From IMG/VR virus record IMGVR_UViG_3300030098_000471, positions 1-61,077 of that record: a DNA stretch of 61,077 bases; one strand, written 5' to 3'. How positions within the stretch are numbered: the stretch's first letter is position 1; the number at the start of each line of letters is the position of its first letter. The stretch comes from a virus (lineage: Duplodnaviria > Caudoviricetes). The notes below the pieces were generated by a model, which made no database searches, was not told the origin of the DNA, and saw only the letters and a program-made list of their open reading frames with translations. A program made the position numbers and the translations under genes. Shown in pieces: positions 1-61,077 of this stretch.

Positions 1-451
1 AACTTTTGGCCTTTCAACACATTTTCCTGTTTTTATTTCTGCATTAACTGAACTATTAACTATAGCTTTTACCTGTGTTTTATAAATTTCACATTGATAT
101 TTTTCTGGAAATGGGCCTATTACAGCTTTTTCTTCCACAGGTATATTCATAGGAGAAAGTGTAAGAAAAGCTATGACTGATACATAATAAAACATTTAAA
201 TTAAACTTTCTCTTTCTATCATTTCTTTCCAATTTTTTTTAATAGTTTCTGTCCATAAAGCATTAGCTATTGACTGTACTGATGCGTCTTCTCCACTTAT
301 ATCTGTATCTGTATGTACCCAACTACCATCAGAATTTTTAACAGATGAATATGGAACAATAGAATGTCTATGTGGAACTCTTGAAATTTCAACACTATCT
401 TCTTTAACAATAGTATCTACTCTTACAGATATTGCTCCGCTAGTTGGATTT
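1..451. repeat. Terminal direct repeat / circular overlap, copy 1
   Basis: 1-451 aligns without gaps to 60627-61077; 11 substitutions counted by eye, all transitions. Confidence 0.95.
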
Positions 452-492
452 GAATCAATTTGAAAAATTTCAGTTTCTTTTGTAATAGCCAT
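196..492 (-). CDS. Small tail-fibre-associated protein
   Basis: 98-aa ORF directly downstream of the tail fibre gene; function inferred from position. Confidence 0.6.
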   Translation of the reverse strand: MAITKETEIFQIDSNPTSGAISVRVDTIVKEDSVEISRVPHRHSIVPYSSVKNSDGSWVHTDTDISGEDASVQSIANALWTETIKKNWKEMIERESLI

Positions 493-503
493 ATTATTAT
501 TTC

Positions 504-3311
504 CTAAGTTTTATATATTCCACTAAAGTATAACCACATTGCACCAGTTGCGTTATGTTGAGTTTCTGACCATCCTGCTGCTGTTTTTGATTGGTAGAAA
601 GCTACATCACTTGCTTGAAAAAATGGAGAGATATTTGTTGTTCCACTCGCTATGGTTGCTCCGGTATGAACCGACATATTTCCACTCATCTGGTTGGCCG
701 GGCTGGGTGTGAAAGGTAATCCTGTAATTCTAATACCTCCAGCAGCCCCTGTGGTATTCACACCAGCAAAAGCAGCAGTAACATAAACAAGATTACCTAT
801 TTTAGTATAATTACCTGTAACTGTAACAGCACTACTTGGATCTGATGTACTTCCTTCTAATGCTGCAGTCCAAGTGCCTTCTTCATAATCATCGAGAAGA
901 TTAGCTGCTGTGGCTGATGTAACTCCTAAATATACACCTTTATTTGCAGTTCCAAAAAATAGGTTACCACCAGTAATTTCAATATCACTTTGACCTGTTG
1001 CAACTTCTAACACTGCAGTGTCGTCGTCTCGTTTTAAAGTTATGTCATTTGTCGAGCCTTGTCCTGTAATTATAATTCCTTCTGTACTTGTGTAACCTAT
1101 TGCTGCATCATCACCTGATGCTGTATCACCAGTTACATTAAGTGTACCACTTGCAATTATATCTCCTGCTACTGATACACCTGTTCCTATAGTTTTTAAT
1201 CTGGCAGTATTATCATTGTATAATTCAACAGCACCATCAGTAGTAAAAGTTGCTTTAGTTTCTGAACCATCTGAGTTTTGAATATATAATGTATTATCTC
1301 CCCTAATATATAAATCTCCAGAACCAGAATCATCAATAAAACTATTATTTCCATTATGATAAATTTTTAAATCATCACTTGTACCTAATTTAATTTGGTC
1401 ATTATCTTGCATATCAAGATCATTATTAAGAGTCATTACTCCTGCAACAGATACAGTACTTTGTAAATGTGTAGCCCCTACAACTGTTACAGTAGATGCA
1501 AAGTGTGAAGCCCCACCTACACTCAATGTTGATGCTAGGCTAACTGCACCTGTTACACTCAGAGTTCCACCTACTGATACATTTCCACCTACAGCTAAGT
1601 TACCTGATACAGATACATCACCATCGTAGGTAATCCCACCTGCAGCAAAAAATGTACCACCTACTGATACATTACCAGCTACATCTAAATTACCACTTAC
1701 AGATACACTATCTTCAAAGATTGCTGAACCAGCTATTGTTACTGTAGAATTAAGTTGTGTTGCTCCACCTACAACTAATGCACCAGAAACTGATACATCA
1801 TCTTCAAACTCTGCTTTACCTGTAATATTACTTGTACCACCTACTGATACATTACCAGCTACATCTAAAGTTGACCCTAAACTTGTAGCTCCTGCTATAG
1901 TTGTAGTACCACCAATGTTTACATTGCCTGATACTGATACACTATCTTTAAATGTTCCAGCACCTGCTACTGTTACTGTTGATAGAAAACTAGATGCACC
2001 ACCTACACTTAATGTTGATGCTAAACTTACTGCACCTCCTATAGTTGTAGTACCACCAATATTTACATTGCCTGATACTGATACATCATCTTCAAACTCT
2101 GCTTTACCTGTAATATTACTTGTACCACCTATAGATGTATTACCTGTAACATCTAATGTACCACCTACTGTTACATTGCTCTTCAAAGCTGCTGCACCTA
2201 CTACCGTTACAGTAGAAGCAAAAGTAGCTGCACCTCCTACTGAAGCAGTGCTTTGTAAATGAGTAGCACCTACAATAGTTGTAGTTCCTCCTACTATTAA
2301 ATTACCTGATACAGAGACATCATCTTCAAATTCTGCTTTACCTGTAATATTACTTGTACCACCTACTGATACATTGCCACTTGCTGCTAAGTTACCACTT
2401 ACAGATACACCATCATTAAATACAGCACTACCTACAAAGTTAGATGTTCCACTAACAGATAATAAACCACCTACATGTACAAATCCAGATACAGATACAT
2501 TATCAACAATACCAACAGAAGCTGCTACATTAGTTAGATTTGAACCATCACCATAATAGTAAGCTGCTGTTACATTACCACCTATACAAGCATTACCACC
2601 TATAATAATATTACCACTTACCGATACATCATCTTCAAAGGTAGCTTTACCTACAGCTTTAAGTAGACCACCAACACAAGCAGATGTTGCTACATCAAGT
2701 CTTCCACTTACTGATACATCATTTTTAAACTCTGCTTTACCAGTAAATGTAGAAGCACCAAGAGCTTTAAATGTACCACTTACTGATACATTATTATCAA
2801 ATGTAGCAGCACCTTCTACTGTAACTGTAGACTTAAATGTAGCTGCACCAACAGCCGTTACAGTGCTTTGAAGCTGTGTTGCTCCTGATACTGTTACTGT
2901 AGAACCAAACTGTGCAGCACCACCAACTGATACAGCAGCTTGTAAATGTGTAGCTCCTACAATAGTTGTAGTACCACTAACATATAGATTACCACCTACT
3001 GTTGCATTACTTACTGATATATTACCTGCAATTGTAGCAGTAACACCTGTAATATTAGAACCATCTCCATAGAATGCAGATGCACAAACTTTATCATCAA
3101 CATGAAGATTACCATCAAGAGATGTGTCTCCTGTTACAGCAAGAGTTCCTGTAAACTTGGCTGCACCAGTAGCAAGTTGGAAAGAACTATCAGTGCCATC
3201 ACCAGTTTCAATAGTAGTCAAGCCAGCACTAACACCACTATTAGTACTTACTCCTAATCTAAGGAGTTGCTTATAAGTATTTGATATTAATTTTCCTGTT
3301 AATTCTGTCAT
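504..3311 (-). CDS. Long tail fibre with beta-solenoid repeats
   Basis: Many VSVSG-NxxVGG and GKAEFEDDVSVSG repeats; C-terminal LLDDYEEGTWT motif typical of phage tail fibres; start at 3311 overlaps the upstream stop (ATGA). Confidence 0.85.
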   Translation of the reverse strand: MTELTGKLISNTYKQLLRLGVSTNSGVSAGLTTIETGDGTDSSFQLATGAAKFTGTLAVTGDTSLDGNLHVDDKVCASAFYGDGSNITGVTATIAGNISVSNATVGGNLYVSGTTTIVGATHLQAAVSVGGAAQFGSTVTVSGATQLQSTVTAVGAATFKSTVTVEGAATFDNNVSVSGTFKALGASTFTGKAEFKNDVSVSGRLDVATSACVGGLLKAVGKATFEDDVSVSGNIIIGGNACIGGNVTAAYYYGDGSNLTNVAASVGIVDNVSVSGFVHVGGLLSVSGTSNFVGSAVFNDGVSVSGNLAASGNVSVGGTSNITGKAEFEDDVSVSGNLIVGGTTTIVGATHLQSTASVGGAATFASTVTVVGAAALKSNVTVGGTLDVTGNTSIGGTSNITGKAEFEDDVSVSGNVNIGGTTTIGGAVSLASTLSVGGASSFLSTVTVAGAGTFKDSVSVSGNVNIGGTTTIAGATSLGSTLDVAGNVSVGGTSNITGKAEFEDDVSVSGALVVGGATQLNSTVTIAGSAIFEDSVSVSGNLDVAGNVSVGGTFFAAGGITYDGDVSVSGNLAVGGNVSVGGTLSVTGAVSLASTLSVGGASHFASTVTVVGATHLQSTVSVAGVMTLNNDLDMQDNDQIKLGTSDDLKIYHNGNNSFIDDSGSGDLYIRGDNTLYIQNSDGSETKATFTTDGAVELYNDNTARLKTIGTGVSVAGDIIASGTLNVTGDTASGDDAAIGYTSTEGIIITGQGSTNDITLKRDDDTAVLEVATGQSDIEITGGNLFFGTANKGVYLGVTSATAANLLDDYEEGTWTAALEGSTSDPSSAVTVTGNYTKIGNLVYVTAAFAGVNTTGAAGGIRITGLPFTPSPANQMSGNMSVHTGATIASGTTNISPFFQASDVAFYQSKTAAGWSETQHNATGAMWLYFSGIYKT

Positions 3312-3583
3312 ATTGTATTCCACCAGTTGTCAGTGTCTTCCCATTTGGTTGTTGCTTGTTGCCATGTAAGACCTCTACCACCATCATCAGGTCTTGGGTC
3401 ACGTATAGCAGGGTTATCTCGTACATCGGGTACTTTATTTTGTGGGTGATTTTCTAAGTCATACTGTCCTTCAAAACAATCTGGACATGTTATCATGTGA
3501 TAACTATTTAAACGCATTACTCTATGTGGATATACAAATCCACATGTATCACACATTGCTAATGCATTTTTATTACTTGCCAT
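3308..3583 (-). CDS. Small CxxC...CxxC (Zn-binding) protein of the virion module
   Basis: CDTCG and CPDC motifs; coupled to neighbouring genes. Confidence 0.7.
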   Translation of the reverse strand: MASNKNALAMCDTCGFVYPHRVMRLNSYHMITCPDCFEGQYDLENHPQNKVPDVRDNPAIRDPRPDDGGRGLTWQQATTKWEDTDNWWNTI

Positions 3584-4257
3584 TATACATACCTTAATTT
3601 TGGAACAACCTTCATAGTTGCTCTTTCTCTATCTTCCTGCATAGCTCTTGCAAGTGTTTCTTCATAGTTTGTTTTTAACATTGTTATTCTACCAGCTTCT
3701 ACACCCGGACGTTTCATTGACATGTAATATGCTAGGCCACATGTAAGACAAGGTAAAAACCTTTTAGGTAAATCAGCATTCTGTCCTGCTGACTTATCTA
3801 CGTCTTGTAGTTCACTAATAACTTCTATCTTTATAACATCAGTAGAATTTTCAGGTATAGGCCATAAAGAAAGAACAGGATTAGCTCTACCTCTACGTAT
3901 TGAATACTGAGAAGGTCTTCCTGTCTGTGTTTTGTTTGGTATTAATAAATATTCTTCAGGAGATATACGTTCTAGTTGTAAGTCTGTATCATCTCTATTG
4001 AGTACAACTTCAAGAGCATCTACTGTAGAAGAAGATAAATCATAGGCTGTCGTGCTTGCAGCAACAGTTACAGAAGAAACAGAAGTACTCCAGAGAAGAA
4101 CACCTCTATTTTGCCAATCCTTTAACATAAGATTTATAGAACGTCTAGCAGATGCAGGTTCATGACCAAGGGTTTGCTCTCCCCCAATCATTTCCATTGC
4201 TTCCTGTATTACTTCATCTATGTCAAGATTAAAATTATATGTACCTGATACTGCCAT
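3583..4257 (-). CDS. Putative head-tail adaptor / tail tubular protein
   Basis: MAVSGTYNFNLDIDEVIQEA start, GRPSQY and LWPIP motifs resemble podovirus adaptor proteins; position in structural arm. Confidence 0.65.
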   Translation of the reverse strand: MAVSGTYNFNLDIDEVIQEAMEMIGGEQTLGHEPASARRSINLMLKDWQNRGVLLWSTSVSSVTVAASTTAYDLSSSTVDALEVVLNRDDTDLQLERISPEEYLLIPNKTQTGRPSQYSIRRGRANPVLSLWPIPENSTDVIKIEVISELQDVDKSAGQNADLPKRFLPCLTCGLAYYMSMKRPGVEAGRITMLKTNYEETLARAMQEDRERATMKVVPKLRYV

Positions 4258-4637
4258 TATTTCCTATACCTTGCTGTTTTCTTAGCTATTCTTTTTGGCT
4301 GCTTCACGAACTGCTTCCCTGCAGCAGTCCCTTTTCTCTTTGCTCTGGTGGTCGCTGCATATTCCTTTGAGGATAATGCCTTGATTGCTTTTGTTGGAAG
4401 ATACCGTTCTCCTGTCTTGCTGCTTGGTTTGCCTGACTTGGTTCTCCATTTTTGTTTACTCCATTTAGAAAGTTTATTACTTGGTTTTTTCTTACCTGAG
4501 TAAGTACCACCAGCATCTTTATAATACTTAGTTGCTAGTTGCATTGCCCTTGCTGAATGTTTACCACCCATCTTAGCCTTGGCTCGAGCTTTAGCAGCAG
4601 CCCATTTCTTAGGGTCACGCTTCTTGGCTATTGCCAT
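4257..4637 (-). CDS. Highly basic Lys/Arg-rich protein (DUF5872-like)
   Basis: HSARAMQLA and KWRTKSGKPSSKTGERYLP motifs; very basic. Confidence 0.65.
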   Translation of the reverse strand: MAIAKKRDPKKWAAAKARAKAKMGGKHSARAMQLATKYYKDAGGTYSGKKKPSNKLSKWSKQKWRTKSGKPSSKTGERYLPTKAIKALSSKEYAATTRAKRKGTAAGKQFVKQPKRIAKKTARYRK

Positions 4638-4807
4638 TATCGTCCTACTTTCTTCATTGCCTCTTTATGAGCAGCACCAAAAGTTTTTCCTTTTCGCATT
4701 GCTGCTTTCATACTAGCCATATGTTTAACAGTATGATGTTTAGCATGTCTTTGTAGAGTTTGCTTTTGTCTCATTGTAAGAGGTTTAGAAGTTGTTTTCT
4801 TAGGCAT
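4637..4807 (-). CDS. Small basic protein
   Basis: GGAGG RBS; start and stop overlap both neighbours. Confidence 0.6.
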   Translation of the reverse strand: MPKKTTSKPLTMRQKQTLQRHAKHHTVKHMASMKAAMRKGKTFGAAHKEAMKKVGR

Positions 4808-5109
4808 TAACACCTCCACCTTTTTCTAGCTTGTCTTAATCTACTGTTAGGATTCTTAGCAGCCTTGGGAAACTTCTTCATTTGCCCTGCTGATCTAGCA
4901 CAATATGATTTACGTCTTGCTGCACGTTTACCAGTAGGTTTTTTTTCAGTAACAGCAGTCTTTAATTTAGAACCGGGATTTTTACGTCTATATGCAGCTA
5001 CACCTTTCTTGGTCATACCAGCACCAGACTTGGTAGGACGTTTATGACCACCACCTATGGTCAGTCCTTTCATACCTGTCCCTTTTCTTTTTGTTTTACG
5101 TGCCGCCAC
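4807..5109 (-). CDS. Highly basic protein (DUF6321-like)
   Basis: GMTKKGVAAYRRKNPGSKLK...RRKSYCARS...RKRWRC. Confidence 0.65.
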   Translation of the reverse strand: MAARKTKRKGTGMKGLTIGGGHKRPTKSGAGMTKKGVAAYRRKNPGSKLKTAVTEKKPTGKRAARRKSYCARSAGQMKKFPKAAKNPNSRLRQARKRWRC

Positions 5110-6359
5110 TATATTGCTCTTGGTTCATAATTATAAGGATTCCGTTCTGTTATAGAACCCCCTTTTTTAAAAGGGATTATTTTATCTCCTTTAGTTTTAA
5201 CCACCATTGGTGTTTTTGGTTTTTTAGTTTTACCCGTCTTATCAGCTAAAGCATCTTCTATCATTTTTTTTTCTTTTTTAAAGTCAGATGGTTTAGCTCT
5301 TATTGCTCCTCTAGCAAATACAAGAGGACCAACTTGTATAACTTCTTCAGCACTTTTTAAAGGTGATCCTGATAATTTATTATAAAAATAACTTGTTCTA
5401 TAGGGATTCATACCAACTTGTACCCATTCACTTTTATCTTTAGGATCAATATATTTATTACCCTTTTTATTGGCTAAAATTCTTTCTGCTCTTTTAGCCG
5501 TTAAACTATCATCTACATTTTTCCAATCACCATGTATTCTAGCAATCGTTCCTTTATTTGCTCCACCTTTTGCTTTTGTTTTTGCTATATTTAATGCTCC
5601 TTTTGCAGCAGATTTAAATTCTACATTATTAAGTGTTGCTGTTTTACCATATCCTATGGCTTTTCCACCATCTTTTATTCCATCATGTATAGATACAACC
5701 CACTGATTATAATTATCATATGCTGGTATATCTAGACGAGAAGCAACTCTTGTTCCATTTTTTAGTTTTTTATTTAAATTTATAATACCTGTTTCAACTT
5801 GAGGTTTTTTTAAAGCACCTATTATATTTTCAAAAGAAGGAACTTCAACCATGTTTTCTATTGGTTTAATAGGTAAATCTCTTTTTACAATATTTCTAAA
5901 TTCTTTAGAAGTAATTTCTCCTTTGTCTAGTTTTACAGCAGCTTCACTAACTGAATCTTTTTGTTTTTGTTTGTTTGCTAATTTATTTTCAGCTTTCCAA
6001 GCAGCTTGATACTCATCTAAATTATTAAGCAAAGAACGTAAACCCTTATATCCACTTTTTCCTATTGTATAACCAGCAACAGTTCCACCCGGACCGCCAA
6101 TACTACCAGCAAGTCCTCCAATAAGTCCTAATAGTTCCGCAAGAACATCTGCACCACCTTCACTACCACGTTTACGAACACCAGTAACAAAACCTGAACC
6201 GGGAAGCATTTCTGCAATAGGTTTAACAACACTTGCTGCTCCTTCTAAACTTTGAAGTCCTACCTCTGGTAATTTTCTTGCAGGTAAAGTAGGTTCAGAA
6301 GTTCCAACTTCAGCAGGTGGCATATAATCAAGTGGTATATTAATACGTCCTCTAGCCAT
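5109..6359 (-). CDS. Putative virion cargo protein with Gly-rich hydrophobic segment and C-terminal GG-ERNPY tag
   Basis: 416-aa ORF; C-terminus FKKGGSITERNPYNYEPRAI resembles that of 46395..48212. Confidence 0.7.
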   Translation of the reverse strand: MARGRINIPLDYMPPAEVGTSEPTLPARKLPEVGLQSLEGAASVVKPIAEMLPGSGFVTGVRKRGSEGGADVLAELLGLIGGLAGSIGGPGGTVAGYTIGKSGYKGLRSLLNNLDEYQAAWKAENKLANKQKQKDSVSEAAVKLDKGEITSKEFRNIVKRDLPIKPIENMVEVPSFENIIGALKKPQVETGIINLNKKLKNGTRVASRLDIPAYDNYNQWVVSIHDGIKDGGKAIGYGKTATLNNVEFKSAAKGALNIAKTKAKGGANKGTIARIHGDWKNVDDSLTAKRAERILANKKGNKYIDPKDKSEWVQVGMNPYRTSYFYNKLSGSPLKSAEEVIQVGPLVFARGAIRAKPSDFKKEKKMIEDALADKTGKTKKPKTPMVVKTKGDKIIPFKKGGSITERNPYNYEPRAI

Positions 6360-6373
6360 TTTAATCTTTCATG

Positions 6374-6571
6374 TTACTTTTTCTGCGCTTTGCTGCCATA
6401 AGTATACTTATACTTTTCTTTTAAATAATGCGTAAGTTCTTTCCAATATTCATCAAAACAATCAAAATCTTCTTTTAAAGGTTTAACACAACTATGGTCT
6501 ACTAAACTATAATCATCTTCTCCTGCTTCTACAGATTGTTTATATCGTTTTAAAAACTCTGCACCGATCAT
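6374..6571 (-). CDS. Hypothetical protein
   Basis: ATG at 6571 overlaps the upstream stop. Confidence 0.5.
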   Translation of the reverse strand: MIGAEFLKRYKQSVEAGEDDYSLVDHSCVKPLKEDFDCFDEYWKELTHYLKEKYKYTYGSKAQKK

Positions 6572-7002
6572 TAAAATCCTCTGAGTGCGGCTCCTTGACC
6601 ACGAAGACAAATACGTTTCTTTGATTTAGTTTTCTTTTTCTTCATCTTCTTTTTAATGCTACCACCCTTTTTCAAATCATATCCTTCTATATAATTATCA
6701 AGGGGTATCTCAGCATCTGCAAAAGCTTCTTCAGTACCTACTATATCTCCAGTGACACTTTTAAAAATTTTATTATCAAGTCCGGGCATCTCCTTTTTCT
6801 TACCAAATGCACCAGCTAAAGCTTTACCAAATTTAGCTATAGAATCACTTTGTTTTCTTTTTCTAAACTTAGGAGAAACTCCTGTACGAACTTTACCTAT
6901 ATCTGGTATTTTTAAAGGTGCTTGTCTTCTAGCTTTAGATAATAATTTCTTTTTTCTATAATCAAAAGAACGTCTTTTATTTTTAGATTTAGGTTCAAGC
7001 AT
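6571..7002 (-). CDS. Basic protein with KKGG motif
   Basis: 143-aa Lys-rich ORF ending RGQGAALRGF. Confidence 0.6.
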   Translation of the reverse strand: MLEPKSKNKRRSFDYRKKKLLSKARRQAPLKIPDIGKVRTGVSPKFRKRKQSDSIAKFGKALAGAFGKKKEMPGLDNKIFKSVTGDIVGTEEAFADAEIPLDNYIEGYDLKKGGSIKKKMKKKKTKSKKRICLRGQGAALRGF

Positions 7003-7004
7003 AA

Positions 7005-7181
7005 TTAACTTTCTACTTTAAAAGCTTTACCTTGTTCATAATCTTCATCAACCACAACATCTTGGGGTGGACCTTTTACATCTGGTCCTTTTCGTGCTGC
7101 CCCATACCCTTGTCCTGTAGGTCTGCCTACAATCTCATCTAGGTTATGAGGACGTTTAATAAGAGTATGGGGTCCAGCCAT
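7005..7181 (-). CDS. Small hypothetical protein (MAGPHTLIKR...)
   Basis: AGGAG RBS before ATG 7181; GQGYGAARKG motif. Confidence 0.55.
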   Translation of the reverse strand: MAGPHTLIKRPHNLDEIVGRPTGQGYGAARKGPDVKGPPQDVVVDEDYEQGKAFKVES

Positions 7182-7182
7182 T

Positions 7183-7338
7183 TTATTTCTCCTTCTTATA
7201 TTTTCTATAGATAAACCATGCACCTATACAAATAGCTGCAATAATTGCTATACCTATTCCAAGACTACTATCTTCTTGTACAGGTTTTGTTTCTACTTTA
7301 GCAGGTTGTTCTACAACTGCTACGGTTTTCTTATCCAT
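7183..7338 (-). CDS. 51-aa single-TM membrane protein (not in ORF track)
   Basis: Translated by hand: MDKKTVAVVEQPAKVETKPVQEDSSLGIGIAIIAAICIGAWFIYRKYKKEK; GAGGAG RBS; fills the gap between neighbours. Confidence 0.7.
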   Translation of the reverse strand: MDKKTVAVVEQPAKVETKPVQEDSSLGIGIAIIAAICIGAWFIYRKYKKEK

Positions 7339-7556
7339 TATGATCTCCTCTTTCTACCTTTCTTTGCCATTGCTGCCATTTTCTTAGGACCATATTTTTT
7401 ACGACCTATAAATGCTGCAAGAGCTTTAGGATTTTTTGCTCCACGTTTCTTTAGTTTCGTTGTCAGGGCTTTGAATCTAGCCCCACTCCCTAGTTTTGGT
7501 TTACGTTTCTTTGGTGACTTCATGATCTGTTGTCCAGCACTAGACCTATTAATCAT
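7338..7556 (-). CDS. Small basic protein
   Basis: KLGSGARFKAL...NPKALAAFIGRKKYG; very basic. Confidence 0.65.
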   Translation of the reverse strand: MINRSSAGQQIMKSPKKRKPKLGSGARFKALTTKLKKRGAKNPKALAAFIGRKKYGPKKMAAMAKKGRKRRS

Positions 7557-8304
7557 AACTATTATCGACTACCTGACCACCCGTCATACGATAAGTAATG
7601 GGTCCACCTTTTTTATAACCTTTTATTCTACCACCTGATTTTAATTTATCTATTACACTATAATCTACTGTTACAGAACTATCACTTTTTCCTTCTTTAG
7701 GTTTTTTTAATCTTATAGGTTTCTTTTTAGGAAGCGGTGCTTTTGTTGCTTTCTTTTTCTGAACTTTCTTTAAAATTGCTTTTCTACGATCAGCTTCAGT
7801 TTGACGTTTATCACCTAAAGAAGGTGCTTTTTTTGATTTCTTTTTAGAATCATACATACTATTAACAAGTACACTACCTCCTACTCCAACTCCTGTTCCA
7901 ACGGCAAAACCTTCTGCTCGTCTTTTTTTAGTATAATCAGCAACTCTTTTTCTTCCTATTATAGCACTTTGATTTGTTCTGCCTCCTGAAGTAACACCCG
8001 GCGCACCCTTTGGTCCTTGATCTGGACTATAATGTAAAGCTTTATCAACTCCTCTTTTAACTTTTTCTTTACCTTTTCCAGCAGCTTTCATTGCTGCTTT
8101 CATTCCTGCTTTAATAGTTTTTACACCTTTTGCTATTGCTGGTATAGCTTTAGAAGCTGCACCTCCAATTGGAATAGCCCCTGCTGCTAAACCCATAGCA
8201 GTATAGCCAACACCACCTTTAGATTTTTTACGTTGTTTTTCAACTTTAGGCTCTCTTTTTTCAGCACTGGCTTTAGCAGTTTTTAAACCTTTTTTCATTG
8301 TCAT
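7549..8304 (-). CDS. Basic protein with hydrophobic Gly-rich segments and three C-terminal xxGG motifs
   Basis: LKSGG, YKKGG and RMTGG near the C-terminus. Confidence 0.65.
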   Translation of the reverse strand: MTMKKGLKTAKASAEKREPKVEKQRKKSKGGVGYTAMGLAAGAIPIGGAASKAIPAIAKGVKTIKAGMKAAMKAAGKGKEKVKRGVDKALHYSPDQGPKGAPGVTSGGRTNQSAIIGRKRVADYTKKRRAEGFAVGTGVGVGGSVLVNSMYDSKKKSKKAPSLGDKRQTEADRRKAILKKVQKKKATKAPLPKKKPIRLKKPKEGKSDSSVTVDYSVIDKLKSGGRIKGYKKGGPITYRMTGGQVVDNSYD

Positions 8305-8981
8305 TATAATGATCCTTGTTGTAAAGTATCAGGACCACCAGCAGGTGATGCAGCAACTGCCATATCATCTTGTCGTGTCCTTCTAGCTTGGTTTCTAAGT
8401 GTAGTAACTGCTGCTTGATATTGTGATTGCCATGCAGTAATATTACTCCAATCTTTCATATACATTGTTGCTTCTATCATTGTTGCATAGAATAAAGCAT
8501 CATAACAATAGTTACTAAAATAATTTTGTGTTGTAACACTTGTTCCTGTAGCCGAAGCAAGAGCTAAAGGTTGTGAAGCTGTTTGTATTTCTCCTGTTAC
8601 AGTAGAAGCAGGAGTTGGTACAATAAATATAGAAGTGTTATTCTTACGTGCGTAGTAACGAGGTGTACCTGTAGAAGCACTTACAGGCCAGTAGTCATTA
8701 CAATATTCAATTGTTCTTTGTAACAGATTTGTTTTAATACTAGAGGCACTGGTCGTAAAGTTTACATTACGAACTATACGTACCCTATCTCCAAGACTTA
8801 CAACTGCATTACCAGCCGTAAGCGTAATAGCAGTATACTCATCCAGACCAGCATCATCAATGTCTTTGGTCAGGCGTATTTCTGCCCTGCTAATGAAATT
8901 AGGTATCTCATTAGTAAATTCTGTGCCATCATTTTCAGTCGTATTAATAATGGCTGATTTTAAATCTGCATAGGTTGCCAT
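8304..8981 (-). CDS. Putative head-tail connector / virion structural protein
   Basis: MATYADLKSAI start, TGTPRYYA and IVPTP motifs resemble adaptor-like proteins; downstream of MCP. Confidence 0.65.
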   Translation of the reverse strand: MATYADLKSAIINTTENDGTEFTNEIPNFISRAEIRLTKDIDDAGLDEYTAITLTAGNAVVSLGDRVRIVRNVNFTTSASSIKTNLLQRTIEYCNDYWPVSASTGTPRYYARKNNTSIFIVPTPASTVTGEIQTASQPLALASATGTSVTTQNYFSNYCYDALFYATMIEATMYMKDWSNITAWQSQYQAAVTTLRNQARRTRQDDMAVAASPAGGPDTLQQGSL

Positions 8982-8983
8982 GA

Positions 8984-9325
8984 TTAACCTACGAATGCAG
9001 TTAATACACATCCATCAGTAGGACCAGATACACTCACAACACCATAAACAGGAACACCAAGTTCCCCCATATAAATGTCAGTTGCTTCATTGGCAGCTAC
9101 CTGAAATTTAATTGCAGTACCTTCTGCTGTTTTATTGGTAATCTGCCTTTGCCCTTTAATTGAATAAGAACCAGCAGCACTTGCTACAGCATGTACAGCT
9201 AAAATACGAGTTGTTGTAGGCTGTGGGCTATCACCAGCACCATTACTTCCTACAGTTGTATCATCTTCTACATATGTAAGAACTGCATCACCTGTTGCAA
9301 TTCCAACTTTAATATTTGTTGTCAT
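8984..9325 (-). CDS. Small beta-rich virion protein
   Basis: TAAGGAG RBS; follows MCP. Confidence 0.6.
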   Translation of the reverse strand: MTTNIKVGIATGDAVLTYVEDDTTVGSNGAGDSPQPTTTRILAVHAVASAAGSYSIKGQRQITNKTAEGTAIKFQVAANEATDIYMGELGVPVYGVVSVSGPTDGCVLTAFVG

Positions 9326-9344
9326 GATATCTCCTTATAAGTAT

Positions 9345-9373
9345 GAGAGGAGTAGCACTTGACTACCCCTCTC
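9345..9373 (-). terminator. Stem-loop downstream of MCP (weak terminator or mRNA-stabilising hairpin)
   Basis: GAGAGGGGTAG-loop-CTACTCCTCTC on the - strand; no clear U tract. Confidence 0.5.
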
Positions 9374-9386
9374 TACTATAGTTGCA

Positions 9387-10304
9387 TTAGCCAGCGGAAC
9401 CGAAGAACCCACGCCAATCAGAGACACCGAAGCTATAACGCTCACGGGCTTTGAAACGAAGGTTTCCAGTATCGAAGTCAGGCTCCATCTTGGTCTGAAG
9501 CGGAGAACGAATGAACATTTTTGTTCCATTCGGTGCATCAGTTTTAACAAACCACGCATCAGTATCAGTGAAGCGACGGTTGATGAAGTAGCCTTCAGGC
9601 ACCATACCCATATTACGAACAGCATTGATAGCATTCGTGTTAGGGTTGGCATCTGCTGCACTGGTTCCCGTATTACCGGGGCTGCTGAGTACCTTGTCAG
9701 CAACGGCCCAATAGTCAACAGGGATGTGCAAAGAAACAGCACTGGCACCAATCAGAATACCACGATCATCTTTGATCTTCTGAATAGACGTTAGTGCAGT
9801 TTCAAGAGTTGCTTCTGATAGGTCAGACGCAGCCAAAAGGTTGGACTGATTACCATCAGAAATAGTTGGGTGAGCCGCAGAGAAGAATGCAGCACCATCA
9901 CCAATAGTATCAGAGAAACCATTGTTGAAAATGTTTGCAGCTTTCACCTGTTTGGTATTTGCCATTGCTCGTGCAAGACCTTTCGCACGAAGTTTAGCAA
10001 ACGTATCATACAGATTATCTTCCATTGCTTCTTCAGTGACAGCAAAGGCAAGAGCTACAGTCTCAGCCGTATAACGGGCCGTGTAGCTTTCCTGTGCGTC
10101 ATCATAAGAAACTGCGGAACCCTCACCTTTAGTAGGTGCAGTACCGAAACCAGTGAAGAGTACTTCTTCTTCAAAGGCACGATCCGAGTTCTCGATTTCA
10201 AAGAGAGGCTCATGCTCATTGTTCACCTCTCCATACTCCATTCCAAATACGGCATTAAGACCGGGAAGGAGTTCTTTACTAATACTAGCTCTATTTATAG
10301 CCAT
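9387..10304 (-). CDS. Major capsid protein
   Basis: MAINRASISKELLPGLNAVFGMEY...DFDTGNLRFKARERYSFGVSDWRG, typical of marine phage MCPs; follows scaffold. Confidence 0.9.
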   Translation of the reverse strand: MAINRASISKELLPGLNAVFGMEYGEVNNEHEPLFEIENSDRAFEEEVLFTGFGTAPTKGEGSAVSYDDAQESYTARYTAETVALAFAVTEEAMEDNLYDTFAKLRAKGLARAMANTKQVKAANIFNNGFSDTIGDGAAFFSAAHPTISDGNQSNLLAASDLSEATLETALTSIQKIKDDRGILIGASAVSLHIPVDYWAVADKVLSSPGNTGTSAADANPNTNAINAVRNMGMVPEGYFINRRFTDTDAWFVKTDAPNGTKMFIRSPLQTKMEPDFDTGNLRFKARERYSFGVSDWRGFFGSAG

Positions 10305-10319
10305 AATAAATCCTCCCTA

Positions 10320-10934
10320 TTATGCCGAAGAAGCCGTAGCCGTTACGTATCGGTCACGGTGCATATTCAACCAGACTTCTACGATTGGATAAGCATCAGA
10401 ATCCTTTTCATCAGGATACTTGGCTTTACCAACGACTCGTACTTGTTTTTCGGATTCAGCACCACTTGCACCATCTACGTAATAACTGGATTGACCAGTA
10501 GTTGTATTACCAGATGAAGCAGTAGAACTGACGGTTACGTTATAGTTCTTGACAATCGCCAACTCTGCAGCCGACAATGACAAGGATGCTTGAATGTAAT
10601 AAGTCTGATCAGGATCAGTTATTACAAAAAATTTAATATCCGTGGCACTCGTTCCACCGTTCCAATAACGTGCGAACTTTTGCTCTCCATTTTCAACATA
10701 TTGACATCCCATGAAAACACCAGAAGGTTTAAGAGTACCTGCAACATATGGTGAAATAGTTGCAAAGTTAGCTCCCGGTAAAACCACAGGGTCGCCAGTA
10801 AAAATGTTGTTGGTGGGTGAACCTGCCATGCCAGTTGAAGTCAACGTGATCATGTCGGTTACAGCCTCATTATTATAGGCACCACCTTTTTTACGAGCAG
10901 GAATGAAACCACGAAATGCTTTAGTAGTAGACAT
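10320..10934 (-). CDS. Capsid decoration / minor capsid protein
   Basis: IFTGDPV, GVFMGCQY and DPDQTY motifs; immediately upstream of MCP. Confidence 0.65.
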   Translation of the reverse strand: MSTTKAFRGFIPARKKGGAYNNEAVTDMITLTSTGMAGSPTNNIFTGDPVVLPGANFATISPYVAGTLKPSGVFMGCQYVENGEQKFARYWNGGTSATDIKFFVITDPDQTYYIQASLSLSAAELAIVKNYNVTVSSTASSGNTTTGQSSYYVDGASGAESEKQVRVVGKAKYPDEKDSDAYPIVEVWLNMHRDRYVTATASSA

Positions 10935-10962
10935 TGTTTCATCTCCTTAATTAAGAAAAAGA

Positions 10963-11457
10963 CTAGTTCTGAAAAGAAGGTCGCCTTCCTCGTGTTGTTA
11001 CTGATTTACTTGTGTTGGAGATAGGCATACGAGAATCAGAGTTTTTCATGAGTTGTGCATTAACTGCATCCATCATGTCATTCGCTTTATTCTCATAGAA
11101 CTTTCTCCTAGCCTTTACCTTACCTGCTGGCATCTTTGCCAAAGCTAAGTCTCCACGACAGACTGTACCAAGGTATCGGCCCTCGTCCCTCACGAAGGAC
11201 GTAACAGCTAATTCAGGAACTTCATCAGGAGTTACAAAGACCCAACCTGCTTGTTGTTTCTTACCAACATTAGCAATGTCATCTTGACCTTTTAACGATA
11301 TACGTATCCAACGAAGGGCCATGCCTTCATTATCAAAACGTGCTTGTACCACATCTGGTATGGTGAGGGCATCGGGTTCCTCAAAGGTCCAATCTTCTTC
11401 TCTTGTATTCTGTTCTCTCAAACTGTCACTACGTGTTTCATTTCGTGTTGTATTCAT
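10963..11457 (-). CDS. Head-module protein
   Basis: RWIR...GWVFV...GDLALAKMP; between scaffold and capsid genes. Confidence 0.65.
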   Translation of the reverse strand: MNTTRNETRSDSLREQNTREEDWTFEEPDALTIPDVVQARFDNEGMALRWIRISLKGQDDIANVGKKQQAGWVFVTPDEVPELAVTSFVRDEGRYLGTVCRGDLALAKMPAGKVKARRKFYENKANDMMDAVNAQLMKNSDSRMPISNTSKSVTTRGRRPSFQN

Positions 11458-11474
11458 TTTGTTCTCCCACGCTA

Positions 11475-12401
11475 CTATTTATAAACATCTGTATACTCAC
11501 CATCAGCTTTTGCTACTTTAAGCTTTTGGGCCGCATACGTTTCAAGAGGTATATTCCATTTCTCAGCTAATCTCATATCTTCTTGCGTGAGCTTAACTTT
11601 GTTTTTAGAACTCGGAGAGGAGCGAGTACTCCCCGATACCACTTGAGCAGGACTTGACGTAGTTTCCTGCACACGTTCTTGAACTTCTCCAAACTTATGT
11701 GGAAAAGTATTTTTAATTCTGTTATCAATTTCTTGATAAAATTCATTATCACTTGGATTGTAGCCTTCATTTTTTAATTCTGCATCTATTGCTAATGCAG
11801 CAGCAGTCATAACATTATCTTTACCAAACCATTCATTAGATTCTGCCCATTCCTCTGCTTTTGGATCAGCCGCTGGTTGCGGTATTTGTTGTTGCTGTTG
11901 TACTGGTTGAGCGACAGGTTGTTGATTCTGACGTTCATAATTAGCTTTAGCATTGGTAACTTGTTTTAAATCATTCTGAGCTTCATTTAACATTTCTTGA
12001 GCATTGAGAAGTTTTTCTTTTTCTCCTTCATCAAATGCTTCTAAATAAACTGCTCTTGCCAATGCTATCTTATCTGTTAATTGTTTTTCAGAAATATCAA
12101 GAGTATGTTTACTTATATTTTTTACTTCATTTTCTCTAGTCTGAAGTTTTTGTGTTAGTTCTTCATTCTGCTGCATAATAGCAGCTAGTTGCTCTTCTTT
12201 TTCTTTTCTTTGTCTAACAAGCTGCCTAATTCTTTTTTGCGCTCCTGAAGTTTCTATCCCCTCTAACTCTTGAGGTTCTTCTTTATCTTCAACTTTAGGT
12301 TTTGTTTCTACTTCCTCTACAGCTTTTTCTTCAATTTCATATTCAACTTTATCTTGAGAAGGAATATTAACATCTCCCCAATCTTCATTATCTTTTGCCA
12401 T
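11475..12401 (-). CDS. Capsid scaffolding protein
   Basis: Acidic coiled coil, QKRIRQL, WAESNEWFG, C-terminal VKLTQED...IPLETYA. Confidence 0.75.
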   Translation of the reverse strand: MAKDNEDWGDVNIPSQDKVEYEIEEKAVEEVETKPKVEDKEEPQELEGIETSGAQKRIRQLVRQRKEKEEQLAAIMQQNEELTQKLQTRENEVKNISKHTLDISEKQLTDKIALARAVYLEAFDEGEKEKLLNAQEMLNEAQNDLKQVTNAKANYERQNQQPVAQPVQQQQQIPQPAADPKAEEWAESNEWFGKDNVMTAAALAIDAELKNEGYNPSDNEFYQEIDNRIKNTFPHKFGEVQERVQETTSSPAQVVSGSTRSSPSSKNKVKLTQEDMRLAEKWNIPLETYAAQKLKVAKADGEYTDVYK

Positions 12402-12457
12402 TATATTCTCCGTTGTTTACGAGACAAACGCTTTACGTATAAATTAATTACTATACT

Positions 12458-12486
12458 ATTATACCACACTTTTTGCTTCAATGCAA
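12458..12486 (-). promoter_or_regulatory. sigma70-type late promoter
   Basis: TTGCAT-17 nt-TATAAT with TG extension; nearly identical to 18385..18413. Confidence 0.8.
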
Positions 12487-12493
12487 GTTATGT

Positions 12494-12910
12494 TTATCCT
12501 TTTCCTAAATTAAATGTTGGATCAAGGTCTTTTGGATCATCTATTCGCATAATTATTTGATCATCAAAAAGTAATATTAGTCTAACACCTTGATAAAAAA
12601 GTTTTGTACCAGCATGTTTTCCATAACATACATAGTCTCCTACACTACACCAAGAACCGTTAGGAAATTTATCTACATCTTTGTAGGCTAACTCACCTAA
12701 TCCTATTACTTCACCTACTGTTGTGAGATAACTAATATCATCCTTGGTAGAATCTGGTATAAATATACCTCCTTTTGTTTTACTCTTTACCGATACTGGT
12801 TTTATTAACACATGAAAGCCCGGTAATACTGGTAAACTTTCAATATCTTTTTCTTCTGCATCAATCCACTCATCGTTTTTTAACGCATTACCCATTTGTA
12901 CTTGTCTCAT
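12494..12910 (-). CDS. groES: Co-chaperonin GroES-like protein
   Basis: VLIKP...KTKGGIFIPD...GEVIGLG...VGDYVCYGKHAG...LLFDDQI. Confidence 0.85.
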   Translation of the reverse strand: MRQVQMGNALKNDEWIDAEEKDIESLPVLPGFHVLIKPVSVKSKTKGGIFIPDSTKDDISYLTTVGEVIGLGELAYKDVDKFPNGSWCSVGDYVCYGKHAGTKLFYQGVRLILLFDDQIIMRIDDPKDLDPTFNLGKG

Positions 12911-13099
12911 CTAATCCTCGTTATACATCCTTTTCTTTACAATTTCAGTTAAATTAGTTCTTGCCCAATCTAAACCTTGTATAGAACCTACAAGTTGTCT
13001 ATAATGGGCAAAGTCTTCTGCAGCACCATCACCCAATGATGCTTTTAATCTTTCAATTTCATTATTAAACTCTTGAATAATCTCATCCCAAATTTCCAT
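12911..13099 (-). CDS. Small helical protein
   Basis: LGDGAAEDFAHYRQLVGSIQGL; directly upstream of the GroES-like gene. Confidence 0.65.
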   Translation of the reverse strand: MEIWDEIIQEFNNEIERLKASLGDGAAEDFAHYRQLVGSIQGLDWARTNLTEIVKKRMYNED

Positions 13100-13110
13100 T
13101 GAAATTATAA

Positions 13111-13284
13111 CTACTCTTTTCTAGTGCTTTTCTTTGGATTAGGCATCTCATAAGATTCCTTATCCCATTCATTTAAGGCACTACGCATACTACGTCCACC
13201 CCAAACATCTTGTTTAAATGGATCACCAAAACCTTTGGAAGTATTCTTTACATGCTCTGGATAACCCTTACCCTTCTTCATCAT
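13111..13284 (-). CDS. 57-aa hypothetical protein (not in ORF track)
   Basis: Translated by hand: MMKKGKGYPEHVKNTSKGFGDPF...; AAGGAG RBS; ATGA overlap with portal stop. Confidence 0.55.
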   Translation of the reverse strand: MMKKGKGYPEHVKNTSKGFGDPFKQDVWGGRSMRSALNEWDKESYEMPNPKKSTRKE

Positions 13285-15758
13285 GAGTCTTCTCCTTTTT
13301 TCATTTCTTCAATTGCAATACGTGACAATGTATTAAGTTTAGTATTCTCTATATCTTTATCATCTTTTAATTCTTCAACTTTAAGTTTACCAAGATTATT
13401 AAGTGCTGTAATTTCTTTCTTGGATTCTCTATCTGCTTCAGCCTTCTCACGCTTAAAGTTATCAGAAGCACCAGACTCAATCATATCAAGTATCTGTTCA
13501 TTCTCTTTAAGTTCAAGCTCTTTTGTTTTAAGTTCAAGTTCAGCAGCATTAACAACCGTATCAGATTGTAGTTTCTGTTGTTGTAGTTTAACCTTCTCTT
13601 GTTCAAGCATAACAAGCTGCTCTTCTGGTGTAGGTGGTGGTGGCTGTTGATTGGCTTGCATAACTTTCTGTGCAGCCTGTGCCATAGCCATTTCAACAAT
13701 AGCAGGTTGATCTTGTTGATCCTGTGGAACTTGTTGTAATTCTTGAGATGTAACACCATTCATTTGTTCCTGATACTTCATTACAGAATGTTCTTGTACA
13801 TTAGATTCAAGAACAGGTTTAATTCTAGCCATAATAGGATTAGCACCATTAGCAGGATCTTGAAGATAAGCCATCTTTACCTGTATATGGGCATCATGAT
13901 TCTGTGCAGGAAAAGCTGCAATAGGTAAACCTTTGGTTACTGCCATGATATCAGATACAGGATCAAGCGGTTGTGGCTCAATCTTGGGTGGCAATATCTG
14001 TTCTAGGTTAGGCATATTGGCTGCATTGAGAATAGTTCTATTGAGTTCCTCAATGTTAAACATTCCCGGTGGGGATTGCTGTGCCATTTGCAGAGCCATA
14101 TTTGCCAACATCATACGATGAGCATTAGAAGGAATGTTAGGATCAGAGACAGGTATAATATCTACTCGTCCATCAAAGTCAGCTTTAAATATACTACGAT
14201 CTTCAAATGGTACTTCATATGGATATTCATCTGGTAGATAATCATAATCTATCTGTGCCAGTATTCTAAATTCATCTTTCTGTGACTTGTGTAATCTTTT
14301 ATGAACTGCAGAGAAGAACTTACTAGAAGCTTCCAGCAATGCCATTGTTGTACCCACGGGTCCATAGGAGGCAGCATCAGAGATAACTTGCTCAGTACTA
14401 TCCGCAAACTTCTGACCAGCAGCAGTTACGAACCCAAGCATCTGGAAGAGCGTTGAGGAAGGCTCTTTATAGGGCAGGGGAACTATAGCCCTAGATAAAT
14501 CAATACCAGTTGCTTCGACCTCCTTGAACTCGCCGGGGGCGATAGGATCATTGTCGCCAACCATCCGCACTCCTTTGGCCTTAAATCCTCCCGGTAAATT
14601 AGCAAACTGTCCTGCATCAATTAAGGAGCGCATCGCAGCAGTTGCCGACATGGTGAGATTACCAAGGAAATGGATCAGGCCCAATCCATAGAATCCAAAG
14701 CCCGGTACAAACCTGTAATGAACGAAATGACTTCGCTTTTCTTTGTTTGGATCGTCCTGCTTGTAGTTTCTACGAATACTTAAAACTTCTCTTGACTGTT
14801 CTTCTACAGTCACAATGTAAGGGCATGGCACACCTTCTTCTTCAATATCAAGATAACAATGCTGTTCCAGTATAACATATTGTGGATCAGAATCATATGA
14901 AGGTGTAATTCCCAGAATATTATCAATCTTACTTGCAAATCCACTTACTGAAAGCTGTGATGGTGCTGGAAGATCAATATCTTTATAGACACCAGCCATC
15001 ATATCCAGTTTCATATCTACTGGACTTTTATGTATTACATGTGTATAACGATCTGCATTTCTAAGATCACTTGCGTAGTAAGACACATAGAACTGGTCTA
15101 TTGGTATAAATTCTGATACAGGTCGCTTTAGTGTTGAACTATAATAAATCTTTTTAAATGCTGAACCTATAAGTGGAAGATGAAAAAGCATTCTTTCAAA
15201 TTCATCAAAATACTCTGGCATCTGCTCAGTAAGCTGAAAGTTCATAAAGTTCTGAACTCTATTGGACTGCATTTCTTTTTCTGGTGTAGCTGCACCAAGT
15301 ATCTGAGCCTTGACAGGACCAGAAGAAGGAAATAATTCTTGCGTAGCTTTTGATTGAAACTTAACAGCCGACTCAATTAGAAGAGGATGTACAGCAGTAC
15401 ACGCACCTTGAAATGGTTCTGAGCCTTCTTCCAGTTTTAGACCAAGCAGATCAAAACCTCTCTCAAACATAGACTCCCATTCAGCCCTGCTATCTTTATC
15501 TGCATTATAATTTTCTATAACATCAGAAGATATTTCTTGAAGAATTTCTTCATCTATATTTTCACTTAGATCACCATACCACTCACTAATTTCTTGTGAA
15601 GGTTCCATCATAGCTTCTTCTGAAGAGAAGTCTACAATAACACCACCATCAGTAGGATCAATCTCAATAGATACATTGGACTGTTCTTCAGGAACCATTG
15701 CAATAACATTGGTTTCTGTTTCAGGAATCATATCAAAAGGATTACGTTCTGTTGCCAT
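13281..15758 (-). CDS. Portal protein
   Basis: 825 aa; PFQGACTAVHPLLIES, LPLIGSAFKK, PGFGFYGLGLIH, LPYKEPS motifs; C-terminal coiled coil. Confidence 0.9.
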   Translation of the reverse strand: MATERNPFDMIPETETNVIAMVPEEQSNVSIEIDPTDGGVIVDFSSEEAMMEPSQEISEWYGDLSENIDEEILQEISSDVIENYNADKDSRAEWESMFERGFDLLGLKLEEGSEPFQGACTAVHPLLIESAVKFQSKATQELFPSSGPVKAQILGAATPEKEMQSNRVQNFMNFQLTEQMPEYFDEFERMLFHLPLIGSAFKKIYYSSTLKRPVSEFIPIDQFYVSYYASDLRNADRYTHVIHKSPVDMKLDMMAGVYKDIDLPAPSQLSVSGFASKIDNILGITPSYDSDPQYVILEQHCYLDIEEEGVPCPYIVTVEEQSREVLSIRRNYKQDDPNKEKRSHFVHYRFVPGFGFYGLGLIHFLGNLTMSATAAMRSLIDAGQFANLPGGFKAKGVRMVGDNDPIAPGEFKEVEATGIDLSRAIVPLPYKEPSSTLFQMLGFVTAAGQKFADSTEQVISDAASYGPVGTTMALLEASSKFFSAVHKRLHKSQKDEFRILAQIDYDYLPDEYPYEVPFEDRSIFKADFDGRVDIIPVSDPNIPSNAHRMMLANMALQMAQQSPPGMFNIEELNRTILNAANMPNLEQILPPKIEPQPLDPVSDIMAVTKGLPIAAFPAQNHDAHIQVKMAYLQDPANGANPIMARIKPVLESNVQEHSVMKYQEQMNGVTSQELQQVPQDQQDQPAIVEMAMAQAAQKVMQANQQPPPPTPEEQLVMLEQEKVKLQQQKLQSDTVVNAAELELKTKELELKENEQILDMIESGASDNFKREKAEADRESKKEITALNNLGKLKVEELKDDKDIENTKLNTLSRIAIEEMKKGEDS

Positions 15759-15761
15759 TAT

Positions 15762-17666
15762 TTAATTCCTATAAAGTACATTGCGTATTCCACCACCACC
15801 TTTTGCAAAGGCTTGATCAATTTCTTCTTCATCGTAGTAAGACCAGTTATCATCGTCTTCTTCTTCTTCTTCTATAATAGGCTCTGGTTCTGGTTCTGGT
15901 TCTGGAGGAGGTGGGGGAAGTTCATTTCTTACTCCACCAAGCATACCAATAATACCTTCATAAGTTGCTGGATTTCTATCTAATCCATAAATTGAAGCTA
16001 GTTGTGCTACATTATAGGGACTAACATTACTGGCACCACCATAATAATCTTCATTAAAAGTATTAATTGCACTGGATGCACCTCCAATATCAACAGGTAA
16101 ATAGCTTCCCATTGTTTCACGGGCTAAGTTTTTTCTATATTCTGCTAATTCAAAGGGATCTGAAGAAGTAGGAGGAGCAGTCATAGAAGGTCTATTCATT
16201 GGAAAATCAGGAACAGTATACTTGCTAGGTTGTCCTAGTTTTTCAAGATATAGTTCCATTGCTGATTTTTCTTTTGCCTGACCACCTTCATTTCTATAAA
16301 CCATACCACCTGCTGATCTATATTTTAACATATCTTCAACAGCAGCAAGATTTGCTTGACGGCGTTTTTCTTCTTCAATTTCTGCTCTGACTTTTTCTAA
16401 AGTATTCCTTCTGCGGTCAGCTTCAGTTTGCCTCGGCCCACCCAAAGGTGAATTAATTCCTCTAACTTCTCTTGCAGAAAGTGATGGTAAATCTAATACA
16501 TTAACTATATCTTGTATTCTTTGATCTTCAATAGCGGCTCTATTCCTTGCATCTCTTTTATCAGCCTCTGTCTGTATTGCTGTAAACGCAGTATTTGCTC
16601 TAACACTATTCATATCAGCTAGTGCATCTCTATATGCTTGAGCATCACGATCAACCAAACCTAAAACATCTGTAGCATATTGATTTGCTGTTGCTACTGC
16701 ATTTCTATCAGCTTTTTCTTTACTAAGTTGTGCTTGAACTGCTTGTGGTGATACATAACCTTCTGATCCTTTTTCTCCTTTAAGACCATCTCTAAACTCA
16801 CCAATACCTGCAAGACCTGAAAGATCTTTATCAGAACCAGCTAATCTAGAAAGTGTTTGACTAGTTGAAGGAGTTCTTGAGAATGCACTAACTAAACTAT
16901 CTTTTGCTTTACCAAAAAGACCACTAATACCACCTAGTTCATCTATAGTTTTACCAAGTTGTATTGTTGGACTAAATTCCATAGCAGCTTTACCTAGTTG
17001 TCCACCAAGCGCACTAAACATATCAGGACCAGTATAAGTATAGTTACCAAATTTATCCACAGCTACTTGTGCATCAAGGTCTTTAGCTGCAAGTTCTTTA
17101 TTTAGTGCCACAGCATCTCTTTGATTTGATATATCAATAGAACGATCAAGCTTATCAAAATATCCTAAGTCTTGTCTTTCATTATATCCAATTAAACCTA
17201 AATCTTCTAATTTATCTATTTCTTCCATAGATAAACCTATACCACCATCAATATCACCAATAGCTTGTCCAGATAAATCTGCAGAAGCCATATCTGCAGC
17301 AGCTTGTCCAGCACTTGCTTGAGCTTCAGGATTTGCTCCTGCTGCCGCCGCTGCCGCTGCTGCTGCATCTGCTGCTGCCATTGCCTCTGCTGCTTGATCA
17401 GCAGTTAAACCAGTATCTTCACCATAACCTTGTGGATCACCTTGTATCCCTTGACCCATAGATGGACCTGCTTTTTCTCCTGTAATTTGACCAAGTTCTG
17501 CATCATCCCTATCTCTAGCAGTTTGGGTATTATTACCACCACCTTCACCATCTTCACCATCACCACCAAAGCAGCAATGCTGAAGTTCATATTCATTGAA
17601 GTAGTTTAACCACGGCTGTTTAGCAGGGCCATCATTCCACATTTGTTTTTTAAATTCTTTCAACAT
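15762..17666 (-). CDS. Putative internal/ejected virion protein; candidate acyltransferase substrate
   Basis: 634 aa; N-terminal segment ending QHCCFGG, Ala/Gly-rich, YRxxGG motifs; overlaps the HlyC-like gene. Confidence 0.65.
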   Translation of the reverse strand: MLKEFKKQMWNDGPAKQPWLNYFNEYELQHCCFGGDGEDGEGGGNNTQTARDRDDAELGQITGEKAGPSMGQGIQGDPQGYGEDTGLTADQAAEAMAAADAAAAAAAAAGANPEAQASAGQAAADMASADLSGQAIGDIDGGIGLSMEEIDKLEDLGLIGYNERQDLGYFDKLDRSIDISNQRDAVALNKELAAKDLDAQVAVDKFGNYTYTGPDMFSALGGQLGKAAMEFSPTIQLGKTIDELGGISGLFGKAKDSLVSAFSRTPSTSQTLSRLAGSDKDLSGLAGIGEFRDGLKGEKGSEGYVSPQAVQAQLSKEKADRNAVATANQYATDVLGLVDRDAQAYRDALADMNSVRANTAFTAIQTEADKRDARNRAAIEDQRIQDIVNVLDLPSLSAREVRGINSPLGGPRQTEADRRRNTLEKVRAEIEEEKRRQANLAAVEDMLKYRSAGGMVYRNEGGQAKEKSAMELYLEKLGQPSKYTVPDFPMNRPSMTAPPTSSDPFELAEYRKNLARETMGSYLPVDIGGASSAINTFNEDYYGGASNVSPYNVAQLASIYGLDRNPATYEGIIGMLGGVRNELPPPPPEPEPEPEPIIEEEEEDDDNWSYYDEEEIDQAFAKGGGGIRNVLYRN

Positions 17667-18102
17667 TGTTCACCCTATTGCTCCCCAACCGTTTAAAATT
17701 AACTTTATTTGGTAATCCTAATTCTTTTCTTAGGTTATCCAATCTCTTAATTGCAATACGTGTACCACCAAAAGGACATATCACATCTATCAACCAAAGG
17801 TTATCTCCACTATTCCAATCGTGTGGTTGAATCTTTCTTGTTTTATTTTTATAACCTTCTTCAGCTTCTTCTGGTAACATTGCCCAACTTGCATAACAGA
17901 GTGGAACTTCTTCATCTACATATATTCTGTATTGGTTTAACTTTAGTGGTGGTATAACCAATCGCTGTATATCTTTTATAGTCCAGTTCTCATGTTTGTT
18001 AGACAATGATAATATAAATAATACCTTTTCTAAATCACTTTGATAATCGTGTTGCAATAATCTCTTCTGCCTTTGGTAGTAATCTAATACCACAATATCC
18101 AA
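17650..18102 (-). CDS. hlyC: RTX toxin-activating lysine acyltransferase (HlyC/RtxC/CyaC family)
   Basis: SNKHENW (SxxH), P..LNQY, YASWAML, DWNSGDNLWLIDVICPFG match the HlyC signature; true start may be TTG near 18057. Confidence 0.85.
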   Translation of the reverse strand: MDIVVLDYYQRQKRLLQHDYQSDLEKVLFILSLSNKHENWTIKDIQRLVIPPLKLNQYRIYVDEEVPLCYASWAMLPEEAEEGYKNKTRKIQPHDWNSGDNLWLIDVICPFGGTRIAIKRLDNLRKELGLPNKVNFKRLGSNRVNNVERI

Positions 18103-18328
18103 TCATGAATGCTATGGCTGGACCCCAAGTCATATCCAAGGCCCAATGTTTCATTATGGGTGGTATAAACCATTCTGCAGCTATCCACCCTACAATAACT
18201 GCTAGACCAACATCTTTAATAGCAGTCCAGTTAAAGTTTTTCTTTGTTAATACATTTGTTAAACCACCCACACCGCTTGATAAAATACAACAAGTCTTTG
18301 CGCCTAGCGTTTGAATCAACCACTCCAT
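18035..18328 (-). CDS. Holin-like membrane protein
   Basis: About 97 aa with 2-3 hydrophobic segments, AFMIGYCG; AGGAG RBS before ATG 18328. Confidence 0.6.
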   Translation of the reverse strand: MEWLIQTLGAKTCCILSSGVGGLTNVLTKKNFNWTAIKDVGLAVIVGWIAAEWFIPPIMKHWALDMTWGPAIAFMIGYCGIRLLPKAEEIIATRLSK

Positions 18329-18384
18329 GACTGCTCTCCTTTTAAACTGTAACCATATACTATCCAATATTTTTATTATACACT

Positions 18385-18413
18385 ATTATACCACACTTTT
18401 CGCTTCAATGCAA
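18385..18413 (-). promoter_or_regulatory. sigma70-type late promoter
   Basis: TTGCAT-17 nt-TATAAT; upstream of the holin-like, hlyC, 634-aa and portal genes. Confidence 0.8.
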
Positions 18414-18414
18414 G

Positions 18415-19959
18415 TTAAAATGTCCAATAAGTTTTTTTCTTCTCTGTTACTTCGTCATCATAGTGTGGATCATCGGGGTGTGTCAGGTGCCAAGATTCTT
18501 TCATATAATGTATTGCCATTGTCATGGCATCCACTTGGTCATCATGGGCCGCATTGGGAAACCTTAGTAATTCTTCTATTAATTCATCTGACCATTTCTT
18601 ATTATTGGGTATCCACATTCTACCAGCTTCTATAATGGGTGAAGCCGCATATACTCTGGATACCTTATCTCTATCTGGATTATATTCCAGTACAGGTAGT
18701 CCACCCCTTCTCATATCCTGTATCAGAGACTGTCCACTTGCCTTCTTCTCCACCATACACACGTCTGGCCTGTGTTCATCATAAAGTTTCTGTGCAAGCT
18801 TTCTCAGTTCTGGATATTCAAACCTGCCACGTATGTTTCCCAATAATATCAGGTTAGGTGTAAAATCTTCATATCCCTTTTCATCTTGATTATACATGGA
18901 GAAGATACCCCATGTCTGTATGACACTATAATCAGCCGTAGTCTTTGTAGAGAATGCCGTATCATAGGTCTGTATTATGAAGTCACAGGTAGGTGGCTCT
19001 TCGTAGTCCCAATGTTTAAGCCATCTCTTTTTTATAATACCTCCTTCTTCTGGTGTGGGGTCTTGCATGTAGAGAGCATTCCAATATCGACTACCATTAC
19101 TGGCTTTAATCTCGCTCTCGTCCATTTTTAAAATATCATCACTCTTCCATTCGGGAAAGTAACTAGATCCTACAGGTAAGTCAAGCAATTGCGCTGCTTC
19201 TTCGTCCACCCATGCAGGTATTCTAATTACTTCCCAAGGGATCGTTTCAAACTCTCCCATATTCTCCTGTTGTTTTAGTAGCCAGCCACATAGATCATCA
19301 TAATGATACCGTGTATTAATTATAACTATAGAACCATTGGGCATAATACGGGTTCTAAGCCCTGCTGGATACCATTCTTTAATATATTTTCTACCTGATG
19401 CACTGATTGCGTCCTCTTCAGACATTACATCGTCCAATATAGCTATATGTGCGCCTCGTCCAGCTATTTGAGAGCGTACACCAGCAGCATAGTAGGTTCC
19501 ATTTTGATTTGTCTTCCACTTACCAGCAGCTCTTACGTCGCTCCTGAGAGAGACTCCTTTAAAAATTTTTTGGAACTCTTCCGTATTGACAATATCCCTT
19601 ACAGATCTACCAAAATCACTGGATAACTGGTCACTATGAGAGACAGTCAGTATTTCATGTGCAGGATTTCTACCAATATACCAAGCAGGAAACAATTTTG
19701 AGCAGATAACAGACTTTGATGATCGTGGAGGAAGAAAGACCATCAGTCGTTTTGTTTTACCAGACTCTAAATCTTTTAATTTATTAGAAATAAGTTCAAT
19801 ATGTTTACCCATGCGCCAATCAGAGACAAGCATAGGAGCCATCATTCTAACAAATGTGAGAAAATCACTATTAGATTCTTGATTTACTTTAATATCTAGT
19901 AAATCTTTTAAGTTAATAAAGGGTTTTAGGTACTCGTTAGTACTTTCTAGTAATTCCAT
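18415..19959 (-). CDS. terL: Terminase large subunit
   Basis: PPRSSKS Walker A, GRGAHIAILDD Walker B, nuclease motifs YDTAF, VEKKASG, FPNAAHDDQVDA. Confidence 0.95.
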   Translation of the reverse strand: MELLESTNEYLKPFINLKDLLDIKVNQESNSDFLTFVRMMAPMLVSDWRMGKHIELISNKLKDLESGKTKRLMVFLPPRSSKSVICSKLFPAWYIGRNPAHEILTVSHSDQLSSDFGRSVRDIVNTEEFQKIFKGVSLRSDVRAAGKWKTNQNGTYYAAGVRSQIAGRGAHIAILDDVMSEEDAISASGRKYIKEWYPAGLRTRIMPNGSIVIINTRYHYDDLCGWLLKQQENMGEFETIPWEVIRIPAWVDEEAAQLLDLPVGSSYFPEWKSDDILKMDESEIKASNGSRYWNALYMQDPTPEEGGIIKKRWLKHWDYEEPPTCDFIIQTYDTAFSTKTTADYSVIQTWGIFSMYNQDEKGYEDFTPNLILLGNIRGRFEYPELRKLAQKLYDEHRPDVCMVEKKASGQSLIQDMRRGGLPVLEYNPDRDKVSRVYAASPIIEAGRMWIPNNKKWSDELIEELLRFPNAAHDDQVDAMTMAIHYMKESWHLTHPDDPHYDDEVTEKKKTYWTF

Positions 19960-19966
19960 AGGTACT

Positions 19967-19995
19967 ATTATACACTATTTTGTTCTCCAATGCAA
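19967..19995 (-). promoter_or_regulatory. sigma70-type promoter for terL
   Basis: TTGCAT-17 nt-TATAAT, 7 nt before the terL ATG. Confidence 0.75.
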
Positions 19996-20224
19996 CTATT
20001 AAATTAAAATAATTATAAAAAATATAAATTAAAGTAACTTTAAAGTAACTTTATAGCCGCCCCAAAGGTTTTGAAGAGAAGTCCGTAATTTTTTAAAAAT
20101 ATTTGTCAGTGCTGTTTTATATATATACAGTGGCGGCGAATTTTTCCCCGTGGTATCGCACGAGCCTTTATAATTGCCGAATTTTTAAAAATAAAAGATA
20201 CCTTATAAATATATATTCCAAACT

Positions 20225-20241
20225 TTCTAGAAATTCTAGAA
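20225..20241. promoter_or_regulatory. TTCTAGAAATTCTAGAA motif, copy 1
   Basis: Exact match. Confidence 0.8.
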
Positions 20242-20402
20242 TAATTACAGAGATAGCCAGTGTATATCGTCCCTTGTGTCTCTGTAATGCCGCACCATGC
20301 ACCCCAAACCCTAGCAAATCCACCATTATTTTATTTTGTACATTCCCAGAAACTAGCCATTTTATATCAAATATCGACGATATATAGACCAAATTAACCT
20401 TG

Positions 20403-20489
20403 TAAGTCATTGAAAACATTGAACAAAACCCATAATTAACGATCATCATTTACTAAATTATCAAAAACTAAGTCATTGAAAACATTGAA
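20403..20489. repeat. 21-bp direct repeat TAAGTCATTGAAAACATTGAA x2 (IHF-site-like)
   Basis: Copies at 20403-20423 and 20469-20489. Confidence 0.8.
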
Positions 20490-20587
20490 TAAATTACACC
20501 GATTTGACTATATTTTTCAATTCGGTTACTTTTTAAACATCATCCACTTGATGATACATTTTAAACTTAAAAAAAGGAATTAAGATA

Positions 20588-21241
20588 ATGACCACAACAC
20601 AAGATCTAGTTACATTCATTAATGCTGGATTAAAAAGAGACTTAAACAATCAAGAAAAAACATTCTTGAAAACTTTGGGATATAAAAAAGAGAAAGGAAA
20701 ACTAGTCTGGACAACAGAAAGACTAGATGCTACTGAAGAAAACCCCGAAGGAATTGCAAAAGTTACTGGCGATTTAATCATATCAATCAGTGATAAATGT
20801 AGCATGAAGAACTGGAGTGATAAAAAAGTAGCGGCCTATGATAAAGAAAATGGCACATGTTACAGCAAGCTATTAAATTTTATTACAGATAAAACGGAAA
20901 GAAACACCACTAGATCACTTTATAGGTGGTTTGCTGAAAATTATAACGAGGCAATGGTTGTGCTTTTTGAACGTCACGACGCTAACAAAAAGACAACATC
21001 ACTTGAAAGTCTCAAAAAGCACACAATTTCAGCTATCAAGAAACTAGAGAAAGAAACTTCAGAGACTTCAGAGACTGCAGAAACTGAAGAGACTGCAGAG
21101 ATAGTCAAGCCAGCCTCAGAGGAAGAAGATGCAAAGGCTATAATATTGATACTAAAGGATGCTAAAAAGGCTGGCAGAGATACAAAAGCTATTTTGCAAA
21201 TGATGGGAGACATGTTGAAAGCTGAGAAACTAAACAAATAA
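20588..21241 (+). CDS. First early protein, unknown function
   Basis: 217 aa; AAGGA upstream; ETSETSETAETEETAE linker. Confidence 0.7.
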   Translation: MTTTQDLVTFINAGLKRDLNNQEKTFLKTLGYKKEKGKLVWTTERLDATEENPEGIAKVTGDLIISISDKCSMKNWSDKKVAAYDKENGTCYSKLLNFITDKTERNTTRSLYRWFAENYNEAMVVLFERHDANKKTTSLESLKKHTISAIKKLEKETSETSETAETEETAEIVKPASEEEDAKAIILILKDAKKAGRDTKAILQMMGDMLKAEKLNK

Positions 21242-21250
21242 CAGAATTTA

Positions 21251-21281
21251 GGGAGTGTTTGCAGACTTCGCAGACACTCCC
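21251..21281 (+). terminator. Stem-loop after the first early gene
   Basis: GGGAGTGTTTGC / GCAGACACTCCC 12-bp stem. Confidence 0.65.
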
Positions 21282-21285
21282 AAAT

Positions 21286-21333
21286 TTCTAGAATTTCTAG
21301 AAACTTGCAACATTAATTTAAATATGTTATAAG
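21286..21333 (+). promoter_or_regulatory. Motif copy 2 (inverted) abutting a sigma70 promoter
   Basis: TTCTAGAATTTCTAGAA at 21286-21302, then TTGCAA-17 nt-TATAAG with TG extension at 21305-21333. Confidence 0.75.
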
Positions 21334-21367
21334 TTTGTATAAATTCAAAAATTAGAAAGGATTAAAA

Positions 21368-21499
21368 ATGTCAAATACAATTAATGAAATGATTCTTGAA
21401 AATTTTTTCGAGGAATTCCTAGCTAAAGGATTTTCGGAAGAGGATGCTGAGAGGCTCTCTCACGAGAAGATCGAAAATACCCCTACACCTTGGGGTTAA
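21368..21499 (+). CDS. 43-aa acidic early peptide (not in ORF track)
   Basis: MSNTINEMILENFFEEFLAKGFSEEDAERLSHEKIENTPTPWG; GAAAGG RBS. Confidence 0.65.
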   Translation: MSNTINEMILENFFEEFLAKGFSEEDAERLSHEKIENTPTPWG

Positions 21500-21521
21500 G
21501 ATAAAAGGATTAATTATAAAC

Positions 21522-21538
21522 TTCTAGAAATTCTAGAA
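21522..21538. promoter_or_regulatory. Motif copy 3
   Basis: Exact match, followed by ACTTGAAAGGAAAGAAAATG. Confidence 0.8.
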
Positions 21539-21555
21539 ACTTGAAAGGAAAGAAA

Positions 21556-21783
21556 ATGTCAAATTTAAAACCAATCGCAAGCAATATGAAGGAGTTAATT
21601 GTTAATGGTGTATCAATTCTATTTAGTTATGAAACACCAGTTGCCGGATGGAATAACGAGGGAGCATTTAGAACTGAGAAAAAGTATTCAGCAACAACAA
21701 CTAAACATATTAACAAATACTTAGGTGGAAAAGATATAGGCCGCACAGTATCGCAACAATATATCAATAGCCTAGTATCATAA
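21556..21783 (+). CDS. Small early phage protein
   Basis: ILFSYETPVA...YSATTTKHINKYL; RBS GAAAGG. Confidence 0.7.
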   Translation: MSNLKPIASNMKELIVNGVSILFSYETPVAGWNNEGAFRTEKKYSATTTKHINKYLGGKDIGRTVSQQYINSLVS

Positions 21784-21855
21784 TTAGTTTATATATAGGG
21801 TAGTATGTGTCAGCATGTACTACCTCAATATGTAAACCAAATAGGACTAAACACA

Positions 21856-22125
21856 ATGGCAAAATCAAAACCGTACTACGGGAATTTTACCCCTAATAAA
21901 TTGTTAAAAGCTAGGCAAAATTATGATGATATTCATACCGCACCAGATAACACGATAAAAAATTTAGACGGTAATCACATTATAGATAGTCATCAAATTG
22001 CTCTAATGCGGCATGACCATTTTACCAAAATGTACAACAAACATAAAAGGGAACAATGGTTTAAAAATAAAGATCATAATAAATGGATAGATAGTACTTG
22101 CAATGAATTAAAAAAACTGTTATAA
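21856..22125 (+). CDS. Hypothetical early protein
   Basis: ORF with AGGA upstream of ATG 21856. Confidence 0.55.
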   Translation: MAKSKPYYGNFTPNKLLKARQNYDDIHTAPDNTIKNLDGNHIIDSHQIALMRHDHFTKMYNKHKREQWFKNKDHNKWIDSTCNELKKLL

Positions 22126-22136
22126 ACTTATAGAAA

Positions 22137-22255
22137 TTAAATAATAAATAGGGTTTTCTAGGTATGGTGGGGCGTACTCCTCACAAAACTCATAGGCTGA
22201 TCACCTTATCGGATGAAATAGTATTCATATTTAGAAAATCCTATCTATTATTTAA
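22137..22255 (+). ncRNA. Candidate structured RNA or RNase III-type processing stem
   Basis: 30-nt inverted repeat (22137-22166 / 22226-22255) with G-U pairs, enclosing two smaller hairpins; intergenic. Confidence 0.5.
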
Positions 22256-22286
22256 GTCTAACAAGTAAATTCTAGGAGATTGCGAA

Positions 22287-22448
22287 ATGCAAAACAAAAT
22301 TAAAACAATGAAATTTAATCAACAAGAATATAAAGAAATGTACCGAGAGTTTTATCTAGAGGGTAACGTCCAGCCCACAACTAAAGGATTTGGGGAATTT
22401 TTAGATTGGCGTAAAAATGTTGAAGCATTATTTAACAATAAGGATTAA
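22287..22448 (+). CDS. 53-aa early peptide (not in ORF track)
   Basis: AGGAG RBS; MQNKIKTMKFNQQEYKEMYREF... Confidence 0.55.
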   Translation: MQNKIKTMKFNQQEYKEMYREFYLEGNVQPTTKGFGEFLDWRKNVEALFNNKD

Positions 22449-22466
22449 CACTGAAAGGAAAAAACA

Positions 22467-22763
22467 ATGGCAATAAAAAAACACACAAGAGAAACTAAAC
22501 AAAAGATATTTGATTTAGTGGATAGTGGTCTAAGTAGACGTGAGGTAGGTGAAATAATGGGCATGACAAAAAATGCTATCATAGGAATAATGCGTGACGC
22601 TGGTAAATGTAAGAAAGCAAACTATGCCTATGTATCTTACAAAGTAGATACGATTAATAATAATTATGATAAATCAGTAGCGTTTAATGAACATAAAGAA
22701 ATAATCTCACAATATGAGATATCTAAAAAAAGATTATTAGCGGTGAATCCATTTGGATATTAA
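22467..22763 (+). CDS. GcrA-like helix-turn-helix protein
   Basis: GLSRREVGEIMGMTKNAIIG resembles the GcrA N-terminal GlSasqIA..LG.TRNAVIG motif. Confidence 0.6.
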   Translation: MAIKKHTRETKQKIFDLVDSGLSRREVGEIMGMTKNAIIGIMRDAGKCKKANYAYVSYKVDTINNNYDKSVAFNEHKEIISQYEISKKRLLAVNPFGY

Positions 22764-22791
22764 AAAATAATTGTCTTAAAAGGAAAATAAA

Positions 22792-22980
22792 ATGATTATG
22801 AAAATATTAAATGGATTTTGTTTTGCAGGTTTAATGCTTGCATCTATTCTAACAATGGCATGCGGCATAACATGGGACACTGGTCAAGTATGGTATGGGC
22901 AAGCTATTGCTACATGTTTTATACTAATGTCATTAGTGCTTGCATATGTGGCAATATTAGTGCTAGTATGGAGACATTGA
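22792..22980 (+). CDS. Small two-TM membrane protein
   Basis: Two hydrophobic segments. Confidence 0.6.
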   Translation: MIMKILNGFCFAGLMLASILTMACGITWDTGQVWYGQAIATCFILMSLVLAYVAILVLVWRH

Positions 22981-22985
22981 TAAAC

Positions 22986-23002
22986 TTCTAGAAATTCTAG
23001 AA
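22986..23002. promoter_or_regulatory. Motif copy 4
   Basis: Exact match, followed by CTTTGAAAGGGTAAAAAAATG. Confidence 0.8.
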
Positions 23003-23020
23003 CTTTGAAAGGGTAAAAAA

Positions 23021-23659
23021 ATGTTAGTAAAAGAAGCTAAACAGTTTGGCAACATATCCAAGGGCAACACCAAAATGCCGGGAACTACGTTTGCCATTGA
23101 TGCATTTGCCTGTAACGTAGGCAGTAAACTTGCAAAGATTGAGGGTACGCCATGCTTCAGTTGCTATGCTCGCAAGTTACAAAAGTTAAGACCTAGTGTA
23201 GATCAAGGATGGAAAGCTAACCTTGCTAAATGGCAACAAGCTAACAAATCTAAATGGGTGCAAGCTATGACATTTCAAATTAACCGCTACAATGTAGACG
23301 GATACCATAGATGGTTTGATAGTGGCGACTTACAATCATTGGAAATGCTACGCAATATCATAGACGTGGCACTACTAACACCACATATAAAACATTGGCT
23401 ACCTACACAAGAACGTGGCATAGTGGAAGCATACCGCAAACAATATGGGCAAGAGCCTGATAACCTAGTCATAAGAGTATCCGCCTCAAAAGTAGATGCA
23501 AAGACTATGCCTAGATTTGCAAATACATCTATGGTATTTACCAAACATGGCAAGGCATTGGGGAAAGAGTGCAAGGCCAGAACGAGAGGCAATCAATGTG
23601 GAGATTGTCGGGCATGCTGGTCAAAAGATGTAGAAGTTATAGCTTACCCGAAGCATTAA
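23021..23659 (+). CDS. Gp88-like Cys-rich protein
   Basis: KMPG...ACNVGSKL...CFSCYA, RWFDSGDLQS, HWLPT, CGDCRACW. Confidence 0.75.
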   Translation: MLVKEAKQFGNISKGNTKMPGTTFAIDAFACNVGSKLAKIEGTPCFSCYARKLQKLRPSVDQGWKANLAKWQQANKSKWVQAMTFQINRYNVDGYHRWFDSGDLQSLEMLRNIIDVALLTPHIKHWLPTQERGIVEAYRKQYGQEPDNLVIRVSASKVDAKTMPRFANTSMVFTKHGKALGKECKARTRGNQCGDCRACWSKDVEVIAYPKH

Positions 23660-23668
23660 AAAAAAAAC

Positions 23669-23736
23669 TAGACAATGTAGTATGAGTAGTGTATAGTAGT
23701 ATCAGTACACTAAACAAACTTCTAGAAATTCTAGAA
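23669..23736 (+). promoter_or_regulatory. sigma70 promoter followed by motif copy 5
   Basis: TAGACA-17 nt-TATAGT at 23669-23697; motif at 23720-23736. Confidence 0.7.
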
Positions 23737-23753
23737 ACTTGAAAGGAAAAAAA

Positions 23754-23966
23754 ATGATACAGGATAATGTTGAGATTGATGTACTACAAGCACAGCTAGA
23801 TAGTATACCTGTAGACATTGAGTTGATAGCAGTTAAAAACTCAAGACAAATACAAGTAATATTGGAAGGTCAAGTGTATAAAACTTTTCCATCTGTCTCA
23901 GCATTTAAACAAACATTGAGAAACACTTTTGATATTGTAGAAAAAAGTAGAAAGGATAGAAGATAA
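23754..23966 (+). CDS. Hypothetical early protein
   Basis: RBS GAAAGG. Confidence 0.6.
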   Translation: MIQDNVEIDVLQAQLDSIPVDIELIAVKNSRQIQVILEGQVYKTFPSVSAFKQTLRNTFDIVEKSRKDRR

Positions 23967-24121
23967 TGAGTAACCAACACAACGACGCTATTAAAGAGAT
24001 GTTGTTTGAAGCGGCAATGACTTCATTAGTCTCCAATGGTGCGCCAGATAATGAAGACACAGAACTAAAAGCTGTTAAAATTGTAGCCCAACAATGGGAA
24101 AACTACAGAGAAGGGGAATAA
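23966..24121 (+). CDS. 51-aa early peptide (not in ORF track)
   Basis: MSNQHNDAIKEMLFEAAMTSLVSNGAPDNEDTELKAVKIVAQQWENYREGE; TAATG overlap with upstream stop. Confidence 0.6.
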   Translation: MSNQHNDAIKEMLFEAAMTSLVSNGAPDNEDTELKAVKIVAQQWENYREGE

Positions 24122-24122
24122 A

Positions 24123-24398
24123 ATGAGAAAGAAAAATCCATTTGGTAAAAGTACCACCCAAGATAAACCCTACGCCATATATGAAGATGGGCATGGGTGG
24201 CAATGGCGTGTATTAAAAACATATCAACACCCTGACAATGAAAAGGGTAATGAGTATGCACGATGGCTTGTGTCAGCAACGTCACCACTAATGCACGATG
24301 GTGGTTATGAAATGGGCGACCAATATTCTAATTTAGTATTGGAGTCTGGTTATCTAACATCAGCTACCGATGAGTGGAAACAATTTTATGGAGATTAA
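24123..24398 (+). CDS. Early phage protein
   Basis: NPFGKS...PYAIY...WRVLKTYQ...YARW...SP. Confidence 0.7.
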   Translation: MRKKNPFGKSTTQDKPYAIYEDGHGWQWRVLKTYQHPDNEKGNEYARWLVSATSPLMHDGGYEMGDQYSNLVLESGYLTSATDEWKQFYGD

Positions 24399-24399
24399 A

Positions 24400-24618
24400 A
24401 TGGATATGCACCCACAAGTATATATGTTTAGAGCAGTAGCAACTAGAGCCGCATTAAAATTGTGGAATAAACATGGCATTAGACCCAATAGACGGACAAC
24501 TAAGCGCACTCTATTAGATATAGCTACAATTTATACAGGTAATAAGTATAAAAATAGTAAAAAAAGTAGTGAACAAGCATATAATGACTTGACATTATGG
24601 ATTAAAAGTAATAGTTAA
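24400..24618 (+). CDS. Hypothetical basic early protein
   Basis: GGAG RBS. Confidence 0.6.
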   Translation: MDMHPQVYMFRAVATRAALKLWNKHGIRPNRRTTKRTLLDIATIYTGNKYKNSKKSSEQAYNDLTLWIKSNS

Positions 24619-24625
24619 ATAAAAC

Positions 24626-24642
24626 TTCTAGAAATTCTAGAA
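24626..24642. promoter_or_regulatory. Motif copy 6
   Basis: Exact match, intergenic. Confidence 0.8.
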
Positions 24643-24656
24643 CTTTAAAGTATTTA

Positions 24657-25002
24657 AAACAAGAGAGATGACCAATGAGACAGATAACATTAACTGAATT
24701 TATTGCCAACGTAAAAATGACCTGCGGCTCTTCATTTTATGGTCGAGATGATGGAACAACACCTCACTCATTTTACTTGAAAGCCGCTAGAAGTATGTTA
24801 AGACGAAGATTAGAAAAAGATTTGGAAAAATTTGACTACCCTCGTGATTATTATTTTTCTAAAGAGGATTCAGAAAAACTAGCAGAAGTTTACGCAGACA
24901 CAGCCAAACTTATTCATGAGAAGATGAATAAATTTAACAATGAATATAATAAAATACAAAGATTAGCGGCGATGGTAAATAAACAAGAGAGATGACCAAT
25001 GA
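24657..25002 (+). repeat. 22-bp direct repeats AAACAAGAGAGATGACCAATGA flanking gene 24675..24995
   Basis: Identical copies at 24657-24678 and 24981-25002. Confidence 0.85.
24675..24995 (+). CDS. Hypothetical early protein
   Basis: 106-aa ORF. Confidence 0.6.
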   Translation: MRQITLTEFIANVKMTCGSSFYGRDDGTTPHSFYLKAARSMLRRRLEKDLEKFDYPRDYYFSKEDSEKLAEVYADTAKLIHEKMNKFNNEYNKIQRLAAMVNKQER

Positions 25003-25253
25003 CTGATAATAAATGGTGGCACATAGTAACATGGTGTAAGTGGTGCAACGGTGAAGGCTATACCACTGACAATAACCCAAGCAAAAAAGCAGAAGTGTGT
25101 GATGACTGTGATGGTATAGGTGAGCATACTTATGTCGAAGAAGAATGGCGTTATGAAGATGAGCAGGAAGTACGAGATAACTATGAAGATATAAAATCAA
25201 TTGAATTGTTGGAGGGTACATCATGGGGAAGTCCAACACTAAGCATGGAGTAA
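24999..25253 (+). CDS. DnaJ-type zinc-finger (CxxCxGxG) small protein
   Basis: CKWCNGEG and CDDCDGIG. Confidence 0.65.
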   Translation: MTDNKWWHIVTWCKWCNGEGYTTDNNPSKKAEVCDDCDGIGEHTYVEEEWRYEDEQEVRDNYEDIKSIELLEGTSWGSPTLSME

Positions 25254-25360
25254 AGAAAGTAAATACCTATGCTAAATCATTACAAAATAATAAGTATAGA
25301 CAACGTGTAGTACCTAGTGCTAAAAAGTATAAACGAAATAGGAGAGTTGAAGATGAGTGA
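25223..25360 (+). CDS. 45-aa basic ArfA-like peptide (not in ORF track)
   Basis: GGAGG 7 nt upstream; MGKSNTKHGVKKVNTYAKSLQNNKYRQRVVPSAKKYKRNRRVEDE. Confidence 0.55.
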   Translation: MGKSNTKHGVKKVNTYAKSLQNNKYRQRVVPSAKKYKRNRRVEDE

Positions 25361-25532
25361 TAGAACAGTAGCGATTGAAGGTTGGGATCAACTTGAGTGG
25401 TTAATGAGTGATAGATGGGATATGACATTACAAGAAGCCTTGCAATGTATGGTTGATAATAATCAAGATATGAAGTTTCTTAATGATGTTAAAGGGTTAC
25501 ACGTATTAAAAATAGCCAATGGAGAAGGATAA
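25353..25532 (+). CDS. Hypothetical protein
   Basis: AGGAG upstream of ATG 25353. Confidence 0.55.
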   Translation: MSDRTVAIEGWDQLEWLMSDRWDMTLQEALQCMVDNNQDMKFLNDVKGLHVLKIANGEG

Positions 25533-25717
25533 TGTTATTAGAACGTACATCAATGCTTAGTGATAAGACTACGACAATGGAGTTACCCATAACCAATGAA
25601 CAGCTTGATCGTTGGAGACAGGGAGAACTTATTCAAAATGTATTTCCTGACTTGACACCGGATGAACGTGAGTTTATAATGACAGGTATTACAGCAGAAG
25701 AATGGAGAACCCTATGA
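25532..25717 (+). CDS. Small phage protein
   Basis: LIQNVFPDLTPDEREFIMTGITAEEW. Confidence 0.7.
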   Translation: MLLERTSMLSDKTTTMELPITNEQLDRWRQGELIQNVFPDLTPDEREFIMTGITAEEWRTL

Positions 25718-26205
25718 ATATATTTTATTTGCATCGTGATCCTGTCGTTGCAGCGCAGATGCAATGTGACAAGCACGTAGTCAAGATGATATTGGAAAGC
25801 GCACAGATGCTCTCTACTGCTCACCGTGTATTGGATGGAGATGACTACGCTAATTCACGAGGACTGTATAAACTGGTGCATGAAAACCATCCTAGCACAC
25901 GCTGGGTACGCTCTCATCATAAACACTACAATTGGTTATGGAAACATATGATAGCCTTGATGGAAGAGTACACACACCGCTATGATAAAGTTCACGAGAC
26001 AGAACGATTAAATGATCCACTGTCCATATCACCAGTTAATATTAATTTCAGCGATCACTTCTTAGACCCACCACAATGTATGCCTGATCAGTATAAAAAC
26101 AAAGATACTGTGCAAGCCTATCGTGATTATTATATTGGAGAAAAATCTAACTTTGCTAAATGGAATAAGTGTGGTAATATACCTGAGTGGTACAAGATGG
26201 GATGA
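25714..26205 (+). CDS. Pyrimidine-dimer DNA glycosylase (DenV-like) family protein
   Basis: MNIFYL...CDKHVVKMILESAQMLSTAH...HPS..W...PQCMP...AYRDYY. Confidence 0.75.
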   Translation: MNIFYLHRDPVVAAQMQCDKHVVKMILESAQMLSTAHRVLDGDDYANSRGLYKLVHENHPSTRWVRSHHKHYNWLWKHMIALMEEYTHRYDKVHETERLNDPLSISPVNINFSDHFLDPPQCMPDQYKNKDTVQAYRDYYIGEKSNFAKWNKCGNIPEWYKMG

Positions 26206-26246
26206 CCATATTAAGGATGTAGCATTTGATATAGAGGAGATGACCA

Positions 26247-26441
26247 ATGACTAAAAAATATTATCCCCATGTATGGGATTTAACATTTTGTCTTATGGAT
26301 ATCGACGGAAATCCAAAAAAAGACAAAGAGGGAAATATAATTTTGTATGAGGATTACAAGATGGATTGCAGTTCAATTTGTGATTTTGTTGATGAAAATA
26401 ATTTAACACAGATAAAAGAGAAAGAGAAGGACAATAACTAA
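26247..26441 (+). CDS. Hypothetical protein
   Basis: Preceded by GAGGAGATGACCA motif. Confidence 0.55.
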   Translation: MTKKYYPHVWDLTFCLMDIDGNPKKDKEGNIILYEDYKMDCSSICDFVDENNLTQIKEKEKDNN

Positions 26442-26476
26442 TACAAAAAAGAAAAGAAATATCTATGCTAAGCCTT

Positions 26477-26572
26477 GACAGCGGCTCCCGACTACTCCTT
26501 TAAATAGGGTGACGTGAGTGGCTCCCGACTACTCCTTTAAATAGGGTGGCGTGAAGAAATCGGGTAGCTGTC
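26477..26572 (+). repeat. 37-bp tandem duplication inside an inverted-repeat element
   Basis: G(C/T)GGCTCCCGACTACTCCTTTAAATAGGGTG(A/G)CGTGA at 26481-26517 and 26518-26554; GACAGC..CCCGA pairs with TCGGG..GCTGTC. Confidence 0.8.
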
Positions 26573-26602
26573 GTTTATTTTTGTAAATTAGGAGAGTGAC
26601 CA

Positions 26603-26965
26603 ATGAATATACACCCAAGCCTAGAGAAGTTACCTAAAGATCACAGGCTACATCCAGATAAGGTGAAGCAGTGGATCAAGGTTAATACCGATATGCTTGC
26701 ATCTATTCGTAAGGATGTGAGAAACAATGTTAAGGGTGCTATTGCTAGACAAGCAGACATTGAAGGTTACATTAAGAACATGCGTAAATATCTAAGAGAT
26801 GGTGATTGGATTGATATGTTCTATGGTGTAAATCAAGAAGGTAAAATAATGTTGAAGTGTGTAGCTATGGCATATAACAGTGACGGCACAGCCAAGCGTG
26901 ACGTTGGAACATGGTATCCAGACATGGGTATCTATACAAAGGAGATGGACGATGAGACTACCTGA
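26603..26965 (+). CDS. Hypothetical phage protein
   Basis: GYIKNMRKYLRDGDWIDMFYG; AGGAG RBS. Confidence 0.7.
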   Translation: MNIHPSLEKLPKDHRLHPDKVKQWIKVNTDMLASIRKDVRNNVKGAIARQADIEGYIKNMRKYLRDGDWIDMFYGVNQEGKIMLKCVAMAYNSDGTAKRDVGTWYPDMGIYTKEMDDETT

Positions 26966-27143
26966 TGGATGGATGTCTCCCTATGAGTGGGAGCTATGGA
27001 TGGAAAATACTTATGATGAAATGCCATCATGGTATAGTGATGTTAATCTGAGAGAGGATGCCTATAGGGAATACCTCAAGGACAACGCACAATATACTTC
27101 AAAAGAGGTAACTAAAGAAAGGTTGAGAAAGTTTCTTAAATAA
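26952..27143 (+). CDS. Hypothetical protein
   Basis: AGGAG RBS before ATG 26952. Confidence 0.55.
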   Translation: MRLPDGWMSPYEWELWMENTYDEMPSWYSDVNLREDAYREYLKDNAQYTSKEVTKERLRKFLK

Positions 27144-27154
27144 TATAATCATAG

Positions 27155-27183
27155 TTGCATGCTACAAGATAGTATGATATAAT
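27155..27183 (+). promoter_or_regulatory. sigma70 promoter
   Basis: TTGCAT-17 nt-TATAAT with TG extension. Confidence 0.75.
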
Positions 27184-27205
27184 GTTATTATGAAGGATAT
27201 AAATT

Positions 27206-27382
27206 ATGAACAAATATAATTTTAAATATCACGATGAAGTACCTGATAATCTAGCAGATTATGTAGTAGATGTATGTATCTTCTCTGGGCTAGAAATAAA
27301 TAGCTTGACAGATATTAAATTATCTGATATAAATGGTTTTCTAAATGGTCTTGAAGAACAAGCTGATGAGGTAGTTGAATGA
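27206..27382 (+). CDS. 58-aa acidic protein (not in ORF track)
   Basis: AAGGA RBS; MNKYNFKYHDEVPDNL...; stop overlaps the next ATG. Confidence 0.55.
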   Translation: MNKYNFKYHDEVPDNLADYVVDVCIFSGLEINSLTDIKLSDINGFLNGLEEQADEVVE

Positions 27383-27807
27383 GTGTAGTAGAGGGTAAGG
27401 TGTGGGGTACAACAATGCCCCTTATTCAGAGGCCACAGCTAGAGGTACATAGTATCTTTGTTAATGCTGGTGGCTATTGTTCCAAGCATAAACATCAATC
27501 AAAGATAAATGCTTTTTATGTAGAGGAAGGAGAATTAGAAATACATAGATGGAAAGATTATAACTTGGTAGATGTTACAATCTTATATAATGAAGATGTA
27601 GCTATAGTTCCTGCTGGTGAGTATCACATGTTTAATGCTAGAACAGATACTAAAGCACTGGAGATATACTGGTCTGAGTTACATATCAATGACATTGAAA
27701 GAGAAATAGTAGGAGGAGTTGATGAGACTCTTGATCTATTTAATTCTCCAAAGAAAAATAACTTTGCAAAAGTATTTAATATAGATGACTTAGAGGGGAG
27801 AAACTAA
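27379..27807 (+). CDS. Cupin-domain protein
   Basis: KVWG, CSKHKHQSKINAFYVEEG, VPAGEYHMF. Confidence 0.75.
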   Translation: MSVVEGKVWGTTMPLIQRPQLEVHSIFVNAGGYCSKHKHQSKINAFYVEEGELEIHRWKDYNLVDVTILYNEDVAIVPAGEYHMFNARTDTKALEIYWSELHINDIEREIVGGVDETLDLFNSPKKNNFAKVFNIDDLEGRN

Positions 27808-27992
27808 TGTCTGTTATAATGGAAGTAGCAAAACAAAGTGGCAGTCCTAGATTAATTATGAAGGAAGATTATAATTCTCTAGATTTTTCAGAGAAGTTAC
27901 AATGTCTAGTATCAATACGCACAGCTATTGAAAAAGAAATAGCCTTTACTGAAAAAGACTTCAGAAGATTTGTTAATAAACGTAGGTTCTAA
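27807..27992 (+). CDS. Hypothetical protein
   Basis: TAATG-coupled ORF. Confidence 0.55.
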   Translation: MSVIMEVAKQSGSPRLIMKEDYNSLDFSEKLQCLVSIRTAIEKEIAFTEKDFRRFVNKRRF

Positions 27993-28005
27993 AAGGATTA
28001 ATACA

Positions 28006-28260
28006 ATGGATAAAGATTTTTTTGAGTGGCTGTTCAAAGCACTAAAGATTGATGTCAATGGTAGGTCAATGTACTCAAACATTTATAAAGATGGATTTAA
28101 AAATGTTAATCGTTATACAAGAGCAGGTAAGAACGGTAAGTTTGTTACGTGTCCTCACTGTCATGCTGATACTCTTGTCTATCATTTCTCATGGGTTAAA
28201 ATGAGTTGTAATAATTGTATGGCATCTGTTGATAAAGATGATTGGCTGGTTAAAGTGTGA
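28006..28260 (+). CDS. Zn-ribbon protein
   Basis: CPHC...VYHFSW...CNNC. Confidence 0.6.
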   Translation: MDKDFFEWLFKALKIDVNGRSMYSNIYKDGFKNVNRYTRAGKNGKFVTCPHCHADTLVYHFSWVKMSCNNCMASVDKDDWLVKV

Positions 28261-28331
28261 TGTATAAAATATTATTATTGTTATTATTTTTTAGTACATC
28301 TGCACTGGCACATATTTTACAGGAGATAAAG

Positions 28332-28348
28332 TTCTAGAAATTCTAGAA
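28332..28348. promoter_or_regulatory. Motif copy 7
   Basis: Exact match, upstream of ORF 28363. Confidence 0.8.
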
Positions 28349-28362
28349 GTTTAAATATAAAC

Positions 28363-29263
28363 ATGTTTGTAATTGTTCAAGATATAATTAAAGAAGCACA
28401 TAAAGACTTGAAAGAGTTTGATTGCTTTGATATTTTGACAACCCCTACTGGATTTCCAATGAAGTTTAAAACAGAAGGGGAAGCAATCAAATTTCTAAAT
28501 GACTTAGGAATTGATATGCCAACAGAATCAGATCAAGGAGAAATTAGAATTGACAGACTCCATTAAACAATACAACGCTATGGTAACTCAACTAAATAAA
28601 AATATAAGTTCGCTTCAAATTATAAATAAACGTCAGGCTGAAACCATCAAACAGTTGAGAAGAGAATTATCTATAGCACGTCAAGAAAAAGGTTCTGGTA
28701 ATATGTGGGCTGAGTTAGATGACAGCAGAGATAATTAATTTTTATAAACACTGGAAAGCACGTCAAGAAACATTAAGGAAATCAATGGGTTATCCAGATG
28801 ATCTGTGGTACATGATGCTCGACAATGGGTATGATCCTTTAGATATAGATGAAGTAAAAAAATTCATAGATGATTTTGAAAAGGATATAGTGGGAAATGA
28901 CTAAAAATTTATGGCAAAAAGACAGAGCAACCCTATTTAAAAATTATGTACGACAGTATAAAGAAGAAGGCTATGACGTAAAAGAAGCAAGGCAGTTAGC
29001 CAAGATTGAAATCAATGAAGTCATGGCAGACAAGGAAGACTTTGTAGATAATCTTTGGAAAGAAACTTTTGAAGATGTATAATTTAGTTTATAAAAATAA
29101 GATATTACAAAGATACAGAACAAAGCGTGAAGCAAAGAAAGAACTTGACGATAGATCAAACTTGTGCTATATGTTAAGAGTAAATCCTTCTGAAGCATAT
29201 TCAATTACGAAAGGAAAGACCCATGCAACCAGAAGAAAAAGGTTGGAAAGGGCCATGCTCTGA
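28363..29263 (+). CDS. Run of five small overlapping hypothetical ORFs (28363-28566, 28511-28738, 28719-28904, 28897-29082, 29069-29263)
   Basis: Contiguous same-strand ORFs with overlapping starts and stops. Confidence 0.5.
29145..29173 (+). promoter_or_regulatory. Possible sigma70 promoter for replication genes
   Basis: TTGACG-17 nt-TATATG with TG extension, upstream of the primase. Confidence 0.55.
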
Positions 29264-30863
29264 GTGTGGATCATCCGATGCCAACCATCACTATCCTGAT
29301 GGACACACCTTCTGTTACAGTTGTAAGACTCATAAACCTGCAAAGGAAGTAACCACTATGGCTACAGTACAATCCAATACAAATCAAAACTCTCTGAAGT
29401 TACTAAACTCTAGTAGACTTGCTGAGTACAATGATATACCTGAACGTAAGATTACAAAGGAGACTGCAAGAAAATTTAATACCCTCACCAAGAAGAAGGG
29501 ATCAATGACAACTCACCATGTCTATCAATACTATGACAGTAAGGGCAATCACATCTGTAACAAGGTGCGTGATACTGCCAACAAAAAGTTCTGGTCTGAA
29601 GGCAACATGAATGGGGCTGGTCTGTTTGGTCAGAATGTGTTTACCCAAAAGGCAAAGTTCATTACCATTACAGAGGGCGAGGTAGATGCTATGTCTGCCT
29701 ATCAGCTAATGGGTTCTCAGTGGCCTGTTGTCTCACTCAAGAATGGTGCGGCATCAGCGGTATCAAACTGCAAGCAATCGTTTGAATACCTAAATCAATT
29801 CGGTAATATTGTATTGTGTTTTGATAATGACAAGGCAGGTAGAAAAGCGGCAAACGAAGTTGCTGAAATATTTGAACCCAATAAATGTAAGATAATGCAA
29901 CTTGATTTAAAGGATGCCAATGAGTGCCTCAAGGTAGGCATGAGGTCAGAAGACTTTATCAATGCTTGGTGGGCCGCAAAACCTTTTACTCCTGCTGGCA
30001 TTATTAATCTACATGATCTTGGGGACAGTCTCTATGATGAAGACTATTGTGAGACTTGCCTGTACCCTTGGTCTGATCTCAATGAGAAGACCTATGGTAT
30101 GAGAACAGGTGAGCTTGTCACGTTCACCAGTGGGGCTGGCATGGGCAAGTCAAGCATCATGCGTGAACTCATGCACCACCTCATGATGAATACCAAGGAT
30201 AACATTGGTGTCTTGGCAATGGAAGAGAGTGTACGTAACACAGCCTTCAACATCATGAGTGTCGAGGCCAACGCTAGGCTTTACATTAAAGAAGTGCGTG
30301 AACAGTTTTCACCTGAACAACTACGTGAATGGCAAGAAAAAACCATAGGAACAAAAAGGTTCTTTGCCTTTGACCACTTTGGTTCAATTAGTAACGATGA
30401 AATCCTAGCTCGTGTACGCTACATGGCTAAAGCATTGGAGACTAAGTGGGTGATACTGGATCACCTCAGTATCTTGGTGTCTGGTCAAGAAGATAATGGT
30501 GATGAACGTAAGTCAATAGATATTCTAATGACCAAGTTAAGGTCACTGGTGGAAGAGACAGGCATAGGCTTGCTACTGGTGAGCCACCTACGTAGGCCAG
30601 CAGGTGATAGAGGTCATGAGGATGGGCGTGAGGTATCTCTCTCACACCTACGAGGCTCTGCCAGCATTGCACATCTAAGTGATGCGGTCATAGCCTTGGA
30701 GCGCAACCAGCAAGCAGACGATGAGCAAGCTGCCAACACTACTACCATACGTATTCTAAAGAACAGGTACACTGGTGACACAGGTATTGCTTGTTATCTA
30801 CACTATGATAAAGAAACTGGTCGAATGACACAGATTGATAACCCTTTTATGGAGAATGAGTAA
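29223..30863 (+). CDS. T7 gp4-like DNA primase-helicase
   Basis: Zn finger CSECGSSD...CYSC, TOPRIM EGEVD and FDNDKAG, Walker A GAGMGKS, ILDHL, LRGSASI. Confidence 0.95.
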   Translation: MQPEEKGWKGPCSECGSSDANHHYPDGHTFCYSCKTHKPAKEVTTMATVQSNTNQNSLKLLNSSRLAEYNDIPERKITKETARKFNTLTKKKGSMTTHHVYQYYDSKGNHICNKVRDTANKKFWSEGNMNGAGLFGQNVFTQKAKFITITEGEVDAMSAYQLMGSQWPVVSLKNGAASAVSNCKQSFEYLNQFGNIVLCFDNDKAGRKAANEVAEIFEPNKCKIMQLDLKDANECLKVGMRSEDFINAWWAAKPFTPAGIINLHDLGDSLYDEDYCETCLYPWSDLNEKTYGMRTGELVTFTSGAGMGKSSIMRELMHHLMMNTKDNIGVLAMEESVRNTAFNIMSVEANARLYIKEVREQFSPEQLREWQEKTIGTKRFFAFDHFGSISNDEILARVRYMAKALETKWVILDHLSILVSGQEDNGDERKSIDILMTKLRSLVEETGIGLLLVSHLRRPAGDRGHEDGREVSLSHLRGSASIAHLSDAVIALERNQQADDEQAANTTTIRILKNRYTGDTGIACYLHYDKETGRMTQIDNPFMENE

Positions 30864-31375
30864 TGGCTTGGTTAGATAAAGATAAGGAAAGAAAATGGAA
30901 AAGGGAATATAAGAAAAGCCGATATGAAAATGATCCTGAGTTTAAAGAAAAAGAAAAAGCTAGGAGAAGAAAATATACTGCTACACATCCTGAACAAGGT
31001 AAAGTTCAAGGTCAAAGATGGAAAGAAAAAGCTACTACCCTAGCTTCAGATGCTTTTTTCACAGCTAAAATTAATAGCTTGAGAGGAAGAGCCAAAGAAA
31101 AAAATTTAGATTTTAATTTAGATAAAGAATTTTTAAAAATTATTTTTCCTAAAGATAATAAGTGTCCTGCATTAAAAATAAAATTTAAAACAGGCAATGA
31201 AGGGGGCAGGTATAATTCTCCTAGCGTTGATCGAATTGATAATTCAAAAGGATATGTAAAAGGTAATATTATTTGGGTATCAAACCTAGCCAACATGATT
31301 ATGTCAAGTGGCACACCTCAACAGGTGTTAGATGTAGGAAAGTTTTTTAAAGAACAGATGGAGAATATAAAATGA
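30863..31375 (+). CDS. Putative HNH-like endonuclease
   Basis: CPAL...SPSVDRIDNSKGYVKGNIIWVSNLAN; more AT-rich than neighbours. Confidence 0.7.
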   Translation: MAWLDKDKERKWKREYKKSRYENDPEFKEKEKARRRKYTATHPEQGKVQGQRWKEKATTLASDAFFTAKINSLRGRAKEKNLDFNLDKEFLKIIFPKDNKCPALKIKFKTGNEGGRYNSPSVDRIDNSKGYVKGNIIWVSNLANMIMSSGTPQQVLDVGKFFKEQMENIK

Positions 31376-31836
31376 ATACAATGGGGAAGCGCAAACAATT
31401 TGATAGGGCATTGTATGAAGTAGCAGATAGAGATGCAAAGGCCGCTACCTTGAAGTACATTAAAGACATGAACTACACCACCATAGATACAAAGGAACGA
31501 AAAGACTTTGATATTATCTGTAAGGCTGAAGATAATATTCATCACCTCTATGAAGTAGAAATAAAATATTCTTGGAAGGGTGATTGGAATCCTACTTGGA
31601 AGGAGATACGAATACCTTATCGCAAGAGTCGCTTACTTACTAAGTGGAAGGAGCAATACCCTGACGCACTCTTCACATTCATAGTGTGGCGTAATGATTG
31701 TAAACAAGCATGGCATATTGACGCAAATATTTTACTTGACTGTGAGGTAAAAGAAGTGTCTAATAGGAACATCAGAAAGGGTGAGAAGTTCTTCCACATT
31801 AACGTAGAGGATGCTTGTCTCATTGAGGTAGATTAA
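31372..31836 (+). CDS. PD-(D/E)xK-fold nuclease-like protein
   Basis: FDII...YEVEIKYSW...IRIPYRK. Confidence 0.55.
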   Translation: MNTMGKRKQFDRALYEVADRDAKAATLKYIKDMNYTTIDTKERKDFDIICKAEDNIHHLYEVEIKYSWKGDWNPTWKEIRIPYRKSRLLTKWKEQYPDALFTFIVWRNDCKQAWHIDANILLDCEVKEVSNRNIRKGEKFFHINVEDACLIEVD

Positions 31837-33471
31837 ATGACAACAGCTATAGTTGATATTGAAACAGATAGTTTGAATGCAACAAAGATACATTGTATCG
31901 TAGCAAGGAGTTATGAAACAAATAAAGTTAAGGCGTGGGTAGGGCAGGAGTGTTCAGAGTTTGCTAGTTGGTCGCAGCAGATTGATACTTTTATTATGCA
32001 CAATGGTATCAGCTTTGATGCTCCTGTCCTAAATCGTATACTAGGATGTAACATAAAGCTTAATCAAATACGTGATACTCTTATTGAGTCACAGCTTTAC
32101 AATCCCATAAGAGATGGTGGGCATTCTCTTGAGGCATGGGGCAAGAGCCTTGGCTTTGAGAAGGGAGACTTCCATGACTTCTCAGAGTACTCTCCTGAGA
32201 TGCTGGAGTATTGTAAACGTGATACAGAGGTAACACGTCTGGTAGCACAGGAGCTAGAGAAAGAAGGCAAGGATTTTAGTTCTCAGTCTTATGAGTTAGA
32301 GCGTAAGGTCAGAGCTATAATAGATAAGCAACAGAACAATGGCTTTGCTTTTAAATTAAAAGAAGCTATGATCCTACAGGCTCAGTTGCAAGATGAGTTA
32401 CATGATCTAGAGCGTAAAGCAGAGGAAGACTTTGAACCCACAGTGGTTGAATTAAAAACCAAGACCAAGTATATACCTTTTAATATAGCAAGTCGTAAGC
32501 AGATAGCAGAGAGACTACAGGTTAAAGGGTGGAAGCCCAAGCAGATGACTGATAAAGGTAACGTAATTATTAATGAGGCAGTCTTATCAAAGATTGATAT
32601 GCCCGAAGCCAAGATGTTTAACAGGTATTTCCTATTGCAAAAACGCACTGGCTTATTAAAGTCTTGGATATCAGAATGTCAAGAAGATAACCGTGTACGT
32701 GGGAGGGTAATGACACTGCGTACCATAACAGGAAGGATGGCACATGCAGTACCTAATATGGCACAAGTCCCTGCTATCTATAGTCCTTACGGCAGAGAAT
32801 GCAGGGGCTTATGGACAGTGGATGATCAATCTAAATATCGCTTGGTAGGTGTTGATGCCAGTGGTCTTGAACTGAGATGCTTGGCTCACTACATGAATGA
32901 CCCTGAGTATACCAACATCGTATTGACAGGTGATGTACACACAGCTAATCAGCAAGCCGCTGGATTAAGAACCAGAGATCAAGCCAAGACTTTTATCTAT
33001 GCTTTTCTCTATGGTGCAGGGCCAACCAAGATTGGTAAGGTGGTTGGTAAAGGGCCAGCCGCAGGGCAGAACCTTATTAAAAAATTCTTGGAGCGTACAC
33101 CAGCATTGGGAAGACTAAGAGATAACGTAGCAAGATGGTCTAAGAGTGGCACCATACCTGCACTGGATGGTAGGTTATTACATATTAGGTCAGAACATGC
33201 GGCATTAAACACCCTACTTCAAGGTGCTGGTGCTATAATATGTAAGCAATGGCTTGTTCATATCATGGAACGAGTCATAAAGGCTGACCTAGATGTAAGG
33301 TTGGTTGCTTCAATTCATGATGAATATCAATTTGAAGTAGCTATACCAGATGTAAATAGGTTTTGTAAATTAACAAAGGAGGCAATGACACAGACACAAA
33401 AAATACTTGGAGTTAAATGTGAATTAGACTGTGATTATAAAGTTGGAGAAACATGGGCTGATACACATTAA
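31837..33471 (+). CDS. polA: Family A DNA polymerase (T7-like)
   Basis: Exonuclease DIET, HNGISFD, YCKRD; polymerase DASGLELR, RDQAKTFIYAFLYG, IHDE. Confidence 0.95.
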   Translation: MTTAIVDIETDSLNATKIHCIVARSYETNKVKAWVGQECSEFASWSQQIDTFIMHNGISFDAPVLNRILGCNIKLNQIRDTLIESQLYNPIRDGGHSLEAWGKSLGFEKGDFHDFSEYSPEMLEYCKRDTEVTRLVAQELEKEGKDFSSQSYELERKVRAIIDKQQNNGFAFKLKEAMILQAQLQDELHDLERKAEEDFEPTVVELKTKTKYIPFNIASRKQIAERLQVKGWKPKQMTDKGNVIINEAVLSKIDMPEAKMFNRYFLLQKRTGLLKSWISECQEDNRVRGRVMTLRTITGRMAHAVPNMAQVPAIYSPYGRECRGLWTVDDQSKYRLVGVDASGLELRCLAHYMNDPEYTNIVLTGDVHTANQQAAGLRTRDQAKTFIYAFLYGAGPTKIGKVVGKGPAAGQNLIKKFLERTPALGRLRDNVARWSKSGTIPALDGRLLHIRSEHAALNTLLQGAGAIICKQWLVHIMERVIKADLDVRLVASIHDEYQFEVAIPDVNRFCKLTKEAMTQTQKILGVKCELDCDYKVGETWADTH

Positions 33472-33475
33472 GTAC

Positions 33476-33504
33476 TTGACAAATTAAATTAGATAGTGTA
33501 TACT
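33476..33504 (+). promoter_or_regulatory. sigma70 promoter upstream of SSB
   Basis: TTGACA-17 nt-TATACT. Confidence 0.8.
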
Positions 33505-33575
33505 AATGGAGTTAAAGTAGTAGACAAATATATCAACAGCCACGATGGTGTGGCACTAAACACAAGGAGAAACAT

Positions 33576-34049
33576 ATGGCTATTCAACCTTTATATTTAA
33601 CTGGTAAATGTTATTGGGCTTCTGTTGTAGAACCCAATAGTACGTTTGAACCAACATGGCAAGTTGATCTTTGCCTTGATGAAGATACTAAAGCTTTAGT
33701 TCAACAAGCTGGTTTAAAGGTTCGTAATAAAGATGACGAGCGTGGAGAGTTTGTCACATTAAAGCGTAAGGTGCAGGGTAAGAATGGCCCACGCAAAGCA
33801 CCTATGGTAGTGGATTCCCAAAACAATCCTTGGGATAATAAACTTATTGGGAATGGTAGTGTGGTAACGGTAAAAGCCCTTCCCTTTGAGTGGAACTATG
33901 CAGGTAAGTCTGGTAAGTCGGCTGATCTTGCAGGAGTTCAAGTAGTGGAGTTGGTTGAGTATGGGGATAAAGACTTTGATGTTGTAGAAGGTGGCTATGT
34001 TAATAAAGCAGCCACTGAAATGTCAGATGATATTCCATTTGGTAACTAA
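33576..34049 (+). CDS. ssb: ssDNA-binding protein (T7 gp2.5-like)
   Basis: IGNGS, L.GVQVVELVEY, acidic tail DDIPF. Confidence 0.8.
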   Translation: MAIQPLYLTGKCYWASVVEPNSTFEPTWQVDLCLDEDTKALVQQAGLKVRNKDDERGEFVTLKRKVQGKNGPRKAPMVVDSQNNPWDNKLIGNGSVVTVKALPFEWNYAGKSGKSADLAGVQVVELVEYGDKDFDVVEGGYVNKAATEMSDDIPFGN

Positions 34050-34055
34050 GTGAGG

Positions 34056-34096
34056 ATGGGGTGCCGCATTAGGGTTAGTGTGGCACCCTATTTTTA
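34056..34096 (+). terminator. Intrinsic terminator after SSB
   Basis: GGGTGCCGCATT-loop-AGTGTGGCACCC followed by TATTTTT. Confidence 0.7.
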
Positions 34097-34098
34097 TT

Positions 34099-34953
34099 AT
34101 GAAAAAAATTGAAACATTAGTAGAAGATATATATGATCTTTTCAATCTTACTCCTATAGAAAGGGATGAAAAAGAAGTAGATAAACTCATAGATAAGTTT
34201 GGAGATATGCTTAAAGTTCATATCAAAGAATTTATGTATAGTAAGCCGAGAGATGGTCATCTAAGGTTGTCTGGTATTGGTAAACCAAACAGACAGTTGT
34301 GGTATGATGTTAATACAGAAACAACGGAAGAAAGTTTACCATCAAGCACAAGGATTAAATTTCTTTACGGTTATATATTGGAAGAATTATTATTATTATG
34401 TGCCGAAGTTGCTGGTCATACAGTAGAAGCACAGCAAAAAGAAGTATCAGTAGAAGGAGTATTAGGACATCAGGATGCAATTATTGATGGGGTTTTGGTT
34501 GATTGTAAGTCTGCTTCTGGAAGAAGCTTTGACAAGTTTGCTTCTCATAACATAGCAGAAGATGACCCCTTTGGTTACATAGCACAGATATCTGCGTATG
34601 CTCAAGCCAATGGCATAGATAAAGCAGCTTTCCTTGCTATAGATAAATCTACAGGTAAGATTTGCTTAACACCTGTTCATTCAATGGAGATGATAAATGC
34701 TGGTGACAGGGTTAAGAAAATTAAAAAAATTGTGGCAGGAGATAATGTACCTGATAGGTGTTACGATGCTGTACCTGATGGGAAGTCTGGTAATTATAAG
34801 CTTCCTATTGGTTGTGTTTATTGTAGACACAAGGAGTTGTGTTGGTCTGATGCTAATCAAGGGCAAGGCATTCGCACATTCAAGTATGCACATGGTAAAA
34901 GATATCTGGTACAGGTTGCAAAGACACCTGAAGTTGAGGAACTAACTAACTAA
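34099..34953 (+). CDS. PD-(D/E)xK (Cas4/RecB-like) exonuclease
   Basis: LRLSGIG, GHQDAIIDGVLVDCKS, YIAQISAY, CVYC...C. Confidence 0.8.
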   Translation: MKKIETLVEDIYDLFNLTPIERDEKEVDKLIDKFGDMLKVHIKEFMYSKPRDGHLRLSGIGKPNRQLWYDVNTETTEESLPSSTRIKFLYGYILEELLLLCAEVAGHTVEAQQKEVSVEGVLGHQDAIIDGVLVDCKSASGRSFDKFASHNIAEDDPFGYIAQISAYAQANGIDKAAFLAIDKSTGKICLTPVHSMEMINAGDRVKKIKKIVAGDNVPDRCYDAVPDGKSGNYKLPIGCVYCRHKELCWSDANQGQGIRTFKYAHGKRYLVQVAKTPEVEELTN

Positions 34954-34955
34954 GT

Positions 34956-35384
34956 ATGCACTGGAAGTATCACAAGAAGCCTGATCCCAACAGTCATTTT
35001 GGGTTTGTCTATCTTATTACAAACAAGAAGACAGGTAAAGCTTATGTGGGATGCAAACAGTATTGGCATAAAGTAAAGAGAAAGAAGGGTAGCTCCAAGA
35101 CAACCAAGAGAGAATCCAATTGGGTTGTCTATATGGGTTCCTCTAAATTGCTATTGGAAGATATCAAGAAGACAGGTAAGAGAAATTTTAAGTTTGAGAT
35201 AATAGCAGAGTTTAAAAATAAAAGAAGTTTAAAATACTATGAACTGTACTATCAAATGAAATATAATGTTTTATCATCTACCTTGGAAGGTACAGATGAA
35301 CCAGCATATTATAATAATTATGTAGGTGGTAAGTTCTATAGACCAGTACAAGAGTTTGAGAATGAACCTAAAAGATTTAGATAA
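34956..35384 (+). CDS. GIY-YIG-like endonuclease
   Basis: GFVYLITNKKTGKAYVGCK...YMGSS...YNN. Confidence 0.75.
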   Translation: MHWKYHKKPDPNSHFGFVYLITNKKTGKAYVGCKQYWHKVKRKKGSSKTTKRESNWVVYMGSSKLLLEDIKKTGKRNFKFEIIAEFKNKRSLKYYELYYQMKYNVLSSTLEGTDEPAYYNNYVGGKFYRPVQEFENEPKRFR

Positions 35385-35706
35385 TATACTAAAGCTACAA
35401 TCAAAAGCTTTTAAAAATCCAGAGAATATACTATTCTTATCAGTTATATACCAAGCATTACTTGATGCAACTGAACCTAAAGTTGAGAATGAAAAGACAA
35501 GTATAACATCTATAAGAAATCAAGCAAAGGCTTGGTTCTTTGCATCAATAGGTGTGACAAGTGAAGACTTTGAACTTATCTGTGATAATGCTGGTCTTAG
35601 ACCCTCAATGGTTAGAGAGTTTGCATACTACATTATTAATTCAGATGATAAAGATGAAGCCAGAAGTAGATTAAACCTTATATGGAAAGGAGCTAGTGAT
35701 AGTTAG
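35362..35706 (+). CDS. Hypothetical phage protein
   Basis: LFLSVIYQALLDA...AWFF...DFELICDNAG. Confidence 0.6.
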   Translation: MNLKDLDNILKLQSKAFKNPENILFLSVIYQALLDATEPKVENEKTSITSIRNQAKAWFFASIGVTSEDFELICDNAGLRPSMVREFAYYIINSDDKDEARSRLNLIWKGASDS

Positions 35707-36045
35707 ATGTCAGACTTACAAAGCGATCATGAATTTTATGAGCCTGAGTATAATATACGTGAATCAAGAGATAATTATGTATTGAGAAGATTAAAAGAAG
35801 ATAGGGAACAAGTTGAGAGAATTAAGAAAGAAGCCCTTAACAAACAGGTAGGTGGTAATCATTATAAAGACTGTGAAATACAACCTGTAGAATATATATA
35901 CTCTAATGGTCTTGACTTCTTAGAAGGTAATGTGGTAAAGTATATAACACGACATAGAGCAAAAGGTGATGGTGAGAAGGACATACGAAAAGTAATACAC
36001 TATGCAGAGATGATATTGGAAATGGTATATAAGAAAGGAGAATAA
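35707..36045 (+). CDS. DUF3310 / T7 gp1.7-like protein (putative nucleotide kinase)
   Basis: QVGGNHYK...IQPVEYI...GNVVKYITR...DIRKVIHY. Confidence 0.8.
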   Translation: MSDLQSDHEFYEPEYNIRESRDNYVLRRLKEDREQVERIKKEALNKQVGGNHYKDCEIQPVEYIYSNGLDFLEGNVVKYITRHRAKGDGEKDIRKVIHYAEMILEMVYKKGE

Positions 36046-36048
36046 TAT

Positions 36049-37848
36049 ATGTCTCAGATGACCCATCTTGGGATCACAATTAACCCTGCAAGAGACAATT
36101 TATTTGATCAATTAGGAATAGCTAGGTTAAAAGAATCCTACATGTTAGACAACGAACTATCTCCACAAGAGAGGTTTGCTTTTGTATCTAAAACTTTTTC
36201 TTCTAATAATGAACATGCACAAAGATTATATGAATATGCCTCACAACATTGGCTATCTTATTCTACTCCAATACTTTCTTATGGGAGGTCAAAACGTGGC
36301 CTTCCTATTTCATGTTATCTAAACTACATTGAAGATACAGCCGAAGGGCTGGTTAATAATCTATCAGAGACTAACTGGCTATCTATGTATGGTGGTGGAG
36401 TTGGTATTGGGTTTGGTATTCGTTCTGCAGATGAGAAGTCTACAGGTATGATGCCACACCTCAAGATGTATGATGCTTCCAGTTTGGCATACAGACAAGG
36501 TAAAACTCGTAGGGGTAGCTATGCTGCTTATCTTGATATTGATCATCCTGATATACTATTATTTTTAGAGATGCGTAAGCCAACTGGTGATCAAAACTTT
36601 AGATGCCTTAACTTACATCATGGTATTAATATCAGTCATAAGTTTATGCAACTGGTTGAAGATTGTATGACTGATCCGAATAAAGATGATAGCTGGCAAT
36701 TACGTGATCCTCATACAAAAGAAGTTAAAGAAACTGTATCAGCAAGAGATATGTGGCAACGTATACTGGAGATGCGTATGCAAACAGGAGAGCCATATCT
36801 ACACTTCATTGATACGTCTAATGAGAAACTACCTGTATGGCTCAAGCAAATGGGCTTGGAGATTAATCAATCTAATCTATGTTCAGAGATTATACTACCA
36901 ACAAACAAAGAACGTACTGCTGTGTGTTGTCTCTCATCTCTTAACCTTGAGTACTTTGATGAGTGGTCAAAAGAAAAAGGTTTTCTCAAAGATATATTGG
37001 AGATGCTAGACAATGTATTAACAATGTTTATTAATGAAGCACCTGATAGTATTGAACGTGCAAGATATTCTGCCATGCGTGAGCGTAGTGTTGGTGTAGG
37101 AGCATTAGGGTTTCATGCCTACCTGCAAAAGAAAGGAGTCCCTTTTGAATCTGCAATGGCAAAGTCCAGTAATATAAGAATATTTAAACATATTAGATCA
37201 GGTCTTGATTTAGCTAATCGTGAGCTTGGTTCTGAAAGAGGTTCTGCACCTGATGCCTTTGGTACTGGACTTAGGTGTAGTCATGTTATGGCTGTTGCAC
37301 CTAATGCTTCTTCTTCTATTATCATGGGTAATACATCTCCATCTATTGAACCTTGGAGAGCCAACGCTTATAGGCAAGATACCCTCAGTGGTTCTTTTCT
37401 GAATAAGAATAAGTTTTTGGATAAACTTATAGAAAAGAAATGCCAAGACAATGAGAACCTTAACTATGATCGTATCTGGTCTTCTATTATAGCTAATGAT
37501 GGTTCAGTACAACACCTAAGATGTCTAACAGATGAAGAAAAAGATTTATATAAAACAGCTATGGAGATTGACCAGAGGTGGGTCATTGAACATGCTGCTG
37601 ACAGGCAAGAATATATTGACCAATCACAATCACTCAATGTATTCTTTAGGCCAGATGCAAACATAACTTATCTACATGCTGTACATTTCCTAGCATGGAA
37701 GAAAGGAGTAAAGACTATGTATTACTGTCGCTCTGAAAAGATTGGTAAGGCTGATAAGGTATCACGTAAGATTGAACGTGAGATTATCAAGGAGATTGAT
37801 ATTGAATCTCTTGCTTCTGGTGAAGAGTGTTTAGCGTGTGAAGGTTAA
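36049..37848 (+). CDS. nrdA: Ribonucleotide reductase class I alpha subunit
   Basis: ISCY, SNLCSEI, APNASSS, YYCRS, C-terminal CLACEG; short N-terminus, no ATP cone evident. Confidence 0.95.
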   Translation: MSQMTHLGITINPARDNLFDQLGIARLKESYMLDNELSPQERFAFVSKTFSSNNEHAQRLYEYASQHWLSYSTPILSYGRSKRGLPISCYLNYIEDTAEGLVNNLSETNWLSMYGGGVGIGFGIRSADEKSTGMMPHLKMYDASSLAYRQGKTRRGSYAAYLDIDHPDILLFLEMRKPTGDQNFRCLNLHHGINISHKFMQLVEDCMTDPNKDDSWQLRDPHTKEVKETVSARDMWQRILEMRMQTGEPYLHFIDTSNEKLPVWLKQMGLEINQSNLCSEIILPTNKERTAVCCLSSLNLEYFDEWSKEKGFLKDILEMLDNVLTMFINEAPDSIERARYSAMRERSVGVGALGFHAYLQKKGVPFESAMAKSSNIRIFKHIRSGLDLANRELGSERGSAPDAFGTGLRCSHVMAVAPNASSSIIMGNTSPSIEPWRANAYRQDTLSGSFLNKNKFLDKLIEKKCQDNENLNYDRIWSSIIANDGSVQHLRCLTDEEKDLYKTAMEIDQRWVIEHAADRQEYIDQSQSLNVFFRPDANITYLHAVHFLAWKKGVKTMYYCRSEKIGKADKVSRKIEREIIKEIDIESLASGEECLACEG

Positions 37849-37865
37849 TTGAAAGGATATTAATT

Positions 37866-38438
37866 ATGGAACTTACTGCTGAGATAGCTAGAGAATTATT
37901 AACTTACAATCCTGATACTGGTAAACTTTACTGGAAAGAAAGACCAGCAAAATATTTTAAAAATCCTAAATGGCATATGAAGTCTTGGAATAATAAATTT
38001 GCTGGTAAAGAAGCACTTACAAACATTACTCGTAGAAAATCTGGACAGATAGCTAGATTAGAAGGCCATGTATTAAACAAAAGTTATTACACACATCGTA
38101 TAGCGTGGTTAATGTATTATGGTGAGTGGCCTAAAAATCAAATAGACCATATAAATCAAGACCCTACAGATAATAGAATAAAAAATCTTAGGGATGTAAC
38201 TAACTCTGAAAATAGTAAAAATAAAACATTACAAAAAAATAATACAACTGGTTATGTAGGGGTGTATTTTTATAAACATAAACGGTATAAAAAATATCGT
38301 GCAAGAATACGTATTAATACTATTTTAAAACATTTAGGATATTATGACACTGCTGAAGAAGCAGCAGCAGCTAGAGCAGTAGCAAATATTAATTACAACT
38401 TTCATCCTAATCATGGCAATCATAAAGTAACTACATGA
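37866..38438 (+). mobile_element. Free-standing HNH homing endonuclease (AP2-like C-terminus) between nrdA and nrdB
   Basis: YNPDTGKLYW, HRIAW, IDHINQDPTDNRIKNLR, HLGYYDTAEEAAAAR. Confidence 0.85.
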
Positions 38439-38594
38439 GAACCAGTATGATTTATAAATGGTATTGTCATCTAAGGAGTAAAGACTATGGAATTTGTACC
38501 AGCTTCTTTTGCGCTGTGTCCAACAGCAAACATGATTTTGACCACGAAGAAGACATCCCTCGAAAGTGGATTGATAACAGAGGAGAAAGACCCT

Positions 38595-39575
38595 ATGATG
38601 GATAAGTTAAAGCTACAAGATAAACGTAATTACTTTAAACCTTTTCATTATCCTTGGGCCTATGACCTATGGTTAAAGCATGAGCAATCACATTGGTTAC
38701 ATACTGAAGTACCTATGATTGAAGACATTAAAGATTGGAAGAACAACCTATCTACAGAGGAGAAGTATTTTCTTACCAACATCTTCAGGTTCTTTACGCA
38801 GTCTGACATTGATGTAGCTGGTGGGTATATAGACAACTACCTACCTAATTTTCCACAACCTGAAGTACGCATGATGCTATCAGGGTTTGCTGCTAGAGAA
38901 GCACTACACATTGCAGCTTACTCGCACCTGATAGAATCTTTGGGTATGCCTGATACTACATACAATGAGTTCTTGGAATACGATGCCATGCGTGAGAAGC
39001 ATGAATACTTCATGTCTAATGTGAATAACAAGAAGATATCCTTGCCAATAAAGATTGCTGCTATCAGTGCATTTACAGAAGGACTAGCATTGTTTTCCAG
39101 CTTCATTATGCTTCTTAACTTTCCTCGACATGGTAAGATGAAGGGTATGGGGCAGATTGTTACATGGTCTATAGTAGATGAAACACAACACGCAGAAGGT
39201 ATGATTAAGTTATTTAGAACCTATATCGAAGAGAACATGAAAGAATGGAATGATGAAACTAAGTCAGCTATCTATAGTATAGCAGAAATAATGGTTGACC
39301 TAGAAGATAAGTTTGTAGATCTTTCCTTCAAGATGGGTAAGGTTGAAGGACTACGTGATACTGAAGTAAAAGAATACATAAGATATATTGCAGACCGTAG
39401 GCTTATCTCTATGGGAATGAAAGGAATCTTCAAAGTTAAACGTAATCCCCTACCTTGGGTAGAGACTATGATTAATGCACCTACACATACTAACTTCTTT
39501 GAAAACCATTCCACTGACTATGCCAAGGGTGCATTGACAGGTAGCTGGTCAGAAGTATGGGCAGAAAGTGCTTGA
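38595..39575 (+). CDS. nrdB: Ribonucleotide reductase class Ia beta subunit
   Basis: FFTQSD, EALHIAAY (radical Tyr), EGLALFSSF, DETQH, NFFE; GAGGAG RBS before ATG 38595. Confidence 0.95.
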   Translation: MMDKLKLQDKRNYFKPFHYPWAYDLWLKHEQSHWLHTEVPMIEDIKDWKNNLSTEEKYFLTNIFRFFTQSDIDVAGGYIDNYLPNFPQPEVRMMLSGFAAREALHIAAYSHLIESLGMPDTTYNEFLEYDAMREKHEYFMSNVNNKKISLPIKIAAISAFTEGLALFSSFIMLLNFPRHGKMKGMGQIVTWSIVDETQHAEGMIKLFRTYIEENMKEWNDETKSAIYSIAEIMVDLEDKFVDLSFKMGKVEGLRDTEVKEYIRYIADRRLISMGMKGIFKVKRNPLPWVETMINAPTHTNFFENHSTDYAKGALTGSWSEVWAESA

Positions 39576-39600
39576 CAAAAAATTAAATGTAGAGTATAAT
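39572..39600 (+). promoter_or_regulatory. Perfect consensus sigma70 promoter upstream of the modification cluster
   Basis: TTGACA-17 nt-TATAAT. Confidence 0.85.
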
Positions 39601-39606
39601 TACAAA

Positions 39607-39807
39607 ATGACTGACCTTTATTTAGATACAGAACAAAATACATTGGAAAGTAAAATGAATTATATGAACTTTCTTTTACATGAAATAAGAATATTAAGGG
39701 AAAGAATACAACCCCATGATACAGGACATATTCATACAACAATTAATACCTTAGAACAAAGGGTGAACGAGATACAGAAAGAAATGATATCAGAGAGAGA
39801 TAGATGA
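39607..39807 (+). CDS. Small coiled-coil protein
   Basis: PHDTGHIHTTINTLEQR; start at 39607 or 39655. Confidence 0.6.
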   Translation: MTDLYLDTEQNTLESKMNYMNFLLHEIRILRERIQPHDTGHIHTTINTLEQRVNEIQKEMISERDR

Positions 39808-40580
39808 AGAAATCCCCAAATACAGTTTACATAGGCTATGATCCAAAGGAAGATATAGCCTATGAAGTTTTAAAGTTTACGATTGAAAGAATAGCTGTAG
39901 ATAATGTACGTATTGTCCCTATCAAGCGTGATGTACTTAGACGCATGGGCATGTACACAAGAACATACAGCACAGTCAATGGTCAAATGATTGACACGAT
40001 TGATGCTAAACCTTTTTCCAGTGAGTTTAGTTTTACTCGCTTTCTAGTACCAGCCATGAACATGTATGAAGGTTGGGCATTATATATGGACTGCGATATG
40101 TATCTCAGAACAGATATCAATGAACTGTTTGAAGAGTATAATACAGATTACTATCCATTGTATTGTGTCAAGCATGACTATCAACCCAAAGAAGGTTATA
40201 AGATGGATGGACGTAAGCAAGAGAACTACCGTAGAAAGAACTGGTCTAGTTTTATGTTGTTCAACTGTGGTCATGAATTAAATAAACAGCTAACACCAGA
40301 GATTGTTAATACGCAAACAGGTGGTTGGTTACATGGTTTTGAGTGGTTGCCTGATAAAGAATCAGATATTGGTACGATACATCAAGAGTGGAACTGGTTA
40401 GATAATCATTCACCAAAAGACATTGAAGCCAAGAATGTACACTTCACAACAGGTGGGCCTTGGTTCAAGGAATGGAAATGTGGTAGGGATATTGATGGTA
40501 TGTATGCTGCAGAGTGGAATGGAGATTATACCTATCTTGCTGGTCATGGTAAAATAAAGCCTTTAGAATGGGAAAAATGA
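39804..40580 (+). CDS. Glycosyltransferase (GT8-like, GT-A fold)
   Basis: YIGYDPKE, EFSFTRFLVP, YMDCD (DxD), RKNWSS, HFTTGGPW. Confidence 0.8.
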   Translation: MKKSPNTVYIGYDPKEDIAYEVLKFTIERIAVDNVRIVPIKRDVLRRMGMYTRTYSTVNGQMIDTIDAKPFSSEFSFTRFLVPAMNMYEGWALYMDCDMYLRTDINELFEEYNTDYYPLYCVKHDYQPKEGYKMDGRKQENYRRKNWSSFMLFNCGHELNKQLTPEIVNTQTGGWLHGFEWLPDKESDIGTIHQEWNWLDNHSPKDIEAKNVHFTTGGPWFKEWKCGRDIDGMYAAEWNGDYTYLAGHGKIKPLEWEK

Positions 40581-42952
40581 GATATAAATTTGTAACATGT
40601 TTTAATGAGGAGTATCTACAGAAGATGACTTCTCAGCTACTCAAGCTTATGAGTAGTTCTTGGCAATCTTCTATTGATATTCATTGTTATTACTATGATA
40701 TTGATATAAAGAATTATTCTTTACCCAAAGCCAAGAACATTCATTATCATAATCTTGAAGAGATAGAAGACTTTAAAGCCTGTAGAGAGATTTGCAAGAA
40801 GCATGATGGTACAGAAGGTGGAGCAGTACAATACAATACTGCAATAGATGCCTATAACTTTGTACCAAAGGTCATAGCTCTGACAGAGACTGCATTTACT
40901 AATGGTAACTCTTGGTTGTTCTGGATAGATGCAGACACAATGTCCAAGAAGCTTATTAGAGTTTCTGATATTGATAAACTTCTACCAGAAAAACAAGAGA
41001 AGTGTGATATAGTAACCTTGACCAATGAAGAAGGTGGCTATGAATTTTTCTTGCAGGGCTTCAATCTGTCACGTCAAACACCAGTGGATATGCTTGGTGA
41101 TTTAAGAGGTGCTTACTTATCTAAAGAGTTTTTAAACTATCGTGAGTGGCATGATGGTTTTCTCATGAACAGGTTGATGACTATCTACATGGCTCATGGT
41201 ATGAGAGTACATGAAGTCAGTTATCAAAACTCCATAGCTGGTGATATGTTTATTCATCTGCAGGGTAGTACTAATGTAGCTCTACGTGACATGGATGGCA
41301 ATCGTATGTTTGAATTATCTGATGAAGAAGTATCCCCTGATATACTTCCCAACAGATACAAGCAGCTTGCTGATGTTATAAGGCTCTATAAACCAAAGAC
41401 TATTCTTGAAACAGGCACATGGAATGGTGGACGTGCTATTGAAATGTCTTTGGCTGCATTGGAGAACAACGACTCAGTGCATTACATAGGCTATGACCTG
41501 TTTGAAGATGCGACTATGGAGACAGATGAAGAAGAGTTCAATGTTAAACCACACAATACATTAGCAGCCGTTGAAAAAAGGTTTAAAGAATTTGCCAATG
41601 TAATAAAAGAAAGAGATGGTAAAACATTTACTTGGAAATTACATAAAGGAAATGTACGAGATATACTAGATAGTAAGTCTTTTAATAAAGTTGACCTTGC
41701 TATGATTGGTAGTGGTAACAGTATCAAGACTGTTAAACATGAATACAACATATTAAAAGACATACCAATAGTAGTCATGGATCATTACTTTACAGAAGAT
41801 GATGAAAAAATACCACCTGAACAATATCATGGAGTTAAACTTGCATTTGATAAGATACCTACGAAGAAAGTTAATGCTGAAGAAACTACTGAAGATGGTT
41901 GGACCGTGTTCGATGAAACTGTTGCTACTAGGAAATACGTTCTTCCTTCTGGTGATACTGTCATTGGCGGTGGTCATACTCATCTGTGTTTAGTTCTTCA
42001 TGATGAAAAACTTGTTGATTGTCCTGATGAGCTAAAGAGAGTTCCCATTGTCGTACATCCTAGAGATTGTGTACCACAAGACTTTATACAAGATAATATT
42101 AAAGCTAATATGAAACTTATTGATAAAGATAAGTGGATACACAAACATCCTATTCATAGAGAATCAGCAATACTTGTTTCTGCTGGACCTTATCTTGATA
42201 TCAAACAATTAAAACAAACCATTAAAGACTTGGGTAATCCAAAAGTAGTTTGTGTTAAACATTCTTATCCTACTTTAATTAAGAATGATATCAAGCCTTG
42301 GTGTTGTGTTATCCTAGACCCTCGACCAATTACAGGTACGAGTACACATGGTATTATACGTAAGGATCTATTTAAGAAGATAGATAAAAGTACCAAGTTT
42401 ATGGTAGCTTCAATGACAGACCCTTCTGTTACAGAGTTTCTAATTGAAAAAGACTGTGAGATATGGGGATGGCATGCTTTTACTGATGGCCTTAGACAAG
42501 AAGATGAACAAGGTAAATCAATAAAGAACCAGCAAGTCAAGATAATGGAAGAGTTAAACATACCCAAGGGTGCTACTCTCATTACTGGTGGTACGTGTGC
42601 TGCCATGAGAAGCATTGGTATGCTACATACAATGGGCTTCAGGGATGTACATCTCTTTGGATTTGATTGCTGTATGGAAGAGCCTACCAAAGAACAGAAG
42701 ACAGAGACTACAGGAGATTTGGAAGGTGGTGAAACACCTAGACCCAAATACTTTCAGGTAACAGTGGGTAATAATACATACTGGACTACAGGAGAGCTAC
42801 TTGCTATGGCTCAAGACTGTGAGAAAATATTCTCTGATGAAGGTCTTGAAGGTGTCTTGACATTTCATGGAGAAGATACAATGGTAGCTGACCTATGGGA
42901 AATAAAAGAATCTCAAGAGAAACGTCCACAATTTAAGGGTTATTATGATTGA
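40577..42952 (+). CDS. Fusion of GT-like, class I SAM methyltransferase and DUF115/MptE-Maf-like domains
   Basis: WIDAD; ILETGTWNGG...GYDLF; LVSAGPYL...GGTCAA...GFRDVHLFGFDC. Confidence 0.7.
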   Translation: MRYKFVTCFNEEYLQKMTSQLLKLMSSSWQSSIDIHCYYYDIDIKNYSLPKAKNIHYHNLEEIEDFKACREICKKHDGTEGGAVQYNTAIDAYNFVPKVIALTETAFTNGNSWLFWIDADTMSKKLIRVSDIDKLLPEKQEKCDIVTLTNEEGGYEFFLQGFNLSRQTPVDMLGDLRGAYLSKEFLNYREWHDGFLMNRLMTIYMAHGMRVHEVSYQNSIAGDMFIHLQGSTNVALRDMDGNRMFELSDEEVSPDILPNRYKQLADVIRLYKPKTILETGTWNGGRAIEMSLAALENNDSVHYIGYDLFEDATMETDEEEFNVKPHNTLAAVEKRFKEFANVIKERDGKTFTWKLHKGNVRDILDSKSFNKVDLAMIGSGNSIKTVKHEYNILKDIPIVVMDHYFTEDDEKIPPEQYHGVKLAFDKIPTKKVNAEETTEDGWTVFDETVATRKYVLPSGDTVIGGGHTHLCLVLHDEKLVDCPDELKRVPIVVHPRDCVPQDFIQDNIKANMKLIDKDKWIHKHPIHRESAILVSAGPYLDIKQLKQTIKDLGNPKVVCVKHSYPTLIKNDIKPWCCVILDPRPITGTSTHGIIRKDLFKKIDKSTKFMVASMTDPSVTEFLIEKDCEIWGWHAFTDGLRQEDEQGKSIKNQQVKIMEELNIPKGATLITGGTCAAMRSIGMLHTMGFRDVHLFGFDCCMEEPTKEQKTETTGDLEGGETPRPKYFQVTVGNNTYWTTGELLAMAQDCEKIFSDEGLEGVLTFHGEDTMVADLWEIKESQEKRPQFKGYYD

Positions 42953-43664
42953 ATCAAATAGATTTTTTAGTCGGTATTCTCCTTCACCTAGATATACTCA
43001 ACTTCTTGAAGAGTATAAGGAGATGCATAAGAGTTCAAAGGGTATGTTCAATGGACGTAGCCTTGTAAAGTATGTTGATATAATTAAAAATTATTTGGAG
43101 AAGAATGAATGTAAAACACTTATTGATTATGGTTGTGGTAAAGGACTTCTCTATACAGATGATTATGAACTAGTAACTGAGAAGAAGCCTTACTATAGTA
43201 ATATTAACAAACCATTAAATGAGTATTGGAATCTAACAAAACATTCTTTATATGACCCTGCACATGAAGAACATAGTGAATTTCCTATGGGATTATATGA
43301 TGCGTCTATATGTACTGATGTATTAGAACATGTACCTACTGATGACCTTCATTGGGTTATTAGAGAGATATGTGGCTTTGCAACCAAGATGGTCTTTCTC
43401 AACATAGCTTGTATGCCAGCTTTGAAGAAGCTTAAAGATGGTAGTAATGTTCATATATCATTACATAAACCTGAAGATTGGTTACAGTTTATTGCTGAGA
43501 TTATAGATAAGAGTAATAAAGATATAATAGTTTATGCTTTCTTTGATGTCTTTGATGATAATGAAAAATTAGTTACACAAGGATTTAAAATACATAGACG
43601 AATTAATATCGTACCATTAACTCAGAAAGATGAAAAGGGTACAGCTTTAATGGAGGAAAAATGA
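42945..43664 (+). CDS. Class I SAM-dependent methyltransferase
   Basis: LIDYGCGKG, YDPA, CTDVLEHVP. Confidence 0.8.
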   Translation: MIESNRFFSRYSPSPRYTQLLEEYKEMHKSSKGMFNGRSLVKYVDIIKNYLEKNECKTLIDYGCGKGLLYTDDYELVTEKKPYYSNINKPLNEYWNLTKHSLYDPAHEEHSEFPMGLYDASICTDVLEHVPTDDLHWVIREICGFATKMVFLNIACMPALKKLKDGSNVHISLHKPEDWLQFIAEIIDKSNKDIIVYAFFDVFDDNEKLVTQGFKIHRRINIVPLTQKDEKGTALMEEK

Positions 43665-43900
43665 AAATATTTTTTATTGCAGTAGTAATGTGGTGGTCAA
43701 ATGTTATAGAACAGCCATACCTAAATACAGTAGAAATAGAAACAAAAAATAATAAACCACTTTTCTTTAGTACAGAAAAAAAATGTTATCAGTATATACA
43801 AAAAAATATTGATGATATAAAATCATTTGGTTATATTACTTTTCCAACTGCTAATGCAATAATAATGATAAAATGTATTGAAAAAAAGGGAATGGTTTAA
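43661..43900 (+). CDS. Small secreted/membrane protein
   Basis: Hydrophobic N-terminus, two Cys. Confidence 0.55.
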   Translation: MKIFFIAVVMWWSNVIEQPYLNTVEIETKNNKPLFFSTEKKCYQYIQKNIDDIKSFGYITFPTANAIIMIKCIEKKGMV

Positions 43901-43915
43901 TAAAGGAGAAGAATA

Positions 43916-44326
43916 ATGGTATTAGGAATAGCAGATTCAATAGTAGGAGTAGCAGGTAAGGTACTTGATAAGTTTGTAGCAGACAAAGACCTGAAAGCTA
44001 AGTTAGATTTTGAGCTACGCAAGGCATATGCTGATGCCAACCTTGCTCAGATAGATGTCAACAAAGAACAAGCGAAACATCCCAGCCTGTTTGTTGCAGG
44101 GGCTAGGCCCAGCATCATGTGGATATGTGCTTTTGGTCTAGGTTGGCAGTTTGTTTTTCTCCCTGTAGCTGCATGGTATATAGCATTGACAGGTCAACCT
44201 ATACCCCTACCAGAGATTGAAACTGAAGGCTTGATGTCTCTAACACTGGCATTATTGGGTCTTGGTGGTATGCGTACCTTTGAAAAAAGAAACGGTACAC
44301 ACAGAAATAATATGAAGCACCGTTAA
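43916..44326 (+). CDS. Holin (GTA-type 3TM holin / DUF3154-like)
   Basis: AQIDVNKEQAKHPSLFVAGARPSIMW...LLGLGGMRTFEK. Confidence 0.8.
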   Translation: MVLGIADSIVGVAGKVLDKFVADKDLKAKLDFELRKAYADANLAQIDVNKEQAKHPSLFVAGARPSIMWICAFGLGWQFVFLPVAAWYIALTGQPIPLPEIETEGLMSLTLALLGLGGMRTFEKRNGTHRNNMKHR

Positions 44327-44763
44327 TGGGACTCAATGAGAAACAAGAGAAGTTTGCACAGTCCTATATTCTACATAGGAATGCAACTGAAGCTGCCAAG
44401 GCTGCAGGATATGCTGCAGGTTCAGCAGCCAATCAAGGTTATAGACTTATTAACAATGATGAAGTAGCTGAACGTGTTAGAGAACTAGAGAATGAACTTG
44501 AAACTAACGTAGATGTTATTGAAGAGATTGAGAACCAATATACATTTGCAAGAGCCAATGGTCATACTAACAGTGCGTTGAAAGCCCTTGAGTTGTTATC
44601 AAGAGTGCGTGGCAATAACTCAGATATAGATACAAACCTAGATGAGAAGTCTTTAGAGGATGGAATAGTACAGTGCCTTAATATTTTAGGTGCAGATAAA
44701 GTACTTAATATGTTAAATAAATGTGACTTCATGAAAGAAGAAGATAACAATGATACTGATTAG
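44326..44763 (+). CDS. terS: Terminase small subunit
   Basis: LNEKQEKFAQSY...NATEAAKAAGYA...LKALELL. Confidence 0.8.
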   Translation: MGLNEKQEKFAQSYILHRNATEAAKAAGYAAGSAANQGYRLINNDEVAERVRELENELETNVDVIEEIENQYTFARANGHTNSALKALELLSRVRGNNSDIDTNLDEKSLEDGIVQCLNILGADKVLNMLNKCDFMKEEDNNDTD

Positions 44764-45496
44764 TCCTCCTTTTGGTAATTATATTTCTTTAGATGAATGC
44801 ACCAGTGTAAAAGGAACCTACACTTATTTTAAAAGAAGGGGATTAATAAAACAAATACTAAAAACTCTACGTCCTGTTAAAGGAGGATGGAGAAACTCTA
44901 TTGGATTACGTAACAAAGGCATATGTAATATAGAAAAATATGATAGAAATTGTATATATAGTATCACAGCATTAAAGGCAACTTCTAAAATTTATTATCC
45001 ACCTTGGTCTGCTATTCATTTCCAAATTCCCAGAAGAGTTTCGCTGGAATTAAATATAGGATGTCCTAATGTATCAAACATATCAGAACTTAGAGACTAT
45101 CATGCTATACATTTTATAAAAAAATTTAATAATGTTATTGTTAAAGTTCCCCCAACATTTAAACTAGATGATATCATTAGAATACACGATCTTGGTATTA
45201 CCAAATTTCATTTAAGTAATACTCTACCTATGGTAGATCACAATGGAAATGGGTATGGTATCAGTGGTAAGAGATTAAAAGAACAGAACCTGCCCCTTAT
45301 AGAAAGTGTTGCATCATATTTTACCACACAAAATACACCAGTATCTATCATAGCAGGGGGTGGTATCTACAGAGAAAAGGATGTACATGACTACTATAAT
45401 GTAGGAGCTACAGATTACAGTCTAAGTACTGTGTTCTTTACTCCTTGGAGAGTACCTGAAGTACTGGATACCATCAAAAATCTAAATCGACAGTAG
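44750..45496 (+). CDS. pyrD: Dihydroorotate dehydrogenase-like protein (class 1, compact)
   Basis: NSIGLRN, ELNIGCPN, VKVPP, SNT, GISGK, IIAGGGI, GA. Confidence 0.7.
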   Translation: MILISPPFGNYISLDECTSVKGTYTYFKRRGLIKQILKTLRPVKGGWRNSIGLRNKGICNIEKYDRNCIYSITALKATSKIYYPPWSAIHFQIPRRVSLELNIGCPNVSNISELRDYHAIHFIKKFNNVIVKVPPTFKLDDIIRIHDLGITKFHLSNTLPMVDHNGNGYGISGKRLKEQNLPLIESVASYFTTQNTPVSIIAGGGIYREKDVHDYYNVGATDYSLSTVFFTPWRVPEVLDTIKNLNRQ

Positions 45497-45592
45497 GTGG
45501 GGTAGAAGCCCCATAGAGAAGCATCTTATTTTACCCCTACCTAGACTACCTTTGTACTAAAGAAGGCTACTGTATGGGCCTCTATGGGCTTT
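45494..45592. terminator. Structured junction where the two arms converge (candidate bidirectional terminator)
   Basis: Two interleaved inverted repeats between the converging stop codons. Confidence 0.5.
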
Positions 45593-45603
45593 TAAAAGGG
45601 TAT

Positions 45604-45870
45604 CTAAGAGTAATATGGAGAGGTAACTTCCCCTTCCTCGTGTGATACACTAAAAACATCATCAGGAAATTCATTTATTAACATGTCTTCTACCCCTAAT
45701 TTAAGGGTGAAGGTACTGGCAGCACACCCTGCACATGATCCTGTAAGCTTAACATGTACATTCTTGGTATCTTCATCATAAGATAGTAACTGTATATGCC
45801 CACCATGCATAGCAATAGAAGGGGCTACCTTATCAGCCAAAGCATCTTCTATCTTAGCAAAGGTTGTCAT
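45604..45870 (-). CDS. NifU C-terminal / NfuA-type Fe-S carrier domain protein
   Basis: PSIAMHGGHIQL...KLTGSCAGCAASTFTLKLGVE. Confidence 0.85.
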   Translation of the reverse strand: MTTFAKIEDALADKVAPSIAMHGGHIQLLSYDEDTKNVHVKLTGSCAGCAASTFTLKLGVEDMLINEFPDDVFSVSHEEGEVTSPYYS

Positions 45871-45887
45871 TTTCAATCTTCCTCAAC

Positions 45888-46070
45888 TTACCCATTAAAA
45901 TGTTTATTATATTCTTCAACCCATTTACTAAATCGTTTTTGAAAGACACATGGTATTATTGCATGTATTACTAGAACAAAAGACATAACAAATGTTTCTG
46001 CTGCCATACCCAATGCAAATATAAAATGGGTAGGGTAGGTCATCTTAACTTCTTTTAAATGTTTCTGCAT
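45888..46070 (-). CDS. Small membrane protein (DUF6356-like)
   Basis: HLKEVKMTYPTHFIFAL...IHAIIP. Confidence 0.6.
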   Translation of the reverse strand: MQKHLKEVKMTYPTHFIFALGMAAETFVMSFVLVIHAIIPCVFQKRFSKWVEEYNKHFNG

Positions 46071-46071
46071 A

Positions 46072-46398
46072 TTAATACCCATACTGTCTAGGAGATTGTC
46101 TCCCCTTTTTTGGTTTTAACAGCTTAAAAATTCTTTCATGTTGTTTTATTATCTTCTTTGATTTGTTTCTACCTTCTTGAAGTTCTTTCTTTATATCTTC
46201 CATATCTTTCATGACACGTTCCAAATCAAATTGCATCTTGGCTTGGGTAACAACAACAGACTTTTGTGACTCCTGTTCATAGAATTTATATACTGTTTCT
46301 ACTTTGCTATCCAGCTTGGAGACATACCATATCAATCCTATAGCTTGTAGAACCATAGCAAATATTAGTGCATAATTTAATTTAATATTATCCATCAT
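46072..46398 (-). CDS. N-terminal TM plus coiled-coil protein
   Basis: LQAIGLIWYVSKLDSKV followed by coiled coil. Confidence 0.6.
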   Translation of the reverse strand: MMDNIKLNYALIFAMVLQAIGLIWYVSKLDSKVETVYKFYEQESQKSVVVTQAKMQFDLERVMKDMEDIKKELQEGRNKSKKIIKQHERIFKLLKPKKGRQSPRQYGY

Positions 46399-48212
46399 AT
46401 ACCTCTTGGTTTATAATCATAGGGGTTACGTTCCATTACAGAACCTCCTCCCCTTTTGTTTTCTTGTTCTGATTGAGAAGTTTTTGCTATTCTAGTAGGA
46501 ACAAATCCAACTTCTTTCATAAGTCTTGTATAATCATCGGGTGATTTTGCTAATGCTACAGCTTGCGCTCTAGCCCATTGTTCTTTTGTTTTAAAACCAG
46601 CAGGTAGTGGGCCAGATATATCTATATCAGGAGCTATTCTTTTATAATTTTCTATTGCTTTTTTTGAAGCCTCGTGTTTTTCTTTTTTAAGTTTGTCTTT
46701 TGCCTTTACTTGCTTAACAGTAGTCTGTTTAGTCTTGGCAAGATCAACAACAATAGGTTCAGAAACATTCATGTATCGTTCACCACCGGGAAAAACTTTT
46801 CCAAATAGATCGTGTTTATCATTCATAATTGTAGTGACCTCTCCTTTTTTATTAATTGAAGTCATATAATTAGCACCACCTATTTCATAAGCATCTGTTT
46901 TCATAGTACCTGTAATAACAGCAGGTTTTCCTTTAAGAACTTGTTTAGGATTTAAAACAGTTAGTCCTGTTTTTTGAAGTGCTTCTAAAAATCCTTTGTT
47001 AGTATATTTCTTTCCAGAAGAAAAAACAGATTTTTTAATATCTGATAAACTTATACTATTTAAACTATATAATTTAGTAGATAAGCCGGGATCAAGTTCT
47101 CCTGCCGAACCTGTATGTACTCTTCTTATATTCATTTGGTGGTTTTTACTTGCATCGTAGCCAATAGCAGGAAGTTTTTTAATACTTTTAAATATTTCTT
47201 GTACACCCTCTTTACCTATACCTGATGGTATTACATCTCCTACTGTTTTAAAATAATCATTTACATTAAAAGTTTTAAAATTTTTAACATGATCAATTTT
47301 ATTTATATTTTTATGTATACCTTCTAATCCACTGTTAGGACCAAAGTACTGCTTTGTCATAGATCGTGTTTGGTTAAATTGACCCATAGCTCGTTTTCCT
47401 GCATCATTAGCTTTTCGCCTTAATTCTTGTGCAGCTTCTTTAAGTTTAATAAATTTTTCTGTCTCAATATTTTTTTTCTTACCTTTATTTTTACCTGATT
47501 TAATTGTTTTAATTTCACCAGTATATGCTGATCCATCTTTCCTCATGGCTCTCATTTGTTTTTCTAAAGGTTTTAATTGAGGAGTTATTTCATTAGAAAC
47601 TTCAAGCGCAGTTTGAGCAGCTTTTCTATCAGCAGCACTGATATTAAAATTGCTTTGAAGTCCTCTAGCTTGAGGATCATATCTAGCTTTAAGTATATTA
47701 CCTATTCCTTCTGGTACAGTTTTTAGATAAGTTAAACCTTGTGTTTTTTTACCTATACCGGGTTTATAAAAACCGGGAATATAGTTTTGTAAATTTGTAA
47801 ATGCTTTTTGTCCTGTTGTTTTAAGTACTTTTTTAACTTCTGAAGGTTTATATCTAAGTCCTCCTTGTCTAGGCTTTATTGATTTTATAAGTCCACTTAC
47901 TGTTCCTGAAGGAAGAAAAGGTATTGCATTTGATAATAAGAAAGCTAGATTAGTTCCACTAGGATCATTTGTATAGCGTCTAATATCTGCTGCTGCGCCA
48001 GTAATATCTCCAACAATAGGAATAATTGATGTATATAAAGCAGCTTGATCAAGTGGGTGCATGTTTCTCACCGCCTCAACATCTGCTAATGCTTGTCTTC
48101 TATCCCTTCTATGTTTAGTTGGATCACCATATTTAAAACGACCTCTACCTCTCGTAGGTGATCGTCCACCTTGACGTATAATAGAACGTAAGCCACTTCT
48201 ATCAACCATCAT
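46395..48212 (-). CDS. Putative virion cargo/effector with pre-toxin-TG-like segment and C-terminal GG-ERNPY tag
   Basis: LDQAALYTSIIPIVGDITGAAAD; C-terminus KRGGGSVMERNPYDYKPRGI. Confidence 0.65.
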   Translation of the reverse strand: MMVDRSGLRSIIRQGGRSPTRGRGRFKYGDPTKHRRDRRQALADVEAVRNMHPLDQAALYTSIIPIVGDITGAAADIRRYTNDPSGTNLAFLLSNAIPFLPSGTVSGLIKSIKPRQGGLRYKPSEVKKVLKTTGQKAFTNLQNYIPGFYKPGIGKKTQGLTYLKTVPEGIGNILKARYDPQARGLQSNFNISAADRKAAQTALEVSNEITPQLKPLEKQMRAMRKDGSAYTGEIKTIKSGKNKGKKKNIETEKFIKLKEAAQELRRKANDAGKRAMGQFNQTRSMTKQYFGPNSGLEGIHKNINKIDHVKNFKTFNVNDYFKTVGDVIPSGIGKEGVQEIFKSIKKLPAIGYDASKNHQMNIRRVHTGSAGELDPGLSTKLYSLNSISLSDIKKSVFSSGKKYTNKGFLEALQKTGLTVLNPKQVLKGKPAVITGTMKTDAYEIGGANYMTSINKKGEVTTIMNDKHDLFGKVFPGGERYMNVSEPIVVDLAKTKQTTVKQVKAKDKLKKEKHEASKKAIENYKRIAPDIDISGPLPAGFKTKEQWARAQAVALAKSPDDYTRLMKEVGFVPTRIAKTSQSEQENKRGGGSVMERNPYDYKPRGI

Positions 48213-48288
48213 TCATCCTTTGTTAAATAAAAACCAAACCAACAAACAATCGCAAGACCTGCTACACAAATTAAAAATTCTATTAACA

Positions 48289-48675
48289 TTACTTATAACT
48301 CCATATCCAAGGTCTAGGGTTCTCATCACTATCTTCCAGATCATCAATGTGTATAAATCTTTTACTTGCTTTACCTTTTTGTGCTACACCTATACCTGTC
48401 ATACCAGTATCCAGTGCTAGACGTACCAATCTCAGTGCTTCCTTACCCATAACCAATACATCCACAGCCCTGCCCTTGGTGTGTGCTGAGTTTCTTGTAC
48501 CACCTATTGCCATATTATGTGCAGGATGTCGATAACCTGAAGTAATAATCATTGGCTCATTAAACTTTATTCTTAGCTCTATGAGTTTTGACATAAACCT
48601 TTCATTCATGTCACACTCTCCAGTACCTCTACATTGCATCTCCTGCTCTGTAAAGAACTCCCAATTCCTAGACAT
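48289..48675 (-). CDS. Peptidase M15 family endolysin
   Basis: ITSGYR...SAHTKGRAVD...FIHID. Confidence 0.85.
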   Translation of the reverse strand: MSRNWEFFTEQEMQCRGTGECDMNERFMSKLIELRIKFNEPMIITSGYRHPAHNMAIGGTRNSAHTKGRAVDVLVMGKEALRLVRLALDTGMTGIGVAQKGKASKRFIHIDDLEDSDENPRPWIWSYK

Positions 48676-48923
48676 TACTTTATTATTCTCTCCATTAAAT
48701 TATCCAGCTTACTTTCTACACGATCAAAGCGACTCATAATTTTATCAAGGTCTTTATCAACTTCTTCTTTGAGTGCATAGTCTTTAGCTATTTCCTCTCT
48801 GGTTCTGCTTACCAGTTTTCTATTTTCCTCTATCTTCACATTGATACCTCTCATCCACCATATAAACGAGCCACACGCAAGACTCAGTATAGCATTCCAT
48901 ATCATGTGGCTTGAACCATCCAT
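48675..48923 (-). CDS. Small TM plus coiled-coil protein (lysis-associated?)
   Basis: One TM segment; adjacent to the endolysin. Confidence 0.55.
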   Translation of the reverse strand: MDGSSHMIWNAILSLACGSFIWWMRGINVKIEENRKLVSRTREEIAKDYALKEEVDKDLDKIMSRFDRVESKLDNLMERIIK

Positions 48924-48936
48924 TATTTATTTTCCT

Positions 48937-51900
48937 TTATTTAAATTTATTAAGATAATCGGATAAACTAGTTCCATTAGAATCTTTTGGATTGTATTTA
49001 CCACCAGTTTCTAAAAATTTTTTCATGCCTTCTTTACCACCTAAATGAGCAACAGCAGTAAGTCCATTACGAGTTACAAGAATACCCTTTATTGTTTTTC
49101 CAATGTATGAATTTAATTTTTCATTATTAATATATTTATTTATATCATTAACATGCCAATTAAAAACTTCATTTTGTAATTTAGAATTATTTAAAAATTC
49201 TTTTTTAGTAAATTTTTTCTTGTTAGCTTTTTTAAAGTCTGATAATCTACGATTTCCAAATTGAAATGTACCCATATAACCTTCTGTATTAACAGCAGTA
49301 GGATTATTAGAACTTTCAGATAATGCCATCTGTTCTTTAAAATTATTTTTTTGTTCAGGTTTTACTTTAGGTAATGGAGCAGTAGGTATCTGTCCCTGTT
49401 GCAGTGCAATCTTTAATTGCTCTTCTTCACCTACATTTAATGGACTAACACCTACCAAGTTCTTAAAGAAGTCTCCAATATACCCACCTTCAGCCATGCC
49501 TAAAGGTATAAATTCTGGTTTTTGATTAGTAACTTCTTCTGCATAAGCTTTAGAAAGTTTCCCTATAATTCCAAGTGGATTTCTATCACCAAATTTTTCT
49601 TGTAAAACATTTATTAAATCTCTATTATCTATTGGATTTAAAACAGCTTGAGAAAATGGAGCCTTCATTATCAATAATGCTTCCTCTCCATTTTTTTGAT
49701 ATTCCATATTGGGTCCAGAAACAGCACGAAAAATTCCATTTACACCTAAAGATTTAGGATTGCCGTTTATATCTTGATAAGAAAATAAAGAATATAGATT
49801 TAGTTTCTCTTTTAATTTATTATAGTTTTCTCTTTTTACTTGCATAGATTCTCTATATTCATTTATTATATCTTCAGCAATAGTTGGGGTAATTTGTTCT
49901 GGTTTTAATTGCCTTAAATAACTTGTAAAAGATTTATCACTTAAATCTAACTGACGCATATCTTTGTAAATACTATATCCTATAGATTTATTAATATCAT
50001 TTGTAACAGTTCTTTGCCCTGTCATTAGCCAGCTATTCATATCATCCATAGTTAAAGGATAACCATATGAATTACGAGCTATTTCTGCTACCTCTGAAGC
50101 TTTCATTTGATCAAAGTATGCTCTAACAGCTTGAGATGTTCCCGGCTCTAAAGTCCTAGCAAGTTCAAAAAAAGTACGTTTTATATTTTCACCACTCAGT
50201 CCCGGTTGCTCTTCTGAAAATAAATCTCCATGACCTATCATGCTTGCAGCAATATTAATAAGACCATCCGCTACAAACTTTGGAGATGTATATGGACCTA
50301 AAATAGATTTACCCAATCCTTCAAGAGCATCTCCTATTGTAGTAGAGCTTAACATATCTCCACCAAGTATCCGACCAGTTAATCTTACACCAACTTTACC
50401 AAAATCTGCTGCATCATATTGTGCAGAGTTTGCATATCTACCTATTATAGATCGTTGACCAGTTTTAGAATCTACTATTTCTTTAAAACCTTGTAACACG
50501 TAAGGGTTAGCACCTCTTGCAAAAGATGGTCCTGTTGATTCAATAACTCTTTTATTTATTTCATTTTGTTCAGAAGCAGAAATATTTTCATTAGGAGTTT
50601 CTGTTAATAATTCATTATTAGCATTTACATAAGATTCAAGTCCATAAGTAGTAGCAGCAAAACCTGTTCCTCTTCTAACACCTCTTTTTATTAATCTTGC
50701 ACCTACTTTTATATTTCCTTTTCTTAGTTCATTAGAACCTTTAATTAAATCTGTTAATGAATGTTTAATAATATTTTTAGATGTTCGTACCATTTCAGAA
50801 GGAAATAAAGCATACGTACCAACAGGTAATCTAGATAACATTCTAGCTCCCGGTGCAGCCACACTATATGAAGGCATAACATCACGAACTATTTCAGATG
50901 CCATTGAAAATAATTCATCATCTGAAACAGTATTACCATATATCTTTTTTAATTCTCTGTATTCTATTTCATGAGCTATTAATTTAGCATATGTATCAGG
51001 AACACCATAAGCTTGACTTAAATTTTCCATACCTTTTTTATAAGTTTTTCGTAAAGGGTTTTCTAAAGTTTTACCATATAAATTAATATTTTTACGAATC
51101 ATCTCTGAAGATAAATCACTATCAACAACACCTTCTTCTCTTAATCTTTCTAATCTTTTTAAAGATTCTTTATTATCTAATTTATACATTTGGAATACAT
51201 CTTTAGTTGCTTGTTGAACAACATCATCTTTTCCAATAGCAGAAAATATATATCCATTACTTCCAAGATTTTGAACAGCACCTAAAGTATTTACAAAGTA
51301 TGCAGGTATATCTAAAACTGTTTGAGTAGCCTGACCATATGCAGCAACTTGTGCTAATGTATTACCAAATTTTCCACCACCTAACTTTGAATTACTCCAG
51401 TAATCTATACCATTTTCAAAATAATTAAAAAGTGTTTCATCTGTATAAATATCTTTTAAAAGTTTTCCAGACTGAATACCTTTCTTTCCTAATTCTTGTT
51501 TAACTAAATCTTCTAAATTTTTAGGAGTACGAGCAGGAGGTTGTTTACCTTTTTGTTTTTTAATAGTAGCTCTTTTCTTGGGTAAAAAACTTACAAATCC
51601 ACCTAAATCTATAGTAGCTGTATCTCCATCAGCTTTTTCTAAAGCTTTACGAGCAAACTCATCTAGTGTTGAAAAGTATTCAGCACTTTTAATTAATTTT
51701 TGTTGAGTGGTTAATGTTTCAGCAAGTCTACCTACAGCATCTTTTCTTTCACCTAATAAATTTAATATAGGTTCAGTTAAATCTTGTCTTCTTTTTAAAG
51801 AATTTAAAGATTTTCTAGTGTTTGTTGCAGCTTTAGGAGTAAGATCGCCTAAAATTTTTGGTATGTCTAAAATAAAATCAGTAGAGTCTGTATCACCAGA

Positions 51901-53529
51901 TAAGTTTCTAACTAATGCAGCTATTTTATTATCAATTTGTTCTAGTGTATCTTTAGGATATTGTTTTTTTAGTGCATCTCTTGCACCCTCTACTTTACTT
52001 AAAAACTCTGCATCAACTTTTTTACCTTGAGGATCTAAGGCATCTATAATTTTTTGTAAGTAAGCAGGATTATTAACAGCTTCAAAACTTCTTGTTATAT
52101 AAAATTTACCTTCACTACGATTAACACCTAATTTTTTATCACCTTTTAGTCCAAGTAAATTATTTAATTTATTTTCATTTCCCTCTATTAAACTTCCTAT
52201 TTCTTGTAAAGATTTTAATACTTGAGTTCCTTGTAAGGAAGATGAAATAGTTCCATCATCAAAAAAGTTATTAATATCATCGTCTGTAATTCTTGTATTT
52301 ACTTTATTTTTTATTCTTTCTAATCTATCTGCATTAATTTCTTTTTGTAATTTCTTTAAAGAAGCTTTTATACTTAAACCAACATTGCTTCCTCTTTCTT
52401 TTTTAAGAGCCGCATTAAATACTTCTCTAGGAAGTGTGACATTAGATTTAAAAAATCTTCCTACTTTTGTATTTAGTTCTGCTAATCTCTCTGTTATATT
52501 ATGTCTAACAGGTTTACTTGGATCAACAACATCAGTTTCTTTTTGTAATGTTTTAACTTTAACATTTTGTGTTGAAGGAGCTTCTTCTAAATTCTTACGT
52601 ACAGCATCTGCTATATTTTGAGCATCTCTACCAACAGGCATAACACGACTTAAAATACCACCAGTAATCATTCCAAGACCTGTAGATATAGCTGCTTTTT
52701 CAAAATCTATAGGACCATCTGGTTTAGCAATAATTTGTTCTCCTACATCAAATCCACCGCCATATCCACCACCAGCAACTATTGCAGCCCCTGTTTGTTT
52801 AGCTTTTAAAATTTTAGCAGCTTGGCTTTTTAATTCATCATCTGTTACTTCTTTAACTTTTCTTTTAATAGTTTTATCTTTACCTACATTTTCAACAGCT
52901 TCTTCAACTATATTTTTTTTAGTAAGCTGTGCTGTTATTTGATTTTTAAATGCTAGTTTAGCTGCTGTAGAAGCTGCTTTACCACCAATTAATTTAGCAA
53001 GCACACCTATACCTAATGTACCCACTAAACCTACAATAGTTTCAGGAGCAAGTGCAGTGTTTTTAACAGCCCGTAAAAAACTTTTCATATCTGAATCTGC
53101 TACTTCAAATTGTTGTAGAGAATCAGACCATGCTCTTTGCTGCTCTTTAGACATATCTCCTATATTGTAAGCAGTCAATCCAAGATTAGTTAAATCATTT
53201 CCTAATTGTGAATGACGATCCATAAACCAATCGCCTATACTATTATAACCTTCTTCTTCTGCATTAAACTCTAAGTCGGGATTTTCTTGATTCCAAATTA
53301 TTTTTGCATTTTTTATCCAATCTTTATCAGTAGCTAAAGCAGATACAGTTCGAGACTCTCTATCTTTAATAGCTTTTTCATAAACTTCTTTACCTAAATC
53401 TCTAGTACGAGGTTGTACTTTTTTTAGAACATCAGAAGATATTCTGCCTCTTTTTTTAGGATCAACTGTAACTGTTTCTAAAGAAGAATCTAAAGAAATA
53501 CCTAAAGGAATAAAATTAGAAGATGCCAT
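48937..53529 (-). CDS. Large internal virion protein with C-terminal lysozyme/lytic-transglycosylase-like domain
   Basis: 1530 aa; MALSESSNNPTAVNTEGYMGTFQFG...AHLGG...DSNGTSLSDY. Confidence 0.75.
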   Translation of the reverse strand: MASSNFIPLGISLDSSLETVTVDPKKRGRISSDVLKKVQPRTRDLGKEVYEKAIKDRESRTVSALATDKDWIKNAKIIWNQENPDLEFNAEEEGYNSIGDWFMDRHSQLGNDLTNLGLTAYNIGDMSKEQQRAWSDSLQQFEVADSDMKSFLRAVKNTALAPETIVGLVGTLGIGVLAKLIGGKAASTAAKLAFKNQITAQLTKKNIVEEAVENVGKDKTIKRKVKEVTDDELKSQAAKILKAKQTGAAIVAGGGYGGGFDVGEQIIAKPDGPIDFEKAAISTGLGMITGGILSRVMPVGRDAQNIADAVRKNLEEAPSTQNVKVKTLQKETDVVDPSKPVRHNITERLAELNTKVGRFFKSNVTLPREVFNAALKKERGSNVGLSIKASLKKLQKEINADRLERIKNKVNTRITDDDINNFFDDGTISSSLQGTQVLKSLQEIGSLIEGNENKLNNLLGLKGDKKLGVNRSEGKFYITRSFEAVNNPAYLQKIIDALDPQGKKVDAEFLSKVEGARDALKKQYPKDTLEQIDNKIAALVRNLSGDTDSTDFILDIPKILGDLTPKAATNTRKSLNSLKRRQDLTEPILNLLGERKDAVGRLAETLTTQQKLIKSAEYFSTLDEFARKALEKADGDTATIDLGGFVSFLPKKRATIKKQKGKQPPARTPKNLEDLVKQELGKKGIQSGKLLKDIYTDETLFNYFENGIDYWSNSKLGGGKFGNTLAQVAAYGQATQTVLDIPAYFVNTLGAVQNLGSNGYIFSAIGKDDVVQQATKDVFQMYKLDNKESLKRLERLREEGVVDSDLSSEMIRKNINLYGKTLENPLRKTYKKGMENLSQAYGVPDTYAKLIAHEIEYRELKKIYGNTVSDDELFSMASEIVRDVMPSYSVAAPGARMLSRLPVGTYALFPSEMVRTSKNIIKHSLTDLIKGSNELRKGNIKVGARLIKRGVRRGTGFAATTYGLESYVNANNELLTETPNENISASEQNEINKRVIESTGPSFARGANPYVLQGFKEIVDSKTGQRSIIGRYANSAQYDAADFGKVGVRLTGRILGGDMLSSTTIGDALEGLGKSILGPYTSPKFVADGLINIAASMIGHGDLFSEEQPGLSGENIKRTFFELARTLEPGTSQAVRAYFDQMKASEVAEIARNSYGYPLTMDDMNSWLMTGQRTVTNDINKSIGYSIYKDMRQLDLSDKSFTSYLRQLKPEQITPTIAEDIINEYRESMQVKRENYNKLKEKLNLYSLFSYQDINGNPKSLGVNGIFRAVSGPNMEYQKNGEEALLIMKAPFSQAVLNPIDNRDLINVLQEKFGDRNPLGIIGKLSKAYAEEVTNQKPEFIPLGMAEGGYIGDFFKNLVGVSPLNVGEEEQLKIALQQGQIPTAPLPKVKPEQKNNFKEQMALSESSNNPTAVNTEGYMGTFQFGNRRLSDFKKANKKKFTKKEFLNNSKLQNEVFNWHVNDINKYINNEKLNSYIGKTIKGILVTRNGLTAVAHLGGKEGMKKFLETGGKYNPKDSNGTSLSDYLNKFK

Positions 53530-53537
53530 AATAAAAC

Positions 53538-55733
53538 CTATTGTTGTACAATACCTATGTCGCCATTTTCATTGGCAACTACTTTATATTTTTTACCACC
53601 AATTTGTATAAGTTTATTTATATACTTGCTTTTATCTCGGTTTATAGCTATCGTTGCTCTATCCCTACTACTAAATGTTCCAACTGTTTCAACATTAGAT
53701 TTATCATCGTATTTAGGAGTCTTTGAAAACGCATATCTAGTAGCTTCAAGTTGTGCTTTATAACTTGTACTCCCTAACTCATCTAATTTATTTAGATAGA
53801 GTCTTCTAAATGTTTGCAAACGGTCCATCATGTTTTGATAAAGTGGACTTTTCAAAGAAGGAGAACCTTTTCCTGCACCTAAATTTCCAAACTGGTCAAT
53901 TACAAAGCCATACTCTTTTGCTATTTCCCTCTGTGCTTTTTCAAGCTGACTTCCAAAAGCTTTATCACCTTTACCTTTATTTGCTGCAGCCTTGGCTTTT
54001 AAATAATCACCATGTATTTTATATTCCTCCATAAATCTTTTTCGTATATTACTATCCATGTTTGCTACTTCTACTTGCTGCGCTTTGGTAAGACCCAAGA
54101 ATTTTAATTCACTCTTAAATCCTAATGTATCTACATCTTTCATAAAATCCATTTCATCTTTTGCAAGTGTCATTAACATTTTATTCTTTTCTTTTCTATC
54201 AGCATCTGCATTAAGAGTAGCTTGTTTAAAACCTTCTGCCATATTAGTAAAAGCATTACCACCCGGCTTACCTATTGCTGCCGCAACTGTAAACCAAAAC
54301 TTTTGAAATGCATTTGGATCTTCACCAACAAGGTTTTTAACCATGCTTTGATATTTATTAAATCTGTTTGTTTGTTTTTGTTGAAAAGCTTTTGTCTCTT
54401 TTCTAATACCTTTTATTTCTTCTTTAGTAGCATTTCCAGTTGCTAATACTTTTCCTTCTTCAATCTTTGCTAAATTATTTAAATTTGCAAGTGTCCAACC
54501 CCTTACTCTGTCTACAGCACTAGGATCATCGGCTCTTCTTAAAATATCTGGACCTTCTCCTACTGAAGAGGTAATAGAACCAACATTGGGAGGTGCCAAT
54601 CTATTCATACCTGCTTCTTTAACAGCTTCTCTTGCTGCGTAAATATCTGATACTGGTCTATTTGCACCTGTTTGAAATGCTGCATCTTCATCAAGAAGTT
54701 CTCCTCCTCCTACTTGCCTATACACTATAGGTGGCATAACTTGACTACCCATATTTCTACGCATGTAGTTCATATAAGGTTGAGCTTGAGCCATTGAAGC
54801 AAGACCACCTCCAATAGAACCACCACCTTTAAATGGTAATTTAAAACCACCTTTACCAAATAAACCTACTCCAAGACCAGCCAATGACATTAGAGTTTTA
54901 CCTAATCCCGGTCCACCACCAGCTTGAATACCTGTTGTTGCATAGTTAGGTTGTTTCCATATTGGATTACCTAGAAGAGACTGATACCATTTATTGAGTT
55001 CATTTCGTGCAAACTCTTCTCTATCATAATATTTTGTTTGAGCTTCATCCAACATTGTCTGAGCCATCTGTTGTTTTTCTTTGCCTATAGCATCTAATAA
55101 AGCTTGCTCTTTTATACCACCAGTAAAAATTTGCCTATTTAAATTTGCCAAATCAGTAGCAGTTTGCCTCTCTCTTTCTTTTTGTTGTCTAAATAAGTTC
55201 TGAGCATCTTCATAAGCTTTTTGCTGCCCCGTAGCCTCTATATCAGCCAATAATCTTTGTTGTCCTGCTTCCATTTCAGCAGATTCTATAGCGGCTCTAG
55301 ACCCTAGACCAGACATACCACCTGCAGCTACTGCTTCTGCTTCAAACTCAGGACGCTTTGTTCTTTCATATTGACGTTGGGCTGCTGCTTTCTGAGCATC
55401 AAGGGAAGCTCTAAGATAAGGAGACATATATTTTTGAGCTTCGTCAGGGGTAAATTCAGAGGTAACTCCTCTAGTTAAACCAAGAGCTTCTTGTTGTATA
55501 GGAGCTTGGCTTCCTACTAGAGAAGCTAATCCTTGTTGAGAAGCAATTTGTTCAGGTGTAAAACCAGCAGTAGTCATGCCTGTATATGGTCTATAGCCTC
55601 TTTCTAAATTAGATTCATAGAGCCTTTTATAAGCATCTTGTGCCTCAAGCATATCTTTTTTCATCCACTCAGGATATTGACCTAACTGAGTCCCTGTGGT
55701 AGTGGTTGGTTTATCTCCAAAATTTAACGCCAT
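53538..55733 (-). CDS. Internal virion / DNA ejection protein
   Basis: PYTGMTTAGFTPEQ, YMSPY, GLGSRAAI, Gln-rich helices, Gly-rich hydrophobic segment. Confidence 0.7.
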   Translation of the reverse strand: MALNFGDKPTTTTGTQLGQYPEWMKKDMLEAQDAYKRLYESNLERGYRPYTGMTTAGFTPEQIASQQGLASLVGSQAPIQQEALGLTRGVTSEFTPDEAQKYMSPYLRASLDAQKAAAQRQYERTKRPEFEAEAVAAGGMSGLGSRAAIESAEMEAGQQRLLADIEATGQQKAYEDAQNLFRQQKERERQTATDLANLNRQIFTGGIKEQALLDAIGKEKQQMAQTMLDEAQTKYYDREEFARNELNKWYQSLLGNPIWKQPNYATTGIQAGGGPGLGKTLMSLAGLGVGLFGKGGFKLPFKGGGSIGGGLASMAQAQPYMNYMRRNMGSQVMPPIVYRQVGGGELLDEDAAFQTGANRPVSDIYAAREAVKEAGMNRLAPPNVGSITSSVGEGPDILRRADDPSAVDRVRGWTLANLNNLAKIEEGKVLATGNATKEEIKGIRKETKAFQQKQTNRFNKYQSMVKNLVGEDPNAFQKFWFTVAAAIGKPGGNAFTNMAEGFKQATLNADADRKEKNKMLMTLAKDEMDFMKDVDTLGFKSELKFLGLTKAQQVEVANMDSNIRKRFMEEYKIHGDYLKAKAAANKGKGDKAFGSQLEKAQREIAKEYGFVIDQFGNLGAGKGSPSLKSPLYQNMMDRLQTFRRLYLNKLDELGSTSYKAQLEATRYAFSKTPKYDDKSNVETVGTFSSRDRATIAINRDKSKYINKLIQIGGKKYKVVANENGDIGIVQQ

Positions 55734-55735
55734 GA

Positions 55736-56491
55736 CTATACCCTTTCCATCATTGGTCTTAATGCAGCCAATCCATTAATTTGCTCTGGTTGCTGCGTTG
55801 TTCCATAAGCTTTTTGCCGTATATTCTTTACTACTTGATCCATAACATCTGCTCCTGCATCTGCACTACCATTACCTAATGCAGCCATTGTATGAGCATC
55901 AACTACATATTCATCAGGACTTACAGCAAGTGTACCTACTTGATCTCCATCCTTTCTTTCTATTATTGGCATATAAACATTATCTTCCATGCCATGACCT
56001 TTTCCCGGTACTTGACCAGAAAATAAATCACGCATCATAAGATTCATTAATCCACCACCAGTTTCTGCAGTAACAGGAGTTTGAAGAGAAGGCATCAAAG
56101 CATCCATTGGTAAACCTTTTGATGTACTAAGTCCTGCCCTATCTGCTAAGTCTATTATAGCTTCTTCTTGTAATGATTTACCATTTGCTTTAGGTTTAGT
56201 TAAAATTGTATTAAGTGTTTCTTTAAGAGGTGGAGCTAAAGGCATTGGTGGTAATTGAGAATCTTGAGGTGGCATCATAGGAGGCATACCACCATCTATA
56301 GGAGGTGGCATCATAGGAGGCATATCAGTGCCTTGAGGAGGCATAGGAGGTCCACTAGGAGGCATAGGAGGTCCACTAGGAGGCATAGGAGGACTACCAG
56401 CACCCGGAGGTGATTGCATTAATTTAGCATCGTCCCTTAATGTAGAACTTTGCATAACCTCTTTTAATTCTTCCATATTAGGTACTGACAT
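55736..56491 (-). CDS. Internal virion protein with Pro/Met repeats
   Basis: PPMPPSG repeats; GQVPGKGHGMED...SPDEYVV...ALGNGSADAG domain. Confidence 0.65.
   Translation of the reverse strand: MSVPNMEELKEVMQSSTLRDDAKLMQSPPGAGSPPMPPSGPPMPPSGPPMPPQGTDMPPMMPPPIDGGMPPMMPPQDSQLPPMPLAPPLKETLNTILTKPKANGKSLQEEAIIDLADRAGLSTSKGLPMDALMPSLQTPVTAETGGGLMNLMMRDLFSGQVPGKGHGMEDNVYMPIIERKDGDQVGTLAVSPDEYVVDAHTMAALGNGSADAGADVMDQVVKNIRQKAYGTTQQPEQINGLAALRPMMERV
56338..56391 (-). repeat. 21-bp tandem coding repeat (PPMPPSG)
   Basis: GGAGGCATAGGAGGTCCACTA repeated on the + strand. Confidence 0.75.
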
Positions 56492-56715
56492 TACTTCACT
56501 CTTCCATAATTAGATTGTGCTTTTGTTTGATCTGCTATAAAATTTGAATCTTCAACAGATTTTATTTTTTTAAATGTTTTCATTTTCTGTGTTAATAAAT
56601 ATCTACTATGATCAATAACATTACCTTGATTAAGATTACTAATATAAGTGCTATTATTAATTAAATTATGATATTCTTCTGGTGACATTTTTTTCATTAG
56701 TTTAAATTCTGCCAA
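56491..56715 (-). CDS. Hypothetical protein
   Basis: Overlaps both neighbours. Confidence 0.55.
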   Translation of the reverse strand: MAEFKLMKKMSPEEYHNLINNSTYISNLNQGNVIDHSRYLLTQKMKTFKKIKSVEDSNFIADQTKAQSNYGRVK

Positions 56716-56981
56716 GATGTTTCTGTTCCAAGACTAACATATCCTTTATACTTACCACTACTTGCTGAATATGCTATATCTCCTTTACGTGGTCTTCCTA
56801 TATTTGTTACTGTAACAACCGTATAAATATTTGTAGATGGAGCAGCATCAACATCTACATCTCTTGTTTGAAGTTCTGATACTAATAATGCTGCCCAACT
56901 TTCTACTGTGCTATATAACTCTCTTAATTCATCATTACTAATTCCATTAAAGTTTGTTGGAAATGTTGGGTATCTTGCCAT
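56697..56981 (-). CDS. Small tail-module protein
   Basis: Follows the putative tail nozzle gene. Confidence 0.55.
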   Translation of the reverse strand: MARYPTFPTNFNGISNDELRELYSTVESWAALLVSELQTRDVDVDAAPSTNIYTVVTVTNIGRPRKGDIAYSASSGKYKGYVSLGTETSWQNLN

Positions 56982-58822
56982 TATCTTTCCCCATCACCTT
57001 GCACCGCTAGTCTAACTTCTCCCCATTGCCAGCTTGCATTTTGTGAACTACAAGACACCCTTATTTTTGCTTGCCTTCCTCTTGCTCTAAAATTAACTTT
57101 ATCTGTTAGTTGTGTAACTTCAAATTCTTTTGTAGTGCTTTCACTACTTTCTGGATAATTCTTAGTTATAATTTTTACTTTTAGTTTTCCTGTGCTTAAA
57201 TCAAAATCAGGTATTAATCTATTCATATATAATATTTGGTTACCATCTTTAATATCAAAATCAGCAGACTCTATAAAAGAAGTAATAGTATTATTATTAG
57301 CAGTAAAATAATCTGGTGGCTCATTATTATAAAGTCTACTTTCATTTGAAGATACACCTGTAGTAATTGTATTACCAAATACTTGTTGATCTGCATATGT
57401 TGTAAAAATACCTGTACCATAAGTCCAGTAATTATTTTCAGGTGAGAATATCACATAACTATCACAGTCTGTAACTCCTGATTCATCTGAAGCATAGAGC
57501 CATATAATTTCTTTAAACTCTGAATTAATACCTGTAAATACTTTATCTTTATATTTTATATTAAGTCTATCAAATATATATTTTTTAACTGTACAATCCA
57601 ATGTTCTTACAGAACCATCATATTTATAAAAATTATCATACCCCATCCAATATGTGATACCATTATAATCTACTGCTGCATGTGGTGCAATCATACCACA
57701 GTTTGTACCAGCCTGTGTAAACTTAAATGTAAATGGTGGTCCTGCAAACTGCATTAACCAAAGAGCATTATCTGTCCATATATTAATAGCAGTTCTTGAA
57801 CGTACACCCCCTACAATCCTAGTACCATCAGTTAAAACTACCTCACCAGATGTAGAACTTACTGAAGGAACCCAATTAGTACGATCATCTTGGTCAGACC
57901 AACGTACCAGCATGGGATTAAATGTACCACTCACAGTAGCAGTAGGAGAATACTCATTGGCTCCCAAGGCTATTAAGTGTCTATCATTGGGCGATACAAC
58001 AATTGAGTTGACACTAATAGGAGAAGTTGTTATAGATGTAGCTCTAACAGGTACAGTAGAAGCATCACTATCAAAATAATATATATTACTTCCATTTCTA
58101 TTTGCTACAACATCATCGCCCCAATTATCAAGACTCCATTGTGTTATATCAAAAACAATATCAGTAGCATCTGCACTGGCTGCTTGATTCCATGCTCTTG
58201 TATCAGAAGCACATACAGTGGCTTGATAAAGAGCAGCACCATAACCTGTACCACCAACAGCTATTGAATTACCTGTGGGTATCAGATAATTAAATGTAGC
58301 TGACCCTACATCACTTCCTGTAGCATTTGCAGCATCTGTTACAGAGATTGTAAATACAGCAGCACTGTCTACCGATACAATTTGATAAGTGTTGCCTTGT
58401 AGACTAACATTATTAAATGCTGCTGAAGATGTAAATGCAACATAATCTCCAACACTTCTACCATGTGCTGCATCAGAACAACAAACTCTAGTTGTGCCAG
58501 AAGAAGTACCAAAACAATTTGTTAAAGTAACGGCTGTAGTAATTGGCGTTATATCTACAATTCTATCACCATCATGTTCATAGAGTTTATTAGGTGTACC
58601 AAACACAGCCCTCTTTTTACTATTAGCACTTTTATATGTAATTAAATCTCTAGCATTCCCATCAAATGTAGCACTAACTTTTGTTTCATACCCACGCATG
58701 TTCTCAGGTTTACCTGCACGAAATCGAACACGGTCACCATCATACCACTTACCTTGTTCTTCATATTGAGTAGATTCTCTATGAAGACCTTGTTTAAGTT
58801 TAATTTTACGTAACTCAGTCAT
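56981..58822 (-). CDS. Tail nozzle / DNA stabilisation protein (P22 gp10-like)
   Basis: WYDGDRVRFRAGKPE, WSLDNWG, VRWSDQD, RARGRQ. Confidence 0.75.
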   Translation of the reverse strand: MTELRKIKLKQGLHRESTQYEEQGKWYDGDRVRFRAGKPENMRGYETKVSATFDGNARDLITYKSANSKKRAVFGTPNKLYEHDGDRIVDITPITTAVTLTNCFGTSSGTTRVCCSDAAHGRSVGDYVAFTSSAAFNNVSLQGNTYQIVSVDSAAVFTISVTDAANATGSDVGSATFNYLIPTGNSIAVGGTGYGAALYQATVCASDTRAWNQAASADATDIVFDITQWSLDNWGDDVVANRNGSNIYYFDSDASTVPVRATSITTSPISVNSIVVSPNDRHLIALGANEYSPTATVSGTFNPMLVRWSDQDDRTNWVPSVSSTSGEVVLTDGTRIVGGVRSRTAINIWTDNALWLMQFAGPPFTFKFTQAGTNCGMIAPHAAVDYNGITYWMGYDNFYKYDGSVRTLDCTVKKYIFDRLNIKYKDKVFTGINSEFKEIIWLYASDESGVTDCDSYVIFSPENNYWTYGTGIFTTYADQQVFGNTITTGVSSNESRLYNNEPPDYFTANNNTITSFIESADFDIKDGNQILYMNRLIPDFDLSTGKLKVKIITKNYPESSESTTKEFEVTQLTDKVNFRARGRQAKIRVSCSSQNASWQWGEVRLAVQGDGER

Positions 58823-58828
58823 TTACTA

Positions 58829-59827
58829 TTACTTTAAATCGTTTACCATTACACCATCAACTTTATCAGTAGCTCTTACAGAAAATACTAATAAGTCAAC
58901 AGAACCTCCTGCTGCAGTTAAAACAGGGTCAGACCCACCTGCAAATTGAAATACAGAATTATATCCAAGAGTACGACTTCCTGTTGAATCTTGTATACAA
59001 TAAATATGTCCTGTTTGTCCTACTGTTAAATTAGTAGGAGCCGCTAATGTTCTATTATCAGTTAGCGTTACAACAAACTGATTATTAGTAGCCATATTCA
59101 TAACAATACTTGCTGCATCTGTAAGTGTTGTTATTGCTTGATGTACAGGCGCACCTGAAGCTAATGTTACGGCTCCTTCAAAACGTGTTGTACTTTTATT
59201 TACTTGCGCTCCTTCTACTGTTACAGTGCTTTTAAAATTAGATGCACCTGATACAGTAACTGTAGAATTAAATTTAGCAGCACCTTCTACAGATACAGCA
59301 CCTTTAAAAGTACCTGCACCTACTACCGTTACTGTACTACCTATTTGGGCCGTACCCCCTACAAATAAATTATCAGCAACACAAACATTATTTGGTAAAA
59401 GATTAGCACTTCTTACTGAAGCTCCATCACAAACAACATGTTGAAATGTAGTAGATGACCTTCCTAGAGTAACACCAGTATTACCTGCCACTCGCATCAT
59501 AACAACATCACTATCATTATTAGCAGATACTTTATTTAATACAGCATAGGATTTACTATTATTAGGGACAACAAGAAAGATTGAAGTTGCTACTCCTCCA
59601 ACTGAACCTTTAATTTCCAAGAAAGCTTTACGTGATTGGTCATCAGCACCATCATTATTTGTTAGGTTTACTGTTGCAGCACTACCAATAGATATAGTAG
59701 TATAACCTGCTATAGCTTCATCAGCAAGACTAATAACACCATCATTTAAAATCTGACCCCAACTATTAGGATTTTCTCCATCACCCTGTTTAGTTAGTCT
59801 TAGATTAGTTGTATATGTACTTGCCAT
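58829..59827 (-). CDS. Tail fibre / tail protein
   Basis: MASTYTTNLRL...GENPNSWG; VTVSGA repeats shared with 504..3311; C-terminal QDSTGSRTL. Confidence 0.7.
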   Translation of the reverse strand: MASTYTTNLRLTKQGDGENPNSWGQILNDGVISLADEAIAGYTTISIGSAATVNLTNNDGADDQSRKAFLEIKGSVGGVATSIFLVVPNNSKSYAVLNKVSANNDSDVVMMRVAGNTGVTLGRSSTTFQHVVCDGASVRSANLLPNNVCVADNLFVGGTAQIGSTVTVVGAGTFKGAVSVEGAAKFNSTVTVSGASNFKSTVTVEGAQVNKSTTRFEGAVTLASGAPVHQAITTLTDAASIVMNMATNNQFVVTLTDNRTLAAPTNLTVGQTGHIYCIQDSTGSRTLGYNSVFQFAGGSDPVLTAAGGSVDLLVFSVRATDKVDGVMVNDLK

Positions 59828-59862
59828 TTAACATCTCCTGATATAATATCCAAATCATTTAT

Positions 59863-60621
59863 TTATCCTTGTGTACCTGTAATTGTACCATTATTTGTAA
59901 CTGTTACTGTATTAGAGTTCTTTTTAACTGCGTATCCTGCAGAACCACCAGTACCACCTGTTCCTTGAGAAGTACCTACTGATGCTGCTGAACCATTGCT
60001 TCCTGATGCACCATAATTACCACCATCACCACCATCACCTGAAGTTGCAGAAGAGCCACCACTAGTCTCACTTCCACCTGCTCCACCACTTGTAGCAGCA
60101 TTTGTACCAGCACCACGACCACCAAGACCACCTTGAATACTGACTGGGTCATCGGTATCTTGTTCGCCAAAGGCTCCACCTCCACCACCTCCACCCCCAC
60201 CACCTGCGAGGACAGAAGCACCAGAGTTTACAACAAGAGTAGCATTACAAGCAAATGACATAGCATCACCACCATCTCCACCATTACCACCATTGGCTTG
60301 TGATTGTTGTTCACTACCACTACCTCTAGTACCACTAGCACCACCATAGCCTTTAATATCACCACTGATATATACTATTACAGTATGTATACTACCAATA
60401 GTTCCTGTTTGCCATGCTGGACCTTCAAGATTAGTACCGGGTTCTGCAGAAGTTAAAGTCACACCAGAGTTTAATCTGTAGGTAATCTTTGTTGGTATAT
60501 CATTATCAAATCCTGCTGCATCAAGTAATGTTCTGAGATTAACATTCTCAGCATCAGAGGTAGTAGTAATATCAATACCACCACCCATAGACATCATTAC
60601 ACTTCTTTGAAATCCTGACAT
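59863..60621 (-). CDS. Gly-rich receptor-binding adhesin (gp38-like)
   Basis: GYGGASG, GGNGGDGGDA, GGGGGGGGGG, GGSAGYAV motifs. Confidence 0.65.
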   Translation of the reverse strand: MSGFQRSVMMSMGGGIDITTTSDAENVNLRTLLDAAGFDNDIPTKITYRLNSGVTLTSAEPGTNLEGPAWQTGTIGSIHTVIVYISGDIKGYGGASGTRGSGSEQQSQANGGNGGDGGDAMSFACNATLVVNSGASVLAGGGGGGGGGGAFGEQDTDDPVSIQGGLGGRGAGTNAATSGGAGGSETSGGSSATSGDGGDGGNYGASGSNGSAASVGTSQGTGGTGGSAGYAVKKNSNTVTVTNNGTITGTQG

Positions 60622-60821
60622 TACTTAACTTTTGGCCTTTCAACACATTTTCCTGTTTTTATTTCTGCATTAACTGAACTATTAACTATAGCTTTTACCT
60701 GTGCTTTATAAATTTCACATTGATATTTTTCTGGAAATGGACCTATCACAGCTTTTTCTTCCACAGGTATATTCATAGGAGAAAGTGTAAGAAAAGCTAT
60801 GACTGATATATAATAAAACAT
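60621..60821 (-). CDS. Small secreted/membrane protein (also present, 3'-truncated, at 1..195)
   Basis: Hydrophobic N-terminus, GPF...C...C. Confidence 0.55.
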   Translation of the reverse strand: MFYYISVIAFLTLSPMNIPVEEKAVIGPFPEKYQCEIYKAQVKAIVNSSVNAEIKTGKCVERPKVK

Positions 60822-61077
60822 TTAAATTAAACTTTCCCTTTCTATCATTTCTTTCCAATCTTCTTTAATAGTTTCTGTCCATAAAGCATTAGCTATTGAC
60901 TGTACTGATGCGTCTTCTCCACTTATATCTGTATCTGTGTGTGTCCAACTACCATCAGAATTTTTAACAGATGAATATGGAATAATAGAATGTCTATGTG
61001 GAACTCTTGAAATTTCAACACTATCTTCTTTAACAATAGTATCTACTCTTACAGATATTGCTCCGCTAGTTGGATTT
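60627..61077. repeat. Terminal direct repeat / circular overlap, copy 2
   Basis: Matches 1-451. Confidence 0.95.

Follow-up and report, generated by a model that had tools for sequence, protein, structure and literature searches.

A HlyC/ApxC-family protein gene coupled to a gene for an N-terminally tagged acidic protein between terL and portal in a relative of HTVC023P-type pelagiphages

The window analyzed here is the complete 61,077-nt IMG/VR virus record IMGVR_UViG_3300030098_000471. Between its genes for the terminase large subunit (TerL) and the portal protein lie two overlapping open reading frames (ORFs), which encode a HlyC/ApxC-family protein ("the enzyme") and an acidic protein ("the cargo") and share 17 nt (17650-17666). 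Both ORFs and their setting had been described in a preliminary sequence-only reading, whose coordinates stood, and PHROGs matches identified TerL and portal (Table 1). The window portal is 41% identical to the portal region of HTVC023P and HTVC027P; the phage is marine and belongs among the relatives of HTVC023P-type pelagiphages. Searches of the phage collection with positions 15000-20000 (megablast) or with the cargo (tblastn) gave no match, in a collection that may lack the window's own record and close ones.

Table 1. Features of the enzyme-cargo locus and its neighbors.
Feature	Positions	Strand	Basis or remark
TerL (terminase large subunit), upstream neighbor	18415-19959	(-)	phrog_38, E 9.5e-110; Terminase_6C
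Promoter-like TTGCAT-17 nt-(TG)TATAAT, directly after TerL stop	18385-18413	(-)	Direct reading
Small three-helix membrane ORF, 97-110 aa	18035-18367	(-)	ORF list; weak holin PHROG matches
HlyC/ApxC-family (TAAT) protein, 150 aa	17650-18102	(-)	Pfam PF02794; phrog_20210
Enzyme His37 codon	17992-17994	(-)	ApxC alignment
Enzyme Asp106 codon	17785-17787	(-)	ApxC alignment
Acidic cargo protein, 634 aa	15762-17666	(-)	ORF list; composition
N-terminal tag, residues 1-37 of cargo	17556-17666	(-)	Alignments A1, A4
Tag K16 codon	17619-17621	(-)	
Tag C32 codon	17571-17573	(-)	
Three Gly-Lys sites, G225-K226, G238-K239, G252-K253	16899-17012	(-)	Present; unconserved
Portal protein, downstream neighbor	13281-15758	(-)	phrog_1216, E 1.8e-39

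The 150-aa gene product was confirmed as a genuine toxin-activating acyltransferase (TAAT)-fold (HlyC/ApxC family) protein with an intact catalytic dyad. The HlyC/RtxC/CyaC signature read from its sequence corresponds to a PF02794 match of 99.4 bits (cut-off 25; E 1.7e-28; residues 26-122), which a six-frame genome search recovered as well, and HlyC was the sole family listed for the enzyme in a Pfam scan at E<=10. By sequence, the enzyme matched ApxC (4WHN) with E 3.7e-13, and its His37 and Asp106 align with the catalytic His and Asp of ApxC, which we take to be His24 and Asp93. A His/Asp dyad is given as the TAAT catalytic pair in PMC8510554. In the enzyme the His occupies an SxxH motif, and the Asp lies in an h-h-D-h motif on the strand preceding PFG. 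The AF2 model (pLDDT 84.7), a check suggested in the sequence-only reading, has an ApxC-like fold: the three best Foldseek matches were 4WHN chains (E 1.9e-6 to 1e-5, TM 0.57-0.59; best E 1.9e-6, TM 0.59), followed by generic GNATs at E > 0.2. Relatives of the enzyme are 131-150 aa long, and its translation may actually begin downstream of 18102, by a few to about 20 codons.

A promoter-like element with a TG extension heads the cassette, as the sequence-only reading had proposed in giving the enzyme gene its own promoter, and it would act as one. A near-identical 36-nt copy, sharing an exact 15-mer with it, is found at 12487-12455, ahead of a scaffold-like gene (scaffold/capsid genes). Among the relatives examined, TATAAT follows the TerL stop in 16/16 and TTGCAT in 11/16. 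A consensus promoter scan performed no better than on shuffled sequences and overlooked the element. Between the element and the enzyme gene lies a small membrane ORF, unmentioned in the earlier reading, whose 3' end overlaps the 5' end of the enzyme ORF. It starts either at the first TTG (110 aa) or, as is likely, at ATG 18328 (97 aa), which has an AAGGAG ribosome-binding site. Its matches to holin PHROGs are weak (E 0.002 and 0.009). Most relatives carry this ORF; it is absent from L016-L019 and from other loci with a 131-134-aa enzyme.

The cargo is a low-complexity, mosaic protein with a pI of 4.4 and a net charge of about -43, and its sole His and only two Cys sit within an N-terminal tag. 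An AF2 model of the whole protein had a mean pLDDT of 44, and the cargo is predicted to be mostly disordered. Its 50 homologs are likewise mosaic and range from 354 to 986 aa. Comparison with Pfam and PHROGs yielded no match, PDB sequences yielded nothing better than E 0.23, and the best ESM Atlas score, 0.81, was under the lead level.

The tag, about 35 residues long, follows the pattern ML..W10.D12...K16...E27..H30-C31-C32-F33..D36, in which W10, D12, C32-F33, and D36 are conserved and K16 is found in the window lineage only. The sequence-only reading had singled out an N-terminal segment of CFGG type (QHCCFGG, residues 29-35); its Cys-Phe is indeed conserved, but its GG is not. Of the 72 cluster representatives matched by a profile of the tag, 69 have the match at their extreme N-terminus; these proteins are 53-938 aa long. 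The tag codons show synonymous changes with the residues preserved, indicating constraint at the protein level and ruling out conservation as an overlapping DNA or RNA element. Comparison with known N-terminal motifs eliminated three other candidates: a lipobox signal peptide, as the hydrophobic signal stretch is absent; a double-glycine leader, as the GG is unconserved; and a Hedgehog/intein-type G-C-F site, as a low-complexity linker without a fold follows the Cys-Phe. Scanning genome contigs for the tag gave one 15-residue match, probably due to chance, on a Herpetosiphon contig (L148). A complex prediction for the enzyme (alignment A3) with cargo residues 1-60 (alignment A1), with a score of 0.01, favored neither binding nor its absence.

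The neighborhood survey that the sequence-only reading had called for revealed strict coupling of the two genes, on 28 viral contigs and at 51/51 metagenome loci. The enzyme gene is followed by a tag-bearing protein in 17/17, 2/2, and 9/9 relatives with both sides readable. The metagenome scan comprised 56 loci, of which five were set aside for having too little upstream DNA; in all 51 with at least 90 nt upstream, a HlyC-like ORF ends at the start of the tag. The 17-nt overlap is present in the window and in every relative of the TerL-portal type. The round of the survey that included the 9/9 relatives examined 36 of 57 loci (the others being second copies of contigs already read, L050, and L052-L056), no ORF was obtained for L082, and the pairing table comprises the window plus 49 loci. 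In L062 and L063, which belong to a different phage group, the cassette lies between homologs of window genes 56697-56981 and 55736-56491, beside a "DNA ejection protein" homolog at the head of an ejection-protein cluster; the HlyC-like gene follows a tail-tube-like gene and precedes the ejection proteins. That the cassette heads such a cluster makes an internal or ejection nature plausible for the cargo; its late-operon position and its disordered composition are further indirect pointers. A mobile, late-expressed two-gene cassette is the best explanation for the enzyme and cargo genes.

HlyC-like genes also occur in several further pelagiphage and roseophage lineages, each time with their expression tied to that of one particular partner. 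Cultured relatives that have them include HTVC115P (gp45), HTVC112P (gp47), and CRP-235 (gp29). At 19 loci in other pelagiphages, the gene is followed by one for a protein with a very Lys-rich amphipathic N-terminus; these N-termini appear membrane-active and belong to tail or ejection-type proteins. HTVC103P/104P-like phages carry their HlyC-like gene in the replication module, next to a gene for a small coiled-coil protein.

Conservation of the dyad among orthologs, expected if catalysis is selected, was not observed. Of 83 distinct tag-linked enzymes, 30 retain both His and Asp, while 53 lack one or both. In alignment A3 (44 sequences: the window and 43 cluster representatives), nine have both residues, 33 do not, and two are truncated. 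A tree of only 147 columns, built by a quick method with the trait's own columns retained, places at least one loss of His and at least three of Asp. All 28 rows of the window's own subclade have His and Asp. Several dyad-less enzymes contain no histidine at all; in those with a "WH[IM]D" motif, His104 might stand in for the canonical His. Cys34 was considered as a substitute nucleophile in dyad-less enzymes and was ruled out, as it is Ser in L126 and Thr in L139-L143. The dyad-less enzymes (for example, the L034 type) are under purifying selection (dN/dS 0.14-0.56), and their partners carry the same tag variants as those of intact enzymes, so canonical catalysis cannot be a requirement for the function that the pairs share. 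Differences between intact and dyad-less enzymes concentrate near the two catalytic motifs, with the remaining protein and the tag unchanged. Acylation as a general role is disfavored, because the 53 enzymes without a full dyad are still selected and tag-linked.

For the window phage itself, acylation of the cargo is plausible and, taken as a whole, is the explanation that we tentatively prefer, while rating it below an even chance. Late in infection, the enzyme would dock on the tag of newly made cargo and, in the window lineage, would move a fatty acyl chain onto it. Because the phage encodes no ACP (as had been noted earlier, the complete 61,077-bp virus record has no PF00550 match), host acyl-ACP would be needed as the donor. 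The candidate acceptor is Lys16 in the window lineage, with the universally conserved Cys32 as the alternative; the case for Lys16 is weakened because the tags of L062/L063 and L139-L144 lack it. An internal or ejection protein bearing a lipid would result; it would be packaged with the head or portal and may help the particle to cope with the envelope of the host during entry. Retention of the dyad throughout the window subclade favors acylation of the cargo, as do the family and fold, the strict gene coupling, the constrained tag, the cassette's second location beside ejection genes, the hlyCA and CdiC precedents, and the Lys-rich N-termini of partners elsewhere, and the lack of a predicted fold or membrane segment in the cargo weakens its reading as an acylated internal protein. 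Nearly as likely is that the HlyC-fold protein acts without catalysis in the window phage too, its His and Asp being an ancestral leftover. As an escort, chaperone, or assembly adaptor, it would bind the tag and either keep the acidic cargo soluble or deliver it to the procapsid, portal, or ejection apparatus. Such a role is consistent with the several independent losses that left most relatives dyad-less, even though these proteins stay whole, remain conserved, and keep the same tag partner, and with the clustering of the accompanying changes near the catalytic motifs. It also fits the L062/L063 gene, which fills the slot preceding the ejection proteins that gp13 fills in T7; the window cassette instead lies between TerL and portal. 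T7 gp13 (PF11090, named "probable scaffold protein" in Pfam) and P22 gp14 are likewise small proteins, non-structural or minor, encoded just before podovirus ejection-protein genes. However, alignment of A3 with T7 gp13 using hhalign gave a probability of 0.3% over 12 columns, that is, no profile similarity. Literature searches for gp13-type proteins as acetyltransferases returned nothing usable. The intact dyad in all window-subclade rows likewise argues against a non-catalytic role, and pure binding would leave unexplained both the recruitment of a TAAT fold and the pairing with Lys-rich N-termini elsewhere.

It is improbable that the enzyme is active on another virion protein, or on a host envelope or defense protein, with its neighbor serving as an operon mate. 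The phage does encode further large internal proteins (1530, 731, and 251 aa), and the location of the HTVC103P/104P-like gene, in the replication module beside a small coiled-coil protein, would suit such a substrate; but the cassette pair travels jointly between two genomic contexts, never apart, and translational overlap is the rule. We consider it very improbable that, as the sequence-only reading had it, acylated Gly-Lys sites (Lys226, 239, and 253) make the 634-aa protein an RTX-like pore former. The motifs themselves are there, as listed: one GGDGED (residue 34), a match to GGxGxD, and GK at 225, 238, and 252, a dipeptide that is the classical HlyC/CyaC context according to PMC8510554. 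In alignment A1, however, the sites put forward for acylation (QLGKA, QLGKT, and LFGKA) are freely variable, with substitutions in many homologs, and the supposedly RTX-like GGDGED belongs to a variable Gly/Asp linker. The absence of an RTX toxin, noted from the outset, holds for the complete record, which contains no PF00353 repeat, and the cargo has neither the tandem GGxGxDxUx repeats nor the conserved acylated Gly-Lys of RTX protoxins. The amphipathic stretch also failed to hold up: no amphipathic pore-forming or transmembrane region was detected in the cargo, its top 19-residue hydropathy window is poly-Ala, and neither a hydrophobic nor a confidently folded region was predicted.

In hlyCA-type operons, the acyltransferase gene directly precedes that of its substrate, and the phage enzyme gene has the same position relative to the gene for its presumed substrate. 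Shared with HlyC, ApxC, and CyaC are the Pfam family, the fold, and the His/Asp dyad. The phage system differs in that (i) its partner does not belong to the RTX proteins, (ii) it lacks a type I secretion system, and its genes belong to a phage late operon, (iii) the partner conserves an N-terminal Cys-Phe tag rather than internal Gly-Lys sites, and (iv) most phage orthologs are dyad-less. MchD and MceI, HlyC-family proteins of siderophore-microcin maturation, modify a C-terminal serine together with a partner enzyme; they likewise represent recruitment of the family for peptides other than toxins, but the window phage has no such partner enzyme or siderophore genes. Picornavirus VP4 and reovirus mu1N are internal capsid proteins, N-myristoylated by host NMT, that are released at entry and engage the membrane. 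The resemblance is one of functional analogy only, a lipidated internal protein engaging a membrane at entry, whereas the enzyme (host NMT), the chemistry, and the sequences differ. We know of nothing comparable shown for phages.

According to PMC8510554, CdiC of class IV contact-dependent inhibition is a HlyC-family lysyl acyltransferase that lipidates the receptor-binding domain of CdiA, a non-RTX protein, on a Lys outside any Gly-Lys motif, and promotes engagement of the target-cell envelope. CdiC thus resembles the proposed phage system in pairing a TAAT with a non-RTX delivery protein. The same paper describes class IV clusters without cdiC, so the CdiA lipid is an add-on. CdiA, however, is a folded, filamentous bacterial exoprotein, whereas the phage partner is predicted to be disordered and its acylation is only proposed.

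Our literature searches turned up no publication in which a phage TAAT acts on virion proteins, and no description of either an acylation or an escort role for a phage HlyC-like protein; in the literature searched, HlyC-type fatty acylation of proteins was confined to bacterial RTX toxins and, recently, CdiA. More broadly, tailed phages might lipidate their own entry proteins by means of virion-operon TAATs and host acyl-ACP, with the enzymes later often becoming pseudoenzyme escorts, a generalization that we regard as possible but doubtful. The sites, equally doubtfully, might be Lys16 or Cys32 of the tag, or the Lys-rich amphipathic N-termini of ejection or tail-tip proteins in HTVC115P-like and siphovirus-type pelagiphages. 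If true, bacterial viruses would have their own equivalent of the myristoylated proteins that animal viruses use for penetration. Acylation of the partner would make it the first particle protein to be lipidated by a phage-encoded enzyme and would add a new element to the crossing of the Gram-negative envelope. If the partner is not acylated, the clade would provide a clean natural series from enzyme to pseudoenzyme with a defined peptide tag, useful for studying substrate recognition by TAATs. Either way, the tag represents a new and easily testable sequence signal, being strictly N-terminal and borne by at least 69 distinct cargos.

Membership of the 150-aa product in the HlyC family, which the sequence-only reading had proposed from its signature motifs, was borne out by both sequence and structure. 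The ORF scored 99.4 bits against Pfam HlyC (PF02794; cut-off 25) and matched ApxC (PDB 4WHN) at E 3.7e-13, and its AlphaFold model, built from 44 relatives (pLDDT 84.7), had only the 4WHN chains as significant structural neighbours (E 1.9e-6, TM 0.59), generic GNATs coming next at E > 0.2. The sequence alignment with 4WHN places His37 and Asp106 opposite the catalytic-dyad residues of ApxC, which we take to be His24 and Asp93 in that protein. A His/Asp dyad is given for the family in PMC8510554. A figure legend of a pelagiphage preprint (10.1101/2019.12.14.876532) names the gene “HlyC, toxin-activating lysine-acyltransferase”, as do GenBank annotations. In a literature search confined to main texts, largely outside subscription journals, the HlyC-like phage gene was nowhere tied to a virion protein, and neither the N-terminal tag of its partner nor the loss of the dyad was described.

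The window record is complete at 61,077 bp (CheckV 100%). Its portal shares approximately 41% identity with the portals of Pelagibacter phages HTVC023P and HTVC027P; the window phage is thus distantly related to the HTVC023P-type podoviruses. In those two phages the TerL-portal interval lacks an HlyC-like gene and holds other Lys-rich or low-complexity proteins (contigs L023, 6315-6920, and L024, 2705-6836); the interval is therefore a variable slot within the group. As the earlier reading had it, the HlyC-like gene overlaps the start of the 634-aa ORF (by 17 nt), and neither an ACP nor an RTX repeat was found in the window genome. The small membrane ORF shares its 3' end, as dual-coding sequence, with the 5' end of the enzyme ORF. 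It matched holin PHROGs weakly (E 0.002) and is missing from relatives whose enzyme is 131-134 aa long. The 1530-aa protein is probably a peptidoglycan-cutting internal or ejection protein.

Features of the window genome and loci carrying related features
Feature	Position or loci	Strand	Remark
TerL	18415-19959	-	first in late module
Promoter-like element, copy 1	18380-18413	-	before cassette
Three-helix membrane ORF	18035-18367	-	between promoter element and HlyC-like gene
HlyC-like gene	17650-18102	-	after membrane ORF
634-aa ORF	15762-17666	-	after HlyC-like gene
Portal	13281-15758	-	after 634-aa ORF; two small ORFs follow
GroES-like gene	12494-12910	-	after the two small ORFs, before scaffold-like gene
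Promoter-like element, copy 2	12455-12487	-	between GroES and scaffold-like gene
Two further genes	10963-11457; 10320-10934	-	after scaffold-like gene
Major head protein	9387-10304	-	last in late module
Second minus-strand block	48937-60621	-	tail-fibre-like genes, phrog_3287 virion protein, three large or low-complexity proteins
1530-aa protein	48937-53529	-	one of those three proteins of the second block; C-terminal lysin-like domain (phrog_26675, residues 1402-1527)
GGG-[LIM]-x-x-[LVM] carriers	window 15762-17666, 55736-56491, 53538-55733; L023 (HTVC023P gp30); L024 (HTVC027P gp41, gp42); P0101; P0102		
HTVC115P-type loci	L064-L072, L074-L076, L078-L081, L083-L088, L001 (HTVC115P gp46/gp45)		pair always adjacent, mostly overlapping

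The promoter that had been ascribed to the cassette is present as a sequence feature: the TerL stop is immediately followed by TTGCAT-17 nt-TATAAT, which has a TG extension. It belongs to a 36-nt element present in two near-identical copies, and the core 15-mer is found at exactly two places in the window genome; the -10 box after the TerL stop was retained in 16/16 relatives examined. One copy stands before the cassette and the other before the scaffold and capsid genes; the element is probably the phage late promoter. In relatives without the membrane ORF (L016, L017, L034, L035, L051, L057, and L059), TATAAT ends 3 nt before the annotated enzyme start, which is too close to fit an ordinary leader.

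Wherever both sides were readable, the HlyC-like gene ended at the start of a tagged gene. This linkage held in three sets of viral loci (17/17, 2/2, and 9/9) and in 51/51 metagenome loci whose upstream DNA spanned 90 nt or more (5 of 56 loci, having too little upstream sequence, were excluded). The viral and metagenome counts overlap, because the DNA of some metagenome contigs is also represented by IMG/VR contigs. In another phage group (L062 and L063), the pair lies outside the TerL-portal interval, with an enzyme 47-52% identical and a tag shortened to W..D...CFGDG. There it comes after homologues of window genes 56981-58822 and 56697-56981 and before homologues of 55736-56491 and 53538-55733, the last of which matches a “DNA ejection protein” PHROG. 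The same pair in two genomic contexts indicates that both genes travel jointly as a cassette. In L062 and L063 the cassette heads the ejection-protein cluster, the slot occupied by gp13 in T7; among the available evidence, this position gives the best hint of the cargo being an internal or ejection protein.

The 634-aa cargo has no relative in Pfam, PHROG, or PDB. An acidic protein (pI 4.4) with a high content of Ala, Gly, Asp, and Glu, it is predicted to be mostly disordered (mean pLDDT 44). Its 50 detectable homologues (354-986 aa) are mosaics, some segments being shared and others not, in which the nearly invariant part is the first ~35 residues, MLKEFKKQMWNDGPAKQPWLNYFNEYELQHCCFGGDG. In divergent loci the codons of these residues have changed synonymously and the residues are kept, which places the constraint on the protein. 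Even the most distant forms retain M1, L2, W10, D12, C32, F33, and D36; this invariance also argues for translation starting at the overlapping ATG. The sole His and both Cys of the 634-aa protein fall within the tag. A tag profile matched 72 cluster representatives among 1.84 billion searched, and in 69 of these, proteins of 53-938 aa, the match began within the first 11 residues, indicating a modular, strictly N-terminal signal.

Several longer homologues (P0003, P0006, P0008, P0012, P0014, P0022, P0027, and P0030) have a Phe-Gly/Gln-rich module at their end, QGFGMQSP.PFGTQQPFSSGFGGFGQ..., reminiscent of low-complexity domains of the FG type and uncommon in phage proteins. Several low-complexity proteins of these phages carry, close to the C-terminus, a short recurring motif of GGG-[LIM]-x-x-[LVM] type (e.g., AGGMVYRNEGG, GGGGIRNVLYRN, GGGLMNLMMRD, and GGGMARMK), possibly a packaging or docking signal that they share.

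The catalytic dyad is far from universal among the enzymes. In an alignment of 44 sequences (the window and 43 cluster representatives), His and Asp were both present in 9, Phe and Asn replaced them in 23, and the remainder showed other combinations. On a quick IQ-TREE phylogeny of limited resolution (108 sequences, 147 columns), the tag-linked clade comprised 83 distinct rows, 30 dyad-bearing and 53 dyad-less, with a minimum of one loss of His and three of Asp; all 28 rows of the window's subclade carry both residues. Several dyad-less enzymes contain no histidine at all. Judged by pairwise dN/dS, 0.14-0.56 among dyad-less versus 0.17-0.23 among dyad-bearing enzymes, the dyad-less forms are not undergoing decay. 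The differences between the two forms are concentrated around the two catalytic motifs, and the same tag variants follow both; tag conservation does not track active-site state. As the dyad-less forms are maintained and paired with the same tags, a function common to all pairs cannot require the canonical chemistry. Two sequences, P0064 and P0069, with Phe at the His position and Asp retained, look like recombinants between the two allelic forms.

We postulate that the HlyC-fold protein would recognise the N-terminal tag of its cargo and that, in the dyad-keeping window lineage, an acyl chain would move from host acyl-ACP onto the tag, with Lys16 or, alternatively, the invariant Cys32 as candidate acceptor. 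This acyl transfer is a tentative prediction. Acylation of the tag is supported by gene order, the enzyme directly preceding its presumed substrate, and by the precedent of CdiC, which attaches lipid to a non-RTX delivery protein, at a lysine outside a Gly-Lys context, and improves engagement of the target-cell envelope (PMC8510554). All cases with an intact dyad conserve Lys16, but it is absent in L062/L063 and L139-L144. Ranking nearly equal, and itself a serious possibility, is that the HlyC-fold protein serves as an escort or assembly adaptor for a tagged, disordered cargo, catalysis being dispensable or already irrelevant.

Two other explanations are less likely than such an escort role. 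That the enzyme's substrate lies elsewhere is improbable, and acylation at RTX-like Gly-Lys sites, as the sequence-only reading envisaged, is more doubtful still: all the motifs it quoted are found in the 634-aa protein, but the three Gly-Lys sites and GGDGED are not conserved among homologues.

In a wider scan with a diverse alignment, and in a survey covering the window plus 49 loci, HlyC-like genes of other marine phages again lay directly upstream of a particular kind of gene. At HTVC115P-type loci (n = 19), the downstream gene encodes a 400-450-aa protein starting MGS or MGA, with a very Lys-rich amphipathic N-terminal stretch, an obvious candidate for lysine acylation, followed by a hydrophobic segment. 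The enzymes of this type have Tyr in place of the canonical His, and another His two residues before Asp/Glu (“WH[IM]D/E”) could replace it. At siphovirus-type loci (L002, HTVC112P gp46/gp47; L073; L089; L090), the gene directly precedes one for a lambda-J-like tail-tip protein of 719-1102 aa whose N-terminal extension is basic amphipathic or hydrophobic. The exception is the HTVC103P/104P type, in which the HlyC-like gene lies within the replication module. This pattern adds weight to the general view that the N-terminus of the downstream particle protein is what phage TAAT-like proteins act on.
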